From Desulfobacteraceae bacterium (GTDB taxonomy: Bacteria > Desulfobacterota > Desulfobacteria > Desulfobacterales > SKZT01), in NCBI GenBank assembly GCA_011389745.1, contig JAABTQ010000010.1, positions 11,645-75,644 on the forward strand: a DNA stretch of 64,000 bases, written 5' to 3'. The translations under genes and the position numbers were made by a program. The notes under the pieces are model-generated. The model was not told the origin of the DNA, ran no database searches, and saw only the letters and a list, made by a program, of their open reading frames with translations. The stretch's first letter is position 1. Every line of letters begins with the position of its first letter. This document shows, piece by piece, positions 1-64,000 of the stretch.

Positions 1-79
1 GGCGGTATTGAAAAAAACCAACCCTGAAAACCAATCCGTATGAATAATAATTAACGGACAAGAATGATGAGGAAATAAA

Positions 80-901
80 ATGAAAATTGCTCAATTTATT
101 GATAAAGGTTGGATTAGACTTGGACTTATCCTGGACAAGGTTCTTCAGCCGATCAATTTTGATGGGGATATGATGGAATTTTTGAAAAATGGGCGACCAG
201 TTCAACCCATAGGGCCTGCTTTGGCATTATCAGAAGTGAAACTGGCCCCGCCGGTATCTTGCCCTTCCAAGATCATTGCCATCGGTTTAAATTACCTTGA
301 TCATGCTACAGAAGGAAAGACAAAAGCTCCGAAAGTGCCGTTGGTTTTTGCCAAGTTTTCTAACAGTATTATTGGTGCGGCGGATACGATTACCTGGAGT
401 GAGAATATTACCCGAAAAGTGGATTTTGAGGCTGAGCTGGCTGTGGTTGTCGGCGAAAGGATCCGCAATTGCCCGGAAAAAAAAGCCCTGGGGGCCGTCT
501 TTGGCTACACATGCGCCAATGATGTCAGTGCCAGGGATCTTCAATTTGGAGACGGTCAGTGGGTCAGAGGAAAATCTTTAGATACTTTCTGTCCTATAGG
601 TCCATGGATAGTCACTTCGGATGAAATTTCCGATCCACAGTGTCTGAAGATTGAATCCCGTTTAAACGGTGAAGTGATGCAAAGCAGTGACACCGAAAAC
701 ATGATATTTCCGGTTTCTTTTCTGGTCAGTTTTATGTCACGCCATTTTACCCTGTTTCCGGGGGATCTCATATTGACCGGCACCCCTAGCGGGGTGGGTA
801 CTTTTCGGGAACCGTCCGTTTATATGAAAGATGGCGATGAGATTGTCGTGAGCATTGAAAGAATCGGCGATTTGAAAAACCAATGCCGTGTCACATTTTA
901 A
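80..901 (+). CDS. fumarylacetoacetate hydrolase (FAH) family protein
   Basis: 273-aa ORF with FAH-fold motifs GLNYLDHA, FEAELAVVVG and GDLILTGTPSGVG. GAGGAA RBS lies just upstream of the ATG. Confidence 0.85.
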   Translation: MKIAQFIDKGWIRLGLILDKVLQPINFDGDMMEFLKNGRPVQPIGPALALSEVKLAPPVSCPSKIIAIGLNYLDHATEGKTKAPKVPLVFAKFSNSIIGAADTITWSENITRKVDFEAELAVVVGERIRNCPEKKALGAVFGYTCANDVSARDLQFGDGQWVRGKSLDTFCPIGPWIVTSDEISDPQCLKIESRLNGEVMQSSDTENMIFPVSFLVSFMSRHFTLFPGDLILTGTPSGVGTFREPSVYMKDGDEIVVSIERIGDLKNQCRVTF

Positions 902-1051
902 ATAGCAGTGCTTGAATGAAAAGTCCATAATTCCCTCTCCCATCGGGGGAAGGTCAGCTTTCCAATAGATTGACCTTGATATTTAATAAAAAAATACTTA
1001 ACAAAAGACAGGTTGATTAAAACATATATCAAAATATATGGAGATTAGAAA

Positions 1052-1927
1052 ATGGCAACATTTGAAGAAAAGAAGGGTTCCGGTGGTACCGGTTCATGTG
1101 GAGCAGGCGGCGGTTCAGGTATGGCCTCCAAGTTTCAGGATCAGATGATTGAGAGTTCTCTTTCCAAAATTAAAAACAAACTCATTGTCATGAGCGGAAA
1201 GGGTGGTGTGGGAAAAAGCAGCATTGCCGCAAATATCGCGGTTGGGCTTTCCCAAAAGGGTTATAAAACCGGTTTGATGGATGTGGATCTTCACGGGCCT
1301 AGTATCGCGGGTATCATGGGCGTTGAGGGGCTTTTGGAAATTACCCCCGACAAATTTGCCATTCCCAAGTTGGTAAATGGGCTTAAGGTGGTTTCCATGC
1401 AGTCGCTGTTACACAAGGAGGATCGTGACAAGGCTGTTATCTGGCGAGGTCCTGCAAAAACCGGGGTAATTCGCCAATTTATAGGGGATGTTCAGTGGGG
1501 AGAACTGGACTTTTTGGTTATCGACTCTCCTCCCGGAACGGGGGATGAGCCGTTGAGTGTGGCTCAAAGTGTGCCGGATGCCCAGGCAATTATTGTCACC
1601 ACGCCACAGGATGTGGCGCTGTCGGATGTTCGAAAATCAATCAATTTTTGTAAAATCGTCAACCTTAAAATTTTCGGTTTGTTGGAGAACATGGGTCCGT
1701 TTGTCTGCCCGTGTTGTGGAAAGACCATTGAACTTTTTAAGTGCGGAGGTGGTGAAAGGACTGCAAGGCAGATGGGTATTCCATTTTTAGGTACCATCCC
1801 CTTTGATTCCTCGGTGGTTAAGGCCTGTGATATGGGAACTCCGGTGATGGACCAGGATATCAAAGGAGAGTTTTCAAAATCTCTGGATGAAATTGTCAAT
1901 CTTATCGAAAAAAGACTGGCCGTATAA
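1052..1927 (+). CDS. Mrp/NBP35 (ApbC) family iron-sulfur cluster carrier ATPase
   Basis: 291-aa ORF with deviant Walker A GKGGVGKSS, ParA/MinD-like core and a CPCCG motif typical of the Mrp/NBP35 family. Confidence 0.85.
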   Translation: MATFEEKKGSGGTGSCGAGGGSGMASKFQDQMIESSLSKIKNKLIVMSGKGGVGKSSIAANIAVGLSQKGYKTGLMDVDLHGPSIAGIMGVEGLLEITPDKFAIPKLVNGLKVVSMQSLLHKEDRDKAVIWRGPAKTGVIRQFIGDVQWGELDFLVIDSPPGTGDEPLSVAQSVPDAQAIIVTTPQDVALSDVRKSINFCKIVNLKIFGLLENMGPFVCPCCGKTIELFKCGGGERTARQMGIPFLGTIPFDSSVVKACDMGTPVMDQDIKGEFSKSLDEIVNLIEKRLAV

Positions 1928-1937
1928 ATAAAAAACC

Positions 1938-2741
1938 ATGAGCAATGAAGAAATGTTAAAGCAGGGGCTTATGGTTATTGCTCTGGAGGCCCGGCTTAAA
2001 GGTTGTAAAAATGTGATCACTTTGGGAGTCAGGCCTAATTTTTCCGATTATGGTCCGGAAGAATCCGAGCTGATAAAAAAAGCGAAAAAGGTTTATTACC
2101 CGACCGGTTTTTACGCTGATCTTTTTGACGCGGCAGGCAAGAATATATTTCCTAGTTACCATACCTATAAATTTTCTCAGGATAAGATCAAACAAACGGC
2201 GGTGTTTGATCTTTTAGATATTCCCCATCCCCGCACCCGGGTTTTTTACGGCAAAAGGCAAAAGCAAAAGATCGGTGAATATTTTAACTATCCTTTTATC
2301 GCCAAAATCGCAAGGGGTTCGGCTATGGGACGAGGGGTCTTTCTGATAAAAAGCCGACAGGACCTGAATGTCTATTTATCGCTCGGCGGCCCTGCTTATA
2401 TCCAGGAATATTTGCCCATAGACCGTGATCTTCGTGTTGTCGTGATTGGAAAACGTGTGGTTCACGCCTATTGGCGGATAGCACCTGCTGGTGAATTTAA
2501 AAGTAATGTGGCTGCGGGTGCCGGTGTATCTTTTGAAAAAGTCCCCGAGGATTCCATAAAGCTGGCTCTTTTAACCGCTAATGCCTGTGGCTGGAATGAT
2601 GTCGGCATTGATATCTGTTGCCATGATGGTCAGTATTACGTTTTGGAGGGCAACATGAAATACGGAAAAGAGGGATTTCGCCAGGCAGGTATTGACTACT
2701 TGAAATTGATGGAGACTTTGATTGAAAATGGAGAAATTTGA
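1938..2741 (+). CDS. ATP-grasp domain protein (RimK-like ligase)
   Basis: 267-aa ORF. ARGSAMGRGVFLIKS, IQEYLP and DLRVVVIGKRVVHAYWR resemble RimK/ATP-grasp nucleotide-binding strands. Confidence 0.7.
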   Translation: MSNEEMLKQGLMVIALEARLKGCKNVITLGVRPNFSDYGPEESELIKKAKKVYYPTGFYADLFDAAGKNIFPSYHTYKFSQDKIKQTAVFDLLDIPHPRTRVFYGKRQKQKIGEYFNYPFIAKIARGSAMGRGVFLIKSRQDLNVYLSLGGPAYIQEYLPIDRDLRVVVIGKRVVHAYWRIAPAGEFKSNVAAGAGVSFEKVPEDSIKLALLTANACGWNDVGIDICCHDGQYYVLEGNMKYGKEGFRQAGIDYLKLMETLIENGEI

Positions 2742-3921
2742 TGAAAAATTGTCAGATATTATCTATGATGCGGAACTGGATGGGATCAGGACTGCCCTGA
2801 ACCAGAGGGAATCCGCGATTCTTTCCCCTCTGGCGGCGTTTAGTTCTTCATGCTCAAGACGAAGGGAAGAGGAAGAACTGATTAAAGGATACCGTCAAAG
2901 CTTTTCCCTCGATGTTGACCGGATACTTCATTCCCTTGCCTACACCCGCTATATTGACAAAACCCAGGTCTTTTATCTGATTCAAAACGATCATATTACC
3001 CATCGAATGCTCCATGTTCAGCTGGTATCAAAAATCGCCAGGACTATCGGAAGATTTTTGGGATTAAACGAAGATCTGATTGAAGCTGTCGCATTAGGTC
3101 ATGATATTGGCCATACACCTTTTGGTCATGATGGAGAACGGATTTTGTCGGAATTATGTGTGAAAAACAAAATCGGACATTTTCTCCACAACGTTCAGAG
3201 TGTGCAGTTTCTGGAAAGAGTTGAGCGAAAAGGCAGGGGATGGAACCTGTGTCTGCAAACCCTTGACGGTATTTTAAGTCATGATGGTGAAATTCATGAA
3301 CAAAAGTTAAGTCCCCAAAGGATTAAAACCTTTGACAATCTGGATACTGAAATTCTGAAGAAAAAAAAAGACCCTGAACAAAGCCTGGTCCCCATGACCC
3401 TGGAAGGGTGTGTGGTCAGGATGGCCGATACAATCAGCTATATCGGCCGGGATATTGAGGATGCCATTCGCCTGAACCTGATCAAACGCTCGGATATTCC
3501 AAAATCCTGTGTGCGGCTTCTTGGTAATACCAATGGTACCATAGTGTATCATCTGGTGACGGATATTATTAAAAACAGTTTCCATCAGTCTTTCATTGCT
3601 TTTAGCAAAGAGGTTTCAGAGCAGTTGTACCGGTTGAAAGCATTTAATCTGGAACTGATATATATGAATCCCAAGGTAAAGGAACATCTTGGCACAATTC
3701 GCCGTCTTTTTGAGATGCTCTTTGAAAGATTTTTAAACGATATCGAGACCCAAAACCACGAGTCGGTGATTTTTTCTCAATTTTTAGAAAACATGTCCCC
3801 CGGATATATCAATGGGCATGGTTCCCAGGAAATTGTCAGAGACTTTCTGGCCGGTATGACCGACCAGTACTTTATCATGAATTGCCCTAAACATCTGAGG
3901 CCGGAAAAAAATAATTTATAG
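2722..3921 (+). CDS. dGTPase-like HD-domain phosphohydrolase
   Basis: 399-aa ORF with DRILHSLAYTRYIDKTQVF and HDIGHTPFGHDGE, the dGTP triphosphohydrolase family signature. Overlaps the upstream gene by 20 nt. Confidence 0.8.
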   Translation: MKMEKFDEKLSDIIYDAELDGIRTALNQRESAILSPLAAFSSSCSRRREEEELIKGYRQSFSLDVDRILHSLAYTRYIDKTQVFYLIQNDHITHRMLHVQLVSKIARTIGRFLGLNEDLIEAVALGHDIGHTPFGHDGERILSELCVKNKIGHFLHNVQSVQFLERVERKGRGWNLCLQTLDGILSHDGEIHEQKLSPQRIKTFDNLDTEILKKKKDPEQSLVPMTLEGCVVRMADTISYIGRDIEDAIRLNLIKRSDIPKSCVRLLGNTNGTIVYHLVTDIIKNSFHQSFIAFSKEVSEQLYRLKAFNLELIYMNPKVKEHLGTIRRLFEMLFERFLNDIETQNHESVIFSQFLENMSPGYINGHGSQEIVRDFLAGMTDQYFIMNCPKHLRPEKNNL

Positions 3922-3931
3922 CCGATAGGTT

Positions 3932-4660
3932 ATGAAAAAATACCAGGAACGTAAATATCGAAATTTGATCAAAAACAGTAGTCTGTTTTTTTTTAAGGCA
4001 GTTGTTAAAGAAACGGATCTGGCCGTATATGCAAAAAAGCCCATGGAAAAGCTTGCCAGGGATTCGATATTAAAGCATCGAGGATATTTAGAGGCTTACA
4101 TTGACAGATACCCGGAGTTTGCCACAACACTGTTACCGTGGCCTTTATTCGAACCCGCCCCGAAGATTGTCAGAGACATGATATGGGCAGGCCACCAGGC
4201 GGGTGTCGGCCCCATGGCGGCGGTAGCCGGAGCAGTAGCCGAATATGTTGGAACAGACTTATTGGCACAATCATCCGAGGTAATTGTAGAAAACGGAGGT
4301 GATGTTTTTTTAAAAACCAATGGTCCATCCATCGTTGGGATTTTTGCCGGAAAGTCTCTTCTCAATCTTCGCACAGGCATCCGGGTGTATTCGGAAAAAG
4401 AACCCGTATCGGTATGTACGTCATCCGGGACTGTTGGACATTCAAAGAGTATGGGGAAAGCAGATGCCGTATGTGTTGTTTCCCGATCCTGCTGCCTTGC
4501 CGACGCTTTGGCTACGGCTATCGGAAACCTTGTTTCCATGGAAAGCGATATTCCAAAAGGCATCGAATTCGGAAAACAGGTTCCTGGAGTTCAGGGAATT
4601 GTCATAATTGTGGACAGCAAAATCGGTGCATGGGGAGATATTGAGATCGTGAGTATCTGA
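3932..4660 (+). CDS. UPF0280 / ApbE-like family protein
   Basis: 242-aa ORF. Gly/Ala-rich GVGPMAAVAGAVAEYVG segment and overall length resemble the UPF0280 (ApbE-superfamily) proteins of anaerobes. This is a recognition-level call only. Confidence 0.5.
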   Translation: MKKYQERKYRNLIKNSSLFFFKAVVKETDLAVYAKKPMEKLARDSILKHRGYLEAYIDRYPEFATTLLPWPLFEPAPKIVRDMIWAGHQAGVGPMAAVAGAVAEYVGTDLLAQSSEVIVENGGDVFLKTNGPSIVGIFAGKSLLNLRTGIRVYSEKEPVSVCTSSGTVGHSKSMGKADAVCVVSRSCCLADALATAIGNLVSMESDIPKGIEFGKQVPGVQGIVIIVDSKIGAWGDIEIVSI

Positions 4661-4778
4661 GAAAATGGTTGAGTTTTCAGGATAAAAAGTATACTCAATT
4701 AAAGCCGGTGCTTGAGGTTGGATAGAATTGTCCTGATAATATTAAAAATGTCTAATGCTGTTTAAGGGGGAACAGATC

Positions 4779-5198
4779 ATGAAAAAAACCAAAAAGGGAA
4801 AAATTATTTTCTGGATTATTTTTGCAGTGCTAGCCCTTATCTTTTATTTCCAAAACCAGGGTTTTTTCATGACAGACCACAAATTGGGATTAAACCTTTT
4901 TTTCTATGCTTTTAATGGTGTCTCAATGCCCATGGTTCTTTATGTTATAGGCTTCTTTTTTATCGGGTTTCTCATTGCCTTTTTCTTTGGTTTGATCGAT
5001 AAGTTTCGTACAAAAAAACTTATCCAGGATTTGAACATGAAACTCGATGAACAAAATAAAATGCTGACTTCGCAAAAAAATGAGGTAGACAGATTAAGAG
5101 AGATTTTGCGAGAAAATCCGGAGATGAAATCCGACGTCAGTGATACCAAAGGAATTGAATCGGTTCCGCGATCTGCGGGTTTTGAAAATAAAAGTTAA
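4779..5198 (+). CDS. LapA/DUF1049-like membrane protein with C-terminal coiled coil
   Basis: Start moved to the ATG at 4779, preceded by AAGGGGGA. Two hydrophobic helices are followed by a charged heptad-like tail (LNMKLDEQNKMLTSQKNEVDRLREIL). Confidence 0.5.
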   Translation: MKKTKKGKIIFWIIFAVLALIFYFQNQGFFMTDHKLGLNLFFYAFNGVSMPMVLYVIGFFFIGFLIAFFFGLIDKFRTKKLIQDLNMKLDEQNKMLTSQKNEVDRLREILRENPEMKSDVSDTKGIESVPRSAGFENKS

Positions 5199-5223
5199 CA
5201 GTATCCAATATTGAACCCTGCCT

Positions 5224-7836
5224 ATGGCTGCTGAAAAAACAACTCCCATGCTCGAGCAGTATTTGGCCATCAAGGGTGAATACGCTGATTCCATATTATT
5301 TTACAGAATGGGAGATTTCTATGAAATGTTTTTTAAGGATGCGGAAGTAGCCTCCAAAGTACTGGAAATTACTCTAACATCCAGAAATAAAAACGACAAA
5401 AATCCTGTTCCAATGTGCGGTGTGCCTGTGAAGGCAGCCAAGAGCTATCTGGCCAAACTGATAAATCAAGGCTATAAAGTAGCTATATGTGACCAGGTTG
5501 AAGACCCCTCCGAGGCAAAAGGGCTGGTCAAGCGTGATGTGGTTCGGGTGATTACACCCGGAATGCTTATTGAGGATGAACTTTTAGATTCCAGCACCAA
5601 CAATTTCATACTTGCAGTGTGTTATCATAAAAAAACTGCCGGTATCGCTTATATGGATTTATCCACTGGTATCTTCAAAGTTTGCGAATCCGAAGAAGGT
5701 TTCAACCAGGTTATCGACGAGGTATTAAGGATCAATCCGAGTGAGGTGCTTATACCCGAAGCCTTAAAAAATGATTCGATTTCAACCCGTATCGCCGATG
5801 CTTTGCCGCAGATTTCCATTTCGCATATTCCTGACAGGGCTTTTGAATATGCAAGAGCTCGTGAGTGGCTTCTGGAACAATTCAAGACTTTTTCTCTGGA
5901 GGGTTTCGGGTGTGAGCGGATGAAAGCCGGAGTCAGTTCCGCCGGAGCGGTTCTGTTTTATGTTCGGGAGACACAGAAACAGAAGGTGAGTCATCTGGCC
6001 AACATCGAACCCTACATGTTGAACCAGTTTCTTATCGTGGATGATATCAGTTGCCGTAATCTGGAACTTTTACAAAATATTCGCTTTGGCAGCCTTCAGG
6101 GAACGCTGCTGACTGTTTTGGATAAAACTTCCACTTCTATGGGCGGAAGGCTTATAAGACAGTGGATTCGCTATCCTCTTATTGAGCGGGAAAAAATCCT
6201 GGCACGGCTGGACGCGGTTCAGGAAGGTAAAGAAAAAAATGATGTCCGAAAAGCTATCCGTGAACAATTAAAATCGGTTTATGATCTGGAACGTCTGGGA
6301 AGTAAAGTTTCCATGGGCCAGTCAAACGCCCGGGATCTGATAGCCCTTAAACGATCTATAAAAAGCCTTCCTGGAATTTTTTCTAAAATAGTGACTCTTG
6401 AAGCCGCACTTTTCAGGTGGGATCACTATCCGGAACCATTATACCAATTGGCTGATTTGCTTGAAAAGGCAATCCGGGAAGATGCTCCTCCGGTCATCAA
6501 TGAAGGGGGGATGATCAAGCAGGGGCATAATGAGCGTCTGGATGAACTGATTCGCATAAGCACGGATGGAAAAGGATTTTTGGCGCAACTGGAGGCTACG
6601 GAAAAAAGTAAAACAGGAATCAATTCCCTGAAAGTTCGCTATAACAAAGTTTTCGGCTATTATATCGAAATCCCTAAAACACATTCTCAATCGGTTCCTG
6701 ATCATTATGTTCGAAAACAGACTCTTGTCAATGCTGAACGCTATATTACCGATGAGCTCAAAATCTTTGAAAATAAAGTTCTTGGAGCCGAAGAGCAGCG
6801 GGCAACCCTGGAATATGAAATTTTTAACGGCATAAGAAAGGAAGTGGCCCGGGAAAATAAAACGATTCAGCAAGTATCGCAATTCCTGGCAATGCTTGAT
6901 TGTGTGATGAACCTTGCGGAAGTCGCCGAACAAAATAGGTACCACCGCCCCGGTATCAATACTGAGGGAATTATTTGCATAGAGGAGGGAAGGCACCCGG
7001 TGGTGGAAAAAATGATCACCGGAGAAAGGTTTGTGCCCAATTCTATTAAAATGGATAACCATCAAAGCCAGATTCTGGTCATCACCGGCCCTAACATGGC
7101 TGGAAAATCCACGGTGCTCCGGCAAGTGGCTTTAATTGTTCTGATGGCACACATGGGAAGTTTCGTGCCTTCTCAAAAGGCGGACATTTCAATCACAGAT
7201 CGGATTTTTACAAGAGTAGGCGCACTGGATAACCTGGCTCAGGGACAAAGTACTTTCATGGTGGAAATGGAGGAAACCGCCAATATCTTAAACAATGCAA
7301 CAGAAAAAAGCCTCATTGTTTTAGATGAGATCGGACGGGGGACAAGTACTTTTGACGGCTTGAGCATTGCCTGGGCTGTAGCGGAATACCTTCATGACTT
7401 GAATCATTCCGGTGTCAAAACTTTATTTGCTACCCATTACCACGAATTAACGGATCTAGTATTGACAAAGCAAAGGGTGAAAAATTACAATATCGTGGTC
7501 AAAGAATGGAATGATGAAATTATTTTTCTGAGAAAACTTGCCGAAGGGGGCACAAACCGAAGCTATGGTATTCAGGTGGCAAGGCTCGCCGGAATCCCCG
7601 AAAAGGTGATTAAACGCGCTAAAGTAATTTTAAAGTGTGTTGAGGATGGCGAAAACAGTCTAAAGAGCCTTGCATCCAGAGAAAAGGAAAAAAAAGGTCC
7701 GGTTCAGTTGCATCTTTTCCGTAGTTCTGATCAGGAGGTAATTTCTAAAATTCAAAGAATGGATGTTAATCAGTTGACACCCATCGAGGCACTTAATCTT
7801 TTAAATGAATTCAAAGACAAGCTGAAAGAACAATAA
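5224..7836 (+). CDS. mutS: DNA mismatch repair protein MutS
   Basis: 870-aa ORF. N-terminal TPMLEQYLAIKGEYADSILFYRMGDFYEMFF mismatch-binding motif, Walker A GPNMAGKST and DEIGRGTSTFDG. Confidence 0.97.
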   Translation: MAAEKTTPMLEQYLAIKGEYADSILFYRMGDFYEMFFKDAEVASKVLEITLTSRNKNDKNPVPMCGVPVKAAKSYLAKLINQGYKVAICDQVEDPSEAKGLVKRDVVRVITPGMLIEDELLDSSTNNFILAVCYHKKTAGIAYMDLSTGIFKVCESEEGFNQVIDEVLRINPSEVLIPEALKNDSISTRIADALPQISISHIPDRAFEYARAREWLLEQFKTFSLEGFGCERMKAGVSSAGAVLFYVRETQKQKVSHLANIEPYMLNQFLIVDDISCRNLELLQNIRFGSLQGTLLTVLDKTSTSMGGRLIRQWIRYPLIEREKILARLDAVQEGKEKNDVRKAIREQLKSVYDLERLGSKVSMGQSNARDLIALKRSIKSLPGIFSKIVTLEAALFRWDHYPEPLYQLADLLEKAIREDAPPVINEGGMIKQGHNERLDELIRISTDGKGFLAQLEATEKSKTGINSLKVRYNKVFGYYIEIPKTHSQSVPDHYVRKQTLVNAERYITDELKIFENKVLGAEEQRATLEYEIFNGIRKEVARENKTIQQVSQFLAMLDCVMNLAEVAEQNRYHRPGINTEGIICIEEGRHPVVEKMITGERFVPNSIKMDNHQSQILVITGPNMAGKSTVLRQVALIVLMAHMGSFVPSQKADISITDRIFTRVGALDNLAQGQSTFMVEMEETANILNNATEKSLIVLDEIGRGTSTFDGLSIAWAVAEYLHDLNHSGVKTLFATHYHELTDLVLTKQRVKNYNIVVKEWNDEIIFLRKLAEGGTNRSYGIQVARLAGIPEKVIKRAKVILKCVEDGENSLKSLASREKEKKGPVQLHLFRSSDQEVISKIQRMDVNQLTPIEALNLLNEFKDKLKEQ

Positions 7837-7852
7837 AAAATATTAAAATAAC

Positions 7853-7921
7853 GCCTGAACGAAAACTCCCCTTCCAGTGAAAGCGGCTGGGGGGAGGGAA
7901 TTATTGACTTTTTGTTCAGGC
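7853..7921 (+). other. long nested stem-loop downstream of mutS
   Basis: GCCTGAAC (7853-7860) pairs with GTTCAGGC (7914-7921). Inner arms are CTCCCCTTCCAG / CTGGGGGGAG. There is no clear U-tract. Confidence 0.35.
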
Positions 7922-7970
7922 ATAAAACACTTATTTTGATATGACTCATGATTTGAACCAGGATTCAAGG

Positions 7971-9821
7971 ATGAAAACCAATAGGGGATTTTTGAAAATA
8001 TCGTTTGTGTATTTGGCCGTATTAATCGCCATATTAATGGTAATGCCCCCATATGTGACTGCTCTCAGTTCAAAAGATAAATATCTGATAGCCGAAAGTT
8101 GTTATAAGAAGCTCAGGCAAGATCCATCCAGACAAAAATATCGCCACCAATGGATGATGTGTATCAGTAAGTATCAGGAGGTTTTCAGAAGCGATCCTAA
8201 TGATCCCTGGGCCGCGGCAGGACTTTACATGACCGGCTTGCTCTATCATGACCTTTTTAAAATGTCAGGTTTGCCATCGGACCAGAGGGAAGCCAATGAT
8301 ACATTCCAAAGGATCATCAAACGGTATCCTTCAAGCAGATACAAGCAAAAGGCAATAGATCATCTTAAAAATACTGTTCCGGATAAAAACAATGATGAGC
8401 TCCCCAAAAAGTTGACGCATCCGGCATCACAAGATTTACCTTCGGACCATGAGGAGGTATGGAAATCAGAGGCTTTACCGGATATTGCTGCGGTGATTGA
8501 AGCAGACATCAGGGGGGAATCGGATAAAAAAATTATTATGCACAAAAAAAGTTTGAAGAAACAAACACGTAAAGAGTTGTCTTCAGACCGTAAGGCGCCT
8601 CCGGTTTTTGACCCTTTATCCGATCAGGTTCTTAATTCTGAAACAGAAAATTATCGCAACCCACAAAAAACATCGGATAAAAATTCGACCTTTGTTACCG
8701 GGCTTCGCTACTGGTCAAACCCGAATTACACCCGCTTGGTTATCGATGCTGATGGCGATACTCCATTTGAAGAACACCTGTTAAAACCTGATCCGGCACT
8801 CAATACACCCCGGAGACTCTATGTAGACCTGGCCAATGCGCGACTAGGAAAAGATATGGAAAAGATTGTGCCGATCAACGACGACCTTTTGAAAGATGCC
8901 AGAGCGGGGCAGTATGCGCCGAAAACGGTCCGGGTCGTTGTAGATATTAAAACTTTTTCAAAGTATAAAATATTTCCGCTTAAAAACCCTTTCCGCATTG
9001 TCATTGATGTCTGGGGTACCGCCGACAGATCTTCGGAATTGGTATCAGTGCCCGGTAAAATACCCATACCAGGAGATGAAAAGGTCGGGCCCGGTACTTT
9101 GGCGCGCCAGCTTGCATTGGGTGTGAGTCGTATAGTCATTGATCCTGGTCATGGTGGAAAAGATTTTGGGGCACCGGGTTATATCAAGGGGGTTCATGAA
9201 AAAGAGATAGTTCTCCAGATTGCAAAAAAGCTTGCCAAAAAGATTCAAAACGAGCTTGGGTGCAAGGTTTATCTTACCCGTAGCGATGATCGTTACCTGA
9301 CCCTTGAAGAGCGTACTGCAATTGCAAATACCAGAGAAGCGGATCTGTTCATATCGCTTCATACCAATGCCCATAAAAATAGTAAAGCATATGGTATCGA
9401 GACATATTTCTTAAACCTTGCCACCGATGATGAAGCTATTCGAGTGGCCGCCATGGAAAACGCCACATCAAGAAAAAATATCAGCGACCTTCAGACGATC
9501 CTGACCGATCTTATGCAAAACACCAAAATCAATGAATCAGCAAAATTGGCCTCCTTTGTTCAAGGTTCCCTGAATGAAACTCTGAGCAAACGGTATGACC
9601 GGATCAATAATAAAGGAGTCAAACAGGCTCCTTTTTACGTGCTCCTTGGAGCCCAGATGCCTGCTGTTCTTGTCGAAACCGGATTTATCAGCAATGCTTA
9701 CGAATGCAAACGTCTTTTAAGTCCTGAATACCAGGATCATATCTGCAGTGCCATTGTCAACGGAATACGTCAATACATAAAAGACACTAACCCAGCTGCG
9801 ATATTGACTAGTGTTCCTTAA
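7971..9821 (+). CDS. N-acetylmuramoyl-L-alanine amidase (AmiC-like) with TPR-like N-terminus and AMIN domain
   Basis: Start placed at MKTNRGFLKISF..., which has a signal-peptide-like hydrophobic stretch. AMIN-like GLRYWSNPNYTRLVIDAD; Amidase_3 motifs VIDPGHGGKDFGA, SLHTNA and VLVETGFISN. Confidence 0.85.
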   Translation: MKTNRGFLKISFVYLAVLIAILMVMPPYVTALSSKDKYLIAESCYKKLRQDPSRQKYRHQWMMCISKYQEVFRSDPNDPWAAAGLYMTGLLYHDLFKMSGLPSDQREANDTFQRIIKRYPSSRYKQKAIDHLKNTVPDKNNDELPKKLTHPASQDLPSDHEEVWKSEALPDIAAVIEADIRGESDKKIIMHKKSLKKQTRKELSSDRKAPPVFDPLSDQVLNSETENYRNPQKTSDKNSTFVTGLRYWSNPNYTRLVIDADGDTPFEEHLLKPDPALNTPRRLYVDLANARLGKDMEKIVPINDDLLKDARAGQYAPKTVRVVVDIKTFSKYKIFPLKNPFRIVIDVWGTADRSSELVSVPGKIPIPGDEKVGPGTLARQLALGVSRIVIDPGHGGKDFGAPGYIKGVHEKEIVLQIAKKLAKKIQNELGCKVYLTRSDDRYLTLEERTAIANTREADLFISLHTNAHKNSKAYGIETYFLNLATDDEAIRVAAMENATSRKNISDLQTILTDLMQNTKINESAKLASFVQGSLNETLSKRYDRINNKGVKQAPFYVLLGAQMPAVLVETGFISNAYECKRLLSPEYQDHICSAIVNGIRQYIKDTNPAAILTSVP

Positions 9822-9845
9822 TTCGGCAACTATTTTTAAAGACTC

Positions 9846-10316
9846 ATGGATAATAACGTACAATTTTTTTTCCAATGCGATCATTTGCCGGATCAAACAT
9901 GTTGTTCAGCAATAATTCTGCTAAAACAGCCATCTGAAGAAAACGGTGGCTTAAATACGGATATCCTGGTTGAAGATGAAACCGGGGAGCAAATTTTTGA
10001 GGATGACCGATTTATTCGCTGTGCCCAGTGCCTTAATGCAATTGCAAAGCCGGCAGACCGAATTGAAATTGGGGGGGCACATCGCCATACCTTTGCCAAC
10101 CCTCATGGCATTCTTTTTGAGATTGCCTGTTTTAGCCTTGCTGATGGATGCAGATACTTAGGTTCCGGGACTGATGAATTTACATGGTTTAAAGGTTATG
10201 CCTGGAAACTTGCCGTTTGTGGCAAATGCCTTCTTCATTTGGGATGGCAGTATACTTCCTCAGGCAAGAATAGCTTTTGGGGATTGATTATCGATCGCTT
10301 GATTTACCACCAATAA
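9846..10316 (+). CDS. CULT-domain (cereblon thalidomide-binding domain-like) protein
   Basis: 156-aa ORF. CAQC...NPHG...FTWFKGYAWKLAVCGKCLLHLGWQY...FWGL aligns motif-for-motif with human CRBN C..C...NPHG...[25 protein letters not shown]...FWGL. This covers 2x CxxC zinc ligands and the three cage Trp. Confidence 0.8.
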   Translation: MDNNVQFFFQCDHLPDQTCCSAIILLKQPSEENGGLNTDILVEDETGEQIFEDDRFIRCAQCLNAIAKPADRIEIGGAHRHTFANPHGILFEIACFSLADGCRYLGSGTDEFTWFKGYAWKLAVCGKCLLHLGWQYTSSGKNSFWGLIIDRLIYHQ

Positions 10317-10343
10317 TCGAGATTATTTTTATGGGAATAATAA

Positions 10344-10790
10344 ATGGCTGAATTGAAAAATATTGAGACCACATTATCGCGCTTTGCAAATGAGGTATTG
10401 TCTAAAGGCCCTGAGGCAGTCCTGCCACAAAATTTAAATTTATTCTGGTTAAAAAAAATTCAAAAGATGGCCGATCACTATCTGGATACCGGGTTTGTAT
10501 CCGATGACTGTGAAAATATCAGTGCCATTGAAGATTCTATTATTACGGCTTGTGTCTATGAAATATACAAACAACAAAACGCAGATGATGCCGAACTGGA
10601 AAAAAACAAGTTTATTAAGTTCGCTACCATCTATCTTGTTTGCATTACTATGGAAACCGTTCGACGGGAATCCGGAATTCAAATTGACCTGCCGACATTG
10701 GAGAATATATTTTCCGAAGGGCGGATGAATCAACTGAAAACAGAATATCCTGAATTGGGAACATTTTTTAAGCGGGTATGCCTGGATTAA
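10344..10790 (+). CDS. hypothetical protein
   Basis: 148-aa ORF in a coding-looking frame immediately downstream of the CULT gene. No recognisable motif. Confidence 0.4.
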   Translation: MAELKNIETTLSRFANEVLSKGPEAVLPQNLNLFWLKKIQKMADHYLDTGFVSDDCENISAIEDSIITACVYEIYKQQNADDAELEKNKFIKFATIYLVCITMETVRRESGIQIDLPTLENIFSEGRMNQLKTEYPELGTFFKRVCLD

Positions 10791-10836
10791 CCCAGATGTT
10801 GCAAAAAATAAGCATGTCCAATGCAACAACAGGGTT
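10789..10836. repeat. MITE-like intergenic repeat, minimal copy (ends only)
   Basis: AACCCAGATGTTGCAAAAAATAAGCATGT + CCAATGCAACAACAGGGTT. Both termini match the 192-bp copy at 20447-20640, and the terminal inverted repeats are AACCC.GATGTTGCA / TGCAAC.....GGGTT. Confidence 0.6.
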
Positions 10837-13111
10837 AAATTAATTTCTCGAAAGAATTATAAAAATGTGGGTTGGTAACCACTTCATAATATTTTTTTGA
10901 GGGTTTTCCAATACCCGTGCCTTCCTTTGCCGGGACAAATTCCCGAATGGGAGCTTCCCGAATCAGTAGTTTTTTGAATTTACCGGAAACGGTTTGATAT
11001 TTTCCAATATAGATATTTATTCTTTCGTTTATGACCTCAGGAATAACAGTTTCGATGGCTTTGAGTTCGATTTCCTCAGTGAGCTTCATGAATGCAGCCG
11101 GACTCAATTCGATACCATTGACGTTATATCTTATGTAAGCCGCGTCTTCACCGGTAACAAATTGATTCGCTTTGCCTGCTTGATAAACATATAAATTAAA
11201 AGGCTTTTTAGAGTTTCCAAGGCGTTTTTTGAGAGATTTTGCACAGCTCGAAAGCCTGTCTGCGTGGTTGATGGCAGGGGAGATCATGATTTTGTTGTTT
11301 TCGTCAAAAAGAAAAGCCGGAGGGCTGCTCTGGTAGCTGATACCAATGCCGAGTTCGAGTATGGGAAAGCTTTTTTTAAGACACTGCAAATTATACCGTT
11401 TAACAATCGTGAGTATATTCATTGACAAACCACATGCTCTTGCAACACCGTACCATCCCTCAGGTGTTTTCTCATGTTCGGTGATCGCCAAAATGATAGC
11501 GTCTCCTTCAATAAATACCTTTGTTGCGCCATAGTCGGGAAGAATTTCTGTGATAGGATTAAAAAAATTTAAACTAAAGTAAGAGGCAGGATTGAGACCC
11601 CTTTCCTGCATTTGCTGCGTTATAGCCGTAGAACCCCTGACATCTGCTTTTATGATGACATGATTGATGATCGGTTTTTCGTGGCTTACAGATTCCTGAG
11701 GCATGAGAAACTCAAAGAGTGTATGATTGGCTCTGGAGAGGTTGATAATATTTTCATCAGTGGTAATGTTGATGATATCCATAGCATCTTTAAGCAGCTT
11801 GTAATTCTCAAAGTCCCTGTGGTAGCGAATGAATCCCTTTAAAAAGTTTATAAAAATCTCTTTGCGTTTTTTCCCGGAAATATTTTTCCATGAGCGAACT
11901 TGCTTTTTGAGGGGTTTAATGGAAAAGCTCCTGCCATAAAATCGCTCCGATATTTTAAGCTGGCGTATTATTTGTCTGCGACTGCCGGGTTTAATTAAAA
12001 ATTGAACGATTTGTTGGGGCATCAGTGGTGGGCAATAGTCCCTTGCTAGCGGATGTATATCATTGGATGCGGTAATTTTTTTAATTAGTCCCTTGTGATT
12101 AAATCTTCGATAAAAAAATGCAAAGAGTTTTTTTTGTTGTTTTATCCTTTCTTTTAAACCCCGAATTTCTTTTTTGGGTCTTTTTTCCTTCTTAAAAAGC
12201 TTATACTGAGCTTTTGTATTAAAAAAATTCAACAATCTATCAATATTTCTATCCTGCTTTATCAACTCATTAACATCAATTGCGTGTTTTGTTTGCGTGC
12301 CTGTATTGACTGACATCTGAGTTTGACCAGCAGGGGTGAGAATTTGCGAGAAAATATCTTTCAATAAATCTATTAAAGTGCTGTATTGATCAGGGTCATC
12401 AAAGCGTCTGCCCAATAAAATATTATACTCATCCATCATGAAAAAATCATCATGGGAATCTTCGATATGTAAAATCGGATTTGTAAAAATATCTGAATAT
12501 ATTGCAACTTCAGAACCGAAATTGATTTCTCTGATTTGCTTTATTTGCTTGTCCTGGATTTCCGCCAAATAATGAAAAAAATCGAGGCCTGTGTTGCGAA
12601 GAATGAAAGATCTGTTGTATCTGACATCTGAAAGTTGTTCCTTAAATTTAATGACGGCAGCCAAATTTTTTGAGGAAGAAAGTTCGATTTTTCGGATAGC
12701 TTTTATGTAGCATTGAATCATATATTCATATTGAGCTCGAATTTCACCAAGAATCATCTTGACAAGAGCCGTTTGTGCCAAAAAGTCGATCTGGATTTCT
12801 TTTTGCATTTTGGCTTGGTTGACCGCCCCGATCAGTACCTCTGAGTAGCAATTTTCAAACTCTTTTTGAAAATCATTCCGACTTGGTTTGATATCGATTC
12901 CCATGATTTTATAAGTTTGAGTCTTATCTGCTATAAGGTATTGGATAATTTTTGTGGTGGATTTGATCAGTTCGGGACTTAATCGGACATCATAACGAAC
13001 GTTGTCAACTCCCGGCACCAGCCTGTTCAGTGAAAATTTAATTCCGTAATGTTCCAGAGAAAAATTGTCTATATTTGGAGGTACTGAAGTGCGTCTAAAA
13101 AAAAATATCAT
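10835..13111 (-). CDS. large uncharacterised protein with C-terminal class III nucleotidyl cyclase-like domain
   Basis: 758-aa ORF. The C-terminal ~200 aa show cyclase-homology features: VIIKADVRGST (cf. F.DI.GFT), KVFIEGDAIILA (cf. K.IGDA.MA), LELGIGISYQS (cf. RIGIH.G) and SPAINHADRLSS (cf. GD.VN.AARL). The N-terminal ~480 aa have no recognisable motif. Confidence 0.6.
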   Translation of the reverse strand: MIFFFRRTSVPPNIDNFSLEHYGIKFSLNRLVPGVDNVRYDVRLSPELIKSTTKIIQYLIADKTQTYKIMGIDIKPSRNDFQKEFENCYSEVLIGAVNQAKMQKEIQIDFLAQTALVKMILGEIRAQYEYMIQCYIKAIRKIELSSSKNLAAVIKFKEQLSDVRYNRSFILRNTGLDFFHYLAEIQDKQIKQIREINFGSEVAIYSDIFTNPILHIEDSHDDFFMMDEYNILLGRRFDDPDQYSTLIDLLKDIFSQILTPAGQTQMSVNTGTQTKHAIDVNELIKQDRNIDRLLNFFNTKAQYKLFKKEKRPKKEIRGLKERIKQQKKLFAFFYRRFNHKGLIKKITASNDIHPLARDYCPPLMPQQIVQFLIKPGSRRQIIRQLKISERFYGRSFSIKPLKKQVRSWKNISGKKRKEIFINFLKGFIRYHRDFENYKLLKDAMDIINITTDENIINLSRANHTLFEFLMPQESVSHEKPIINHVIIKADVRGSTAITQQMQERGLNPASYFSLNFFNPITEILPDYGATKVFIEGDAIILAITEHEKTPEGWYGVARACGLSMNILTIVKRYNLQCLKKSFPILELGIGISYQSSPPAFLFDENNKIMISPAINHADRLSSCAKSLKKRLGNSKKPFNLYVYQAGKANQFVTGEDAAYIRYNVNGIELSPAAFMKLTEEIELKAIETVIPEVINERINIYIGKYQTVSGKFKKLLIREAPIREFVPAKEGTGIGKPSKKYYEVVTNPHFYNSFEKLI

Positions 13112-13143
13112 GACCAGTAGTATCCCGGACCTTTTTTTATTAT

Positions 13144-13557
13144 TTAAGTAATGGCTCGTCTCAAGTTTTTAAGCTCACTACGGCGTTTTTTATTTTCAAT
13201 CCTTCTTTTTCTGGAAGCCTGTGAAGGTTTTGTTTTTCTTCGAACTTTAACAGGCTTTACAGCTCTTTTTATTAGTAGTACCAGTCTTTCAAGGGCATCT
13301 GCACGGTTTTTATCCTGACTGCGAAAACTTCTGGCGAATATAATCAGTTCTCCGTCCATGGTCATCCGTTTTCCCGCAAGCATCTTGACTCTCTTTATTA
13401 TGTCTTCGCTCAAAGATCGACAATTTTTTGTATCAAATCTGAGTTGAACAGCTGTGGAGGTTTTATTCACATGCTGTCCGCCGGGCCCTGATGCTCTGAC
13501 AAAATCAAACCGGATTTGTTTTTCATCGATGAAAATAGTTTCAGTAATTTTTATCAT
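13144..13557 (-). CDS. arfB: alternative ribosome-rescue factor ArfB (peptidyl-tRNA hydrolase, class I RF domain)
   Basis: 137-aa ORF with the GGQ motif in SGPGGQHVNKTSTAVQLRF and a Lys/Arg-rich C-terminal tail. Confidence 0.9.
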   Translation of the reverse strand: MIKITETIFIDEKQIRFDFVRASGPGGQHVNKTSTAVQLRFDTKNCRSLSEDIIKRVKMLAGKRMTMDGELIIFARSFRSQDKNRADALERLVLLIKRAVKPVKVRRKTKPSQASRKRRIENKKRRSELKNLRRAIT

Positions 13558-13570
13558 AACAAATTAAAAT

Positions 13571-14458
13571 TCATGGATCATTTCTTCGCATATAAAGTTC
13601 AAGTTTCCTTACGGCAACAGAGCAGGAAAACGTGAGGATAAAGTAAAAAGCTGTTATGGTAATCCAGATTTCGAAAGTCAGATATGTGGCAGCCATCAAT
13701 TCAAGTCCCTGAAATGTCAACTCCTGAATTGAAATAACAGAGACAATGGCTGAGTCTTTTATGGTCGAAATAAGCTGCCCGGCCAAGGGTGGTAAAATCC
13801 GTCGTACCGCCTGTGGCATAATGATATAAACCATTTGTTGCCACCAGGAAAAACCCAATGCATAAGATGCTTCCCACTGCTTTTTCTCTACAGACTCAAG
13901 ACCTGAACGAACTATTTCCGTAATATAAGCACCCTCGTATATGGCCAAGGTGAGGAGCGCGGATAAAAATCCCGAAAAATGTGCCGGTGATGCAAAAAAA
14001 AAAGTCAATATGTTTTTGTTTCCGTCTGATAGAGAACGAATAAAATTGTCAACCTTTAAAGCTGTCATGATTTGGTCACTGATAAAAAAGTAAAAAATAA
14101 ATATCAGCACCAGGGGGGGGATGTTTCGAACAATCTCCACATAAGTTCGTCCGATCATGCGTTTAAACAAACTTTGGCTGGTTCTGAACACCCCCATGAT
14201 CGTCCCGATAAGAACCGCAAATATCGTTGCCCAAAAACTCAGCCGGATAGTAGTCAAAAAGCCTTCCACGAGTAGATTGGGAACCCATTTTCCGGCGGAA
14301 TCATCATATCGAAACATGTACCCGGGTATTTTGGACCAATTCCATCGGTATTGAATGTTTGTGGACAAATAAAAAACAAAATACCCAAAAAGGCTCAGCA
14401 GCAGCACGGTAAGGGCGGCATCCGGGATGGATATGCGCGTATTTTTTCTATTGAGCAA
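13571..14458 (-). CDS. polar amino acid ABC transporter permease
   Basis: 295-aa multi-TM ORF with the EAA-type loop (ASYALGFSWWQQMVYIIMPQAVRRILPPLAGQ) typical of HisM/GlnP permeases. Confidence 0.85.
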   Translation of the reverse strand: MLNRKNTRISIPDAALTVLLLSLFGYFVFYLSTNIQYRWNWSKIPGYMFRYDDSAGKWVPNLLVEGFLTTIRLSFWATIFAVLIGTIMGVFRTSQSLFKRMIGRTYVEIVRNIPPLVLIFIFYFFISDQIMTALKVDNFIRSLSDGNKNILTFFFASPAHFSGFLSALLTLAIYEGAYITEIVRSGLESVEKKQWEASYALGFSWWQQMVYIIMPQAVRRILPPLAGQLISTIKDSAIVSVISIQELTFQGLELMAATYLTFEIWITITAFYFILTFSCSVAVRKLELYMRRNDP

Positions 14459-14467
14459 AAATTACAC

Positions 14468-15301
14468 CTAATTAACTTGATTTTCCCAGTCACGGGTACC
14501 AAACCAATAATCTTTTCGCTCCTTGAGCCAGCCCTCGGCCTCGATAAACCTGATCCAATTGTCAAAATAGTTCAAGGTGTCCAAATCAGACTTTCGAATG
14601 GCAAACCCGTTGGGTTCACGGGTAAAGGAATCTTCTAACGGAAGAAAAAGCTTATCCGGATTTTTGATAACCTGAAATGCCGGCAATGGCGACGATGCCA
14701 CCATGGCATGGACTCGACCATTTAACAGCTCTTGAACCGCCTGGGATTCATCATCAAAAAGTTTGAGTTGCGCTTTGGGCATGTATTTTTGAACCGCGGC
14801 CGCTGCAGTGGTTCCAATCCTGGCTGAAATAGCAACTTCGGGTGAGTTAAAATCAGCCACCTTGTTAAACCCCTTAGCCAGTTCCTTGTGTGCCATGATC
14901 GATTGTCCTGAGTAGTCATAAGGAATCGTAAAATTGACTTTAAGATTTCGATCAGGGCGGATTCCCATGCCTCCGATAACCACATCGAATTTGCCTGTTA
15001 ACAGCGCCGGAATAATACCAGACCATTTGGTTGGAATAAATTCGATGTTCACGCCCATGTCCTTTGCAAGACGATTAGCCACATCGACTTCAAAGCCGAT
15101 GAGATTGCCCTCTTTATCTCTCATGGCCCACGGAACGAATGTGGACATACCGACTCTAATCACTCCTCTTTTAAGAATTTGTTCCAAAAGGCTGTTTTGT
15201 GTCAGTTCCTGCCGCGCAGAATCGGCCATGCCGAAACTTGATAATACAGTAACAACCATAAAAATGGCTAAAAATAAACATCGAAATTTTAACCTATGCA
15301 T
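14468..15301 (-). CDS. amino acid ABC transporter substrate-binding protein
   Basis: 277-aa ORF with a signal peptide and family-3 SBP features (GVIRVGM, GFEVDVANRLAKDMG, DVVIGGMGIRPDR). Confidence 0.85.
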   Translation of the reverse strand: MHRLKFRCLFLAIFMVVTVLSSFGMADSARQELTQNSLLEQILKRGVIRVGMSTFVPWAMRDKEGNLIGFEVDVANRLAKDMGVNIEFIPTKWSGIIPALLTGKFDVVIGGMGIRPDRNLKVNFTIPYDYSGQSIMAHKELAKGFNKVADFNSPEVAISARIGTTAAAAVQKYMPKAQLKLFDDESQAVQELLNGRVHAMVASSPLPAFQVIKNPDKLFLPLEDSFTREPNGFAIRKSDLDTLNYFDNWIRFIEAEGWLKERKDYWFGTRDWENQVN

Positions 15302-15505
15302 GTTTTTCTCCTTAATCTGATAAAATTCAGAATAATTGATCCGGAAGTTCTAAATATATGTCGTTTTGACAAAGATTCAGGGCATAGAAAATGAGAGATA
15401 ACTATGCCGGCAGCAGCGACATTTCTTGACATTAAAGCATATTGGAAGGATCTTGAAAAGGATGAAATCACCATAAAGTATTGAAAAACTATAAAACCAT
15501 AATCA

Positions 15506-16276
15506 TCAAAAAACCTTTAAAATCTGTCCCTGAAATATTTTTGTTCGCTCTTTTTCAGGATTTTGAAAGAAGGACTGGGTGTCACCTTGTTCGATAATTT
15601 TACCGTCCTCCATAAAAACAATCCGATCTCCCACCTCTTTTGCAAACCCCATTTCATGCGTGACTACAACCATGGTCATGCCCTCCTTGGCAAGTGTTTT
15701 CATTACATCCAGGACTTCACCGATCATCTCGGGGTCCAGGGCGCTGGTGGCTTCATCAAAAAGCATGACTTTGGGTTTCATCGCCAGGGCCCGCGCAATG
15801 GCAACTCGCTGCTGCTGTCCTCCGCTAAGATGATGCGGATAACTGTCAGCCCTGTCTGCAATTCCTACTTTTTGTAAAAGAGACATGGTATTTTTTGTGG
15901 CTTCGGAAACTTTAATTTTGCGAACCTTTTTTTGTGCCAGATTGATATTTCCCAAAACGGTCATATGAGGAAACAAATTAAAGGATTGAAAAACCATACC
16001 GACTTCTTTTCGAATTTCGAGCCGGTTTTTTTTGTTGCGATTAAGAACAATTCCATCAATGATTATCGAACCGCTGTCGATTTCTTCGAGACCGTTTAAA
16101 CATCTTAAAAATGTGGACTTTCCTGATCCTGAAGGACCGATAATGACGACGACTTCCCTGCGAAATATCTCGATGGAAAAATCCACCAGGGCCCTGACAC
16201 CATTGGGAAAACGTTTATTGATTGTGGTTACTTCAATAATAGGCTTCTGAGTTGTCTGCGCTGAACTTTTTTGCAT
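15506..16276 (-). CDS. amino acid ABC transporter ATP-binding protein
   Basis: Walker [10 protein letters not shown], signature [15 protein letters not shown] and Walker [13 protein letters not shown]. Confidence 0.92.
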
Positions 16277-16308
16277 CAGCTGAAAATTAGCCTCCTTTGC
16301 TCCAAACT

Positions 16309-17169
16309 TTACTCCAAACGCATTCTGTTTTCCATAACACGCACAACAAAAGAGAGGGTTATGTTGATTATAAGATAGATAGCAGCGACGGTAAACCAGA
16401 TTTCAAAAGCTAAAAATGTTTCAGCCACTATGGCCTGAGCCTGCATAGTCAGGTCATAGATAGCTATGGTGCTCACCAGTGAAGAATCCTTAATCAAAGA
16501 AATGGTCTGCCCTGTCAGCGGTGGTGATATTTGCCTGATGACCTGGGGGAAAATGATATATCGATAAGTATCAATAGTTGAGAGTCCTAAACTGTATGCG
16601 GCCTCCAGTTGGCCTTTGTTTATGGAATAAATACCCGCCCTGATAATTTCAGAGGCATAGGCTCCCTCAAAAAGGCTTAATGCAAGTACTGCCGACATAA
16701 ACGCGCTCAGTCCCAGAACAGGAGAAATGGCGAAATAGATCAAAAAAAGCTGAATCAAAAGAGGGGTGTTACGAATCAGTTCCAGATATACTCGTGCGAT
16801 TGCCCTGGCTGATAAAAGAGATGATTGTCTCAATAATGCCGCTGTGATACCGAATATGAGGAATAACACAAAACTTGTTATGGTAATGCGAAATGTAACC
16901 CACAAACCCTGGAGGAGAGGACCCGGAATAAGGTTGCCATCGACGACTGTAAAAATAAACCTTGGAATCCTATACCACTGCCAATGATACCCGAGTTGCC
17001 TTGTTCCGACTCCCAGGAGCCAGATAATTACTCCGGCGAGAATACAAAATTTTACAAAATCAAGAATCGTTGAAAAATCAAAAACTGGCTTGAATCCTTT
17101 GACTTTATTTAAACCAATAGTTTTCATGCAATCTGTGACGGTTTTGTTGATCCTGAAATTAAAGTCCAA
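16309..17169 (-). CDS. polar amino acid ABC transporter permease
   Basis: 286-aa multi-TM ORF. The EAA loop [32 protein letters not shown] is paralogous to 13571-14458. Confidence 0.85.
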
Positions 17170-17338
17170 ATCTTATTTTCAGTCAAAATTATAACCATAA
17201 GCTAACTATTTGCAATGAGCAATCTTTTTGAAAACAATTCCAAATCCGGAGAATGCATTATGTTGACAATGCCATGTCATAAGTTATAGATAATTCTGGT
17301 ATTAAATATTTAAATAAAAATCTTCTTAAACCCTGGGA

Positions 17339-19024
17339 ATGAATATGGGAATCAAGCTTGTTATTGTCGGAGGAGTTGCCGGAGGAGCCACCGCGGGTGC
17401 CCGTGCCAGAAGAGTGAGTGAGGATGCCGAGGTTATCATCTTTGAGCGTGGGGAATATATTTCTTTTGCCAATTGCGGCCTTCCTTATTATATCGGAAAT
17501 GTGATTAAAAAACGCGATGATCTTCTTTTAAGTACGCCCGAAGAATTCAAAGAACGCTATAATATTGATGTAAGAATTTTTTCCGAGGTGATGGATATCG
17601 ATCCCAAAGAAAAAATTGTTAAGGTTAAAAACCTGCATACAGGTGAAATATCCACGGAACATTATGACAAGTTGATTTTGTCTCCTGGTGCCGAACCAAT
17701 CAGGCCGCCTCTGGAGGGTGTTGATCTGGACAGGATCTTTCATCTTCGAAATATTCCTGATTCCGACAGGATTAAAAAACTTGTGGATGAAAAAAAACCG
17801 CGCAATGCAGTTGTCGTGGGTGGCGGTTTTATCGGGCTTGAAATGGCTGAGAATTTGGTGGATCGCGGAGTAAAAACTACTATCGTTGAAATGCTTAATC
17901 AGGTAATGCCTTCGCTTGATTGGGAAATGGCATCTATTATACACAATCACCTGAGAGAAAAAAAAGTGGATCTTGAACTGGAAAACGGCGTAAAGGCATT
18001 TTCGAAAGCAGACGACCGAATTGTGGTATCCACTCAAAATGGACGACAGATTGAAACCGATATGGTTTTGCTTTCCGTAGGAATTCGCCCGGAAAACAGA
18101 CTGGCTAAACAGGCAGGACTTAAAATAGGAACCACAGGTGGAATATGGGTTGATTCCACCATGAAAACTTCCGATCCTCACATCTATGCTGTGGGAGATG
18201 CAGTTGAAGTAAAAGATCTGGTTACGGATTTTTCCACCTTGACGGCATTGGCCGGACCTGCCAATAAACAAGCGCGTATTGCCGCCGATAATGCTCTGGG
18301 AAGAAAGTCGATTTTTGCCGGTACCATAGGAACTTCGGTGGTGAAGGTATTCGATATGGTAGTGGCTTCCACAGGAACCAATGAAAAATTCCTGAAAAAA
18401 CATGATATTCCATATTTTGTATCCTATACCCATTCAGCTTCCCATGCAGGGTATTATCCCGGTGCCACAAACATTTCCATTAAATTAATTTTTTCTCCCG
18501 GAAAAGGAAAAGTACTTGGGGCTCAAATTATCGGGAAAAAAGGAGTTGACAAAAGAATCGATATACTTGCCACTGCGATCCGGGCAAAAATGAGCGTCTT
18601 TGACCTGGAAGAACTGGAATTGGCATACGCGCCACCTTATTCTTCGGCTAAAGATCCCGTGAATATCGCCGGCTTTGTGGCCGCCAATATTTTAAAAGGC
18701 GACATGGAAATAGTTCACGGAAATGAGATTCCCGATCTTTTAAGCCAGGGCGCGGTGTTGCTGGACCTTCGCACCAAATTTGAGTTGAAACATGCAGGGA
18801 AAATAGAGGGTGCTTTGCATATTCCCATTGATGAACTCAGAAACAGGCTTTCTGAGCTGGATATAGAAAAAAAATATTTACCTTTTTGTGCCGTGGGGTA
18901 TCGCGGATACTTAGGGCATAGAATTCTGATTCAAAACGGATTTAAATCCAAAAACCTGAGTGGCGGATTTGTCACTTACAAAGCAGCAAAAATACAAAAT
19001 AGTTCCAATACATCAAATGAATGA
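17339..19024 (+). CDS. CoA-disulfide reductase / NADH oxidase family flavoprotein with C-terminal rhodanese domain
   Basis: 561-aa ORF. FAD fold VIVGGVAGGATAGARA, redox Cys in SFANCGLPYYIG, second dinucleotide fold VVVGGGFIGLEMAE, and rhodanese active-site loop CAVGYRG near the C-terminus. Confidence 0.85.
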   Translation: MNMGIKLVIVGGVAGGATAGARARRVSEDAEVIIFERGEYISFANCGLPYYIGNVIKKRDDLLLSTPEEFKERYNIDVRIFSEVMDIDPKEKIVKVKNLHTGEISTEHYDKLILSPGAEPIRPPLEGVDLDRIFHLRNIPDSDRIKKLVDEKKPRNAVVVGGGFIGLEMAENLVDRGVKTTIVEMLNQVMPSLDWEMASIIHNHLREKKVDLELENGVKAFSKADDRIVVSTQNGRQIETDMVLLSVGIRPENRLAKQAGLKIGTTGGIWVDSTMKTSDPHIYAVGDAVEVKDLVTDFSTLTALAGPANKQARIAADNALGRKSIFAGTIGTSVVKVFDMVVASTGTNEKFLKKHDIPYFVSYTHSASHAGYYPGATNISIKLIFSPGKGKVLGAQIIGKKGVDKRIDILATAIRAKMSVFDLEELELAYAPPYSSAKDPVNIAGFVAANILKGDMEIVHGNEIPDLLSQGAVLLDLRTKFELKHAGKIEGALHIPIDELRNRLSELDIEKKYLPFCAVGYRGYLGHRILIQNGFKSKNLSGGFVTYKAAKIQNSSNTSNE

Positions 19025-19823
19025 GCCAAACGATAACATTGAGAATTTCAGGCAAAAGATCATCGAATTTGTCTCTTTTGAGGATATCTCGAAGCCGCTG
19101 AATTTTCTGATTAGGGAGCTTCCGAAAAAGGCCTGCCTGCTTATTATTGGTGGCGCGTTAAGAAACTTAATTATTAAACAAATTTATGGGAATGCGCCTC
19201 CGACACACGATATCGATATGCTGATCAGCGGTCTTGGAAAAGAATTTTCAATAAAAAAAATACTGAACAGGGAGAAATATAAGAATACCGACTTCGGTGG
19301 CATACGGTGGTATCCGAAAAATTCGGCCTACTCTTTTGATTTAAGCCTCCTGGATAATTTTCTACCCATAGAAAAATTTCAACTGGAACCTGATATTAAT
19401 AATTTGCTTGCCACCATTGATTTTAATGTCAATGCTTTAATATTTGAGGTAAAAAATAATCATTTTTATGAAAATAGCGCAATTAATGGCATTAAAGAAA
19501 AGATCATCGGGTTTAATGCGCAAAAAACCTATGACAAGGGGTTTTTGGCATATCGACTGCTACTTATTCGTCATAAAATTGGTTTTTATCCAAGTCGTGA
19601 AGCATTCCGGTTCTTACGTTCCGGCGTTGACCTGGATATGATGCTGTGGATCAAGAAAACACTGGAATCTAAAGTCGGCAAAGAGCTTTGCGAAATTATT
19701 ATAGCGGATTATGACAGAATCTGTCTGTATAAAAATTATGACGACTATAAAAAAAAGGAAAAACTGCCTGAATATCTGAAACATTTTTCTGTCACTGACC
19801 AGGAGATCGACGGTTATGAATGA
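19017..19823 (+). CDS. class II nucleotidyltransferase (poly(A) polymerase/CCA-adding head-domain-like) protein
   Basis: Start moved to the ATG at 19017 (MNEPND), which overlaps the upstream stop by 8 nt. GGALRNLI...HDIDML (cf. GGAVRD...DID) and IDFNVNALIF (cf. RDFTINAL) match the head domain. No C-terminal tRNA-binding body. Confidence 0.6.
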   Translation: MNEPNDNIENFRQKIIEFVSFEDISKPLNFLIRELPKKACLLIIGGALRNLIIKQIYGNAPPTHDIDMLISGLGKEFSIKKILNREKYKNTDFGGIRWYPKNSAYSFDLSLLDNFLPIEKFQLEPDINNLLATIDFNVNALIFEVKNNHFYENSAINGIKEKIIGFNAQKTYDKGFLAYRLLLIRHKIGFYPSREAFRFLRSGVDLDMMLWIKKTLESKVGKELCEIIIADYDRICLYKNYDDYKKKEKLPEYLKHFSVTDQEIDGYE

Positions 19824-20391
19824 GGATTTAGAAAAAAAAATCCATCTAAGGGAATTTAAAGCCATCAGCAGGGTCATTTTAAAGTATGGTGATGTCAATA
19901 TGTTGATCAACCATATTGCAGAGCGAATATGCCGATTCTTTTCAGTCAAAGGATGCAGTATCATGCTCTTTGATGAACGTGAAAAACAGCTTTTTCGTGT
20001 GGCAAGCTATGGCGTCAGTGATGAGTATCTCAATAAAGGCCCGCTTCTGATGGATAATCAATACACGGCCTTTATCACCGGATTGCCGGTATTTATAGAA
20101 AATTTTCAAAATGATCGGCGCGTTCAGTATCCTGAAGCTGCTGCCAAAGAAGGAATTGTGTCCATGTTGTCTGTTCCGCTTAAATACCGTGAAGCCACAA
20201 TCGGGTTGATTAGGATCTATCATAATGAAGTTTGGCAGATCCACGATGAGGATATGGACTCTTTTTGTCTTCTGGCCGCCCAATTAGGGTTGGTTATCGA
20301 AAACAACGGCCTTAAAAATTTTTTCGAAAAAGTTAAAGGGGCTATGGAGATAGTACCGCCCCGGATGCTCAAAGAATTTCAGGGTTCATGA
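19816..20391 (+). CDS. GAF domain protein
   Basis: 191-aa ORF whose start overlaps the upstream stop. The single GAF-like fold pattern (CSIMLFDEREKQLFRVASYG ... SMLSVPLKYREATIGLIRIY) has no output domain. Confidence 0.7.
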   Translation: MNEDLEKKIHLREFKAISRVILKYGDVNMLINHIAERICRFFSVKGCSIMLFDEREKQLFRVASYGVSDEYLNKGPLLMDNQYTAFITGLPVFIENFQNDRRVQYPEAAAKEGIVSMLSVPLKYREATIGLIRIYHNEVWQIHDEDMDSFCLLAAQLGLVIENNGLKNFFEKVKGAMEIVPPRMLKEFQGS

Positions 20392-20395
20392 GATG

Positions 20396-20436
20396 AAAAA
20401 GCGCCCCGGGTTTGCACCTGGGACGCTTTTTTATTC
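20396..20436 (+). terminator. rho-independent terminator after the GAF gene
   Basis: AAAAGCGCCCCGGG - TTTGCAC - CCTGGGACGCTTTTTT, a GC-rich hairpin followed by a T-run. Confidence 0.7.
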
Positions 20437-20446
20437 TAAGCAAGAA

Positions 20447-20640
20447 TTTACCCCGATGTTGCAAAATAAGCATGTTTGCTTGAATCCGGCACGTTTTTAA
20501 AGAGTCGGGTTCCTGAATAACCGCTCATTGCAGAATTCACAATCGGTGAATTCCTTTGAAAGATGCAAAAAGCGAGTTTGGCTATTTTGTAACAGCATAT
20601 CCAATTGCGCTAAGTGAATTCCAATGCAACATCGGGGTTT
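20447..20640. repeat. MITE-like intergenic repeat, full-length copy
   Basis: Terminal inverted repeats ACCCCGATGTTGCA (left) / TGCAACATCGGGGT (right). The left 45 nt recur at 42084-42130 and both ends recur at 10789-10836. Internal hairpin is GAATTCAC-AATCG-GTGAATTC. Confidence 0.65.
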
Positions 20641-20644
20641 ATTG

Positions 20645-21097
20645 TTATCCGGCAATCTCGATTTTACGGGATTTCTCGGGTTCGGACCTGGGAATAGCTA
20701 CTTTTAAAACTCCGTCTTTATAACTGGCATCGACCTTATTCGCATCTACACCGTTGGGTATTCTCAGGCTTCTGGAAAAAGATCCGTAACGTCTTTCAAC
20801 AAAACGGTAGTTTTCTTTTTCCTCCTTTTTCTCCTGTTTCTTTTCACCCTGGATTGTCAGGAGTCCCTCAGACATGGTAATATTAATATCCTTTTTATCC
20901 ATGCCGGGCACTTCAGCCCTTACGATCACATGGTCATCTGTTTCAGAAACATCGATTGTCGGTAGCCACTGTTTATCGTCACTCAATTCAGGAAAACCGA
21001 AATCGTCAAAAAACCTGTCAAAAAATCTCATGTTCGGAGTAGCCATCCTATCATTGGGTCGTCTTAAAGTCGGCAGTAAAGTTCTCATATCATCCAT
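20645..21097 (-). CDS. Hsp20/alpha-crystallin family small heat-shock protein
   Basis: 150-aa ORF with an alpha-crystallin domain (PTIDVSETDDHVIVRAEVPGMDKKDINI ... SYKDGVLKVAIP). Confidence 0.92.
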   Translation of the reverse strand: MDDMRTLLPTLRRPNDRMATPNMRFFDRFFDDFGFPELSDDKQWLPTIDVSETDDHVIVRAEVPGMDKKDINITMSEGLLTIQGEKKQEKKEEKENYRFVERRYGSFSRSLRIPNGVDANKVDASYKDGVLKVAIPRSEPEKSRKIEIAG

Positions 21098-21154
21098 CTC
21101 CTCTTAATTGGTTTTATTTTTAATATCAGTTATTTAACTTTTCTTTTAACAATT

Positions 21155-21182
21155 ATTATAATCATGTCTGCCATGCCGTCAA
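21155..21182 (-). promoter_or_regulatory. putative sigma-70 promoter of hsp20
   Basis: Minus strand reads TTGACG - 16 nt - TATAAT, about 55 nt upstream of the hsp20 ATG. Confidence 0.45.
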
Positions 21183-21261
21183 GGGGATAAAATAATAAAA
21201 AACTTAAATAAATTGAGAAAGGTATGAATATTGCATTGAGGTTGCATTAGGATGGAAATAT

Positions 21262-21290
21262 AAAAAAAAGCCGCCATAAAAATGGCGGCT
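21262..21290 (-). terminator. rho-independent terminator (minus strand; end of mttB-BCCT transcript)
   Basis: Minus strand reads AGCCGCCAT-TTTT-ATGGCGGCT followed by TTTTTTTT. Confidence 0.7.
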
Positions 21291-21528
21291 TTAATATTGG
21301 GTGAGAAGCGCGAAACCCGGCTGTGCCGGGCACCAACCGTCAAGTAACATGTTTTTAGGGATGATTATTTTTACGTCATACCGGCCAAGGCCGGTATATC
21401 CAGGGTTTATTAATAAGAGTAGATTTCTTCTCTTATTATTCAGTTGAAGTCTGGATTTTCTGGCCCTTTTAAAGATGCGATTGAATCCTCTGCTGGAGAT
21501 TGATCCATCTGGTAAAAAGCTTCTTCTG

Positions 21529-23019
21529 TCACCCTGCTTTTTCCGCTTTCAGTGCTTTTAACAAAGAGACACAAGCCGCAAGCATGACGATGATGAACGG
21601 GAAAGCGGCTGCCACGGAAATCGTCTGCAAGGGTTTTAAGCCTCCAGCAAGCAAGAGAACTGCGGCTAATGCCGATTGAACCAAACCCCAAAATATTTTC
21701 TTTCGATTTGAAGGATTTAAATCACCTCCGGTGGAAAACATGCCTAAAACGAAAGTTGCCGAATTGGCCGACGTGATGAAAAACGTACAGAGGAGCGTAA
21801 TCGCAATAATGGATAATATCCAACCCAATGGATAATTAGCCATGACAGCAAATAAAGCGGATGCAGGGGCACCTGCCAGTTCGGAGAGTTTTGCCAGACC
21901 CAGCGTCTCCATAAGGTTCAACCCCAAGGTGCCAAATACAGCAAACCAGAGGAATGAGGCCATTGCCGGGGCGATCGTCACACCCAACACAAACTCTCTG
22001 ATGGTGCGACCTTTGGAGATACGCGCAATGAAGGATCCGACAAACGGGGCCCAGGCGATCCACCATGCCCAGTAAAATACCGTCCAGCCGTTAACCCAGG
22101 AATTATCGCCATAAGCATTTAAATCAAAGCTGCCCTGAACAAAATTGTTGAGGTAAGCACCGAATCCGGAAAACAAGGAGTTCAGAATTTTAACCTTGGG
22201 ACCAACCAGAAACGCTAAAAGAAGAAAAGATATGGCGAGACACAGATTGATATCGCCAAGGACCTTGATGCCTTTTTCAACCCCGCTGACCGCAGACCAG
22301 ATAAAGATGACAGTGATCACGGCAATAATGATCAAGGAGACCGAGTTGCTCTCTGGGATGCCGAAGAGGGAATTGAGGCCACTGTTGATCTGCAGCGTTC
22401 CCAGGCCAAACGAGGTCGCCACCCCTGCCACGGTTGCAAATACCGCCAGGATATCAATTGTTTTTCCGATCGGGCCCTTAACACCTTTTTCTCCGATTAA
22501 AGGCAGAAACAGGCTACTGATCATTCCTGGGGCACCTTTTCGGAATTGGAAATAAGCCAGAGCTAAGCCGATAATACTGTAACAAGACCAAGGGTGAAAT
22601 CCCCAGTGCTTAAAAGATGCTTCCATGGCAAAGGCTGCCGCCTCCCGGGTTCCCGGTTCAAGTTCCGGAGGTGCTGTAAAATGGGAAATAGGCTCGGCGA
22701 CACCCCAGAATACGAGACCGATTCCCATGCCGGCTCCAAACAGCATGGCAAACCATGATGCTGTACTGAACACGGGCTTTGAATCATCTGCTCCCAACTT
22801 GATGTTGCCATATTTGCTGAGGGCTAGTCCCAGGGAAAACACGACAAAGACGAACATCGATGCCAGATAGGCCCAGCCAAAGTTGGTCGTTAAAAAGGCG
22901 AGTAGATTATTGCTAAAATTAGCAAAGTGCTCTTGTGCCAACATGCCCCACGCAAGAAGGGCAACCACAATTCCTAACGAAACATAAAATACCGTGTTAT
23001 CTGTTTTTTTATCAGCCAT
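21529..23019 (-). CDS. BCCT family (betaine/carnitine/choline) transporter
   Basis: 496-aa, 12-TM ORF with the BCCT signature WTVFYWAWWIAWAPFVGSFIARIS. Confidence 0.9.
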   Translation of the reverse strand: MADKKTDNTVFYVSLGIVVALLAWGMLAQEHFANFSNNLLAFLTTNFGWAYLASMFVFVVFSLGLALSKYGNIKLGADDSKPVFSTASWFAMLFGAGMGIGLVFWGVAEPISHFTAPPELEPGTREAAAFAMEASFKHWGFHPWSCYSIIGLALAYFQFRKGAPGMISSLFLPLIGEKGVKGPIGKTIDILAVFATVAGVATSFGLGTLQINSGLNSLFGIPESNSVSLIIIAVITVIFIWSAVSGVEKGIKVLGDINLCLAISFLLLAFLVGPKVKILNSLFSGFGAYLNNFVQGSFDLNAYGDNSWVNGWTVFYWAWWIAWAPFVGSFIARISKGRTIREFVLGVTIAPAMASFLWFAVFGTLGLNLMETLGLAKLSELAGAPASALFAVMANYPLGWILSIIAITLLCTFFITSANSATFVLGMFSTGGDLNPSNRKKIFWGLVQSALAAVLLLAGGLKPLQTISVAAAFPFIIVMLAACVSLLKALKAEKAG

Positions 23020-23142
23020 TTTAAACTCCTTACAAGGTGATGGGGGTGATAAGTAATCGCTTTGCCGGAAAGAGCCCTATGGGCACAGGAGGTGGAAAAT
23101 CGAGATCAGGTCACTTTCGGTGACCGTATTTCAATCCCTTCT

Positions 23143-24585
23143 CTAAGCCACCAATAATTGTGTTACGATATCATTTAACTGCGGGTAATAGAGTTTCTTT
23201 TTGGCAGCTTGGTTGATGATGTTTTCCCATTGGCGAAACGAATCCACATTTTGCAATGTGTGGTCAGCCAATCTTGGGTTACTACCCTTTTCGGCAATTT
23301 CACGGATTCCTGCAAGAGCCTGATCATCGCCAGGAAAATACAATGGTATCATGCCTTTATCCTTTGGAATTGCGTCGAATATCTCCCTGGAACGCCTTTC
23401 ACGCTCGCAGTCCTCTATAAATTTTTCTAGGCTGAAAAAGTTGAGGTTGCCTAAAGCACCCATGGCGTGTCGCACAATATGCACCCCATATTTGCGCAAG
23501 CTGTTGCGGCTCAATTCTGAATCGATCAGCGCCTGGGAAGTCACATCGGATAGACTGGTACTGCCTCCGGTCTGGGCGGAAGGGAAATTTGTAATCCAGG
23601 TGTTGAGCCGGGCCATAGCTGCATTGATGAACGTTTGATGGGGGGAACTGTAAGAAAGATTAGCGCTTGCATCGGTAACACTTGGTATGCCACAGTGCAT
23701 ACAAGATATACCCGGATTGACGGTCTGAGCGAGAATCATCATGAAAATAACTTGAGCATGATTCTGCGTCAGCAAGGCCTCCGGGCTAGCAGGGCCAGAG
23801 ATGCCAACAATGCTCTGATCGATCAGTAGCAGGTTGTTCCCTGTACGAGCACTACGCAAAAAAGGATCAACCATGTTATTCATATATCCTAAAGAAGTGA
23901 TCAGGCTAGTGCCGTCGACCCAGTCCTCTTTGCCTTTGAAAAATGTCACCTCGTCATCGCTCATCATATTTGTAGTGATCATCTTGAGGCCTTGATAATT
24001 TTCCTCCATAAGATGAGCGACCTCGAAGAGAGAAATGGACTTGTCGCAGGCCACCGGCAGACTAAACATTCCCACAACATCCTGTTGTTTGCCCACTTCG
24101 AATGCAATTTTTTCGTACTCTTCGCGGTTGGCCGGACGCAATTCTTCGTCGCTAGTCCGTTTTAGAAATGGTGGTGTTGCACCGGTGCCGAAAGTATTCA
24201 TTCCAGGATCTAAGGGCATTTCACGGGGCACCCGCACGAGACATTGATCGATATAATCTCGCCTCAAAGGAATAAACAGCGCTGTCGCATTCTCGAAATC
24301 TACAGCATCAGCTTCCATAAGCAGATCTATAAGGGTTTGGTTCTCAACGATATTTATGCCTATATCCGTAAGCACCCGCTTTGCGTTTTCGTCAACACGC
24401 TGGTAAATAGCCTTCTCTTCGATCAGATCGTTTATATCCTCCATCTGATATCGAGCTTTTTCCAGAATCGTTTCGTCGGTGGCATGATGTAAGATATCCT
24501 CGTAAATGGAACGAGCCTTTTCGAATTGAGCCTCATTTTCCAAGAGTATTGCCTTGTTAAAAGTCTCTTCTACCTGTTTACTCAT
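23143..24585 (-). CDS. MttB-superfamily methyltransferase, non-pyrrolysine type (quaternary amine:corrinoid methyltransferase candidate)
   Basis: 480-aa uninterrupted ORF. Block-wise similarity to Methanosarcina MttB: RVLTDIGINI, FIPLRRDYIDQCLVRVPRE, FSLPVACDK, GISGPASPEALLTQNHAQVIFMMILAQTVNPG and AMGALGNLNFFSLEKFIED. The Pyl position (GS-O-SDAK) reads GGSTSLSD here, with no in-frame TAG. Confidence 0.75.
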   Translation of the reverse strand: MSKQVEETFNKAILLENEAQFEKARSIYEDILHHATDETILEKARYQMEDINDLIEEKAIYQRVDENAKRVLTDIGINIVENQTLIDLLMEADAVDFENATALFIPLRRDYIDQCLVRVPREMPLDPGMNTFGTGATPPFLKRTSDEELRPANREEYEKIAFEVGKQQDVVGMFSLPVACDKSISLFEVAHLMEENYQGLKMITTNMMSDDEVTFFKGKEDWVDGTSLITSLGYMNNMVDPFLRSARTGNNLLLIDQSIVGISGPASPEALLTQNHAQVIFMMILAQTVNPGISCMHCGIPSVTDASANLSYSSPHQTFINAAMARLNTWITNFPSAQTGGSTSLSDVTSQALIDSELSRNSLRKYGVHIVRHAMGALGNLNFFSLEKFIEDCERERRSREIFDAIPKDKGMIPLYFPGDDQALAGIREIAEKGSNPRLADHTLQNVDSFRQWENIINQAAKKKLYYPQLNDIVTQLLVA

Positions 24586-24791
24586 TGCAGTCCTCCCTAT
24601 TCTTCACTTAAACATTGCAGCTTTTTTTGAAAAAGCCTTTAGCGTTTGCAGTTTAATGGTTTTAGGCACGACCCCCGAAAAAATCTGCCAGGATTGCATC
24701 ATTTCTTTCACAGTCACAGCAGTACGCTGCACCTTGTTACTTTGAAAAATCTCGGTCAGTCCATCCGCATCAGCTATTCCAGTCGAATGAA

Positions 24792-24806
24792 GCAATAAGC
24801 ATGCCA
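24792..24806 (-). promoter_or_regulatory. sigma-54 (-24/-12) promoter of the mttB-BCCT operon
   Basis: Minus strand reads TGGCAT-GCTTA-TTGCT with canonical GG-N10-GC spacing, about 200 nt upstream of the mttB-family ATG and downstream of the sigma-54 activator gene. Confidence 0.7.
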
Positions 24807-25066
24807 GTTGTTCAGATAAGCAATTCGCAAAAGAAATAAGAGAAAGTCTGTGTCATTTGTTAAAGCAGCAAAGATACAGGAAGTGGCCGTCAAAAGCGGT
24901 GATTACCTGAAAGAGTTGTTGTCAAAGGGTTTATGGGGCAGGTCAAAGAAAGAAACAGCATATTGACGCTGAAAGAAGAGGTATTGAAGATCACATATTA
25001 AGCAGAAGAGAAAATGCTTATCTTTTATCAGGATGGATTTATCGATCGAAAATATTTCAGGCCTGT

Positions 25067-25125
25067 CACAGTTTGCTGCAAAAACGCAGCAAACCGTGGT
25101 TTTTTTTGCTGCTTTTTTGCAGCAA
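25067..25125. promoter_or_regulatory. two palindromes TTGCTGC-N6-GCAGCAA (candidate enhancer/UAS sites)
   Basis: CACAGTTTGCTGC-AAAAAC-GCAGCAAACCGTG (25067-25098) and TTGCTGC-TTTTTT-GCAGCAA (25106-25125). Centres are 33 bp apart, about 270-310 bp upstream of the -24/-12 element. Confidence 0.45.
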
Positions 25126-25224
25126 CCACACTGGTCCTCACGAGGTAGTTGAAATAACTACATATTACATCAATAGAGAATTTCTGTTGCGCTGCAGTTT
25201 TGCAAAGCACAAAAAGGATAGCTA

Positions 25225-27339
25225 TTATTTTTTAATTCCATATTTTGCCGCTTTTCTGATGAGTGTAGACTGGTGAATGTCGAGCTTTTGGGCCATTTCA
25301 CGTGTCGTTTTATACTGTTGAAACGCACGCCTAATGAGTTTCTGTTCGGTCTGTGCAACAGCTTCTGGAAGTGAAATTATTTCTTGCTCGCGTTTTTTGA
25401 GGGATTTTTTTGTTGCGCTACTATTCAAATCATGTGTGGTCACTACTTCATCTTGAGCACTGACAACCAACCTTTCCATAGTATTTTCTAATTGCCTGAC
25501 GTTACCTTGCCAATTATAATGGCACCAATAATCGAGTACTTCGTTTGTTACCTGAATATTCTTTCTGTATTTCTTGTTAAATAGACGCAAGAAATGTTCG
25601 ACAAGTGGCAGGATGTCATCTCTCCGTTCATTGAGCGCTGGAATAGGAATTGCTGCAACATTGAGTCGATAGTAGAGATCTTCTCTGAATTCATTGTTTG
25701 CTATCATATCCTTCAGATCTCGATTAGTGGCAGCAAGTAGCCTAATGTCGACCTTAAAAGGTTTGGTTCCGCCCACCCGTGTAATGGATTTATCCTGTAC
25801 TGCCCGCAACAGTTTTACCTGCATGTGCAAAGGCAATTCACCAATTTCATCCAACAACAGGGTACCTTTATGGGCTAAAGCAAAATAGCCGAGTTTTCCT
25901 GCACGATCTGCACCGGAGAAAGCTCCAGGTTCATAGCCAAACAATTCAGATTCCATAAGGTTTTCGGGAATTGCGCCGCAATTTACTTTAACAAATGGTC
26001 CACCTTTACGCTCACTGTTAGAGTGAATTATATCGGCGATGAGCTCCTTACCGACGCCTGAGGGACCAGTAATCAAAACAGGGCATTCAACTTTTGCCAG
26101 CCGAAGTGCTAAGGAAACAATTTCTTCCATTTGGGTTGATTGATAGACAAAACCTTTTTTTACCTCCATCTGTTTTAATTTGTTTTTATACAGTTCTGTG
26201 AGCCCCTTCATTTGATCCAGTTCAGATTGTAATTGAAAGAGATGCGTTGCATCTCTTATGTTGTTAACCACAAGTGCAATGTTTTCTTTCTCATCAAAAA
26301 CAGGGGTACTTGTTGCAATAATCGTTTTTCCGTCCTTGGTTGTTAAAGTGGTTGTTACGGTCTCTTTCTTCTCAATAGCCCTCACAACTGAAGATCTGGA
26401 ATATACGCCTTTCTCCAACATATCCTTGGGATACTTTCCTATCAGCTCGTCTCTGGAGAATCCAAATATTTTTTCATTGGCCCTGTTCATCTTGAGAACT
26501 TTTCCTTCACCATCCGACAGCCAAATACCGTCAAAAGATGATTCAAATATAGCATCAAATTCTCTATTTAGAGCCTTTACCCGGCTGAGTTCATCAGATA
26601 TTGATTCCAGTTCAGAAATATCTTGCAGAATTGCAACCGCTCCGATAACACGATTGTTTTTGTCAACAATCGGACTTCTGTTGGATAAAAAATAGTTGTC
26701 TTTGATTCTGATTTTTTGCAGAATTTCTGAATTACCGGAGAGGGCCACTTTTCGTAAACGGCTTTCAGGATAAAAATCTTCGATTTCTCTATTGTAGACA
26801 TCCTCAAATTTTTTACCAAAAAATTTTTCTGCAGATTTATTAAATATCTTTATCCTCCCAGCTAAATCAATAGAAATTATGAGATTATGAGTTGAATTAA
26901 ATATCGCTTCTGTCTCTGATAAAAAGTTTCTGTATAGCTCAGCAATATTTTCAACAAGTTTCTTTTTTGAGATTTTTTGGTTTACTATGCCGATAGAATC
27001 ACGCAACATTCCATATTTTTCCAAAATCTCATCAGATTCCACATTATCTCCATTAATTACAGCTTCCATTATATTTTCAACCGGATCTGATGAACTGTCC
27101 CCATTTGAAATAGCGGAGATTATGTGCTGAACAGTCAAGACGCCAACCATGCAGTTTTCATCGTCAATGACAGGTATTGCATCTATATTCGCATCCTTAA
27201 GTATTGACGTTGCCTCCTGAATGGAATGATTAGGCAATACAGATATCGAACTATAAAACCCCTTGCTTTTTTGCTCCATGGTGTACGCCTCTTCATAGAA
27301 AGTTTTGGTTCCATACTTGACGGTTTCGTAAAGGGTCAT
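25225..27339 (-). CDS. sigma-54-dependent transcriptional activator with CBS pair and PAS sensor domains
   Basis: 704-aa ORF with N-terminal CBS-like repeats and PAS-like segments. AAA+ core has Walker A GPSGVGKE and the ESELFGYEPGAFSGA (GAFTGA-type) loop. C-terminal Fis-type HTH is TREMAQKLDIHQSTLIRKAAKYGI. Confidence 0.9.
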   Translation of the reverse strand: MTLYETVKYGTKTFYEEAYTMEQKSKGFYSSISVLPNHSIQEATSILKDANIDAIPVIDDENCMVGVLTVQHIISAISNGDSSSDPVENIMEAVINGDNVESDEILEKYGMLRDSIGIVNQKISKKKLVENIAELYRNFLSETEAIFNSTHNLIISIDLAGRIKIFNKSAEKFFGKKFEDVYNREIEDFYPESRLRKVALSGNSEILQKIRIKDNYFLSNRSPIVDKNNRVIGAVAILQDISELESISDELSRVKALNREFDAIFESSFDGIWLSDGEGKVLKMNRANEKIFGFSRDELIGKYPKDMLEKGVYSRSSVVRAIEKKETVTTTLTTKDGKTIIATSTPVFDEKENIALVVNNIRDATHLFQLQSELDQMKGLTELYKNKLKQMEVKKGFVYQSTQMEEIVSLALRLAKVECPVLITGPSGVGKELIADIIHSNSERKGGPFVKVNCGAIPENLMESELFGYEPGAFSGADRAGKLGYFALAHKGTLLLDEIGELPLHMQVKLLRAVQDKSITRVGGTKPFKVDIRLLAATNRDLKDMIANNEFREDLYYRLNVAAIPIPALNERRDDILPLVEHFLRLFNKKYRKNIQVTNEVLDYWCHYNWQGNVRQLENTMERLVVSAQDEVVTTHDLNSSATKKSLKKREQEIISLPEAVAQTEQKLIRRAFQQYKTTREMAQKLDIHQSTLIRKAAKYGIKK

Positions 27340-27532
27340 AATCCTGGCAGTTTTTCAGATATAACATGCTGAGATCATCGATAGTCAAAGTAGCATTTTC
27401 GACCTTTTGCAGGACCATCATACTTCTCACTTCCGTAGGTTACCAGAATAAATAATCACTTCTCAAGAAAATTCTAATTTTGTCGATGTAATACTGTCTC
27501 TAATCAACAATTTTAGCAGTAAAATAAATCTA

Positions 27533-27548
27533 TGGCACTATTTTTGCT
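27533..27548 (+). promoter_or_regulatory. sigma-54 (-24/-12) promoter of the MFS transporter gene
   Basis: TGGCAC-TATTT-TTGCT is an exact match to the TGGCAC-N5-TTGCW consensus, about 140 nt upstream of the ATG at 27687. Confidence 0.75.
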
Positions 27549-27686
27549 CAGGCTACTATCGTAAAAACAGGTCGGATAAGGAAATAACTTGGCGTATCCG
27601 TACCTGACCATGTGCAAGCAACAGGATCTGTCACAGAAACATAGAAACCGGCCTTGCCAAATTATTTATATTTTAAGGATAAATAC

Positions 27687-29012
27687 ATGACAACTGATGT
27701 CTTACAAAAAAGAACACAAAAACTTGGCTGGTACTTTTTTGGTATCGTTTCTCTGTCCTACCTTATGGTCTATTTTCATAGGGTAGCTCCGGCTGTTGTT
27801 TCAGATCTGCTCATGGCAGAATTCAATTTGAGCGGTGCTGTTCTGGGAAACTTGGCAGCAATTTATTTCTACGTATACACATTGATGCAATTGCCGGCTG
27901 GGGTTCTGGCAGATGGATTCGGTGCCAAAAAAACCATTTTCTGGGGTATGATGGTTTCTGGTATCGGATCCCTTATTTTTGCCGCTTCAACTATTCTTGG
28001 CTTTGCCTTTCTGGGACGGATTCTCATCGGCTTCGGCGTGTCCGTCATCTTTGTTTCCATGTTAAAAATCGTAACGGAATGGTTTCCTGAAAAACAGTTT
28101 GGCGCTCTGTCCGGCATAGCCCTGTTTATTGGGAATTCAGGTGCCGTCCTAGCCGCAACACCTTTGGCCTATCTGGTATCGATATGGGGATGGCGTGTTT
28201 CTTTTACCCTGGTGGGCGGCGTGGGGATCTTTGCCGGGTTCCTGACCCTGGTTCTGGTCAAAGATCGTCCGTCGGAGCTGAATTTACCTTCTCCCAACTC
28301 GACGTTAAAACCGGCGGCGAGAATGGGAGAAAAAGATGTCATCCAAGGGTTGGGAACGGTGATGAAAAATCCCAGTTCCTGGCCTCCTTTTATATTGTTT
28401 TCAGGTGTTTATGGGTCACTTATGGCTTTCCAGGGGGTATGGGGGCTTCCTTTTCTGGTTCAACAATACGGGATGGAGCGGTTTGAGGCCTCTTCAAATC
28501 TGATGATCATTGCAGTGGGCTTGTTGATCGGATGCCCGACGGTCGGCTATATTTCCGACCGGATCGGGAAACGCAAATTGCCTTTATTGACATTCCTATT
28601 GATGTATGCCTTATGCTGGGTCGCCATGCTGGCATGGCCAGGGGGGAAACCGGCCCCTTTTGTTCTTCCTTATCTTCTGTTTGCCATGGGTTTTTTTGCC
28701 TCGGGATTCATTCTTGTTTGGGCCTGCGCAAAGGAGGTCAACCCAATTGAATTGTCCGGTTGTGCTATCGGGCTTGCCAATATGGGAGGGTTTTTAGGGG
28801 CGGCTATAGTTCAGCCCCTGTTTGGATGGGCTTTGGATAAAAAATGGCTTGGGATTGTTGAAGAAGGGGTTCGAATTTATCCTTTGGAGGCTTGGCGGTT
28901 TGCTTTTCTTTTGGCACTTGTCATCCTCCTTTCAACCACCCTAATCGGAATTTTGATAAAAGAGCCCAAACAGAAAACGCTTAAATCAAGAAATCAGATT
29001 CGACAAATATAA
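27687..29012 (+). CDS. MFS transporter
   Basis: Start moved to the ATG at 27687, with AAGGA 7 nt upstream. 12 hydrophobic segments and an MFS loop motif (GVLADGFGAKKT). Confidence 0.85.
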   Translation: MTTDVLQKRTQKLGWYFFGIVSLSYLMVYFHRVAPAVVSDLLMAEFNLSGAVLGNLAAIYFYVYTLMQLPAGVLADGFGAKKTIFWGMMVSGIGSLIFAASTILGFAFLGRILIGFGVSVIFVSMLKIVTEWFPEKQFGALSGIALFIGNSGAVLAATPLAYLVSIWGWRVSFTLVGGVGIFAGFLTLVLVKDRPSELNLPSPNSTLKPAARMGEKDVIQGLGTVMKNPSSWPPFILFSGVYGSLMAFQGVWGLPFLVQQYGMERFEASSNLMIIAVGLLIGCPTVGYISDRIGKRKLPLLTFLLMYALCWVAMLAWPGGKPAPFVLPYLLFAMGFFASGFILVWACAKEVNPIELSGCAIGLANMGGFLGAAIVQPLFGWALDKKWLGIVEEGVRIYPLEAWRFAFLLALVILLSTTLIGILIKEPKQKTLKSRNQIRQI

Positions 29013-29159
29013 AGCGGCACAAGCATAGGATTCTGTTGAATTAGGTGCGGTAAAATAATCAGAATTTTAGCAAGAAAAACAAGGCAAGGCACCACATTCT
29101 ACCAAGTAACCGACATTGAGCGGCTGCTCTGCGAAAGCGCCACCCTTTTTCAATAAAAA

Positions 29160-29181
29160 AAGCCTCCGCATCTGGAGGCTC
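29160..29181. terminator. GC hairpin with flanking A-run (terminator-like, orientation ambiguous)
   Basis: AAAAAAA-GCCTCC-GCATCT-GGAGGC. Read on the minus strand it is a hairpin followed by T7; on the plus strand the trailing tract is only TCATTATT. Confidence 0.4.
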
Positions 29182-29287
29182 ATTATTCTGATAATATTTC
29201 TTTCCTGTCAAAGTATTTTGATAATATTTGCTCCTATTTAAGTTTTTATAGACGCTGTAGGTTAAAAATGATAAAAAATTCAAATTT

Positions 29288-29731
29288 TTGTCAAAGGGGA
29301 ATAATAGAAAACAACGGATGAGTCAAAACAGAAATTTCCAGGCCAGACTAAAGGTCCCTTTTCATGATTTAGATCCCCTTAATGTTGTATGGCATGGTAA
29401 TTATTTGAAGTATTTTGATATTGCAAGATTTGGACTGTTTTCAGCTGCAGGAATCGATTTATACCGATATTCCCTTGAAAAAAATTACATTTTTCCGCTA
29501 ACCAAAACATCCACCAAATTTATATCACCATTGCGGCATAACGATGAATTTATTTGCAAGGCGACACTTTTGGAAGCGACCGTTAAAATCGTTATGGGTT
29601 TTGAGATTCGAAGGGTCATGGACGGTGCTGTGTGCACAAAGGGAAGCAGTGATCAGGTGGCGGTTAAACTGCCCCAAATGGAGATCATGTTCGAAATTCC
29701 AGGAGATATTCGTGAAGCTTTCGGGGTTTAG
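29288..29731 (+). CDS. hotdog-fold acyl-CoA/acyl-ACP thioesterase (4HBT/YbgC-like)
   Basis: 147-aa ORF; an alternative ATG at 29318 is possible. VPFHDLDPLNVVWHGNYLKYFD matches the YbgC/4HBT catalytic-Asp region. Confidence 0.75.
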   Translation: MSKGNNRKQRMSQNRNFQARLKVPFHDLDPLNVVWHGNYLKYFDIARFGLFSAAGIDLYRYSLEKNYIFPLTKTSTKFISPLRHNDEFICKATLLEATVKIVMGFEIRRVMDGAVCTKGSSDQVAVKLPQMEIMFEIPGDIREAFGV

Positions 29732-31452
29732 TGTTGGATAGAAATATTTGCCCTGCACTTGTGAGCGGATTTGAACGTCTGTCGGCGTGGGCTGATTTAC
29801 TGGATCAGATCAATGTATTTCCTGTTGCCGACTCGGATACCGGTCGAAATCTGGTCATCAGCCTGAGTCCTTTACGTCGGTTGAGTGATAATCCGGAAAA
29901 GATGATTCAGAAAATATTGTTTTCCGCGTGCGGAAACAGCGGAAATATCGCAGCACATTTTTTTTCCGGTTTTCTGACCCTTCAATCACCCGGGGATTTA
30001 TTTTATGCGGCAAAACTGGGAAAAGAATATGCGTGGAAATCCATCGCTAATCCTAAATCCGGAACCATATTGAATGTGTTTGATGTCCTTGCTGATTTTT
30101 CGCCATCCGATTTTTCCCTCGATCAGAAACAATTATTTAAAATTATTGATCAGTTGGCTGATACAGTCTGGAATACCGCGGAGATGATTCCTGAACTTAA
30201 AGCGGCCGGGGTTGTCGACTCAGGGGCACTGGGGATGTTCATTTTTTTCGAGGGTTTTTTTAACGGTCTGATGGAAAATCAACACCGATTCATTCCGGTG
30301 ACCGAAAGATTTAAAAGCAAATTGACTGTTTCCGATACATTCAAAAGTAAGCAGGCCATGGGCTACTGTGTTGACATGGTTATCGTTCCGGATAAAAACG
30401 GCCGGAAGATGGTGAACCAGCTTGCCGACTATGGCGAGAATATGGTTGCTTCAAAGGATAATGATTTTGTCAAAATTCATATCCATACCCGCAATAAAGA
30501 TGGTCTGAAAAATATGGTCGGTTCCATCGGCCGGTTAGTGGACTGGTCTGAAGAAGATATTGGGCAGCAGGTCGAATCTTTTGGATTGCTAAAGATTGAA
30601 CGCCCTGTTCATATTATGACCGATGCTTCAGGATCATTGACCCGGAATGATTCAAAAGATTTTCAGATCACCCTGCTTGACAGTTATATTATGACCGGAA
30701 AAAAATGTTGTCCGGAAACCCTGATGGATGCTTCCGGGATATATTCAGCACTGAAAAATGGAGAAAAAGTGACCACTTCCCAGGCATCTGTTTTTGAAAG
30801 GCACCAACATTACCGGAGTGTTTTAAGCCGTTATGACAGGGTTTTATACCTTTGTACCGGGTCGGTTTATACGGGTAATTATGATGCAGCCAGGGCATGG
30901 AAAAAAGCAAATGATCCGGATGATCGGTTTACTGTGATCGATACGGGGGCGGCATCAGGGCGATTGGCAGCCATGGTGCTTGCTACGGCAAGATATGCTG
31001 AAAATTCCGGTGATCATCAAAGCGTAATTGATTATGCACGGTCAGCAGTGGAAAATGCCCACGAATATATTTTTTTAGATCGTCTTCAATATCTGGCAGC
31101 CGGCGGAAGGCTTTCTAAAAGCAGCGCTTTTATTGGCGATATGCTCCATGTAAAGCCGATTATCTCACCTCAGGCAACAGGAGCAAAGAAAGTCGGAACC
31201 GCCGGAAATGCAAAAGCTCAAATCCGGTTTGCCATGGAAAAATTATCCCGGTTTTATGAAAAAAAGAAATTTTTATTTATCATAGTGGAATACTCGGATA
31301 ACCGCCAATGGGTTGAAGACTGCGTGAAAAGGAAAATACAACATATTTATCCGTTAACAGAAATCATTTTACAGCCGCTTTCTCTGACTTCGGGCGTACA
31401 CATGGGACCGGGAACATGGGCGGTGGCTTTTATGACTGAAAATAAAAAGTAA
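29731..31452 (+). CDS. DAK2 (DhaL)-domain / DegV-domain fusion protein (FakA/FakB-like fatty-acid kinase/binding module)
   Basis: 573-aa ORF. N-terminal DhaL-like DSDTGRNL motif; the C-terminal half begins like DegV proteins (VHIMTDASGSLTRNDSKDFQITLLDSYI...) and ends with SLTSGVHMGPGTWAVAF. Confidence 0.65.
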   Translation: MLDRNICPALVSGFERLSAWADLLDQINVFPVADSDTGRNLVISLSPLRRLSDNPEKMIQKILFSACGNSGNIAAHFFSGFLTLQSPGDLFYAAKLGKEYAWKSIANPKSGTILNVFDVLADFSPSDFSLDQKQLFKIIDQLADTVWNTAEMIPELKAAGVVDSGALGMFIFFEGFFNGLMENQHRFIPVTERFKSKLTVSDTFKSKQAMGYCVDMVIVPDKNGRKMVNQLADYGENMVASKDNDFVKIHIHTRNKDGLKNMVGSIGRLVDWSEEDIGQQVESFGLLKIERPVHIMTDASGSLTRNDSKDFQITLLDSYIMTGKKCCPETLMDASGIYSALKNGEKVTTSQASVFERHQHYRSVLSRYDRVLYLCTGSVYTGNYDAARAWKKANDPDDRFTVIDTGAASGRLAAMVLATARYAENSGDHQSVIDYARSAVENAHEYIFLDRLQYLAAGGRLSKSSAFIGDMLHVKPIISPQATGAKKVGTAGNAKAQIRFAMEKLSRFYEKKKFLFIIVEYSDNRQWVEDCVKRKIQHIYPLTEIILQPLSLTSGVHMGPGTWAVAFMTENKK

Positions 31453-31455
31453 AAA

Positions 31456-33147
31456 ATGAATATAAAAATCATCAGTTCGGAATACCCGAAATATGAGGTC
31501 GGATCTGTGGTGGTCAGCGGTGAAAACCTGAGTATAGATGATGTGGTACGGGTCGCCCGTCAGGGTGCCGGGGTTTTAATGACCAAAGATAAGATAGTTT
31601 TGGATCAGGTAACAAAATCTCACCATTTTATCATGAAAGCGGTTGAGGAAAAAAAATCCATTTACGGGGTTACCACGGCTTTTGGGGGGATGGCCAATGT
31701 TGCTGTGCCCATTGAAGATGCCGAAGCGCTTCAGAACAATATTCCATGGCCCCACAAAACCGGAGCCGGTAAAAAACTGTCTGTATCCGATATCAGGGCA
31801 AGTATGATGTTGAGAGCCAATTCACTCATGAAGGGTGTTTCCGGGGTGAGATTGGAGATCATTGAGCGATTAATCGATTTTCTCAATAAAGGCCTGACTC
31901 CGGATGTATATGAATTGGGCTCTATTGGTGCCAGTGGTGACCTTGTGCCCCTTTCCTATATTGCAGGGGCGATTATCGGACTTGATTCCTCTTTTACAGT
32001 GACCGTTAGGGGCAAAACCATGGATTGCATTTCTGCTTTGCAATCGGTTGGTTTACCCAGAATGCGCTTATTCCCAAAAGAAGGCCTCGCCCTTATCAAT
32101 GGCACATCGGTCATGGCCGGAATTGCTTCTAATTGTATTTATGATGCACGGTTGTTGTTGTCGCTGGCTTTGGGTGCCCATGCCTTGTTTTTTCAGGGTC
32201 TTGGGGCATCTGATCAATCATTTCATCAGTTTATTGAAAAACAAAAGCCTCATCCCGGACAAATCCTGGTTTCTTCACAAATGCGGAGGCTTCTTAAAGG
32301 ATCTCGATTAATCCGAAAGGAATTTAACGGAAGAAACCCTCATGACAAAAATGAACTGGAACAAGACCGGTATTCATTGCGCTGTTTACCTCAATTTATT
32401 GGGCCCGTGGCTGATGGTCTTTCCATAATCACCCGGCAGTTGGAAACAGAAATCAACTCTGCCACCGATAACCCATTGATCGATATCGAAAACGATGCCT
32501 ATTACTACTGTGGAAATTTTTTAGGGCAATATGTAAGCATCGGTATGGATCAGTTGCGATATTATATGGGATTGATGGCAAAACATCTGGATGTCCAGAT
32601 CGCTATGGTTGTCGCCCCCGAGTTTAACAATGGCCTGCCCCAGTCACTGGTGGGTAACCCCGCAAAAAAAGTCAATCTTGGCCTTAAAGGGCTTCAGTTA
32701 ACCTGCAACTCGATCATGCCGCTTATCTGCTTTTTTGGAAATTCTCTGGCGGATCGTTTTCCCACTCATGCGGAACAGTTCAACCAGAACATCAACAGCC
32801 AGGGATTCGGTTCAGCCAATCTGGCCCGGCAATCATTGGACATGTTCTGCCAATATATGGCTGCGGCACTCATGTTCGGTGTGCAAGCCGCCGACCTTCG
32901 CACGCATATGGTTTTCGGACACTTTGATGCACGCAGGAGTTTATCACCGGCAAGTATCATGCTTTATGAAAGCATCCTGAAAGTGACCGGAAAGTCCCCC
33001 TCTGAAAAACACCCGTATATTTTCAACGATAACGAACAGTCCCTGGATCAACTCATGTTTAAAATATCGGAAGACGTTGGTGCAGATGGGATAATTCCGC
33101 AATCGGTCAGGGATACAATTTCAGCTTTTACTGATCATCAAAGCTGA
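31456..33147 (+). CDS. MIO-dependent aromatic amino acid ammonia-lyase/aminomutase (HAL/PAL/TAL family)
   Basis: 563-aa ORF. YGVTTAFGG, MIO-forming triad in GSIGASGDLVPLSYIAG, and NGTSVM. Confidence 0.9.
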   Translation: MNIKIISSEYPKYEVGSVVVSGENLSIDDVVRVARQGAGVLMTKDKIVLDQVTKSHHFIMKAVEEKKSIYGVTTAFGGMANVAVPIEDAEALQNNIPWPHKTGAGKKLSVSDIRASMMLRANSLMKGVSGVRLEIIERLIDFLNKGLTPDVYELGSIGASGDLVPLSYIAGAIIGLDSSFTVTVRGKTMDCISALQSVGLPRMRLFPKEGLALINGTSVMAGIASNCIYDARLLLSLALGAHALFFQGLGASDQSFHQFIEKQKPHPGQILVSSQMRRLLKGSRLIRKEFNGRNPHDKNELEQDRYSLRCLPQFIGPVADGLSIITRQLETEINSATDNPLIDIENDAYYYCGNFLGQYVSIGMDQLRYYMGLMAKHLDVQIAMVVAPEFNNGLPQSLVGNPAKKVNLGLKGLQLTCNSIMPLICFFGNSLADRFPTHAEQFNQNINSQGFGSANLARQSLDMFCQYMAAALMFGVQAADLRTHMVFGHFDARRSLSPASIMLYESILKVTGKSPSEKHPYIFNDNEQSLDQLMFKISEDVGADGIIPQSVRDTISAFTDHQS

Positions 33148-33997
33148 CCATTTTTTTTGACTCGGCAATTTCCCAGATCAGGGCGGTGCCGACGATGAAA
33201 TTATTGTCTCTTTTAACCAGGGGACTGTCATCATAGACTGCGCCGGAAATATTATCCCATCTTGAATAAAAACCCAATGAAAGGTTATCGGTAAGTTTTT
33301 TTTGAAGTGTACCCGCCAGGGAAAATCCGGAATAACCGGTGTCGGATTTGTAATGGGGCCTTCCTGGTCGAACATCCTCGCGCGGCACATCATAAAAATA
33401 GCTGTTTAACTGACTGTTGGAAAAATCGATTCCCGCGTTTAATCCATAGCTCAAATCATATTTTTCAAAGCTGCTCTGGTTAAAATAGATCAGGTTCAGA
33501 CCTGAACGAAGGCCCTGATAACTGATGTTCACACCATGATCAAAACCCAGAGAGTATGCCGCCCGCAAGGCCAGTCTCAAATAAAGGGAATCCATGGGAT
33601 GACGTCCTAACATATACCATTTGATCGCAGGCCCGACCTCAAAAATGGCATCCAGACCGGACATGCCCTCACGGGCCTTGGTATCACTGCTGACCGGAGG
33701 GTTTCCATATAATGAAATATTGGTTTCAAAATAATCGCTATCATAAAAAATACCACGGATACTTTCCCGATCGGCCCGGATAATGTCTCCCCGGTAAATG
33801 ATATAGGGCAGAGGAACTACATACCATTTGTATTCATCAGAGCCACGGTAATGAGGAAGTCTGGCTGCAGCGTTAAACAGCCCGAATTCCCAGAGAGGAT
33901 ATTGTATATCCTCTTCGGAGAAAACTACACCGTTGAAAATCATAAGAAAAATTAGTATGGTTAATAACTTGTATATGATTTTCTTTAATGTTTTCAT
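33128..33997 (-). CDS. MipA/OmpV-like outer-membrane beta-barrel protein
   Basis: Start moved to MKTLKKIIYKLL..., which has a signal peptide. Alternating beta-strand pattern, RLPHYRGSDEY and GMSGLDAIFEVGP resemble the MipA family, and it has an aromatic C-terminal region. The 3' end overlaps the convergent ammonia-lyase gene by 20 nt. Confidence 0.55.
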   Translation of the reverse strand: MKTLKKIIYKLLTILIFLMIFNGVVFSEEDIQYPLWEFGLFNAAARLPHYRGSDEYKWYVVPLPYIIYRGDIIRADRESIRGIFYDSDYFETNISLYGNPPVSSDTKAREGMSGLDAIFEVGPAIKWYMLGRHPMDSLYLRLALRAAYSLGFDHGVNISYQGLRSGLNLIYFNQSSFEKYDLSYGLNAGIDFSNSQLNSYFYDVPREDVRPGRPHYKSDTGYSGFSLAGTLQKKLTDNLSLGFYSRWDNISGAVYDDSPLVKRDNNFIVGTALIWEIAESKKMVSFDDQ

Positions 33998-34060
33998 AAC
34001 CTTGTCCCTTTTATTTGTAACCCTGAATAGTTTTTTGTTTAAACGATTATGGTGATTTTT

Positions 34061-34798
34061 ATGAAAATGCAAGCACGAAATAAAAAAAAAATTTGCATTG
34101 TGATTCCTGTTTATAATCATGAAAGGACGGTCGCAGAAGTTGCACGGCAGGCGTTGAAATTAAATCTACCGGTCTTTATTGTTGATGACGGATCAAGTGA
34201 TACCAGCTATGTAAAGATCAAAAACATCAAGGGTGTACGAATATTGCGTCATTTCAGAAATCTGGGAAAGGGAGCTGCACTAATGACCGGATTTGCTGAA
34301 GCGGTAAAAGCGGATATGAATTGGGCCGTCACCCTGGATGCCGACGGTCAGCATAATCCGATGGATGCCGTATCCATGATAAGGGCAATACCCGAAAGAA
34401 AACGTCCTGTGGTAGTGGGAATCAGAATTGGAATGATCCATGGGGATGTACCATGGACAAGTCGGTTTGGAAGAAAATTTTCCAACTTCTGGGTTTTTTT
34501 ATCAGGCGGACCTAAAATGTCCGATTCACAGAGTGGTTTCAGAATATATCCTTTGCCTGAAATATTGAATCTTAACATCGTATCGAGGCGGTTTCAATTC
34601 GAGGTGGAGGTTTTAGCCAAAGCCGGATGGAAACGTATCCCGGTAGTTGAGGTTCCCATCAGTGTCAATTACTGTCCGCTGGGAAAAAGAATATCACATT
34701 TTCGTCCTTTTTTGGATTTTGTCAGAAACAGCACCACATTTACCCGGCTTATTATTCAGAGAATTTTTATTCCGTTATCCTACCGAATAAGACAATAA
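34061..34798 (+). CDS. family 2 glycosyltransferase
   Basis: ICIVIPVYNHE, VFIVDDGSSD and TLDADGQH (DxD-type) GT-A motifs. The exact start (34049/34061/34067) is uncertain. Confidence 0.8.
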   Translation: MKMQARNKKKICIVIPVYNHERTVAEVARQALKLNLPVFIVDDGSSDTSYVKIKNIKGVRILRHFRNLGKGAALMTGFAEAVKADMNWAVTLDADGQHNPMDAVSMIRAIPERKRPVVVGIRIGMIHGDVPWTSRFGRKFSNFWVFLSGGPKMSDSQSGFRIYPLPEILNLNIVSRRFQFEVEVLAKAGWKRIPVVEVPISVNYCPLGKRISHFRPFLDFVRNSTTFTRLIIQRIFIPLSYRIRQ

Positions 34799-34802
34799 AC
34801 AT

Positions 34803-37244
34803 ATGCAACACCAAAAAAAGTATAAACCCAGGTGGACTATTGTGTTTCTCATGATGGTTGTGGTTTTATTTTTTCTGATGTTAAGTTTTTACAGGCTTCA
34901 AATTGATAGTGATATTATTGGGTCGCTTCCGGAAAATGATCCGGTGATATCCGATGCCGGGCATGTGATGGTACATCATCCCATGCAGGATCTCGTGGTT
35001 ATCGACATAGGAACGGACACTGTGCAACCGGATGTTCTGGTGGAGGCAGGACATCTTGTCGAACAGCGATTAAAAGATAGCGGGCTTTTTGAGAAGGTGG
35101 GAATCAGTCATGAAGGGCATCTGATACCTGAATTAATTAGCATGGTGACAGACAGCTTGCCATGGATTTTTTCTGAAAAACAACTGCAGGAGCAGATTGC
35201 TCCCCTGCTGGTACCCGATCGGATAGTCCAAAAACTGGATGAAACTCTCTTGCAGTTTCATAATATCGACAGTATCGGCAGGGCCGAGAATATATCCAGG
35301 GATCCATTAGGGTTTGGAAACATTATCCTTGCCCGACTGATCCATCTGGCGCCGACAGAAAATGCAGGCATATACAAGGGAAGTCTTTTGTCTTCGGATC
35401 AAAAACACCTGCTGATTTTGGCAAAGCCCAATGAATCAGGTACCGATACGGTTGTAGGACAAAACATCGCCTCCACTATCGACCAGGTATATCAGGAAAT
35501 GAATCAGCAGTTCTCAAAAAAAGGATATCAAGTTTCACTGACTCCGATGGGGGGGTATCGTGCAGCCCTGGACAACGAGGCTTCAGCCAAAAGTGATGTG
35601 CAGAAAGCGATCCTTTTTTCTACCCTGGGCATTGCTCTTTTGCTGGTTTTGGCTTTTCCAAGGCCATGGCTTGGACTTCTGGCGCTTTTGCCGGCGCTTG
35701 TAGGGACGGTCATTGCGCTTTTTGTGTACTCGCTTGTTTTTGATACGATCTCACTTTTAACTATTGGGTTTGGCGGGGCTATCATCGCCATTTCAGTGGA
35801 TCATGGAATAGCATACATGCTGTTTTTGGATCGCCCTGTTGAAAGCAGCGGTAAGGATGCCTCGAAGGAAGTTCGATCGGTGGGACTTCTGGCAGCTCTG
35901 ACCACCATCGGCGCTTTTTTTTCACTCTCCTTTTCCGGTTTTCCCATTTTGGCACAGGCCGGCTTGTTTGCCGGAATGGGGATTGGCTTTTCCTTTCTTT
36001 TTGTTCATTGGTTATTTCCTTTAATGATCCCGATGATGCCACCGGCCAGGCGTAAAAATACCATGCCGCTTCAAAAGTTTGTCAACGGATTTGCATTAAA
36101 GGGTGAAAAATATAAATTGGTCATGGCTTTAGGATTCGGTTTTGTGATGTTTTTTTTTGCTAAAGCGGACTTTCAGGTGGATTTAAGAGCCATGAATACG
36201 GTCAGCGATAAGACCCGAGCTGCTGAAAATCAAATACAGGAAACCTGGGGTAATATTTTTTCAAAGGTATTTTTGATGGTCGAAGAACATAGCCTTGATG
36301 CGCTGCAGGAAACCTCGGACATGGTTTTATCTGCTTTGGAAAACGACATGGCATCCCAAAGCCTTTCTTCGGTTTTTTTACCTTCCATGATATTTCCCGG
36401 CGAAAACCGCGGGGCTGAAAATTTCCAGGCATGGAAAGGATTCTGGAACCAACAGCGAAAAGATGACTTAAGACGAATAATGGCGGATAATTCAATCCGA
36501 TTAGGATTTACTCCGGATGCCTTTGATCCTTTTTTTCAAAGCCTTGATCAACAAACCTATACATTTCATGAAATTCCGGAAAAATTCCATGACCTTTTGG
36601 GCATTTCCCATGATTTGGAACGGTCAATGTGGGTTCAGTTTTCCACTTTGCTTCCAGGCAGTGAATACAATGCCGAAGGTATTTATTCCCGATTGGCCAC
36701 AATAGAAAACACGACCATGTTCGATCCTCGTTTTTTTGGACAAAGACTTGGAAAGGTACTTTCAGATACCTTTTTAAAGATGCTTTTAATTGTCGGTTGC
36801 AGTATGGTTATTTTGCTGATGATTTTTTTTTCTGACTTAAAACTCACCATTGTTGCCGCGATTCCCGTCATTTTTGCATTTATCTGTACCCTAGGCACCT
36901 TGAACCTGACAGGGCATCATCTGGGAATACCGGCGCTGATGCTTTCCATCGTGGTGGTCGGCATGGGGGTGGATTATTCGATTTTTTTTATCCGGTCATA
37001 TCAGCGATACAGAGATAAAAACCATGTTTTTGTCGGGCTGTTTCGGATGGCTGTTTTTCTGGCTTCCATATCGAGCCTTATAGGCTTCGGAGTGCTGAGC
37101 ATTGCAGATCATGCTCTGCTGAAAAGTGCGGGGTTGCCTTCTTTTTTGGGGATTGCTTATGCGGTGATCGGAACTTTTACGTTACTTCCTCCTGTTTTGG
37201 GACGTTTATTCCCTGATCTGAAGACAGATAAACCCGGAGAATAA
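34803..37244 (+). CDS. MMPL/RND-superfamily exporter
   Basis: 813-aa ORF with two blocks of about 6 TM helices, each preceded by a large soluble loop. Architecture matches the predicted exporters of lipid/aryl-polyene clusters. Confidence 0.75.
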   Translation: MQHQKKYKPRWTIVFLMMVVVLFFLMLSFYRLQIDSDIIGSLPENDPVISDAGHVMVHHPMQDLVVIDIGTDTVQPDVLVEAGHLVEQRLKDSGLFEKVGISHEGHLIPELISMVTDSLPWIFSEKQLQEQIAPLLVPDRIVQKLDETLLQFHNIDSIGRAENISRDPLGFGNIILARLIHLAPTENAGIYKGSLLSSDQKHLLILAKPNESGTDTVVGQNIASTIDQVYQEMNQQFSKKGYQVSLTPMGGYRAALDNEASAKSDVQKAILFSTLGIALLLVLAFPRPWLGLLALLPALVGTVIALFVYSLVFDTISLLTIGFGGAIIAISVDHGIAYMLFLDRPVESSGKDASKEVRSVGLLAALTTIGAFFSLSFSGFPILAQAGLFAGMGIGFSFLFVHWLFPLMIPMMPPARRKNTMPLQKFVNGFALKGEKYKLVMALGFGFVMFFFAKADFQVDLRAMNTVSDKTRAAENQIQETWGNIFSKVFLMVEEHSLDALQETSDMVLSALENDMASQSLSSVFLPSMIFPGENRGAENFQAWKGFWNQQRKDDLRRIMADNSIRLGFTPDAFDPFFQSLDQQTYTFHEIPEKFHDLLGISHDLERSMWVQFSTLLPGSEYNAEGIYSRLATIENTTMFDPRFFGQRLGKVLSDTFLKMLLIVGCSMVILLMIFFSDLKLTIVAAIPVIFAFICTLGTLNLTGHHLGIPALMLSIVVVGMGVDYSIFFIRSYQRYRDKNHVFVGLFRMAVFLASISSLIGFGVLSIADHALLKSAGLPSFLGIAYAVIGTFTLLPPVLGRLFPDLKTDKPGE

Positions 37245-37252
37245 TAAAAGGT

Positions 37253-38140
37253 ATGGCTGAGATTTTTTATCAGTGGATTGTTCTGTTGTCTAAAAAGTAT
37301 GGTCTCTGGATTTTTAAAACATACGCATGGATTGTGGCAACGGGCTTTTTTTTGATATTTCCATTGGGTGTGGCTGCTGGTGTTCGCTTTTATCGGGCGC
37401 TGTTTCCCAAAAAGGTTCTGTGGTTTCACCTTTGGTGCGTCTGGAGGCAGTACCATAATTTTACATCCATTTTTTTGGATCGGTTTATACTGGAAGAATT
37501 TGCTGATATTACTTACAGTTCCGAAGGATGGGAGCATATTGAAAAAGCCATTAAAGAAAAAACCGGTGGGATCATTCTCATGTCCCATATGGGCAATTGG
37601 GAGATGGCTGCACACATTTTAAAACGCAAACACCCCGAAATCCCACTTCTTTTGTACATGGGAATCAAACAGAAAGAACAGATGGAGCGACTGCAAAAGG
37701 AGAGCCTGGCCGGAACCGGAATAAAAATAATCGGCGTTGAAAAACAGAACCCGTCTCCTTTTGACATCATTGAGGGAGTCAGGTTTTTAAAAAATGGAGG
37801 CATGGTTTCTCTTACCGGTGACAGAATATGGTATGAAGGTCAAAAAAGCGTATGGACCAGGTTTTTGGGACATGAATTAAGACTTCCGGAAACACCCTAT
37901 GTTTTTTCTCTGCTTTCCGGTTCTCCATTGTTTGTTTTTTTTGCATTTCGCACGGGGCAGGGGAAATATCAATTTTCCATCGCAAAGCTTGATTGTACGA
38001 GGTCTTGTTCTAGGTCGGAAAGAAAGGAAACTGTTATGCGACTGGCTGAGCAATATGCACGATTGCTTGAGCAGGCACTTCATAATTATCCCTATCAATG
38101 GGCTAATTTTGGTTTTTTTCTGGGCAAAAGACTAAATTGA
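37253..38140 (+). CDS. LpxL/HtrB-type lysophospholipid (lipid A-like) acyltransferase
   Basis: 295-aa ORF with an N-terminal TM anchor and SHMGNWEM (HX4E catalytic motif of the LpxL/LpxM family). Confidence 0.7.
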   Translation: MAEIFYQWIVLLSKKYGLWIFKTYAWIVATGFFLIFPLGVAAGVRFYRALFPKKVLWFHLWCVWRQYHNFTSIFLDRFILEEFADITYSSEGWEHIEKAIKEKTGGIILMSHMGNWEMAAHILKRKHPEIPLLLYMGIKQKEQMERLQKESLAGTGIKIIGVEKQNPSPFDIIEGVRFLKNGGMVSLTGDRIWYEGQKSVWTRFLGHELRLPETPYVFSLLSGSPLFVFFAFRTGQGKYQFSIAKLDCTRSCSRSERKETVMRLAEQYARLLEQALHNYPYQWANFGFFLGKRLN

Positions 38141-38166
38141 TCTGTTAAACTGAGGCTATTTTGTAT

Positions 38167-38427
38167 ATGAAATTAGAGCGGGAGTACATTTTAAAGGAAC
38201 TATCCCGGATTTTTAATGAAAAATTTGAAATTAAAAATCCGGGTGTTGATGATGACTTAAGAGAAGAGTATGAGTTCGACAGTATCGATGCAATTGAGCT
38301 TCTTGTGGAGATTGAAAAGATTTTGGGATTTCCCCTGAGCCAGGAGCAAAAAAAAATGGCCATGGAGGTCCGTACAATCGAACAGATTTGCGATTATATT
38401 CAGAGAATGGAATATGTGGGGGTTTAA
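38167..38427 (+). CDS. acyl carrier protein
   Basis: 86-aa ORF from the ATG at 38167. Phosphopantetheine-attachment motif EFDSIDAIELLVEIE. Confidence 0.8.
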   Translation: MKLEREYILKELSRIFNEKFEIKNPGVDDDLREEYEFDSIDAIELLVEIEKILGFPLSQEQKKMAMEVRTIEQICDYIQRMEYVGV

Positions 38428-38471
38428 GGTGTCATAAAATTTGTTTGATAGAAGGTGTTGACTGGAGAATC

Positions 38472-39704
38472 ATGGAAAAAAAAGTTGTTATTACCGCTTG
38501 TTCTGCCCTGACACCCATCGGCCATGGCAAACAACAGATTTTGCATAGCCTGAAAAATGGTCTTTCCGGCGTTAAACCATTGTGTGATGATGGTCTTTTA
38601 TCAGATTATATTCATTCCAAAGTGTTCGGCACTATCGATTATCCGGTGGAATTTGATTTCAAACGCAGCCATCGAAAAACCATGGGGCCTGTAGCATTTT
38701 ATGCATGTCAGGTGGTCAAGGAAGTTCTGGAACAAGCAGGGCTTGATGACGATTTTATCACCTCGGGCCGTCTGGGTGTGGCTTTTGGCTCCACCCATGG
38801 GAGCCCGACAATTCAGCGAAATATCTATAAAACATTTTTCAGCGGTTCAAAAGATCAGTTTTCCACTGTCAGTGCGGTAGATTATCTTAAATCGATGGTT
38901 CACACCACGGCTGTAAATATTACCAAAATGTTCGGCATAACCGGGCGAGTCATTTCTTCATCCACGGCATGCACCACAAGTAGCCAATCCATTGGTTTTG
39001 GATACGAAATGGTCAAGTTCGGGATACAGGATGCCATGATTTGCGGCGGGGCTGATGAATACGATACCACTACCGTTGCCGTATTTGATAACCTTCTTGC
39101 CTGTTCCACCGCTTTTAACGATACACCTAATCTTACACCACGTCCTTTTGAGGCCAGGCGTGATGGTCTGGTTGTGGGTGAAGGTGCCGGGGCAGTGCTG
39201 CTCGAGGAATATAACCGGGCTAAAAAACGCGGCGCTGATATTTTGGGTGAAGTGATCGGGTTTTCCTGCAATAACAATGGTGGTGATCTGATTTTGCCCA
39301 ATGCCAAGGGTATTAAAGAAACCATTCGATTGGGTCTTGAAAGCGCAAAAATAAAGGCCGAAGATGTGGACTTAATCAGTGCCCATGCAACAGGGACCAA
39401 GATGGGTGATGTGATTGAAGCTCAGGCGATTCACAGTATTTTCAGTGACACTGTTCATGTCACAGGATTGAAAAGCTATATGGGCCATACCATGGGAACC
39501 TGCGGTGTTATTGAAACCATTATCGCTTTGTACATGATGGAAAAAGGATTTATCGCTCCGACGTTAAACCTTGAAAAAATAGACAAGCGATGTGCAATGA
39601 TCAAACATGTCACAGACCTGGTGGATTCGGAAATCCGAATTGCACTGGTTCAGAACTTTGCATTCGGCGGTGTGAATACATGCCTGATCCTGAAAAAAGT
39701 GTGA
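38472..39704 (+). CDS. beta-ketoacyl-ACP synthase (elongating KAS I/II type)
   Basis: Start at the ATG at 38472, with a GGAGAA RBS. Cys-His-His triad contexts are SSTACTTSSQS, SAHATGT and YMGHTMGTCG. C-terminal NFAFGGVNTCLIL. Confidence 0.9.
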   Translation: MEKKVVITACSALTPIGHGKQQILHSLKNGLSGVKPLCDDGLLSDYIHSKVFGTIDYPVEFDFKRSHRKTMGPVAFYACQVVKEVLEQAGLDDDFITSGRLGVAFGSTHGSPTIQRNIYKTFFSGSKDQFSTVSAVDYLKSMVHTTAVNITKMFGITGRVISSSTACTTSSQSIGFGYEMVKFGIQDAMICGGADEYDTTTVAVFDNLLACSTAFNDTPNLTPRPFEARRDGLVVGEGAGAVLLEEYNRAKKRGADILGEVIGFSCNNNGGDLILPNAKGIKETIRLGLESAKIKAEDVDLISAHATGTKMGDVIEAQAIHSIFSDTVHVTGLKSYMGHTMGTCGVIETIIALYMMEKGFIAPTLNLEKIDKRCAMIKHVTDLVDSEIRIALVQNFAFGGVNTCLILKKV

Positions 39705-39717
39705 TTTTGAACCAATA

Positions 39718-40506
39718 GTGATGCAACCTTTTTTTAAACATATAAAACCCGCGGCTGATTTAATCCTCACACTGATTTACTGGACCTATTTTACGTTGGG
39801 ATATATCATTTTTTTTCTTCCTTTGTATTTGTGGTCGGCATTTTTTTCAAAAGATCCTGAACAGTCATTTCAGAAATTGAACCATCTTTTCTACAAAGGA
39901 TTTTTTGGTCTGGTAAGATCCATAACTCCAGGGTTGAACTTTGATATTGATGAGCAGGTGTTGTCTGTTCGTTCTTCAATTATTGTCTGCAACCACATAT
40001 CGTATCTTGATCCTATCCTTTTGATTTCTTTATATGAAAAGCATAAAACCATTGTAAAGAATATATTTTTTAAACTCCCTGTTTTCGGATGGGTTTTGAA
40101 ACGATCAGGATATATGCCATCGGCTTCCGATGCAAAATTAAGTGAAGTAATGCTCCGACAGGTTGAAGGCATGCACGAGTATCTGGCTTCGGGAGGTAAC
40201 TTGTTTGTGTTTCCCGAAGGAACCCGGAGTCGTGACGGCAACATTGGAAAATTTGAAAAAGGCCTGTTCAAGATCGCCAGGTTCTGTCATGCACCTGTAA
40301 AGGTATTTTTCATTCAAAATTCCAATCGGTTGTTTTATCCGGGTAAATTTTTGTTCAATACCTGCACGAAAAACGTAATCAAACTAAAACTCATCGGAGA
40401 GATTACCTTTGATAAACAAGGCAAAATGCCTCCTGTTGATGATATGATTGGAATGGTGCGCTCGATGATGGAAACATATAACATGGATTCCGGAAAAAAA
40501 TCATGA
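39718..40506 (+). CDS. PlsC-family 1-acyl-sn-glycerol-3-phosphate-type acyltransferase
   Basis: N-terminal TM segment, HX4D motif in CNHISYLDP, and the FPEGTRS motif. Confidence 0.8.
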   Translation: MMQPFFKHIKPAADLILTLIYWTYFTLGYIIFFLPLYLWSAFFSKDPEQSFQKLNHLFYKGFFGLVRSITPGLNFDIDEQVLSVRSSIIVCNHISYLDPILLISLYEKHKTIVKNIFFKLPVFGWVLKRSGYMPSASDAKLSEVMLRQVEGMHEYLASGGNLFVFPEGTRSRDGNIGKFEKGLFKIARFCHAPVKVFFIQNSNRLFYPGKFLFNTCTKNVIKLKLIGEITFDKQGKMPPVDDMIGMVRSMMETYNMDSGKKS

Positions 40507-42020
40507 AAATCGCTTTAATCTCCATGCCCGATGTCACGCCGTTCATAATACATGAAACCGCAGTGCATATGCCCAATCTGGGCATTGCAAGTATTGGGGC
40601 CAATATAGACGAAAAGCACGAGGTCTATGTTATTGATCTGATCCGAAAGCGACGTCAGGTTCGAAAATATCTCACCAGGACCCTTTTGAAAATACGGCCG
40701 GATTTGGTAGGGTTATCGGCCATGACCTGGCAATTTGATACCTGTGTGAAAATCATCAGGCTGATCAAAAGATTGTTGCCCCATGTCGGAATCGTCATCG
40801 GCGGATACCATACAACACTGATGTATAAAGAAATTGCCGCATCTGATGAGTCTGAATTGATTGATTTTATGATAAGGGGGGAAGGGGAGGAAGCTTTCAG
40901 AAGGCTGGTTGATGCATTAGACGGGAAAGACCGGTTCAAGGACATTGCGTCGCTATCATATAAGATAGCTTCGGAACAGATGAATCCGCAAAAAAAAGAG
41001 GAGAATCTTTTTATCCATAATCCAAAGGGTGACCTGTTGGATTTGTCCCGGATAAAACTGCCCATTCGTGACAAGAGGCGACTGACCTGGGGATATCATG
41101 TATTGTACAATAAAATTGAAGTGATGGAAACATCACGCGGATGTACCCGGTCCTGTAATTTTTGCAGTATCCGCCATATGTACGGCAAAAGCTTCAGGGT
41201 TTATCCTGTGGAGAGGGTTCTGGCCGACCTTGACGATATCTACTACAACCGTAAGACCCGTTGGGCATTCATTGCCGATGATAACCTGGTTTTGGCCCCT
41301 GAAAGGGTGATTGAACTCTGTGAAGCCATTTGTCGGAAAAGGTATAAAAACTTCAACCTGGTGATCCAGGCTGATTGTATTTCAATGGCCAAAAATGAAA
41401 CAATGGTCGAAAAATTGGCGCAGGCAGGAGTAAGATCCGTTTTTCTGGGCATTGAAAATGCCTCTCCAAAAAATCTCAGAGCAGTTCACAAGGGAGATAT
41501 TACACAGGCTGCGGTCAAAGCCGTTTCCAATTGCCATCGATACGGAATTATGGTGATCGGTGGGCTGATCCATGGCTTTCCTGATGATGATGATGCGGCG
41601 ATTATCCGCAATTACGAATTTTTCAATGCGTTAAAAATCGATGCCGTCTATACTCAGATTCTAACACCGTATCCCAAAACCGGAATTCGGCAAAACCTCA
41701 AGGAGGAAGGTTTGATTACCAATCTCTATGATTACGGGTATTACAACGGGCTGTGGGCCAATGTGAAAACCAGACACTTGTCTTCAGAACAGCTTCAGTA
41801 TCTTTTCTGGTATCGTAAACAAACGGTTCTGGGATGGTGGGAGCCCTCGGAGCTTGCCAGAAGAGACGGCAAATTATGGACATCTATTTGGCGTTTAGCA
41901 TTCAGGCCGGTACTCAGATATTTTATTAACAGAAATCTTAGAAAATACGGATGGCAAGGCCGGTATCAAAAAGAACTTTTAAGGTTATCAAACATGAATC
42001 GTTTTGATGATATTAGATAA
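40503..42020 (+). CDS. B12-binding-domain radical SAM protein
   Basis: 505-aa ORF overlapping the upstream stop by 4 nt. N-terminal Rossmann-like B12-binding region (VGLSAMTWQF...VIGGYH), CX3CX2C in SRGCTRSCNFCSI, and FLGIENASP. Confidence 0.85.
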   Translation: MKIALISMPDVTPFIIHETAVHMPNLGIASIGANIDEKHEVYVIDLIRKRRQVRKYLTRTLLKIRPDLVGLSAMTWQFDTCVKIIRLIKRLLPHVGIVIGGYHTTLMYKEIAASDESELIDFMIRGEGEEAFRRLVDALDGKDRFKDIASLSYKIASEQMNPQKKEENLFIHNPKGDLLDLSRIKLPIRDKRRLTWGYHVLYNKIEVMETSRGCTRSCNFCSIRHMYGKSFRVYPVERVLADLDDIYYNRKTRWAFIADDNLVLAPERVIELCEAICRKRYKNFNLVIQADCISMAKNETMVEKLAQAGVRSVFLGIENASPKNLRAVHKGDITQAAVKAVSNCHRYGIMVIGGLIHGFPDDDDAAIIRNYEFFNALKIDAVYTQILTPYPKTGIRQNLKEEGLITNLYDYGYYNGLWANVKTRHLSSEQLQYLFWYRKQTVLGWWEPSELARRDGKLWTSIWRLAFRPVLRYFINRNLRKYGWQGRYQKELLRLSNMNRFDDIR

Positions 42021-42083
42021 TTTTTCTCACTGCTTCATGATGTTGGCTGTGGTGTGAGATTATTTCAAAGAGCGAAGTAATAC

Positions 42084-42130
42084 TACCCTGATATTGCAAA
42101 ACAATAAGCATGTTTGCTTCAATCCGGCAA
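42084..42130. repeat. MITE-like intergenic repeat, left-end-only copy
   Basis: CCCTGATATTGCAAAACAATAAGCATGTTTGCTTCAATCCGGCA closely matches 20451-20491 (CCCCGATGTTGCAAAATAAGCATGTTTGCTTGAATCCGGCA). Confidence 0.6.
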
Positions 42131-42233
42131 TCTTATCCATATGCATGATATTGAAAATAATATTTGAAAAAGTGATCCCATTGACGATAAATGTTTAGAG
42201 AGAAGGAAATAAAATAACTCAATCATTTGGAGG

Positions 42234-42689
42234 ATGGCGATGAAAGATATAAATTATAATTCGGTTTTTAAGAATATTCAGATCTTGTTGATTGCAACGG
42301 CAATAACAGTTTCCGGACAATTGTTTTCAAATCAGGCATTTTCACAGACTATCGGCCCAGAGATTATGATGGCCCAAAATTCTCAACGATCTGAAAAGGT
42401 GATTAATATTCGCCTTAATGGTGCAGCCGATTATGAACTTGTAGAAGTCTTTGGGAAAGTGCTCAATAAATCACAAGGCGTGCTGGAAGCTAAACGCCAT
42501 GGTTCCAGAATCGTTCCGGACAATCCACGGGCTTGTTTTGCCGTCTGGAGAGTCCGGATTCATGAACCGGATCCTTCCCGTCTGCAAGCAAATATTATCA
42601 ATGCAATACATAATACCGGAGCTGATCTGCTAAAAGGAATCCGTCCCGGTAGTGCCTCTGCTAGTGAAATACAGTTTTTTGCACACTGA
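42234..42689 (+). CDS. hypothetical secreted protein
   Basis: 151-aa ORF with GGAGGA upstream and an N-terminal hydrophobic signal-like segment (IQILLIATAITVSGQLFSNQAFS). No recognised motif. Confidence 0.4.
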   Translation: MAMKDINYNSVFKNIQILLIATAITVSGQLFSNQAFSQTIGPEIMMAQNSQRSEKVINIRLNGAADYELVEVFGKVLNKSQGVLEAKRHGSRIVPDNPRACFAVWRVRIHEPDPSRLQANIINAIHNTGADLLKGIRPGSASASEIQFFAH

Positions 42690-42782
42690 TGGATTTTAAT
42701 GAATCAAGATTTAATGATTTCACATAAAGTTTTCAAATGTTAACGCATTGAATAAATAAGATTCAGAAAATGAAAAAAAGAT

Positions 42783-42812
42783 TTGACAAATAAAAATACC
42801 TGAGGATAAAAT
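42783..42812 (+). promoter_or_regulatory. putative sigma-70 promoter
   Basis: TTGACA - 18 nt - TAAAAT. This would give a leader of about 290 nt before the acyl-CoA synthetase ATG. Confidence 0.4.
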
Positions 42813-43108
42813 GTTCCATGTCTGAGCGAGCGCTCGGTCAACGATAATTCCGAGACATCGTATCAGTACGGTTTTACAGGATAAAAGCGGAAATTTTGAA
42901 CAGAATCATTATCGCCATCTGAGCAAATGATAACTAAAGCCTGTTTTCATGGTACTTTTTTATAAAAGAGAAAAGGAGCGTTTCCTGAAATGATTTGTCC
43001 ACCAGGAGGTTTTCAGGAAATACCGGGGGTGAAACTATTTCCGACAGGATTAGATAAGAGGAAATGGTTGCCTGTTTTGCATTTTTTAACCGAATAGGAG
43101 GAGAAAGC

Positions 43109-45013
43109 ATGACCAACCCGTACATCGAAGCGTATGAAAAATCAATCAACGATCCTGAAGGGTTCTGGGGCCCGATTGCCGAGGACTGCCATTGGTACAA
43201 AAAATGGGACAAGGTTCTTGATGATTCCAACAAACCTTTTTATCGGTGGTTTGTCGGAGGTGAGTGTAACACTTGCTATAACGCATTGGACTACCATATT
43301 GATAACGGCCTCGGGAATCAGTTGGCGCTTATTTACGACAGCCCGGTAACCAATACCATTAAAAAATTTACATACAATGAACTCAGAGATGAAGTTGCCA
43401 AATTTGCCGGTGTTTTAAAGGCCCAGGGTGTGGAAAAAGGGGACCGTGTTCTCATTTATATGCCCATGATTCCTCATGCAGCAATATCGATGTTGGCATG
43501 TGCCCGCATCGGGGCTGTCCACTCCGTGGTATTTGGTGGTTTTGCCGCCAAAGAGTTGGCAACCCGAATTAACGATGCCAAACCAAAAGTGATTGTAACG
43601 GCTTCGTGCGGAATTGAGGTAAAAAGAGTCATCCCTTATAAGCCCCTTCTCGAAGGCGCTATCGAAATGGCAACTTCCAAACCCGAAAAATGTATCGTTT
43701 TTCAGCGTCCGATGGAAACTGCGGAAATGATGGAGGGAAGAGACGTTGATTGGGATGAAGCCATGAAAAAAGCTGTTCCGGCTGATTGTGTACCCGTAAA
43801 GGCAACAGATCCCCTGTACATTCTTTATACCTCGGGAACCACAGGAGTCCCCAAGGGTGTTGTCAGGGATAACGGCGGACACATGGTGGCATTAAAATAC
43901 AGCATGAAAGCCGTTTATAATATGGATCAGGGTGATGTTTACTGGGCGGCATCCGATGTCGGCTGGGTTGTCGGCCATTCCTACATTGTGTATGCTCCGC
44001 TTTTCAAAGGCTGCACCACGATTCTTTTTGAAGGAAAACCTGTCGGCACACCTGATGCCGGTGCTTTCTGGCGGGTTATTTCAGAGCATGGCGTCAAGGC
44101 ACTTTTTACCGCACCCACGGCATTCAGAGCCATCAAACAGCAGGACCCCAAAGCCGAACTGATGAAAAACTATGATTTGTCCAACTTCAAAGCACTTTTT
44201 CTGGCGGGTGAACGGCTCGATCCCGATACTCTTACATGGGCTGAAAGGGCTTTGAATGTTCCGGTAATAGACCATTGGTGGCAAACCGAAACCGGCTGGG
44301 CCATTTGTGCCAATTGTCTGGGACTTCATCATTACGAGGTAAAACAAGGGTCTCCGACCAAGCCTGCTCCCGGATGGAATCTTGCGGTGGTTGATGATTC
44401 CAGTAAAGAAGTTCCCAAGGGAACAATCGGTGCGCTGGTGGTAAAACTACCCCTTCCTCCTGGCACGCTTCCTACATTATGGAAAAAAGATGATGCTTAT
44501 ATATCATCCTACCTTGAGGAATTTCCAGGTTATTATAAGACCGCTGATGCCGGTTTCATCGATGAAGACGGATATGTTTTTGTTATGGCCCGTACCGATG
44601 ACATTATTAATGTGGCCGGCCATCGTCTGTCCACAGGCGGCATGGAGGAGGTTCTCGCGGATCATCCGGATGTTGCCGAATGCGCGGTACTTGGTGTTGA
44701 AGACCAGCTCAAGGGGCAGATTCCTGTTGGATTTTTGGTACTCAATGCCGGTGTTGACAGATCCCATGATGAAATTGTCAAAGAAGTGGTTCAAATGGTC
44801 AGAGATCGAATCGGACCGGTGGCCGCATTCAAGAAAGCAACGGTTGTTAAACGCCTTCCAAAAACACGTTCCGGAAAGATTCTGCGAGGCACCATACAAA
44901 AGATTGCCGATAACAAAGAATACAATGTTCCTGCCACCATTGATGATCCTGCAGTTCTGGGGGAAATGGCTGATGCTTTAGAAACGATTGGTCTGGCAAA
45001 AGCAAGAAAATAG
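43109..45013 (+). CDS. prpE: propionate--CoA ligase-like acyl-CoA synthetase (Acs/PrpE family)
   Basis: Start at the ATG at 43109, with an AGGAGGA RBS. The N-terminus YEKSINDPEGFWG...RWFVGGECN resembles PrpE. AMP-binding motif YTSGTTGVPKG; VYMPMIPHAAISMLACARIGAVHSVVFGGF. Confidence 0.85.
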   Translation: MTNPYIEAYEKSINDPEGFWGPIAEDCHWYKKWDKVLDDSNKPFYRWFVGGECNTCYNALDYHIDNGLGNQLALIYDSPVTNTIKKFTYNELRDEVAKFAGVLKAQGVEKGDRVLIYMPMIPHAAISMLACARIGAVHSVVFGGFAAKELATRINDAKPKVIVTASCGIEVKRVIPYKPLLEGAIEMATSKPEKCIVFQRPMETAEMMEGRDVDWDEAMKKAVPADCVPVKATDPLYILYTSGTTGVPKGVVRDNGGHMVALKYSMKAVYNMDQGDVYWAASDVGWVVGHSYIVYAPLFKGCTTILFEGKPVGTPDAGAFWRVISEHGVKALFTAPTAFRAIKQQDPKAELMKNYDLSNFKALFLAGERLDPDTLTWAERALNVPVIDHWWQTETGWAICANCLGLHHYEVKQGSPTKPAPGWNLAVVDDSSKEVPKGTIGALVVKLPLPPGTLPTLWKKDDAYISSYLEEFPGYYKTADAGFIDEDGYVFVMARTDDIINVAGHRLSTGGMEEVLADHPDVAECAVLGVEDQLKGQIPVGFLVLNAGVDRSHDEIVKEVVQMVRDRIGPVAAFKKATVVKRLPKTRSGKILRGTIQKIADNKEYNVPATIDDPAVLGEMADALETIGLAKARK

Positions 45014-45046
45014 TAAAAAACCTGGTTGTGGATTTTTAAACGATCA

Positions 45047-45078
45047 AAGGCCGGTTCGGGTTATCCCAGCCGGCCTTT
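45047..45078. terminator. bidirectional terminator hairpin between convergent genes
   Basis: AAAGGCCGG-TTCGGGTTATCCCAG-CCGGCCTTT followed by GTATTT, preceded by an A-rich tract. Confidence 0.6.
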
Positions 45079-45082
45079 GTAT

Positions 45083-45535
45083 TTAATGATTGGAGAATTT
45101 TTTGTTGTTACGAAGGCATATTTTGCATACGCCGTCCAGACGAACTTCTACTTTTTCGATAACACCCGGAAAGGTCCGTATGATTTGTTCAATTTCAAGA
45201 TGAACGCCCTCGGGGTTCAAGCATTCCAAATTTCCACACAGCTTGCAATAAAAATGGGGATGGGAAGGATGATTTTTGTTGGGGGCCAGCCCATAATGAA
45301 AAGAACGACCGCCGCTGCTGATCCGGTCTATAACTCCTTTTTCCACAAGAAGGTCTAAAATCCTATAGACGGTTACTCGGTTGATTTCTTCAGAGCGGCT
45401 TAATGTTTCAAAGATATCCTGAGCGCTTAGGGGGCGGTTATTATTTCCGACAATTTCCAGAATTTTTAATCGATTGGGCGTAGGTGAAAGTTCTGAGGTT
45501 TTAAGGATGCTGTTGTAATTACAATGATGGCACAT
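45083..45535 (-). CDS. zur: Fur-family metalloregulator, probable zinc uptake regulator Zur
   Basis: 150-aa ORF with a winged helix (RLKILEIV...VTVYRILDLLVEKGV) and CxxC pairs (HPHFYCKLCG, VCKIC). It is co-oriented directly downstream of znuCB. Confidence 0.8.
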   Translation of the reverse strand: MCHHCNYNSILKTSELSPTPNRLKILEIVGNNNRPLSAQDIFETLSRSEEINRVTVYRILDLLVEKGVIDRISSGGRSFHYGLAPNKNHPSHPHFYCKLCGNLECLNPEGVHLEIEQIIRTFPGVIEKVEVRLDGVCKICLRNNKKFSNH

Positions 45536-45553
45536 AATATTACCCCTCGATTA

Positions 45554-46369
45554 TTATTTTACGGCATGTCTGCGGATACGGTCTATGAGTAATGAAAGAA
45601 AAAAAGCAAATGCAGCCACCATAATGATGGTCGCTCCGGATGTCAGATTAAATTTATAAGAAAACCACAAACCGACAAGGGAAAAAATAATACTTAAAAA
45701 CCCGGAAAATAGCATCATTTGCAAAAGTGAATTTGTATATCGTTCAGCAATAAATGGCGGAATGGTTAAAAGGGCGATAATTAAAATCAAGCCAACCACC
45801 TTGATCACCATGACTACGGAAAGTGCAATCATGCCAATGAGAAGAAAATATAATGGTTTGACCGACACGCCCCGAAGTTGCGCAAATTCCTGATCGTAGG
45901 ACATGGCTAAAAAATCATGGTAATAAAATCCGACAATTATGACAATAAATAAACTCAGCCCCGCCATTATATAAAGCTCCGAAGACGGTACAGTGAGAAT
46001 ACTTCCGAATAGATAGCTCATGAGATCGACATTGTAACCTTCTTTAATATCGAGCAAAATGACTCCCAACGCCATGCCCACGGCCCATACCACTCCAATA
46101 AAAGTATCTGCACGGTTTTTTTCTTTTAAGGTTATTGCCGCCATGATCATGGCGGCAATAACAGAAAATCCAAAGATGCCCACATAGTAAGGTAGCCCCA
46201 GAAAAAACGCCAATCCAATGCCGCCATAAGCTGCGTGGGCAATTCCACCTGCCAGAAAAACGATTCGGTTCACAACAACCAGTGTGCCGATCACACCGCA
46301 TATGGCGCTTGCCATAATGGCGGCCATCACGGCATTTCTCATAAATTCGAACTGAAGAGCTTCCAGCAA
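45554..46369 (-). CDS. znuB: zinc/manganese ABC transporter permease (ZnuB-like)
   Basis: 271-aa multi-TM ORF of the ABC-3 permease family (FMRNAVMAAIMASAICGVIGTLVVVNRIVFLAGGIAHAAYGG). Confidence 0.85.
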   Translation of the reverse strand: MLEALQFEFMRNAVMAAIMASAICGVIGTLVVVNRIVFLAGGIAHAAYGGIGLAFFLGLPYYVGIFGFSVIAAMIMAAITLKEKNRADTFIGVVWAVGMALGVILLDIKEGYNVDLMSYLFGSILTVPSSELYIMAGLSLFIVIIVGFYYHDFLAMSYDQEFAQLRGVSVKPLYFLLIGMIALSVVMVIKVVGLILIIALLTIPPFIAERYTNSLLQMMLFSGFLSIIFSLVGLWFSYKFNLTSGATIIMVAAFAFFLSLLIDRIRRHAVK

Positions 46370-46384
46370 GTTATATCCTTTCTA

Positions 46385-47137
46385 TTAATGATCTCCCAAT
46401 ACTCTGTGCGGAAGGCCGTGGGCAATAAGTTCTACCGGGCACTGATATGCCATGTCCAGCATTTCCTGTGTCATCTCAGCTGCATCGTGCTGGTGGACAC
46501 ACTGATTGACGCAGATGACCGTTTTAACATAGCTTGAAACCACCATCAAATCGTGACTGACAACCAGAATTGTCACATTTTTATTCAGCTCTTTAAGAAG
46601 TGAATAAAGTTCGGTTTGACCATGGGTATCGACACTGGCCGTGGGTTCATCAAGAAAAAGAATTTCAGGTTTGCCGGCAAGTGCTCTTGCAATAAAAACT
46701 CTTTGACGCTGTCCGCCGGAAAGCTCTCCAATCCGTCTTTTATGGTGTTTGAGCATTTCCATTTTTTCTAAAGCCTCTTTGGCCGAAATTCGATCTGATT
46801 TTGTCGGGTGTGTCAATAATCTGCCGGATTTCAGACATCCCATAAGCACCACATCCATAACGGAAATGGGAAAATTTTTATTGGCATTGACATTTTGGGG
46901 CACATATCCGATTCTGTGTGAGACTTTTTTGGGTTTTTCACCTATAATGCGAATTGATCCATGGCCGGCCGGCAACAATCCCAGCATGAGCTTTAAGAGC
47001 GTGGTTTTCCCACCTCCATTCGGCCCGATGATGGCTATAAAATCATTGGCGTACACCGTCATGTTTACATCTTTTAAGATGGCATGGTGATTGTATGAAA
47101 AATCAACATTTTTTAATTCAATAATGCGTGTTTTCAT
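46385..47137 (-). CDS. znuC: zinc ABC transporter ATP-binding protein (ZnuC-like)
   Basis: Start moved to MKTRIIELKNV. Walker A GPNGGGKTT, signature LSGGQRQRVFIARAL and Walker B ILFLDEPTASVD. Confidence 0.85.
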   Translation of the reverse strand: MKTRIIELKNVDFSYNHHAILKDVNMTVYANDFIAIIGPNGGGKTTLLKLMLGLLPAGHGSIRIIGEKPKKVSHRIGYVPQNVNANKNFPISVMDVVLMGCLKSGRLLTHPTKSDRISAKEALEKMEMLKHHKRRIGELSGGQRQRVFIARALAGKPEILFLDEPTASVDTHGQTELYSLLKELNKNVTILVVSHDLMVVSSYVKTVICVNQCVHQHDAAEMTQEMLDMAYQCPVELIAHGLPHRVLGDH

Positions 47138-47174
47138 ATGTATAAACCCTAAAATGTTTATGATAAGAGCATTA

Positions 47175-47189
47175 TGCAAATGATTTGCA
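47175..47189. promoter_or_regulatory. perfect 7-1-7 palindrome, candidate Zur/Fur-type operator
   Basis: TGCAAAT-G-ATTTGCA lies 38 bp upstream of the znuC start, preceded by the AT-rich Fur-box-like TTATGATAAGAGCATTAT. Confidence 0.45.
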
Positions 47190-47316
47190 AAATGTCAAGA
47201 AGTCTTTCAACTATGAGGCTTTTCATGAGTTTATCCCAATGCCTGAAATGTTAAATAATTCTTGAATTACACAATATTGTGTGTAAGAATATTATTTCTA
47301 ATCAAGGAGGTGAATT

Positions 47317-47517
47317 ATGGCGACTAATTTAGCCATTGAAGATAAACTGATTGAAGAAGCTAAAAAAATCGGAAAACATAAGACCAAAAAAGCAGCGGTA
47401 ACCGAGGCTTTAAAAGAGTACATCCAGCGGAGAAAACAAGTGGAAATTTTTGACCTTGCCGGACAAATTGATTATGATCCGAAATACGATTACAAAGTGC
47501 AGCGGAAAAAATCTTGA
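47317..47517 (+). CDS. vapB: type II antitoxin (VapB/DUF2191-like)
   Basis: 66-aa ORF with an AGGAGG RBS, MATNLAIEDKLIEEAKKIG...TKKAAVTEALKEYI pattern. Its stop overlaps the PIN toxin start. Confidence 0.7.
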   Translation: MATNLAIEDKLIEEAKKIGKHKTKKAAVTEALKEYIQRRKQVEIFDLAGQIDYDPKYDYKVQRKKS

Positions 47518-47948
47518 AAATCATTATCGATACAAGTGTCTGGTCCCGTTTTTTCAGGCGTACGGCAAATTGGGCGGATCCGATCGTTGTTGAGCTTCAT
47601 GATCTGATTGATGAGTCTCGTGCCCAAATGATAGGTCCTGTTCGCCAGGAAGTTTTGTCAGGGATAAGGTTCACCACACAATATGTGCGACTGCGAAAGC
47701 ATTTGAGGGCATTTCCTGATTTGCCTCTGGAAATGAAAGATTATGAGGTAGGTGCTGAATATTATAATTTATGCCGTAAAAAAGGGATCCAGGGATCAAA
47801 TGTAGATTTTCTTATCTGTTCCATAGCAAAACGTCGTAATATGCCGATTTTTACGACCGATGGTGATTTCCATTTATATAAGCCCCTATTAGCCATCGAG
47901 ATACATATACCGAGAATGCCGCTGTCCGATCATATCGATAACATTTAA
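47514..47948 (+). CDS. vapC: PIN-domain ribonuclease toxin VapC
   Basis: 144-aa ORF with PIN acidic residues in context: IIIDTSVW (Asp near the N-terminus), VRQEVLSG and FTTDGDF. Confidence 0.8.
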   Translation: MKIIIDTSVWSRFFRRTANWADPIVVELHDLIDESRAQMIGPVRQEVLSGIRFTTQYVRLRKHLRAFPDLPLEMKDYEVGAEYYNLCRKKGIQGSNVDFLICSIAKRRNMPIFTTDGDFHLYKPLLAIEIHIPRMPLSDHIDNI

Positions 47949-47968
47949 ATATCCAGGCAAATACACAT

Positions 47969-49198
47969 ATGAAAGAATTTTTTAAAGTCACGGAACTCAA
48001 TCAGGTACTGTCCTATGCGGATATTTTTCAACCCGTTGAGGTGGAGAAAGTTTCTGTTTTTGATACTTTTGGTCGAATACTTGCTGAAAATGTCATGGCC
48101 GGAGAAAATATCCCCAATTTCAACCGATCCACCATGGATGGTTTTGCTATCAGGGCATCATCAAGTTTCGGAGCTTCAGAGGCCAATCCTGCGTACCTTG
48201 AAATTAAGGGAGCCATAGGTATGGGGGAAGTGCCTGAATTTTCAATCGGTCACGGGGAGGCGGCAAGAATTGCCACCGGAGGGATGTTGCCTTCCGGAGC
48301 TGATGCAGTGGTTATGGTGGAGCATGCGGATTTTCTGGACAAAGTTACCATCGAGGCATACAAAAGTGTGGCTCCGGGACAGAATGTCATTATAGAAGGG
48401 GAGGACATTCAGGAATCTCAGGAAATTTTATTTTCCGGACAAAAAATCCGTCCTCAGGAAATTGGACTTTTGGCGGCTGTCGGACGTCAAAGTGTCAAAG
48501 TATTTAAAAAACCATTGGTGGCCATCATTTCCACGGGAGATGAGGTGGTAGCCATTCACGAATCGCCCGAACCCGGACAAATTCGAGATATCAATACTTA
48601 TACACTGTACGGCCAGGTCTTAAAAGCCGGCGGAATTCCCAAACCGTATGGAATTGTTCACGACAATTACCAGTCTTTGTATGAGATCTGCCAAAAAGCA
48701 CTCCATGAAACCGACATGGTGTTAATATCCGGTGGAAGTTCCGTTGGGGCAAGAGACTTTACCATTGAGGTGCTGTCAAATATGCCGGAAACTGAGATTC
48801 TTGTTCATGGGATCACCATCAGCCCCGGTAAACCCACTATTCTGGCCAATTCCGCTGGAAAACCTTTTTGGGGCCTTCCTGGGCATGTGGTTTCCGCCAT
48901 GGTGGTTTTTGAAGCGGTTACAAGATTTTTCCTGGAAAAGATCGCGGGTCTTTCTTTGAAATATCATCAACGATTCTATTACAAAGCCAGGATGACACGA
49001 AATATCGGATCGGCACAGGGCCGGGTGGAATACATCCGGGTTCGCCTCAAAGAAGAAAATGGGGGTTTATGGGCTGAGCCGATATTGGGAAAATCCGGCC
49101 TTATTCGAACAATGATCGAAGCAGATGGGTTAGTGGCTGTTGATATGAACACCGAAGGCCTGGAAAAAGGGGAAGAGGTCAGGGTTATTCCGTTATAA
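47969..49198 (+). CDS. moeA: molybdopterin molybdenum/tungsten transferase MoeA
   Basis: 409-aa ORF with MoeA motifs STMDGFA, ATGGMLP, ISTGDEVV, ISGGSSVGARD and PGKPT. Confidence 0.9.
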   Translation: MKEFFKVTELNQVLSYADIFQPVEVEKVSVFDTFGRILAENVMAGENIPNFNRSTMDGFAIRASSSFGASEANPAYLEIKGAIGMGEVPEFSIGHGEAARIATGGMLPSGADAVVMVEHADFLDKVTIEAYKSVAPGQNVIIEGEDIQESQEILFSGQKIRPQEIGLLAAVGRQSVKVFKKPLVAIISTGDEVVAIHESPEPGQIRDINTYTLYGQVLKAGGIPKPYGIVHDNYQSLYEICQKALHETDMVLISGGSSVGARDFTIEVLSNMPETEILVHGITISPGKPTILANSAGKPFWGLPGHVVSAMVVFEAVTRFFLEKIAGLSLKYHQRFYYKARMTRNIGSAQGRVEYIRVRLKEENGGLWAEPILGKSGLIRTMIEADGLVAVDMNTEGLEKGEEVRVIPL

Positions 49199-49233
49199 CT
49201 TTCTATAACTTTCCGAGATTCAAGAGGTTAATA

Positions 49234-51159
49234 ATGAGTTCAAAGCGAAATGTATATTTGAAAATGAAAACGTTAAAAGAGGCCAGGGAAATTCTCTTTG
49301 ACCGTTTTTCTCATCTTGGGATGCTTCCCGGAGAAACCGTGTCAGTGCCCGACGCTGTTGGGAGAATATTGGCTGAGCCGGTTTTTGCAAAGTTATCATC
49401 GCCGAATTTTCATGCAGCCGCAATGGATGGTATTGCTGTGAAGGCTGAAAGCACTTTTGGCGCAAGTGAAACCCAACCCAAAACCCTGATCAACGATAAA
49501 GACGCTTTTTTTGTTAATACCGGCCATGTTCTTCCCGAACCCACAAATGCTGTCATCATGATCGAGCAGGTCAACGTGTTGGATGAACTTCATCTTGAAA
49601 TCGAAAACCCTGCATTTCCCTGGCAGCATGTTCGAAAAATGGGTGAGGATATTGTTGCTACAGAGCTTTTGTTTCCACAGAATCATGTGATAACGCCATA
49701 TTGTATAGGTGCCCTGCTCTCGGGTGGTGTTTTTGAGGTGAAAGTACGAAAAAAACCAAAAATATTTATCATTCCAACAGGTTCCGAGCTTGTGGACTGG
49801 CGCGATACGGACTTAAAAGAATTTAAACCCGGTCAGGTGCTCGAAACCAACTCTTTTGTTTTGGGAAAACTCGTGGAAGCCTCCGGCGGAAAGTATATCC
49901 GTAGTGAAATGGTTATTGATGATCCGGAAAAGATTATTAAAGTGGTTGATGAAGCCATCAAAGATGATTTTCATATAATCCTTACGGTCGGGGGTTCATC
50001 TGCCGGTTCCGAGGACTATTCCAATGCCGTGATTTCAAAAATGGGTGAAGTTCTGGTCCATGGTGTGACCATGATGCCGGGTAAACCTTTGGTCATGGGG
50101 ATTATAAAAGCAAAACCGACTTTCGGAATACCGGGCTATCCGGTTTCAGCCATTATTGCATTTGAACAGTTTGTGCGACCCCTGATCTTAAATATGCTGG
50201 GTCAACCCGAAACAAAGCGAGCCGTAATTGAGGTTTTTCCGACAAAAAAAATAGCATCAAAGTTGGGGGTGGAAGAATTTTTGAGGGTAAAATTGGGTCA
50301 GGTTGGAAACCGGATCGTGGCTACACCGCTTCCCAGGGGTGCGGGCATGATTACCTCCATTACTGAGGCCGATGGCATTATCCGTGTTCCCAACCACAGC
50401 GAAGGCATCAAGGAAAATGAATCAGCTGAAGCAGAACTTCTCAAGCCTGTATCTTCAATCAAAAATACGATTGTGATTGTCGGAAGCCACGACAATTCTC
50501 TTGACATTCTCGCAGACCAACTCAAAGCCCGGCACAGCCATATCTGCCTTTCCTCAAGTCATGTCGGCAGTATGGGGGGCTTGATGGCGATAAAAAAAGG
50601 GGTTTGCCATCTTGCAGGGTCACATCTTCTGGACACATCGGATGGTTCCTACAACAAATCCTATATCAAAAGATACCTCCCCGATATACCGGTTAAGCCG
50701 GTAAATCTGGTCATGAGGGACCAGGGACTGATAGTGCTTCCCAAAAATCCTAAAAGTATAAAAGGCATCGAGGACCTGGCGCGCGAGGATATCACTTTTA
50801 TCAACCGTCAGGGCGGGTCAGGCACCCGGATTCTTCTGGACTATCGTTTGAAGCAGCTCGGTATGGACCCGCTCAATATCAAAGGCTATGGTGTTGATGA
50901 ATTTACTCACATGTCGGTTGCTGCTGCGGTACTTAGCGGAAGAGCCGATGTTGGACTCGGCATTTATGCGGCTGCAAAAGCCCTGGGGCTTGGTTTCATT
51001 CCGGTGGTTACCGAGCAGTATGATCTGGTGATTCCCGAAGCCTATTTTGAGTCTGAAAATATGCGGTTACTTTTGGATACCATCAATACCCCTGAATTTA
51101 AGAAACAAGTGGAAGCGCTCGGGGGATATTCAACTGCAAAAACCGGTGAATTCATGTAG
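49234..51159 (+). CDS. MoeA fused to a C-terminal periplasmic-binding-protein-like (molybdate/tungstate-binding type) domain
   Basis: 641-aa ORF. The N-terminal 400 aa are MoeA-like (AAMDGIAV, PTGSELV, VGGSSAGSEDY, PGKPL). The C-terminal ~230 aa are PBP-like (IVIVGSHDN...INRQGGSGTRILLD). Confidence 0.8.
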   Translation: MSSKRNVYLKMKTLKEAREILFDRFSHLGMLPGETVSVPDAVGRILAEPVFAKLSSPNFHAAAMDGIAVKAESTFGASETQPKTLINDKDAFFVNTGHVLPEPTNAVIMIEQVNVLDELHLEIENPAFPWQHVRKMGEDIVATELLFPQNHVITPYCIGALLSGGVFEVKVRKKPKIFIIPTGSELVDWRDTDLKEFKPGQVLETNSFVLGKLVEASGGKYIRSEMVIDDPEKIIKVVDEAIKDDFHIILTVGGSSAGSEDYSNAVISKMGEVLVHGVTMMPGKPLVMGIIKAKPTFGIPGYPVSAIIAFEQFVRPLILNMLGQPETKRAVIEVFPTKKIASKLGVEEFLRVKLGQVGNRIVATPLPRGAGMITSITEADGIIRVPNHSEGIKENESAEAELLKPVSSIKNTIVIVGSHDNSLDILADQLKARHSHICLSSSHVGSMGGLMAIKKGVCHLAGSHLLDTSDGSYNKSYIKRYLPDIPVKPVNLVMRDQGLIVLPKNPKSIKGIEDLAREDITFINRQGGSGTRILLDYRLKQLGMDPLNIKGYGVDEFTHMSVAAAVLSGRADVGLGIYAAAKALGLGFIPVVTEQYDLVIPEAYFESENMRLLLDTINTPEFKKQVEALGGYSTAKTGEFM

Positions 51160-51223
51160 CATGAGCCTGCCATTCCGAGGGAGCGATCTGCAAAGTGTCA
51201 GGTATCTTAAAAATCCCCCTAAA

Positions 51224-51252
51224 TCCCCCTTTTTCATAACAGGGGGACTTTT
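51224..51252 (+). terminator. putative rho-independent terminator
   Basis: TCCCCCT-TTTTCATAAC-AGGGGGA followed by CTTTTGTG. Confidence 0.45.
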
Positions 51253-51328
51253 GTGTCCTTTCGGTAAGGAGTGGTGATTATGCCAAAGATAGACACCAAA
51301 GAGGATAACCGATAGATCCTGAAGTGGA

Positions 51329-52993
51329 TTGCAAGTTGATTTTGGAATTTCAATTTTGAAGAAAGTTGGCAGACTCGTGAAACGGGAACGAATCAAAACC
51401 CTTAAAAAATCGCTGTTTGTAAACCTTCTGTTTCTTTCCGTGGTCATGGTTCTGCTTTTTGGAGCCCTGATGTCCACAATTCTGTACTATAGTGGAGTAA
51501 ACAACGCATACGCGGTTATTCATAATAAGAACCAAGCCGCTACCAACTACATACAGGGAAATTTCACGCCTCTGAGGTCCGCGGTACAGTTCCTGGCCCA
51601 GAAACCGGAGGTGATTTACGCGGTTGAAGATCCTCTTTTGCAGAAAGAAAAGGCCTTATCGCTGTTTGAAATCCTCAAGAATTCTCTTCCAAATATCAAT
51701 TACATTTATTCCGGATATGAGGATGGAACGCTTTTAATCAATGACTATTCCCCGCCAAAGGGCTATGATCCGAGAAAACGGCCATGGTACCTGGCAGCCT
51801 TAAAGACGGCACCGGATATATCCGGCGGTATCCCTTACCGGGAGGCCAAAACTAGTGAGTGGTTGGTATCCTTCAGTAAGGTTTTGACCGACGATACCGA
51901 TAATATTTATGGAGTAATCGCCATAGACTCCTCCATGGACGCGGTTACAAAAATTCTTTCTGAGCGTGATCCGGCTTATTCTTCTTCGTATAGTTTCGTG
52001 GTTGATGGCGAGGGGACGGTTATCATTCACCATCGTGAGGACCTTCTTGGGAAGGAATTTAAGAAAATTGTAGATACTGAAGATGACTTTTCCAGGTCTG
52101 CTGGTCGTACGGGTTATATCTTTGAACAACGAAGCAAAATCGCCTACCACACCCGGCTGGAATCCCTGGGATGGATTGTGGTTACCGTGGTTGATAAATA
52201 CGAGATACTTAAATTCCTGATAGTCAAAATTTTGCTCAGCATTGCGGTTGTTATAGCAGTGAGCCTGCTGGTTGGACAATTTATTAGCCGCACGCTCAGC
52301 AATAACATAATAGCACCTTTGAGAACGCTGGAACAGCGGGTTAAAGCGGCAATATCAGGTTCTTCTCAGACAGATTATCATGATCCAACAAATCCTCCCT
52401 CAGTTTCGCGGTATAACGAGATCGATTCAATAGCAAATGCCATAGAAGAATTAACCGAGCGGGCTCTGTTTCGGAAGAATCAGGAACTGGAGACCAAAAA
52501 TGAACTGCTGGAAAAGCTTTCCCAAACCGATTACCTCACTGGCCTGCTAAACCGCCGGAAAATTTATGAAGACCTGGAAAAAGAGTATCAGCGCGCCATG
52601 CGGTATGGCGGCACGTTTTCAATCATCATCTTTGATATTGACTGGTTCAAAAGCATCAATGACACGTACGGTCACGATGCAGGAGATCAGGTAATTAAAG
52701 AAGTGGCGGATATTTTCAGGTCAATGCTTCGCACCACGGACAGTTTGGCACGATGGGGCGGGGAAGAGTTTTTGATCCTCTGCCCGGGAACAACCCTGGA
52801 AGGCTCCGCTGCAATTGCACAAAAAATTCAAGCCGCTATTGGAGAAAACCGCTTTTCTGTGCCAAGAAAACTAACAATAAGCGCGGGAACCTGTGAATAT
52901 AATTCCAGCCTCTCACTGGAGGATTTGCTTATTGCAGCAGATCGCAAACTCTACGAAGCTAAGTCCCGGGGAAGAAACCGGGTGGTGTTTTGA
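51329..52993 (+). CDS. diguanylate cyclase with extracytoplasmic Cache-type sensor domain
   Basis: 554-aa ORF; the start is uncertain because the first codon is TTG. One TM, then a ~250-aa periplasmic domain with Cache-like features (KRPWYLAA), a second TM, then GGDEF with DWFKSINDTYGHDAGD and the GGEEF active site. Confidence 0.85.
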   Translation: MQVDFGISILKKVGRLVKRERIKTLKKSLFVNLLFLSVVMVLLFGALMSTILYYSGVNNAYAVIHNKNQAATNYIQGNFTPLRSAVQFLAQKPEVIYAVEDPLLQKEKALSLFEILKNSLPNINYIYSGYEDGTLLINDYSPPKGYDPRKRPWYLAALKTAPDISGGIPYREAKTSEWLVSFSKVLTDDTDNIYGVIAIDSSMDAVTKILSERDPAYSSSYSFVVDGEGTVIIHHREDLLGKEFKKIVDTEDDFSRSAGRTGYIFEQRSKIAYHTRLESLGWIVVTVVDKYEILKFLIVKILLSIAVVIAVSLLVGQFISRTLSNNIIAPLRTLEQRVKAAISGSSQTDYHDPTNPPSVSRYNEIDSIANAIEELTERALFRKNQELETKNELLEKLSQTDYLTGLLNRRKIYEDLEKEYQRAMRYGGTFSIIIFDIDWFKSINDTYGHDAGDQVIKEVADIFRSMLRTTDSLARWGGEEFLILCPGTTLEGSAAIAQKIQAAIGENRFSVPRKLTISAGTCEYNSSLSLEDLLIAADRKLYEAKSRGRNRVVF

Positions 52994-53188
52994 TCACATC
53001 GGTCGGATCGGTTACTTAGGACTCATTTTTTATATTTTTATTGACAAAAAGCAAGTTCCTATTTATTTGAGTCACATAAAGCGGATACGGGCAGCGGGTA
53101 TCCAGCGTCGGTAAAAGGCGCAACCCTGGATGTGCTGAATAGTTACGAAAGATTTTACTGAGTGCTGTTGAGAGGGGCAGGTTTTGGA

Positions 53189-54520
53189 ATGATCATCAAG
53201 AAACAGTACTACTGGGGGTACCTGGCTGTTCTACTGAGCTTGCTGCTCACCTATGCGATCTATTTCGGATCGATGTGGTTCTACGACGACTGGTACGATT
53301 ACCCCTTGAAATATCTGGCCAAGCTCGGGAGCATGGGAACCACGATACTGATGTGCTGGGCCCTTTTGCTGGCCGCGAGGCTGCGTGTCGTAAACCGGCT
53401 GTTCGGGGGGATGGACAAGGTCTACAAGGCACACCACAAGTTTGGCGAAGCCGCGTTGTATTTCATTTTCCTGCACCCGATATTTCTCGCCCTGAATCCC
53501 GAATTCGACTTCTTTCGTTTTTTTTGGATCGCGCAACTGCCCGGCGAAGCGGGACATTACTATCTTGCCCGGATGACCGGCCTGGCTGCCCTGGCGGCTC
53601 TTGTCGGACTGACGTCGTTGTCGTTGTGGTTCTCGCTGCCCTACCACCACTGGAAACAGACGCACAATTTTTTCGGGCTGGTGCTGGTACTGGTCATCTT
53701 CCACGCAGTCGTTGCCCAGGGTGAAATCATGTCGTATCCGGTGCTGGCGACGTGGTTTGCCGTGTGGGCCGGGGTGGGAGTGTGCTGCTATTTCTACATC
53801 CGGGTGCTCTACCGCTGGTTCGGGCCGATCCATGACTATCTGGTGGATCATATTTGGACCCTGGGTGACATCACCGAAGTCCATCTGCGCCCTCGGGATC
53901 CGGACCGGAAGATGGCCTTTCAACCCGGCCAGTTCCTGTACGTCTACTTCGAATCGTCGGATCTGAGAGCCGAGCCCCATCCTTTCAGCATTTCATCGGC
54001 TCCCCAGGCCGGAAACATCCGGATTTCCGTCAAGAAGATGGGCGACTGGACGGAACAGCTTCCCGTCCTGAAGCAGGGGCAGCGTGCCTTTGTCTGGGGG
54101 CCCTACGGCAAGTTTGGCGACCACATGGCTGAACATGCGGAAAAGGAAATTGTGATGCTGGCCGGCGGGATCGGAATCACGCCCTTCTTGAGTATGGTGG
54201 AGAACGAGGATTTCCGGGCGGGCAAATACAACAAGGCCTATCTTTTCTACAGCGTAGACGAATCCGAAGAAGCCTATTACCACGACGAAATTACGGAACT
54301 TGGCCTGAGGGAAGAGTACCTGCACTACATTCCCCACTCTTCCGACTCCGAAGGCTATCTCACGCTGGAGGACATCGAGGACCGGGTGGGCGGCGACCTG
54401 AAGGCGAGGGTTTATCTGATCTGCGGACCGAAGATGATGATGGACTCGCTGCGGGAACAGCTCATGGAAGCCGGTGTGCCCGTTGAACAAATCTTCACGG
54501 AAGACTTCAGCATCATCTGA
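53189..54520 (+). CDS. NOX/ferric-reductase-like membrane flavocytochrome (ferric reductase TM domain + FAD + NAD(P)H domains)
   Basis: Start at the ATG at 53189. Two His pairs 12-13 residues apart sit in adjacent TM helices (HHKFGEAALYFIFLH; HNFFGLVLVLVIFH). FAD motif HPFSISS, NAD(P)H motif GGIGITPF, and LICGP near the C-terminus. Confidence 0.75.
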   Translation: MIIKKQYYWGYLAVLLSLLLTYAIYFGSMWFYDDWYDYPLKYLAKLGSMGTTILMCWALLLAARLRVVNRLFGGMDKVYKAHHKFGEAALYFIFLHPIFLALNPEFDFFRFFWIAQLPGEAGHYYLARMTGLAALAALVGLTSLSLWFSLPYHHWKQTHNFFGLVLVLVIFHAVVAQGEIMSYPVLATWFAVWAGVGVCCYFYIRVLYRWFGPIHDYLVDHIWTLGDITEVHLRPRDPDRKMAFQPGQFLYVYFESSDLRAEPHPFSISSAPQAGNIRISVKKMGDWTEQLPVLKQGQRAFVWGPYGKFGDHMAEHAEKEIVMLAGGIGITPFLSMVENEDFRAGKYNKAYLFYSVDESEEAYYHDEITELGLREEYLHYIPHSSDSEGYLTLEDIEDRVGGDLKARVYLICGPKMMMDSLREQLMEAGVPVEQIFTEDFSII

Positions 54521-54627
54521 AATCATTGACGTTACGCACGGATCCAATCCGGCGGAAACGGCAAGTTACGCTGAACCAAGGCCAACCCCAATCGGGGCGA
54601 ACAGTTGCATCAATCGGGAGGGACGAC

Positions 54628-55452
54628 ATGAACCAGGAATTTCCAAAACCGTCGGATATTCTGGACGGACAGACCGCCGTGGTCACCGGCGGCAGTTCGG
54701 GCATCGGCGCGGGCATTGCCCGGGCTCTGGGCGAGGCCGGGGCCAACGTGGTGGTGAACTATTCCAGCAGCAGGGAGGGGGCCGAGGAGGTCGTCGCGGG
54801 GATCAGGGAACAGGGCTCCCAAGCCATTGCCGTCCAGGCCGACGTGAGCAGCGAGTCGGATGTGGAGGCCATGTTCCGCAGGGGCGTGGAGTCCTTCGGC
54901 ACCGTGGACATCCTGATCAGCAACGCCGGAGTGCAGCAGGACGCGGAGTTTACGGAGATGACCCTGGAGGAATGGAACATGGTCATCAGCATCAACCTGA
55001 CCGGAGCCTTCCTCTGCGCCCGGGCCGCAACCCGGGAATTTCTCCGCCGGGGCATGGTTCCAAAGCGTTCTTCAGCCCTGGGCAAGATCATTTTCGTCAG
55101 TTCGGTGCATGAAATAATACCCTGGGCCGGACGGGTGAACTACGCGGCGTCCAAGGGCGGACTGATGCTGTTCATGAAAAGCATCGCCCAGGAGCTGGGA
55201 GCAAAGGGAATCCGCGTGAACAGCATCGCTCCCGGCGCGATCAGGACGTCCATCAATCGTGAATCCTGGGATGACCCGGAGGCGAAGGCCGAACTGTTAA
55301 AGCTGATCCCCCGCAATCGAATCGGAGATCCCTCGGATATTGCCAAGGCGGCCTTGTGGCTGGCTTCAGATGATTCTGACTACGTGCACGGCACGAGTCT
55401 GGTGGTGGACGGAGGCATGACACTTTATCCCGGATTCATCTCCGGGGGGTGA
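54628..55452 (+). CDS. short-chain dehydrogenase/reductase (glucose 1-dehydrogenase-like)
   Basis: Start at the ATG at 54628, with a GGGAGGGA RBS. TGGSSGIGAG, NNAG-type SNAG, catalytic YAASKGG, and PGAIRT. Confidence 0.9.
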   Translation: MNQEFPKPSDILDGQTAVVTGGSSGIGAGIARALGEAGANVVVNYSSSREGAEEVVAGIREQGSQAIAVQADVSSESDVEAMFRRGVESFGTVDILISNAGVQQDAEFTEMTLEEWNMVISINLTGAFLCARAATREFLRRGMVPKRSSALGKIIFVSSVHEIIPWAGRVNYAASKGGLMLFMKSIAQELGAKGIRVNSIAPGAIRTSINRESWDDPEAKAELLKLIPRNRIGDPSDIAKAALWLASDDSDYVHGTSLVVDGGMTLYPGFISGG

Positions 55453-55499
55453 ACCGTCCCTGGGACCGCCACACCCCAGTGCGGCAAGGATTATTCAGC

Positions 55500-55724
55500 T
55501 CACATCTGGAATACATCCGGCCCCCATATAGGCGTGAAGCCTTTTGGCTTCCGCATCTTTCCAGCGGAAGCCAAAAACTCTCCTGCTCCTCGCACTCGTA
55601 CTGTTTGATGTTCGGCTGCGGCCTTACGCACGATTTGTGCAAGCTCCGTTTCGCTTTCGGGAACAGCAATGGTTGCCGGCGTAAACCGGAGGCTTCCGGA
55701 CCGGTTCGACCGTTTGTTAGACAT
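55500..55724 (-). pseudogene. N-terminal remnant of an FAD-linked (PCMH-type) oxidase, gulonolactone/arabinonolactone-oxidase-like
   Basis: The 74-aa ORF SNRSGSLRFTPATIAVPESETELAQIVRKAAAEHQTVRVRGAG matches the N-terminus of FAD_binding_4 oxidases (NWSGN..F.P..I..P.SE.EL..IV..A...G..VRV.G.GHS). Similarity then stops, and the frame runs into the convergent SDR gene. Confidence 0.5.
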
Positions 55725-55757
55725 ATACTCTCCTGTTTGTTTTTGTGGCTATATCCT

Positions 55758-56372
55758 TCATTGTTCGATAAGAATAGCTCTGGCCGGGGCTCCGTCGGCC
55801 TCGATCCGCAATGGTAATCCGGCAAAAGTATATCGACCGGCGGAAACTTTCCTGAGATCAAGCCCTTCAAATACAGTCATGGAACCGATGAGGATATCGT
55901 GGATCTTGCCGCCGTTCTGGAAAGGCTCTACACTCAGGTAATCCACACCCAAGGTTTTCACACTACGTTCCACCAGGTAAACCGCCCCGTCTTCTGTTAA
56001 GTGGGCATAGTCTTCGCGGAAATAATCATAACCTTTCAGGGAATTTTCAGTCTTGAGCAGCAGGATTAATCCTACGGGTATATCCTGCTCCTGAAGATGA
56101 TCGACAGTGATTTCTTGACCTTTGCCGGTCATATCCAGCACAATGCAAGGACCATAAAGGCTTTCCAAGGGTAGTTCAGCAACGCTACTGCCACCTGTTT
56201 CTATATGCAGCCGTGAGTCAACGTGAGTACCAGTATGGCTTCCCAGAAATAAAGTTGACTCATTTACGCCTGCTTCTTCTGCCTTTTTGTATTGTTCGAT
56301 GCGGGGGGAAGGATTGCCCGGATAAACAATCATATCCGGACGGATCTCCATGGATATATCGATGATTTTCAT
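55758..56372 (-). CDS. cyclase family protein (kynurenine formamidase-like metal hydrolase)
   Basis: 204-aa ORF. IIDISMEI...GSHTGTHVDS motif. Its start overlaps the GH15 stop (ATGA). Confidence 0.8.
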   Translation of the reverse strand: MKIIDISMEIRPDMIVYPGNPSPRIEQYKKAEEAGVNESTLFLGSHTGTHVDSRLHIETGGSSVAELPLESLYGPCIVLDMTGKGQEITVDHLQEQDIPVGLILLLKTENSLKGYDYFREDYAHLTEDGAVYLVERSVKTLGVDYLSVEPFQNGGKIHDILIGSMTVFEGLDLRKVSAGRYTFAGLPLRIEADGAPARAILIEQ

Positions 56373-58309
56373 TTGTTTTCCTTATAGTTTTCGTTTCCTG
56401 TTGTTCCGGCATGGGCATATCCAATCGGGTTCTCCCTATGTTTGGGAGTGCCTACGGGATCATGCTCAGGGATTTCTAATCCATGGGCGTATGCCAGGTA
56501 AAGGCTGCTGTTTATCAGGCCGATGTGAGTGAAGGCCTGGGGAAAATTTCCTAAAAATTCTCCGGTTTCCGGATCGATCTGTTCTGCATAGAGCCCCAGA
56601 TGGTTGGAATGATCGACGATGTTGTTGAAAATTCGTTCCGCTTCGTCGATCCGATTCGAAAGCGCCAGAACATCCACCAGCCAGAAAGTGCAAAGCCCAA
56701 AAGCGCCTTCTTCGCCGGGAAGACCATCGTCCGAGATATACCGGTATACGAGGTCATTTTCCATGAGATCTTCCATTATCCTGTTCACGGTACCTTGGAT
56801 ACATGGGTCGGTGGCCGGCAGGAACTCCATCAGGGCTATGCGCAGATTGACTGCATCCATCTCTTTGGAACCATAGGACTGAACAAAACTGTTCAAGTCC
56901 TTGTCGAAACCTTTCTGCATAACCTCCTCACGGATCCGCTCCTGCTCAGCTTGCCAGCGCTCAATGTTGCCCTCGAGACCGTAGTGTCTGGCCAAAAGCA
57001 GTGCCCGGTCCAAGGCAACCCATGCCATAACTTTGGAATAAACAAAATGACGCGGCTCACCCCGTACTTCCCAGATTCCATAATCAGGCCGCTCCCACAC
57101 CTCGACCACATAATCGGCAACCCAAGCGATGAACTTGGCTATATCTTTCGTAAATTGATGCCCTCGCCGGGCCAGTTCATAGGCTGTGCTTACAAGCTCG
57201 CCATAAACCTCGAGTTGAAACTGATCAAAGGCTTTATTACCGATATTCACTGGTTTTGAGCCTTTGTAGCCCTCTAAGTGCTCGAGCTCAAATTCCTCCA
57301 GATCTGTTTCGCCGTGTAAACCATACATGATCTGCAGTTCGCGGTTGCATTCCATGCAAGTTTTTGAAACCTCCTCGAACCAATGCAAAAGATCGACAGC
57401 TTCTTCTTGGTGGCCGATAGAGATCAGTGCTTGTGCGGTCATGGCTGCATCCCTGATCCAGGCATAACGATAATCCCAGTTGCGCACTCCTCCGATATGT
57501 TCCGGCAATGAAGTGGTCGGGGCTGCGGCAAAGGAGCCGGTGTCGGCTATGTTCATGAGTTTGAAGACCAGGGCGGATCGGGTAACCATCCGGCTCTGGT
57601 CTCCGGCCCAGACCCGCTTTTCGACAAGACCCTCGCGGTCAGCCCAATCGCTCCATGTTTTTAAGGTGGTTTCAAGCGCACTGATTGTTTTGTCTATATC
57701 GTGGCGAGAGTTATTATTAGATCCCCAGCGAATTACAATGGCTTTAGAATCCCCGGGATCAAGGCGGAATCTTGCTCGTAGAAAGGATCCGTAATTATCT
57801 TCTACCAGCTTTTCGTTTTCAAGTCCTTCTATGTTTAGGATATCAGGACCACAACGGGCGATCCAACCTGTGGCCGATTTTTCCATGCCCGTCGTTTTCC
57901 GGGCGTAATCGAGCCGGGGGGCCCAAATGATCTCTACTTCCACCGAACCACTCTGACACTCAAGAAGCCGGTGAATTTCAGGTGGAGCTTTTGAACCATT
58001 TCGACCATTAATATCTCCCTCCAAAGGCATGAAGTCAACTATGGAAAAAGATGATTCATCCAATTGGAACTGGGTCTTAAGTACATTCGTATCCCCTATA
58101 TATTTTTGGGTGCCGATCCCACCACCAGCCGGAGAAATTTTGCAAAAGCCTCCTCGATGAGCATCCAAAATAGATGCAAAAACAGATGGGCTACCCATCC
58201 TGGGAAGGCAGCACCAATCAATGGAACCATCCTTTGAGATAAGTGCGACGCTCCTAAGGTTGCCGATAATTCCGTAATCGGAAATAGCTTTATAACCGTT
58301 ATTATTCAT
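56369..58309 (-). CDS. glycoside hydrolase family 15 (glucoamylase/trehalase-like)
   Basis: 646-aa ORF. The N-terminal ISDYGIIGNLRSVALISKDGSIDWCCLPRMGSPSVFA is characteristic of bacterial GH15. (alpha/alpha)6 region motifs are NWDYRYAWIRDA and GIWEVRGE. Confidence 0.85.
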   Translation of the reverse strand: MNNNGYKAISDYGIIGNLRSVALISKDGSIDWCCLPRMGSPSVFASILDAHRGGFCKISPAGGGIGTQKYIGDTNVLKTQFQLDESSFSIVDFMPLEGDINGRNGSKAPPEIHRLLECQSGSVEVEIIWAPRLDYARKTTGMEKSATGWIARCGPDILNIEGLENEKLVEDNYGSFLRARFRLDPGDSKAIVIRWGSNNNSRHDIDKTISALETTLKTWSDWADREGLVEKRVWAGDQSRMVTRSALVFKLMNIADTGSFAAAPTTSLPEHIGGVRNWDYRYAWIRDAAMTAQALISIGHQEEAVDLLHWFEEVSKTCMECNRELQIMYGLHGETDLEEFELEHLEGYKGSKPVNIGNKAFDQFQLEVYGELVSTAYELARRGHQFTKDIAKFIAWVADYVVEVWERPDYGIWEVRGEPRHFVYSKVMAWVALDRALLLARHYGLEGNIERWQAEQERIREEVMQKGFDKDLNSFVQSYGSKEMDAVNLRIALMEFLPATDPCIQGTVNRIMEDLMENDLVYRYISDDGLPGEEGAFGLCTFWLVDVLALSNRIDEAERIFNNIVDHSNHLGLYAEQIDPETGEFLGNFPQAFTHIGLINSSLYLAYAHGLEIPEHDPVGTPKHRENPIGYAHAGTTGNENYKENK

Positions 58310-58564
58310 AGGTTCGAACCTCCTTTTAATATGAGTTTCTGATTTCGCCGCTTCCCAATGCCATCCAGAATCTGTCTTACAAGAACATGGTTTTAAGTTT
58401 TAGACATAATGATTGACAGTTTAATTCCGAGCCTCAGATTGATGTGGTGCGATCCAACCCGCACAGACTCATCATTGGGCTCCGACGAGCTAATGACCGG
58501 TCCATATAGCCCATGATGGGTCTGTGCTGGTCGTCTCAAATAAAAAAAATATTCATAAAAAAAA

Positions 58565-58823
58565 AGACCTGCCTTCCTTGCAAACGTGGGTTATAAAAAG
58601 GTGTTAATTTCTTAATCTACCCTAAAACAGAGCCATAACCAAGGAGGCAGGTCATGAACAGTGTAAAATTTATCGGTATGGATGTCCACAAAAAACGATC
58701 ACTATTACCATCGCTGAAGAAGGCAGCCGGCTGGAGTTTACGGCACCATTAACAACGAGTTTGATTCCGGTCGGGTCTAATGTTGCCGGACCCTGTTTGA
58801 ATTGCAGAAGACCCGACCGGTAA
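58565..58823 (+). mobile_element. IS110-family transposase 5' fragment (frameshifted, truncated remnant) with RBS-sequestering inverted repeat
   Basis: From the ATG at 58654: MNSVKFIGMDVHKK, then by frame shifts ITITIAEEGS and VYGTINNEF, which is the IS110 N-terminal DEDD-region pattern (MDVHK..I.IA......YGTI.N). It ends about 170 nt in. GACCTGCCTTCCTTG (58565-58580) is complementary to CCAAGGAGGCAGGTC (58639-58653), which covers the RBS. Confidence 0.6.
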
Positions 58824-58827
58824 TTTT

Positions 58828-60156
58828 TTATGTATGGGCTATTTTGTTCCCCATGATATCTTCCTGAAAAATTTCCATCCCTTTTTTCATGGCACAAAAA
58901 TCACCGCACATAGTACAGGTTTTCTCCTCTTCCGGGGATCTTTCACACCGGATTTGCCGGGCGATTTGGGGAAACAGCAGATATTTTTCCAGGTCTTGCC
59001 AGCGCATATCCCTGCGGGCCATTGAGGCCTGCATTTCCGCCTTTCTCAGATGTGGGTATTTGCATAGATCCCCGATCTTTACCGCCAGACGGGTGACTCT
59101 GACGCCTTCACGCACATCGCTGATGTTCGGAAGTGCCAAATGTTCCGCCGGAGTAATATAACATACCAAGTCAGCCCCAAAACGGGCTGAATTTGCGGCA
59201 CCGATGGCTGCTGTGACATGATCGTAACCCGCACCTGTGTCACATGGAATCGGTCCCAGAACATAATACGGGGCGTTGCCGCTCATGCGCTTTTCTAAGA
59301 TGATATTGGCTTCTATTTCATCCAGGGGCACATGACCCGGACCTTCCACCATGGTCTGGCAACCCATTTGCCTTCCCAATTCGGCCAGTTCACAATTAAT
59401 TACCATCTCGGCCATTTGAGCGCGGTCATGACTGTCATGGATCGCACCGGCCCGAATACCGTTTCCCAGGGAAAGCACGGCGTCATATTTTTTCATTAAT
59501 CCGCAGACCCTGTCGAACTGTTCATATAAGGGATTTTCTTTGTTGTTGGCATCCATCCATGCCACCATAAATGTGCCCCCCTTACTGGCCAGGCCACCGT
59601 AGCGAAACCCTTGTTTTCTCAATCGTTCAATGGAAAACTGGTTGATACCGCAATGGATAGCCATAAAACTAATCCCGTCCTCGAGTTGTTTTTCAATAAG
59701 TTCAAACAAAAATTCAGGGTCCATCCGGGCTGGATTATGGTATTTACGGGCGGTTTCCTTAAAAGCCTGGTAAAGAGGAACATTGCCCACCGGAATATTG
59801 ACAGCGGAAATGACTTCTTGTCTTACCCTGTCAAGATTGCCGCCGGTGGACAGCTCCATGAGAGTATCGGCTTTTTCTTCCTGAGCCGCTTTGGCTTTTT
59901 GAATCTCAGCGTCAATGTCGCAAATATCGGAAGATGTCCCGATAGAAGCATTCACTTTGGTCCGAAGTCCATATCCGATTCCGACTATTTCCTGATGAGG
60001 GCGGTTGGGATTTAAGGGAATAACAATTTCTCCTCTGGCCACGCGATCCAATACGGATATGGGATCGATATTTTCTGTCCGGGAGATTTGTTCCATCTGA
60101 TGGGTGGTAATACCTTCTCGGGCCAATTCCAGCTGAGTTTTCATAAATTCCTCCAT
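58828..60156 (-). CDS. ThiC-family radical SAM enzyme; probable 5-hydroxybenzimidazole synthase (BzaF-type) rather than thiamin ThiC
   Basis: 442-aa ORF that is ThiC-like throughout (GIVSRGG-equivalent core, HVPL, C-terminal CTMCGDFCAMK cluster motif). Its leader carries a cobalamin riboswitch instead of a TPP riboswitch. The family call is secure; the BzaF assignment is inference. Confidence 0.85.
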   Translation of the reverse strand: MEEFMKTQLELAREGITTHQMEQISRTENIDPISVLDRVARGEIVIPLNPNRPHQEIVGIGYGLRTKVNASIGTSSDICDIDAEIQKAKAAQEEKADTLMELSTGGNLDRVRQEVISAVNIPVGNVPLYQAFKETARKYHNPARMDPEFLFELIEKQLEDGISFMAIHCGINQFSIERLRKQGFRYGGLASKGGTFMVAWMDANNKENPLYEQFDRVCGLMKKYDAVLSLGNGIRAGAIHDSHDRAQMAEMVINCELAELGRQMGCQTMVEGPGHVPLDEIEANIILEKRMSGNAPYYVLGPIPCDTGAGYDHVTAAIGAANSARFGADLVCYITPAEHLALPNISDVREGVRVTRLAVKIGDLCKYPHLRKAEMQASMARRDMRWQDLEKYLLFPQIARQIRCERSPEEEKTCTMCGDFCAMKKGMEIFQEDIMGNKIAHT

Positions 60157-60225
60157 TCTGTTTATTCAAAAAAGGTTTGAAATAAATGACCAGAGTGGAT
60201 GTCTGACTGCCTTTGGGGAGCCCTC

Positions 60226-60500
60226 AAAAAATAAAAGGGCTCCAACAGGGTCTAACAGACCCGCTGAAACCCTTTTCCATCAGATTCTCAGCTGTCACCG
60301 TCCGATTCGTCTTCTGACTTGCCCGACTCAGTGCCCGGCCTTCCCATCCCATATGCGACCACAACAGATTCAAGTGCGGCACTTCGGGAAAATATTTCCC
60401 GCAAATGGACAGTGGCAAAAAATGCACGGAGTTTAAAATATCGGGCTTACAGCGCCGGGTGCGTCATGGACTTTCACCATGTTCCGTTAATCGGTCAGCG
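60226..60500 (-). promoter_or_regulatory. cobalamin (B12) riboswitch with terminator-type expression platform
   Basis: Minus strand, in consensus order: AACGGAA-CAT-GGTGAAAGTCC-ATGACGCACCCGGCGCTGTAAGC, GCCACTG, GGGAAGGC and B12-box AAGTCAGAAGAC. P1 is CCGATT (60489-60494) / GAATCGG (60302-60308). Downstream, AAAAGGG...CCCTTTT + ATTTTTT (60226-60277) forms a terminator-like hairpin. Confidence 0.75.
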
Positions 60501-60563
60501 CTCCACATAGCAATTTGGATCCAATAAAAAAAACCGCCCGTATTGTCAAGACAAATGTTTCTT

Positions 60564-61550
60564 TTAAGCCCATTCAACCTGGTTTCTTCCGTTGTTTTTT
60601 GCCATAAACAATTGCCGGTCCGCTTTTTCAACAAGGGTTGACATGTCCATGTTCTGTTCAGGGATTACCGTCGCACCTCCGATGCTGATCGTAATCTTTT
60701 TTGAGGCCGAAGAAAATTCATGAACAATATTTAATTGTTCAACCGCTTCCCTGATGGTTTCACAAAGTTGATAAGCTTTATCCGCAGATGTTTTTGGCAA
60801 GACGATTCCGAATTCCTCCCCGCCATATCGAGAAACCAGGTCATATGGGCGTTTCAAATTACGCCTGATTTCACTTGCCAGGGATATCAGAACCCGATCA
60901 CCCTTGGCGTGCCCATAATTATCATTGAACTGTTTGAAGTAATCCACATCCGCTATTGCTACCGATATGAAATTCTGGTAACGGATGGCCCGGTGCCATT
61001 CACGTCGCAATGCCGAATCAAAATAACGCCTGTTGGGAATCTCTGTAAGGCCGTCAATATGGGCCAGTGTCTCCAATAGTTTTCGATGCCGGACCATTGT
61101 CAGTATATTTCTGACACGAGCCAGAACAATTGATGGTATAAAGGGCTTTTTAATGTAATCCACAGCGCCCAGGCTAAGTCCTGCTTCCTCATTTCTTAAT
61201 GAGTGAAGTGCGGTGATAAAAATTACAGGAATATTTTGGGTTTGCTGATTGCTTTTTAATTGGTGGATTACCTGGAAACCGTCCATTTCAGGCATCATCA
61301 CATCTAACAGGATCAGGTCGGGTGGATTGGATGCGATCATCTCCAATGCCTGCTTTCCACTTTCAGCCTGGTCGAGGATATAGTATTGTTTAAGTAATCC
61401 GACAAGGAGCTTGAGACTGATTCTATCATCGTCAACAATCAATATTCGGGCTTTAGTTGATAGAACATCGGCAACATTCAAGGCTATCTGATCAAATTTT
61501 TCCACAAATTCAGGGGTACTGTTTTCATTCATTTTAATATATTCAATCAT
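60564..61550 (-). CDS. response regulator receiver-GGDEF diguanylate cyclase (PleD/WspR-like)
   Basis: Start taken at the ATG at 61550, one nt after the upstream stop; 61532 or 61598 are possible. REC motifs ILIVDDD and DLILLDVMMPEMDGF. GGDEF domain has DYFKQFNDNYGHAKGD and GGEEF. Confidence 0.85.
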   Translation of the reverse strand: MIEYIKMNENSTPEFVEKFDQIALNVADVLSTKARILIVDDDRISLKLLVGLLKQYYILDQAESGKQALEMIASNPPDLILLDVMMPEMDGFQVIHQLKSNQQTQNIPVIFITALHSLRNEEAGLSLGAVDYIKKPFIPSIVLARVRNILTMVRHRKLLETLAHIDGLTEIPNRRYFDSALRREWHRAIRYQNFISVAIADVDYFKQFNDNYGHAKGDRVLISLASEIRRNLKRPYDLVSRYGGEEFGIVLPKTSADKAYQLCETIREAVEQLNIVHEFSSASKKITISIGGATVIPEQNMDMSTLVEKADRQLFMAKNNGRNQVEWA

Positions 61551-61551
61551 T

Positions 61552-64000
61552 TCACAAATAGGACAAGATTTCTTTTTCAAGTATTTCAAATGGGCCAAGT
61601 TTGTCCGGGGATATAAAATAAATGCCGGTATTATTTTTATTGTTCATTCCCCGAATATAGAAATAGAAGACACCCCCGAAATTTTTTTCTTGATTAAATT
61701 CATCACCCATTCTTTTTTTAAGCCATCGGAGAACGCCAAGAGTGTATATTTTATACTGAAGATGATAATCGGCCTGGGTCATGCTTTTTTCCAAAAAAGC
61801 ATGTTCGTAACTATCTTCGATAATGTTGGATTTCCAATCGGCGATATAAAACTTATCCTTATATCTGAATATCAGGTCGATAAAACCGCGAATGAACCCA
61901 TCACACACATTGCAGTCCGGTATGGATGTATCATTATTTAACGGGTAAGGATAATAAAATTCAGCTTCATGAAGGCGATCCCGTTTATTCAAATGCGCCA
62001 GCATAAAAGATTCGGAAAGATGTGAAATAGGTGTGGTTAAGGTATTCAAAATTACATCGCATACCGGGAAAATCCATTGGCGGTCTATTTGATAAATATC
62101 CATCTGCCTTTCAATCAATTCCCTGGTTGGAGATGTCAAAAGCAATGGGTGGGTTTTATCATTTGATTTAGACGCAGCCTCCAATACAGTTTTAAAAGAA
62201 ATGTTTTCCAAAATATCGTGAAACATACTACCGGTGTCGGTCCCGCCAGGTATGTCATTTGGATCGCCCGGTTGTTCCACAAATTCTTTTTGATTTGGGG
62301 CGAAACTTTCGTCGTCTTCTTTGGTTTTTTCAGGCATGGCTGAAAATCCGTAAAACATGTCGTACGGTTCTTTTTTCTCAGAGGCTTTCTGGTGCAGGCT
62401 GGAAAATGAGGCCATTTGGATTACCCTGTGAGAAAAATGCCCTGTTTGCGGAAAAATCGGTTTGGGAATTAATGCAGAATGATTTTGATCGTAAATTGTA
62501 TCCGGGTTCACCGACTTCTCAGGATCATTAGAAATGACGGTTTTAACATCCGATGATCCCCCCTTAAACCACTGCACATTTTTGCCAAGGTTTTTTTCGG
62601 AGCCAAATGCTTTAATCAATGCCGGGGATATAAGTTTGCTGACCGGGCCTACCCATGAGTAACATTTGCTGGATTCGTAGCAGGGCACATATAGTTTTAA
62701 TTGCGCCCGGGTCAATGCAACATAATAAAGTCGCTTATCCTCGGATTCCATTTCAGCACGATATTCTTCCTTGCCAAGAGAGCTTTTTGACAAGTCGAAT
62801 ATTTTGACCGGTCTTGGAGGTTCTCCACAAATTTTATGATAGACATAAAAATCATTACCAGAGTTCGATGGTTGGGTCAGTCCTCCGAAAATAAAGACAA
62901 CCGGAAATTCAAGGCCTTTGGCCACATGCATGGTCATGATTTGAACTTTCCGGTCCTCTGTTTCAATCTGATGCAGGTCGTCATCTTTGCCGGCAGTCAG
63001 TGTGCCTTTTCGATAGCCATCCAAAAGTGCTGTAAGACCACGGAAATCCAGGTTCTGGTGATAAGCGTTATCCTGCAGATGTTCAAGGATCCGGCCATAA
63101 TTGGTGTACATTCTCTCCCAACCGGGTTTTATGGATTCGCGAAATATAAGCCCGGAATCTTCCATCAGCGATTGAAACAGAATGTTCCATTTTCTTAAAA
63201 ATGCCCATTCATGCCATTGAAACAAAAGGCGCTTTAAAGGATGCCCATGGGCAAGTTCCTCAGTTAAATACAAGTCATCAGGAGAAAAGCCAAAAAAAGG
63301 AGTCAACAAGGCTTTATTAAAGTTTGTTATGTTGGCCGGATCATCAATTGCGTGCAAAACCAGGCTTAGATAAAATGCTTCACGGGATAAAAAAAGGCCG
63401 GGTTTTTTATAGTAAGAGTAAGGAATATCCAGGCGGTTGAATTGTTCCTCCAAAAAAGGCATATCGCTTTTGCCACGCACCAGAACACAAACGTCGCCAT
63501 AAGAAAGGGGATTGGTTTCATGATTTTTTCGATTGTAACAGACGATATGATCGCAACAAATCAGGTGTCTGATTTCCTCTGCAATGAATTTTGCCAGTAT
63601 AGGTTTTGATGCCTTGAAAGAAGGTATTTCGCTCAAATCGATAATATTTAAAAATCCCCGATCAGAAAGATCTTTTTTAACGGAAAAAATGCGTTTATCT
63701 TCATCAGGTGCCTGAACAGGAAGATAGGCAATTTCATAATCCTTACTTTGTTCAACAGGAGCAAACCAATCAGGGGTGCTGAACAGATGATTGAAAAGAT
63801 TGATGAGACCGGGTTCCGATCTCCAGTTGGTTGTCAGGCGGTAACAGTTGGCAACTCCCTCATGCTCAAGATGCTCCATTTCCTGCCTGGCATCCAGGTA
63901 AGCGAAAACATCAGCTCCGCGAAAAGCATAGATGGCCTGTTTGGGATCTCCGATAAGAAAAAGCAGATTTCGTAGTCTGTTTTTCTGTTTCCTAAGAAAA
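61552..64000 (-). CDS. UvrD/RecB/AddA-type helicase-nuclease (partial; 5' end lies beyond the window)
   Basis: The frame stays open to the window edge. Translation of 63880-64000 gives LLFLIGDPKQAIYAFRGAD (SF1 helicase motif III). Later motifs are MTMHVAKGLEFPVVF, LYYVALTRA, and the C-terminal PD-(D/E)XK nuclease GFIDLIFRYKDKFYIADWKSN. Confidence 0.8.
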   Translation of the reverse strand, partial: FLRKQKNRLRNLLFLIGDPKQAIYAFRGADVFAYLDARQEMEHLEHEGVANCYRLTTNWRSEPGLINLFNHLFSTPDWFAPVEQSKDYEIAYLPVQAPDEDKRIFSVKKDLSDRGFLNIIDLSEIPSFKASKPILAKFIAEEIRHLICCDHIVCYNRKNHETNPLSYGDVCVLVRGKSDMPFLEEQFNRLDIPYSYYKKPGLFLSREAFYLSLVLHAIDDPANITNFNKALLTPFFGFSPDDLYLTEELAHGHPLKRLLFQWHEWAFLRKWNILFQSLMEDSGLIFRESIKPGWERMYTNYGRILEHLQDNAYHQNLDFRGLTALLDGYRKGTLTAGKDDDLHQIETEDRKVQIMTMHVAKGLEFPVVFIFGGLTQPSNSGNDFYVYHKICGEPPRPVKIFDLSKSSLGKEEYRAEMESEDKRLYYVALTRAQLKLYVPCYESSKCYSWVGPVSKLISPALIKAFGSEKNLGKNVQWFKGGSSDVKTVISNDPEKSVNPDTIYDQNHSALIPKPIFPQTGHFSHRVIQMASFSSLHQKASEKKEPYDMFYGFSAMPEKTKEDDESFAPNQKEFVEQPGDPNDIPGGTDTGSMFHDILENISFKTVLEAASKSNDKTHPLLLTSPTRELIERQMDIYQIDRQWIFPVCDVILNTLTTPISHLSESFMLAHLNKRDRLHEAEFYYPYPLNNDTSIPDCNVCDGFIRGFIDLIFRYKDKFYIADWKSNIIEDSYEHAFLEKSMTQADYHLQYKIYTLGVLRWLKKRMGDEFNQEKNFGGVFYFYIRGMNNKNNTGIYFISPDKLGPFEILEKEILSYL

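Follow-up and report, generated by a model that had tools for sequence, protein, structure and literature searches.

Eleven closely spaced genes in a Desulfobacteraceae bacterium combine accessory functions of aryl-polyene (APE) type with a DAK2-DegV protein and a B12-binding radical SAM enzyme (rSAM). Do they encode a complete pathway of their own, or one part of a larger one? Analysis of the 64,000-nucleotide stretch in which they lie (the window) and of related loci leads us to favour, at a probability of roughly 0.5, the reading that they represent one half ("module A", for anchoring and export) of a pigment-lipid pathway of aryl-polyene/flexirubin type in its Desulfobacterota form; a lyase, a MipA and an MMPL gene have been added to it, and the dialkylresorcinol (dar) module next to it has been lost by deletion. 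The module A cluster is widespread yet uncharacterised in sulfate-reducing Desulfobacterota.

Pfam searches verified all eleven genes and domain assignments given at 29288-42020 in a preliminary description, in the order 4HBT_2; Dak2, FakA-like_M and DegV; Lyase_aromatic; MipA; GT2; MMPL; Lip_A_acyltrans; PP-binding; ketoacyl-synt N and C; PlsC-type Acyltransferase; and B12-binding with Radical_SAM (Table 1). The tight packing it reported also stands: besides the overlap of the PlsC-type acyltransferase and rSAM genes, the thioesterase (TE) and DAK2-DegV genes overlap by 1 nt, and the remaining gaps measure 3-51 nt. However, mipA is antisense, convergent with the lyase gene and divergent from the GT2 gene, so the eleven genes do not form one co-directional operon. 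All reading frames are intact, as are the catalytic motifs of every enzyme. Comparison with relatives at informative divergence gave dN/dS values of 0.05-0.24 across all eleven genes, a signature of purifying selection indicating that these are real genes and excluding chance ORFs. The upstream MFS gene, not the cluster itself, is preceded by a perfect sigma-54 promoter (27533-27547). The TE reading frame can be extended to a TTG at 29288.

Table 1. Features of the cluster and its boundaries, in window coordinates; the starts of the TE, ACP and KS genes are improved calls.
Feature	Position	Strand	Basis or remark
Terminator-like G+C hairpin	29160..29181		5' cluster boundary; splits off upstream MFS gene
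Hotdog (4HBT_2) thioesterase, ApeK-like	29318..29731	+	Pfam; ApeK homology; 137-aa call in L090
Single-chain fatty-acid-kinase-like Dak2 / FakA middle / FakB (DegV) protein	29731..31452	+	Pfam/NCBIfam; conserved residues
MIO aromatic amino-acid ammonia-lyase	31456..33147	+	ASG motif; 710 bits to Nostoc/Anabaena PAL
MipA/OmpV-family outer-membrane beta-barrel protein, signal peptide	33128..33997	-	Pfam E 3.6e-32
GT2 glycosyltransferase, polyprenyl-phosphate-sugar-synthase-like	34049..34798	+	Pfam/NCBIfam; N-terminal ApeJ homology
MMPL/RND exporter, distantly ApeM-like	34803..37244	+	Pfam/NCBIfam; ApeM homology
LpxL-type (Lip_A_acyltrans) acyltransferase	37253..38140	+	Pfam; C-terminal ApeJ homology
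Acyl carrier protein (ACP), ApeF-like	38167..38427	+	Pfam; DSI motif
Cys-His-His beta-ketoacyl-ACP synthase (KS), ApeR-like	38472..39704	+	triad; ApeR homology
PlsC-type acyltransferase, ApeD-like	39718..40506	+	Pfam; ApeD homology; 4-nt overlap with rSAM start
Putative cobalamin-binding (class B) radical SAM enzyme	40503..42020	+	Pfam; outside every NCBIfam family cut-off
Deletion scar, darB last 12 codons (FSHCFMMLAVV*)	42022..42057	+	blastn collinearity with L004; junction alignment

Direct blastp comparison with the ape cluster of E. coli CFT073 confirmed the accessory signature of APE/xanthomonadin-type clusters that had been proposed for this gene set. Seven window products match ApeK, ApeJ, ApeM, ApeF, ApeR and ApeD, whose roles have been described (bioRxiv 10.1101/2020.12.19.423268; PMC8253772). 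The TE aligned with ApeK over its full length (31.5% identity, E 2e-21), and ApeJ is split in two, with the GT2 matching residues 8-230 (33%, E 4e-33) and the LpxL-type acyltransferase residues 358-545 (23%, E 5e-15). The MMPL protein matched ApeM (23%, E 6e-10) and the PlsC-type acyltransferase ApeD (28%, E 1e-15). The anchoring/export set (ApeD, ApeJ, ApeK, ApeM) is thus complete by homology, at identities to the Ape proteins that are low overall (23-39%). The KS, with active-site motifs TAC, AHATGT and GHT, aligned with ApeR over its full length (38.9%, E 8e-97; 28.6% to ApeO). Its nearest NCBIfam model is that of the ApeR family, NF006587 (391 bits against a cut-off of 470; E. coli ApeR scores 779). 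The ACP, which retains the DSI serine and pairs with ApeF, is likewise nearest to the family containing E. coli ApeF, NF003757 (44.8 bits against 65). Judged by sequence, the KS and ACP therefore appear closest to the ApeR and ApeF families specifically, rather than to FabF/AcpP.

Several parts of an APE cluster are absent, as the preliminary description had observed. No second KS or CLF (the ApeO-ApeC pair), cluster-type ketoreductase (KR; ApeQ) or dehydratase (DH; ApeI/ApeP) was found within 64 kb. ApeB, ApeG and ApeN also have no counterpart in the window, and its single ACP contrasts with the two (ApeE, ApeF) of APE clusters. The reported lack of an adenylating enzyme holds for the starter-loading ApeH, of which no homologue was found in the window, but not for such enzymes in general: an acetate/propionate-CoA ligase (Acs/PrpE) type, a conserved flank gene, lies 1 kb downstream at 43064-45013. 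The window's only SDR, unrelated and of generic glucose-dehydrogenase/FabG type (54526-55452), lies within a high-GC patch.

The cluster is truly abridged, and its nearest relatives show what was lost. In both (L004 and L088), a dar block with the full DarB/DarG/DarH set lies directly 3' of the rSAM gene; in the relatives' blocks NCBIfam scores exceed the cut-offs for the StlD/DarB family (521 > 450), DarH (444 > 300) and the DarG family (132 > 70). The window is collinear with L004 (97% nucleotide identity by blastn) except for an 8.8-kb segment, and junction alignment showed that the final 36 nt of darB remain, encoding the C-terminus that is conserved through the DarB family as ...FSxxxMLLTVV*. 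Since these 36 nt persist where the 97%-identical relative has a dar block, the window carries a deletion scar. A recent 8.8-kb deletion took the remainder of darB and eight other dar module genes from the window genome. An independent Logan contig (L001) crosses the junction at 100% identity.

Eight of the genes, encoding the TE, DAK2-DegV protein, GT2, LpxL-type acyltransferase, ACP, KS, PlsC-type acyltransferase and B12-rSAM, recur as a core in relatives. Among 42 loci with sufficient upstream sequence, the PlsC gene is present in 40, KS and ACP in 38 each, DAK2-DegV, GT2 and LpxL in 33 each, and TE in 25. The rSAM orthologue is isolated from all other module A genes in two of the 42, and in two more only the PlsC-rSAM pair is found. 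Partner modules were counted in 40 informative loci, each with at least 8 kb downstream. The core adjoins an Ape-like polyene block or a dar block in 22 of these: an ApeL/Q/P/E/O-C/I-like block lies downstream in 13 and upstream in 2, and a DarB/DarG/DarH block lies beside it in 7. The Ape-like block encodes a KS-CLF fusion, KR, DH, a second ACP and a TIGR04072 "ladderane-type" rSAM (409 > 360). The other 18 loci, including those of Desulfosarcina widdelii and Desulfosudis oleivorans, have neither module within 10 kb.

These neighbourhoods bear on several earlier claims. The abridgement had been taken to suggest a distinct, possibly undescribed pathway, but it does not indicate a self-contained one. 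In related genomes the missing KS-CLF, KR, DHs and second ACP are found next to the same gene set (15/40 loci), or a dar module is (7/40), which is largely the outcome named beforehand as refuting that view. The reading as a distinct pathway is thus only partly borne out: the cluster is uncharacterised, but of a known kind. Of the three genes suggested for a co-occurrence check, those for the rSAM and DAK2-DegV protein belong to the recurring core, but the lyase does not; it and the MMPL protein, both counted as part of the accessory signature, are each found in just one of the other 42 species-level loci.

Because neither partner module is adjacent in those 18 loci, module A may work alone. 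It could then make a distinct outer-membrane glyco- or acyl-lipid without KS-CLF, KR or DH partners, the FakA-FakB fusion priming a single ACP/KS line via an acyl-phosphate, for which the lyase product is a possible source in the window clade, and the B12-rSAM tailoring the chain. The very high conservation of the KS (70-80% identity among relatives) and rSAM (63-76%) and the intact catalytic residues of the kinase are consistent with this, as is locus L092 (88% rSAM identity), which also has no dar block and no remnant and whose genes are under purifying selection. We nevertheless consider this proposal unlikely. Seven of the eleven proteins are homologous to the APE accessory set, the core often has a polyene or dar neighbour (22/40), the kinase co-occurs with ApeH-like ligases, and comparable pigment pathways are split across unlinked loci (PMC3949708); moreover, aromatic priming cannot be how the module works in general, as only a small clade has the lyase. 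The deletion scar, together with the loss of the lyase's nearest plausible partners, might also suggest that the cluster in the window genome is a functionless leftover. This seems very improbable, given the undamaged reading frames and motifs and the persistence of the same dar-less arrangement in L092 at greater divergence. In the comparison with the 97%-identical relative, stop codons and frameshifts are absent and dN/dS values are 0.09-0.36; the divergence is too small for relaxed selection to be detected.

Module A might instead serve a general membrane-lipid remodelling of Desulfobacterota, yielding for example a methyl-branched or modified acyl glycerolipid or glycolipid, with pigment-type modules only loosely co-located. 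The rSAM family that anchors it occurs in at least 398 species genomes, the PlsC-rSAM pair is retained even without the other genes, and known lipid-modifying rSAMs target membrane lipids (PMC13459092). The affinity of the KS and ACP to ApeR/ApeF, the correspondence of the GT2 and LpxL pair to a split ApeJ, and the more than random proximity of Ape-like core and dar modules make such a role doubtful.

The rSAM belongs to a highly conserved family without a name, whose relatives are found nearly all in Desulfobacterota; its 63-76% identity is that among 80 listed of the at least 398 species genomes. An N-terminal B12-binding domain (PF02310, 73.4 bits), a radical SAM domain (PF04055, 62.8 bits) and the CxxxCxxC core C214-x3-C218-x2-C221, with all three cysteines invariant, would place it in class B (cobalamin-dependent). 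Foldseek returned AprD4, TsrM, MgmA, OxsB, CysS and TokK as best matches; the AlphaFold model of the enzyme is mediocre (pLDDT 69) and confirms no more than the class B fold. The enzyme scores under the cut-off of every NCBIfam family; membership of ladderane-type TIGR04072 was rejected at 95.6 against 360 bits.

Alignments of the DAK2-DegV protein to 7W7H, 8VIP and 1PZX, read with published residue roles (PMC9136124), showed conservation of Asn32/Asp38/Asp40/Thr41, Asn82, Asp185, Cys240 and His282/His284 of FakA and of the FakB GGR arginine in the DegV domain. It thus shares with FakA/FakB of Firmicutes the ATP/Mg site, the middle-domain Cys-His-His triad and the FakB arginine (PMC9136124). 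The DegV domain passes TIGR00762 (156.8 > 99.7), and the protein falls far under the equivalog cut-offs for FakA (91 against 975) and FakB1 (53 against 350). With all FakA/FakB catalytic residues kept, it is predicted to be a single-chain fatty-acid kinase. Unlike the two-protein system of Firmicutes, it is one polypeptide with FakB itself in place of the FakB-docking C-domain, and its genomic setting is a pigment-lipid cluster in an anaerobe that is Gram-negative. It and the B12-rSAM had been described as present instead of the missing APE functions. Neither occurs in described APE clusters, but an ApeH-like adenylating enzyme accompanies the DAK2-DegV protein in 8 loci, so the kinase is not simply the ligase's replacement.

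The lyase, MipA and MMPL proteins are clade-specific additions. The lyase carries the MIO motif and is closest to cyanobacterial PALs, with Pro-His rather than Phe-Leu at the selectivity switch and Gln in motif 2. The Tyr-specific FlxA shows the same pattern, a HAL-like motif 1 and Gln in motif 2 (PMC3992019), and the window lyase is predicted to be tyrosine-preferring. An x-His lyase clade was found in Desulfobacterota, and in Desulfonema limicola such a lyase lies inside a dar/AMP-ligase/rSAM locus. The lyase is probably not an orthologue of FlxA itself (NF053541, 289 bits against a cut-off of 700). The true mipA start, at 33997, yields a 289-aa protein with a signal peptide, matching calls in relatives; L088, L089 and L090, which keep the whole eleven-gene layout, have orthologues of that length placed antisense in the same way (dN/dS 0.07-0.11). 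The MMPL gene is inserted between the genes for the two halves of ApeJ.

All steps of the mechanism that we propose are drawn by analogy with the APE lipid pathway of Xenorhabdus and E. coli. The ApeF-like ACP and ApeR-like KS would build a special acyl chain, which the ApeD-like transferase would put onto a lysophospholipid and the translationally coupled B12-rSAM would then alter, most likely by radical methylation. The split ApeJ pair would add a sugar and attach to it an acid, of aryl or aryl-polyene type, from modules encoded elsewhere; split, unlinked pigment loci are known (PMC3949708). The aromatic starter, 4-coumarate by prediction, would come from the lyase. The ApeK-like TE would free an acid from its carrier, the adjacent FakA-FakB kinase would re-activate a free acid to an acyl-phosphate for transfer, and the product would reach the outer membrane via MMPL and MipA.

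The closest described systems each resemble the locus in part. Relative to the APE clusters of E. coli CFT073 and Xenorhabdus doucetiae (apeA-R), the window differs in its two-gene ApeJ, in having the FakA-FakB fusion and B12-rSAM as core members, and in its anaerobic host. In the flexirubin (Chitinophaga/Flavobacterium) and arcuflavin (Azoarcus) systems an ammonia-lyase also gives the aromatic starter (PMC3992019), and a dar module (DarB, DarG, DarH, KS, ACP, ABC transporter) lies beside accessory genes as in the window's nearest relatives. The Azoarcus xanthomonadin-like arc cluster includes a MipA gene, adjoining glycosyltransferase and acyltransferase genes, in a pathway split over several loci (PMC3949708). 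Unlike these systems, the window has lost its dar module and its cluster has no FlxY-type CoA ligase, and in its relatives a B12-rSAM occupies the DarA position. Ladderane-type clusters (Kuenenia stuttgartiensis/Desulfotalea psychrophila; antiSMASH "ladderane" class), to which no function has yet been assigned outside anammox bacteria (PMC9902471, PMC13459092), differ from the window, which holds nothing of the ladderane-type block. The likeness lies in the block beside module A in 15 of the 40 loci, with its TIGR04072 rSAM, KS paralogues, ACPs and sometimes a phytoene-desaturase-like oxidase, features already noted in 2009 (PMC2649909).

Six-frame ORF listing and Pfam/NCBIfam scans bear out the eleven genes and domains that the preliminary description had assigned to the cluster. 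The products are a hotdog thioesterase, a fusion of Dak2, FakA-middle and DegV domains (DAK2-DegV), an MIO ammonia-lyase, a MipA protein, a GT2 glycosyltransferase, an MMPL protein, an LpxL-type acyltransferase, an ACP, a ketosynthase (KS), a PlsC-type acyltransferase and a B12-binding radical SAM enzyme (rSAM). Their catalytic motifs are preserved: the lyase has ASG, the ACP its DSI serine, the KS Cys-His-His and the rSAM CxxxCxxC. The tight packing described earlier also stands, with overlaps of 1 nt between the thioesterase and kinase genes and 4 nt between the PlsC and rSAM genes and other gaps of 3–51 nt, but the strand of mipA had been missed. From its true start on the minus strand, mipA encodes 289 aa with a classical signal peptide, overlaps the lyase stop convergently by 20 nt and lies ~50 nt from the GT2 start, an antisense arrangement kept in the relatives L088, L089 and L090. 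The KS-CLF, dehydratase and cluster-type ketoreductase reported as missing are absent from the rest of the 64-kb window as well, where a search for them returned only an unrelated SDR.

No riboswitch or other RNA element was found within the cluster (Rfam). Control by sigma-54 was considered and rejected: neither the thioesterase nor the GT2 gene has a sigma-54 site ahead of it, and the single perfect -24/-12 site belongs to the MFS gene upstream and is separated from the cluster by a terminator-like hairpin. A short-chain acyl-CoA ligase of the Acs/PrpE type, 1 kb downstream of the cluster, is a conserved flank gene. A 151-aa ORF without a family match is conserved beside this ligase in L004, a metagenomic contig from a relative (92%), and a 153-aa ORF occupies the same position in the related locus L092; the ORF appears to belong to the flank rather than to the cluster.

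Positions of the cluster and of other features in the window
Feature	Position	Strand	Remark
ORF, 758 aa	10835-13111	-	No Pfam match at any useful threshold
Sigma-54 site, one mismatch	24792-24806	-	Upstream of MttB-family methyltransferase/BCCT transporter pair
PrdR-like CBS-PAS sigma-54 activator	25225-27339	-	Flanked by the two sigma-54 sites
Sigma-54 -24/-12 element, perfect	27533-27547	+	TGGCACTATTTTTGC; 107 nt upstream of MFS transporter gene
Eleven-gene cluster	29288-42020		
mipA start	33997	-	
First stretch collinear with L004	36643-42021		
Second stretch collinear with L004	42022-43202		
darB 3' end (remnant)	42022-42057		Encodes FSHCFMMLAVV*
ORF, 151 aa	42234-42689	+	
High-GC patch	53162-56000		GC 0.57 vs about 0.43 elsewhere
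ThiC-family radical SAM gene	58828-60156	-	Passes ThiC cut-off
Cobalamin riboswitch	60309-60485	-	58.6 bits; directly upstream of the ThiC-family gene

The proteins of the E. coli CFT073 aryl-polyene (ape) cluster were fetched and compared directly with those of the window. The thioesterase matches ApeK (31.5% identity, E 2e-21), the GT2 protein the N-terminal half of ApeJ (33%, E 4e-33), the LpxL-type transferase the C-terminal half of ApeJ (23%, E 5e-15), the PlsC-type transferase ApeD (28%, E 1e-15), the KS ApeR over its full length (38.9%, E 8e-97, vs only 28.6% with ApeO), the ACP ApeF (28.8%, E 3e-8) and the MMPL protein ApeM (23%, E 6e-10). The best NCBIfam families of the window KS and ACP, both below cut-offs, are NF006587 and NF003757, of which ApeR and ApeF, respectively, are members. 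Because of these pairings and best families, the earlier claim of an aryl-polyene accessory signature is correct. Judged by homology, the window carries a putative anchoring/export set with an auxiliary KS and ACP, in which ApeJ is split over two genes. In Xenorhabdus and E. coli, the homologues load a glycerol-phosphate-GalNAc anchor with the polyene and with a special, conjugated fatty acid and then export it (bioRxiv 10.1101/2020.12.19.423268; PMC8253772).

The rSAM has very many close relatives. A scan with one genome per GTDB species found them in at least 398 species genomes, and the best 80 of the 398, at 63–76% identity, come nearly all from Desulfobacterales or Desulfobulbales. Mapping the window proteins and their neighbours' proteins onto these rSAM loci defined a conserved eight-gene unit, module A, consisting of thioesterase, DAK2-DegV, GT2, LpxL-type transferase, ACP, KS, PlsC-type transferase and rSAM. 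Of the 42 loci whose upstream sequence was long enough, 40 have the PlsC gene, 38 KS and ACP, 33 DAK2-DegV, GT2 and LpxL and 25 the thioesterase; the lyase and MMPL genes each occur in one and mipA in none. The complete eleven-gene layout is kept in a narrower clade around the window (L088, L089 and L090; 83–90% protein identity), where all eleven genes are under purifying selection (dN/dS 0.05–0.24). Two of the 42 loci (L072, L075) have an rSAM orthologue (63% identical) and, in the 10 kb upstream of it, nothing else of module A, and in two more (L046, L058) the module is reduced to a PlsC-rSAM pair. In one Desulfobacteraceae MAG (L087 14109-21701 and L008) it is seemingly split over two contigs, one with thioesterase, kinase, lyase, GT2, LpxL and then a defence island (SNF2 helicase, Eco57I-type enzyme, GmrSD), the other with ACP, KS, PlsC and rSAM.

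The rSAM and the KS are the most conserved proteins of module A. The rSAM belongs to class B and reaches no NCBIfam family cut-off; assignment to the "ladderane" family TIGR04072, BchE, HpnR or HpnJ was rejected, all scoring far below cut-offs. Its partner is almost always the ApeD-like transferase, to which it is translationally coupled in the window clade. Its predicted structure, of moderate quality (pLDDT 69), has TsrM, OxsB, MgmA, CysS, TokK and AprD4 as neighbours; the model supports the class B fold only and gives no clue to the substrate. A methylase or other radical C-H functionalising enzyme would fit these neighbours, short of proof.

In the DAK2-DegV protein, alignment shows conservation of the nucleotide/Mg residues of FakA (Asn32, Asp38, Asp40, Thr41, Asn82, Asp185), of the middle-domain triad Cys240/His282/His284 and of the FakB GGR arginine (residue roles, PMC9136124); a full DegV/FakB domain takes the place of the C-domain by which FakA docks FakB. 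Together these features make a single-chain carboxylic-acid kinase plausible. The three-domain architecture is common to all 120 of the 120 best homologues, none of which bears a specific name, and the gene is translationally coupled to that of the ApeK-like thioesterase. In eight loci (L050, L061, L071, L073, L076, L078, L081 and L031) DAK2-DegV is immediately preceded by an ApeH-like AMP-binding gene, about 6–8 kb upstream of the rSAM, and in all of these except L031 the thioesterase was not detected. Since the two adjoin, usually without the thioesterase, the idea that the kinase is a simple replacement for the ApeH adenylating enzyme is weakened. Our literature search found no characterised DAK2-DegV fusion and no report of the window gene set in sulfate reducers.

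The lyase is ~60% identical to cyanobacterial PALs (710 bits). Its selectivity switch reads Pro-His at the positions of Anabaena PAL Phe107-Leu108, and its second motif retains the PAL/TAL-type Gln. Among the 120 best homologues, the x-His group (34 PH, 10 SH, 8 YH and others) takes in all the closest ones, and Phe-Leu forms start lower, together with named cyanobacterial entries. FlxA of the flexirubin pathway has the same combination of HAL-like motif 1 and Gln motif 2 and prefers tyrosine 1000-fold (PMC3992019); by analogy, the window lyase is predicted to form 4-coumarate. In Desulfonema limicola an x-His lyase lies between dar genes, an AMP-ligase and a B12-rSAM, and in another MAG one lies inside module A, as in the window.

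Two partner blocks recur near module A. In the set of 40 loci whose sequence extends 8 kb or more past the rSAM, an Ape-like polyene core in a divergent block (module B) lies downstream in 13 and upstream in 2; a dialkylresorcinol (dar) block (module C) is found in 7 and neither in 18, part of which carry module C genes upstream instead. Module B encodes a B12-like protein, an unknown protein, LolA, KR, an ApeP-like DH, ACP, a fused KS-CLF, a B12-rSAM, an ApeI-like DH, a second ACP and more rSAMs. In direct comparison its proteins match ApeL, Q, P, E, O-C and I, and its B12-rSAM is a true member of TIGR04072, "lipid biosynthesis B12-binding/radical SAM" (409 bits vs a cut-off of 360). This gene set was spotted in 2009 in Kuenenia and Desulfotalea (PMC2649909); outside anammox bacteria, no product has yet been tied to it (PMC9902471; PMC13459092).

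Module C comprises an ABC transporter, KS, CLF, ACP, a BtrH-like protein, a small protein, a B12-rSAM and a KAS III-like protein, and is a dialkylresorcinol cluster by NCBIfam (bits vs cut-off: StlD/DarB family 521 vs 450, DarH 444 vs 300, DarG family 132 vs 70). It mirrors the Azoarcus dar locus (PMC3949708), except that an rSAM takes the darA position. In the Desulfobacterota modules this B12-rSAM, which is HpnR-like at a score under the cut-off, lies ahead of darB, at the place of the aromatase gene darA in aerobes (L004 11920-13215; also L030, L044, L046, L066, L071, L076, L078, L081 and L082), and a phytoene-desaturase-like oxidase often adjoins it.

The window itself has lost module C. 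L004 (97% identical DNA) is collinear with the window in two stretches, between which it holds 8.8 kb that constitute module C; L088, a more distant clade member, has the block at the same place. At the start of the second stretch the window encodes the last 12 codons of L004 darB. Because these match the C-terminus conserved among DarB-family genes from distant loci (...IPESGRFSxxxMLLTVV*), they are a genuine darB remnant, left by deletion of module C. The junction is crossed at 100% identity by L001, an independently assembled contig. With the block present in L004 and L088, and neither block nor remnant in L092 (88% rSAM identity), its presence at this site is variable within the clade. L092 had prompted the idea that L004 gained the block by insertion, which was rejected for the window, given the match of the retained codons to the family-wide terminus.

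Our preferred reading, with a probability of about 0.5, sees in the cluster one half, for anchoring and export, of a Desulfobacterota variant of the aryl-polyene/flexirubin-like pathway, and takes it to have been truncated in this genome when the dar module was lost. Any polyene core of this organism must be encoded beyond the limits of the window; known pathways of the type are distributed among unlinked loci (PMC3949708). The loci with neither partner block, together with the conserved kinase residues, could also be read as a self-sufficient module A, which we consider unlikely beside the Ape kinship and the recurrence of modules B and C elsewhere. The kinase would then turn a free carboxylic acid, either the lyase product (in this clade) or a thioesterase-released chain, into an acyl-phosphate that would prime or feed the ACP/KS/acyltransferase line; the new cobalamin rSAM family would tailor the chain, and the product would be an undescribed class of outer-membrane glycolipid in sulfate reducers. 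We know of no acyl-phosphate starter activation in type II PKS/FAS-like clusters, and the adjoining ApeH-like ligases argue against the kinase as a simple substitute for adenylation.

A general membrane-lipid role for module A, with the wide distribution of the rSAM on its side and the same partner blocks on the other, is likewise doubtful. Decay of the window cluster after the deletion, for which the darB remnant speaks, seems improbable beside the intact catalytic motifs. The window copy is nonetheless a degraded example, and its truncation limits its value as a model.

Clusters of the "ladderane/aryl-polyene-like" type rank among the most frequent biosynthetic predictions in Desulfobacterota of anoxic sediments. 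No product has been assigned to the Desulfobacterota clusters since 2009, when they first drew attention. The present analysis resolves them into three recurring modules: one for Ape-type anchoring, with a FakA-FakB fusion and a B12-rSAM family that is new; an Ape-type polyene core, whose rSAM belongs to TIGR04072; and dar, with an rSAM at the DarA position. Already known are the cluster class, from "ladderane-like"/arylpolyene predictions, and characterised homologues of the accessory proteins; the module structure, the fusion, the unnamed rSAM family and the rSAM at the DarA position were all absent from the literature searched. Should the anchoring module produce envelope lipids of the aryl-polyene type in strict anaerobes, the proposed ROS-protection role would have to be reconsidered. 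As enzymes, both rSAM families and the single-chain acid kinase would be novel. Cultured carriers that could serve as sources for a product search are Desulfosarcina widdelii PP31 and Desulfosudis oleivorans, which have only module A at the locus, Hydrosulfovibrio ferrireducens, which has module A and dar, and Desulfobulbus sp. Tol-SR.

Elsewhere in the window, the 758-aa ORF has no useful Pfam match. The sigma-54 sites and their activator probably form a regulon for betaine-type methylamine uptake, unrelated to the lipid cluster. The high-GC patch, which holds a ferric-reductase-like flavoprotein and a glucose-dehydrogenase/FabG-type SDR, may be horizontally acquired. Because its riboswitch is of the B12 rather than the TPP type, the ThiC-family gene is suggested to encode a BzaA/BzaF-type synthase of benzimidazole, the B12 lower ligand.

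Follow-up and report, generated by a model that had tools for sequence, protein, structure and literature searches.

BzaF and its ThiC relatives

BzaF, a radical-SAM paralogue of ThiC, converts aminoimidazole ribotide (AIR) into 5-hydroxybenzimidazole (5-OHBza), and its reaction opens the anaerobic synthesis of benzimidazole lower ligands for cobamides, the B12-type cofactors. The enzyme (EC 4.1.99.23) is reportedly known from Geobacter sulfurreducens and Desulfuromonas acetoxidans through the work of Hazra and colleagues and of Mehta and colleagues, both from 2015. In Eubacterium limosum and Moorella thermoacetica, as is well established, 5-OHBza is made by two other ThiC paralogues, BzaA and BzaB, whose genes form a tandem pair and are likewise found behind cobalamin riboswitches (PMC6461909).

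The window, by which we mean the whole 64-kb stretch of DNA analysed, comes from an uncultured Desulfobacteraceae-type genome, unlike the BzaF of Geobacter and Desulfuromonas, and contains a ThiC-family gene:

58828–60144, minus strand: bzaF-type gene for a predicted 5-hydroxybenzimidazole synthase, a 438-aa radical-SAM ThiC paralogue
60150–60154, minus strand: Shine-Dalgarno sequence GGAGG, 5 nt ahead of the ATG at 60144 and invariant in relatives

Like the BzaF of Geobacter and Desulfuromonas, the product is a ThiC paralogue of some 435 aa from a single gene, in which it differs from the BzaA/BzaB pair. With ThiC it shares PF01964 (563.6 bits over residues 3–421 in Pfam; phmmer E of about 1e-85 to both ThiC structures, PDB 3EPM from Caulobacter and 4S25 from Arabidopsis) as well as conserved Glu, His and Arg residues and the cysteine cluster; by analogy, AIR and SAM would be its substrates. 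We read the gene as bzaF behind a cobalamin riboswitch of the transcription-termination type and give this reading a probability of roughly 0.9 on the basis of sequence comparison. As such, the window BzaF is a further member of an already known family.

The ORF is intact and most likely starts at the ATG at 60144, with GGAGG ahead of it. Another ATG, at 60156, is out of frame in the relative L003. The window protein retains its three C-terminal Cys as well as the GPGH, YDH and Arg231 motifs. Proteins from other samples are 90–96% identical to it, and those at 90–92% carry the JGI name 5-hydroxybenzimidazole synthase.

A cobalamin riboswitch in the leader

The leader of the gene contains the following elements, in the order of transcription:

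60544–60549, minus strand: possible −35 hexamer TTGACA of the leader transcript, a candidate only
60489–60494, minus strand: 5′ strand of the P1 helix, CCGATT, pairing with 60302–60307
60309–60485, minus strand: core of the cobalamin riboswitch aptamer (Rfam RF00174, 58.6 bits, gathering score 31.5)
60309–60319, minus strand: B12 box AGTCAGAAGAC, aligned to the conserved 3′ end of the Rfam model and invariant in the closest relatives, L001–L003
60302–60307, minus strand: 3′ strand of the P1 helix, AATCGG, pairing with 60489–60494
60225–60276, minus strand: intrinsic terminator (expression platform), a hairpin of about 20 bp (−29.1 kcal/mol) followed by TTTTTT
60151–60200, minus strand: predicted post-terminator hairpin, covering part of the Shine-Dalgarno sequence

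The match to RF00174 has an E-value of 5.7e-12 over the whole window, where it is the sole Rfam match, and a permissive Rfam scan of 58000–60700 at E ≤ 10 gave no TPP riboswitch. The earlier note had proposed a cobalamin riboswitch instead of a TPP aptamer, and these results bear it out; the leader elements that it listed were all recovered on the minus strand, at or beside the places where it had put them. Like terminating riboswitches of RF00174, this one scores above the gathering score and combines a B12 box, a P1 helix and a terminator as its expression platform. P1 shows covariation, with A-U in the window, G-C in L001 and L003, and G-U in L002. The match in the window is local (model positions 47–167), with a 55-nt unaligned insertion inside the aptamer (cmscan), and scores are lower in the window, L002 and L003 (55–59 bits) than in the other orthologous leaders (70–110 bits). 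The terminator was detected by RNAfold, and a consensus terminator scan missed it because the stem and loop limits of that scan are narrow.

This arrangement is conserved. Of 80 orthologous loci, 77 have RF00174 immediately ahead of the gene on the coding strand, and none has a TPP riboswitch there; of the remaining three, two offer less than 90 nt of sequence before the gene, and in the third, L066, the gene is inside a cob operon. A hairpin with a T-run is found in each of the 77 leaders with the riboswitch, and the terminator hairpin reaches −15 kcal/mol or stronger in 70 of them, versus 4 of 231 shuffled leaders. The post-terminator hairpin, in which ATCCACTCTGG (60190–60200) would pair with CAGAATGGAG (60151–60160), is restricted to the sub-lineage, being predicted in the window and L001–L003 and in just 2 of 77 other leaders; it shows no covariation. 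At the upstream end, CTTGAC is invariant across the window and the same three relatives, and TTGACA may thus be a −35 element; no clear −10 hexamer was found for this candidate, and a promoter scan did not report the site.

If the leader works as its elements suggest, plentiful cobamide, the predicted ligand, would stabilise the aptamer and P1, and the downstream hairpin and U-run would then stop transcription ahead of the coding region. Under cobamide shortage, read-through would yield the bzaF mRNA. The enzyme would rearrange AIR to 5-hydroxybenzimidazole, and this base may be attached by a CobT encoded elsewhere in the same genome.

Active-site residues and family placement

Residue numbers were mapped by a PDB sequence search, the matches of which were ThiC only, with no BzaF structure among them. 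At the positions of the conserved and catalytically important Asp383 and Asn228 of ThiC (AtThiC numbering), both of which HMP-P formation requires, the window protein has Asn228 and Ser67, respectively, and its Thr70 replaces a ThiC Asn. Ser, Thr and Asn at these three sites are common to all 200 of 200 clade members. According to PMC12661338, Asp383 of ThiC is Asn in BzaF, so that the window protein carries the BzaF residue there, together with BzaF-type residues at the AIR-binding positions. Indeed, the BzaF HMM curated by Shelton et al. (2019), compared at nodes 41–83 and 213–234, has the consensus VNASIGTS and SLGNG[IL]RAGA, and the window protein reads alike. The mutagenesis data in PMC11117688 include no HMP-P from the ThiC variants D383A and N228D, and a partly kept HMP-P activity of AtThiC D383N; because of the latter, Asn at the Asp383 site alone does not exclude ThiC chemistry.

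The trusted cut-off of the curated HMM is 564.1 bits in the supplement of Shelton et al. (2019; PMC6461909), where the BzaF of G. sulfurreducens and D. acetoxidans score 640.4 and 649.9 bits. Three close orthologues of the window protein match this range: SMC51215.1 (78% identical to the window protein) with 648.4, WP_022666479.1 (79%) with 653.8 and WP_028580504.1 (77%) with 648.8 bits. Membership of the window protein in the same HMM family is predicted by proxy, from these scored proteins of 77–79% identity and from the consensus residues at the two sites. In a neighbour-joining tree, for which anonymous metagenome representative proteins served as outgroups only, its clade stands apart from the Asp-bearing ThiCs.

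Automatic annotation gives another name. The window protein passes two NCBIfam equivalog models for ThiC, NF009895 (550.9 bits, cut-off 410) and TIGR00190 (507.1 bits, cut-off 460), a match that cannot tell the two enzymes apart, as the library has models for ThiC and BzaB but none for BzaF. With the BzaB model, TIGR04386, it reaches 475.4 bits and stays under the cut-off of 700, a further difference from the BzaA/BzaB pair. The whole conserved clade is named “phosphomethylpyrimidine synthase ThiC” in NCBI and UniRef, even where a true ThiC is present beside it.

Such true ThiCs are found in related genomes. L082, L085 and D. joergensenii each hold a second ThiC-family protein, a 427-aa ThiC from a clade that is just as conserved across these taxa, and the window protein is 41.5% identical to the ThiC that resides with its orthologue in a relative. 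In L082 and D. joergensenii this second gene directly follows a TPP riboswitch, while in L085 thiC is the last gene of thiS-G-H-F-E-thiC and the TPP riboswitch is just upstream of thiS. The ThiC of L082 reads KVNVNLG and SLGDGLRPG, the Asn/Asp signature. By comparison, the window protein has Ser for Asn228 and Asn for Asp383, a cobalamin instead of a TPP riboswitch, and a place in a separate clade.

The earlier note had taken the ThiC-family gene for a likely BzaF that could probably be mis-annotated as thiC. The active-site signature, the clade in the tree, the BzaF HMM scores of the relatives and the TPP-controlled ThiC of related genomes all agree with the first part, and the NCBIfam matches and the NCBI names of the orthologues with the second. 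It had also called for a phylogeny and named as contrary outcomes a TPP match with no Cobalamin match, or a place inside the true ThiC clade for a protein that is the sole ThiC-family member of its genome; the leader gave a strong Cobalamin match and no TPP match, and the tree set the protein outside that clade.

Neighbourhood of the gene

Within the 64-kb window, neither cobT, cobS, cobU nor bzaC was found, nor a second ThiC-family gene that could be a tandem partner, so that the solitary state described in the earlier note holds. In this the gene departs from the BzaF of Geobacter and Desulfuromonas. Two other products of the window, a B12-binding radical SAM enzyme and an MttB-family methyltransferase, speak for a demand for cobamide. 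The 3′ end of the gene is approached by a further feature:

58654–58823, plus strand: non-functional, frameshifted N-terminal fragment resembling an IS110 transposase (ORF MNSVKFIGMDVHKK...), at the edge of a 7.7-kb insertion

The earlier note had seen an IS110 remnant here, abutting the stop codon in place of a cobT partner. A fragment is indeed present and ends 4 nt from the stop codon, whereas its IS110 identity is tentative: Pfam gave no match to the frameshift-corrected peptide, and the tblastn matches, to plasmid genes annotated as IS110 family transposase, are weak (E of about 0.01). The replacement of a partner did not hold up. The 7.7-kb insertion (51160–58837) is absent from L001–L003, and displacement of cobT by an IS element was rejected because these closest relatives have neither the IS nor an adjacent cobT; the same gene is not adjacent in 46 of the 80 orthologous loci. 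Judged from these comparisons, the solitary state is ancestral to the sub-lineage and not caused by the IS110 remnant.

In the other 34 loci, cobT (PF02277) is immediately downstream, and the gene order in L066 is cbiJ-cobS-x-cobU-bzaF-cobT. As a group, the orthologous loci thus resemble BzaF in their linkage to cobalamin riboswitches and cobT. The thiamine genes thiS-thiG-thiH adjoin the bzaF-type gene in 10 of the 80 loci; this adjacency was considered as a sign of ThiC function and set aside because the thiSGH genes run divergently and have a TPP riboswitch to themselves. Other recurrent neighbours, a UvrC-like ORF and an ABC-type ATPase, resemble housekeeping genes, as far as their sequences tell. 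In the Desulfobacterales and Desulfobulbales, the clade often takes the form of a lone gene behind the riboswitch or of a bzaF-cobT pair.

Alternative explanations

The enzyme might belong to the BzaF clade and yet have a product or pathway role unlike that in Geobacter, for example in a hitherto undescribed route to 5-methylbenzimidazole or in making a free benzimidazole that is left unattached in the same cell. The cobamide reported for Desulfobulbus propionicus and Desulfobacterium autotrophicum is the 5-methylbenzimidazolyl form (Krautler 1988, as given in supplement 7 of PMC6461909), in D. propionicus instead of the 5-hydroxybenzimidazolyl form, while the published bza scheme leads only to 5-OHBza, 5-OMeBza, 5-OMe-6-MeBza and DMB. 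The orthologue in D. propionicus is 78% identical, and the gene is solitary in the window as in the 46 loci without adjacent cobT. We nevertheless hold a different role to be improbable, since characterised BzaF has indistinguishable signature residues and HMM scores, no further conserved partner gene adjoins, and a different downstream fate would leave the BzaF reaction itself unchanged. A related and broader idea, that the Desulfobacterales/Desulfobulbales BzaF clade is the entry to a benzimidazole not accounted for by the bzaABCDEF scheme, is somewhat easier to entertain, though still unlikely. If it were true, unknown enzymes would turn 5-OHBza into 5-MeBza, or the product of the clade would differ from that of Geobacter BzaF.

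That the protein is a genuine ThiC, the HMP-P synthase, which has come under the control of cobalamin, perhaps so that thiamine synthesis follows B12 status, has very little probability left. The scores above the NCBIfam equivalog cut-offs, the ThiC name of all orthologues in NCBI and UniRef, the thiS-thiG-thiH neighbours and the partial activity of AtThiC D383N as given in PMC11117688 would fit it. The two active-site residues, however, are replaced throughout the 200 clade members as in the BzaF HMM consensus, and related genomes have a distinct Asn/Asp ThiC under a TPP riboswitch, in L085 within the thi operon. Moreover, at least 35 loci have the gene in one transcription unit with cobT or set among cob genes, and the adjoining thi genes are divergent with a TPP riboswitch of their own.

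A decaying locus, whose gene has lost its function or whose riboswitch has been orphaned through the IS-associated insertion at the 3′ end, is hardly credible: the IS110-like fragment near the stop codon, an insertion specific to the genome of the window and a frameshift in the orthologue of L074 are set against a full-length ORF with intact C-terminal Cys and motifs, high identity to proteins from other samples, an aptamer, P1, terminator and Shine-Dalgarno sequence that are intact and conserved with L001–L003, and a position of the insertion beyond the stop codon.

Meaning for the organism and the family

With the gene read as bzaF under a terminating cobalamin riboswitch, the organism probably produces benzimidazolyl cobamide by itself and restricts the synthesis of the lower ligand when cobamide is abundant. 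This biology is expected, and it has already been catalogued by Shelton et al. (2019); the practical value lies in the annotation of the BzaF clade. BzaF can be told from ThiC by three simple, testable features: Ser/Asn where ThiC has Asn/Asp in the active site, a Cobalamin instead of a TPP riboswitch, and cobT instead of thi genes as neighbour. Because the clade is named ThiC, metabolic reconstructions of sulfate-reducing Desulfobacterota miss their capacity to make benzimidazole lower ligands.

Riboswitch and Terminator in the Leader

Across the 64-kb window, Rfam gives a single match above its gathering score, a Cobalamin riboswitch (RF00174) at 60309-60485 on the minus strand (58.6 bits; gathering score, 31.5; E = 5.7e-12), ahead of a ThiC-family gene (58828-60144, minus strand). 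With a permissive threshold (E ≤ 10), a scan of 58000-60700 recovers the same match and no TPP match, in line with the earlier note, which had read the leader as a Cobalamin and not a TPP riboswitch. The leader parts named there are all found on the minus strand of 58828-60560:

60489-60494, minus strand: 5′ strand of P1, CCGATT, read from the sequence
60309-60319, minus strand: B12 box, AGTCAGAAGAC, read from the sequence
60302-60307, minus strand: 3′ strand of P1, AATCGG, read from the sequence
60225-60276, minus strand: terminator between aptamer and gene, a hairpin of about 20 bp (-29.1 kcal/mol) followed directly by TTTTTT

When aligned with the leaders of the three closest relatives (L001-L003), the variable P1 pair is A-U in the window, G-C in L001 and L003, and G-U in L002, which on the alignment is a compensatory pattern. 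Past the terminator, ATCCACTCTGG can pair with CAGAATGGAG, which overlaps the Shine-Dalgarno sequence (60151-60200, minus strand). This hairpin is present only in the window and L001-L003, being specific to the sub-lineage, and its stems are invariant and its loop variable, without covariation. By occluding part of the Shine-Dalgarno sequence, the predicted second hairpin may add a translational layer, or it may be simply mRNA structure.

A scan for orthologues with one genome per species gave 80 loci (70-89% identity), every one of which belongs to Desulfobacterales or Desulfobulbales. In 77 of them, RF00174 immediately precedes the gene on its coding strand (55-110 bits), and no TPP element is found by Rfam on the coding strand upstream of the bzaF-type gene in any of the 80. 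For two of the remaining loci, L018 and L038, the sequence extends <90 nt upstream of the gene. The third is L066, whose bzaF-type gene is embedded in cbiJ-cobS-x-cobU-bzaF-cobT (105-5391; x is an ORF with an AP_endonuc_2 domain), an arrangement seen only there among the 80 loci, and no riboswitch is found within 3 kb of the gene. A hairpin followed by a T-run is present in all 77 leaders (median -24.5 kcal/mol), reaching -15 kcal/mol or stronger in 70/77 leaders versus 4/231 shuffled ones; in leaders inspected individually, the stem sequences vary between lineages. In a Desulfocapsa MAG (L075, 119-263), a group II intron domain match (RF00029, 45 bits) precedes the riboswitch by about 1 kb.

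Signature Residues and the Curated BzaF Family

The window ORF is intact. Because GGAGG stands five nt ahead of the ATG at 60144, and the upstream ATG at 60156 falls outside the reading frame in L003, a protein of 438 aa is most likely. Over its full length, it belongs to the ThiC radical-SAM family PF01964, and it scores above the cut-offs of the NCBIfam ThiC equivalogs NF009895 (550.9, cut-off 410) and TIGR00190 (507.1, cut-off 460), while it is under the cut-off of the BzaB model TIGR04386 (475.4, cut-off 700). Since the library used has no BzaF model, these scores mean only that automatic pipelines will call the protein ThiC.

The active site points to BzaF. Relatives in the PDB are true ThiCs only (E about 1e-85), and residues were mapped through the Arabidopsis chain (AtThiC; chain index = residue number minus 68). 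In the window protein, Asn228 (SLGNGIRAG) aligns with AtThiC Asp383 (GDGLRPG), and Ser67 (VNASIGTS) with AtThiC Asn228 (VNANIGNS). Asp383 is among the few active-site differences between ThiC and BzaF, being Asn in BzaF (PMC12661338); the ThiC variants D383A and N228D make no HMP-P, and D383N is partly active (PMC11117688). Ser67, Thr70 and Asn228 are present in 120/120 database matches and 80/81 locus translations. The exception, an orthologue 81% identical (L074, 3001-4288), is frameshifted, its translation ending after 78 aa, and is either a pseudogene or a MAG assembly error.

HMMs for BzaA, BzaB and BzaF, intended to tell these from other ThiC homologues, were provided by Shelton et al. 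(2019; PMC6461909). The trusted cut-off for BzaF is 564.1 bits, and the BzaFs of G. sulfurreducens and D. acetoxidans score 640.4 and 649.9 bits (PMC6461909). Three relatives of the window protein are in the same hit table: SMC51215.1 of Desulfobacterium vacuolatum DSM 3385 (P0046; 648.4 bits), WP_022666479.1 of Desulfospira joergensenii (P0073; 653.8 bits) and WP_028580504.1 of Desulfobulbus japonicus (P0095; 648.8 bits), with full-length identities to the window protein of 78, 79 and 77%, respectively. The BzaF consensus reads V-N-A-S-I-G-T-S and S-L-G-N-G-[IL]-R-A-G-A at the two signature sites, where Asn at the first and Asp at the second have background probability only; the window protein agrees at both. 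In a neighbour-joining tree without bootstrap values, it falls in a Ser-Thr-Asn clade with the database protein P0121, then P0122; the Asp-bearing ThiCs, among them both solved structures as well as the ThiC clade of Desulfobacterales, lie outside this clade and far from it.

Separate ThiC Paralogues in Related Genomes

Related genomes carry a true ThiC besides the BzaF-type protein. In L082, a TPP riboswitch (6998-7103, minus strand) precedes a 427-aa ThiC reading KVNVNLG and SLGDGLRPG, which shares 41.5% identity with the window protein; on the opposite strand, at a distance of about 3 kb, a Cobalamin riboswitch is followed by a BzaF-type gene and cobT. In L085, the 427-aa ThiC closes thiS-thiG-thiH-thiF-thiE-thiC (6700-11284), with bzaF-cobT opposite; the TPP riboswitch of this operon is just upstream of thiS, as mapped in L030. 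D. joergensenii has a true ThiC, WP_022665427.1, with a TPP riboswitch, and the BzaF-type WP_022666479.1 with a Cobalamin riboswitch and cobT; only the latter is among Shelton's Bza matches listed (PMC6461909). Within the same taxa, the 427-aa and BzaF clades are conserved to an equal degree.

A TPP riboswitch faces away from the Cobalamin-riboswitch-bzaF unit in 10/80 loci (e.g., L012, L013, L023 and L039, upstream on the minus strand); its targets in the loci examined are thiS-thiG-thiH, the full L085 operon or the lone thiC of L082. Two paralogues and two riboswitch classes are therefore placed back to back.

Public names follow this division poorly. Proteins 90-92% identical are called "5-hydroxybenzimidazole synthase" by JGI, a name never given to the 427-aa clade; within the BzaF clade, JGI uses both this name and the ThiC name. 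NCBI calls the clade ThiC, and both D. joergensenii paralogues are 'phosphomethylpyrimidine synthase ThiC' in NCBI and UniRef, so that the mis-annotation anticipated for the window gene is real.

Surroundings of the Gene

cobT (PF02277), whose product activates the benzimidazole base, is immediately 3′ of the bzaF-type gene in 34/80 loci and absent from that position in 46/80, several of which are truncated; lone riboswitch-bzaF units are common. In Desulfobulbales, a UvrC-like ORF and an ABC-type ATPase, both recognised from sequence only, recur as neighbours.

The window gene is solitary within the window, as previously described, and the abutting element is there:

58654-58823, plus strand: frameshifted IS110-like fragment, 4 nt from the bzaF stop codon

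Its assignment to IS110 is weak: Pfam gives no match, and tblastn matches annotated IS110 family transposases at an E of about 0.01. It sits at the bzaF-proximal edge of a 7.7-kb insertion (51160-58837) specific to the window genome, encoding a dCache-GGDEF protein, a ferric-reductase-like membrane protein, an SDR, a putative cyclase and a GH15 glycoside hydrolase; because of the fragment, this segment is probably a mobile-element-associated insertion. An IS element as the cause of the missing cobT is rejected, since in L001-L003 (proteins 80-90% identical) the gene is directly followed by a convergent moeA pair, and neither IS nor cobT is present.

Elsewhere, a gene run at 29288-42020 looks like a cluster for the biosynthesis of an aryl polyene or an unusual lipid (including thioesterase, DegV/Dak2 fatty-acid-kinase-like protein, aromatic amino acid ammonia-lyase, MipA, GT2 glycosyltransferase, MMPL transporter, LpxL-like acyltransferase, ketoacyl synthase, another acyltransferase and B12-binding radical SAM enzyme). 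At 21529-24585 (minus strand), an MttB-family methyltransferase adjoins a BCCT betaine/choline transporter, a pairing that suggests that a quaternary amine is demethylated in a corrinoid-dependent way and thus a cobamide demand in this organism.

Proposed Control and Significance

The signature residues, the 77-79% identity to proteins scored by the BzaF HMM, the Cobalamin riboswitch and the separate TPP-controlled ThiC of relatives support the BzaF reading of the earlier note. For the riboswitch-bzaF unit, a negative feedback loop is the best-supported reading. We infer that a cobamide would bind the aptamer, upon which P1 would close, the terminator form and bzaF remain untranscribed; with no ligand, read-through would yield BzaF. 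The enzyme would convert aminoimidazole ribotide (AIR) to 5-hydroxybenzimidazole, which would then be activated for attachment by a CobT presumably encoded elsewhere in the genome.

The observation is confirmed, and the finding is an ordinary one. Systems of the bzaF kind are reportedly known already from the work of Hazra and of Mehta in 2015. Desulfobulbus propionicus, whose orthologue is 78% identical to the window protein, is listed as a producer of 5-methylbenzimidazolyl cobamide (PMC6461909); 5-methylbenzimidazole is outside the four bases explained by bza genes. The clade of the window protein has been catalogued as bzaF (Shelton et al., 2019; PMC6461909), and the window adds one more member to it and illustrates a persistent mis-annotation.
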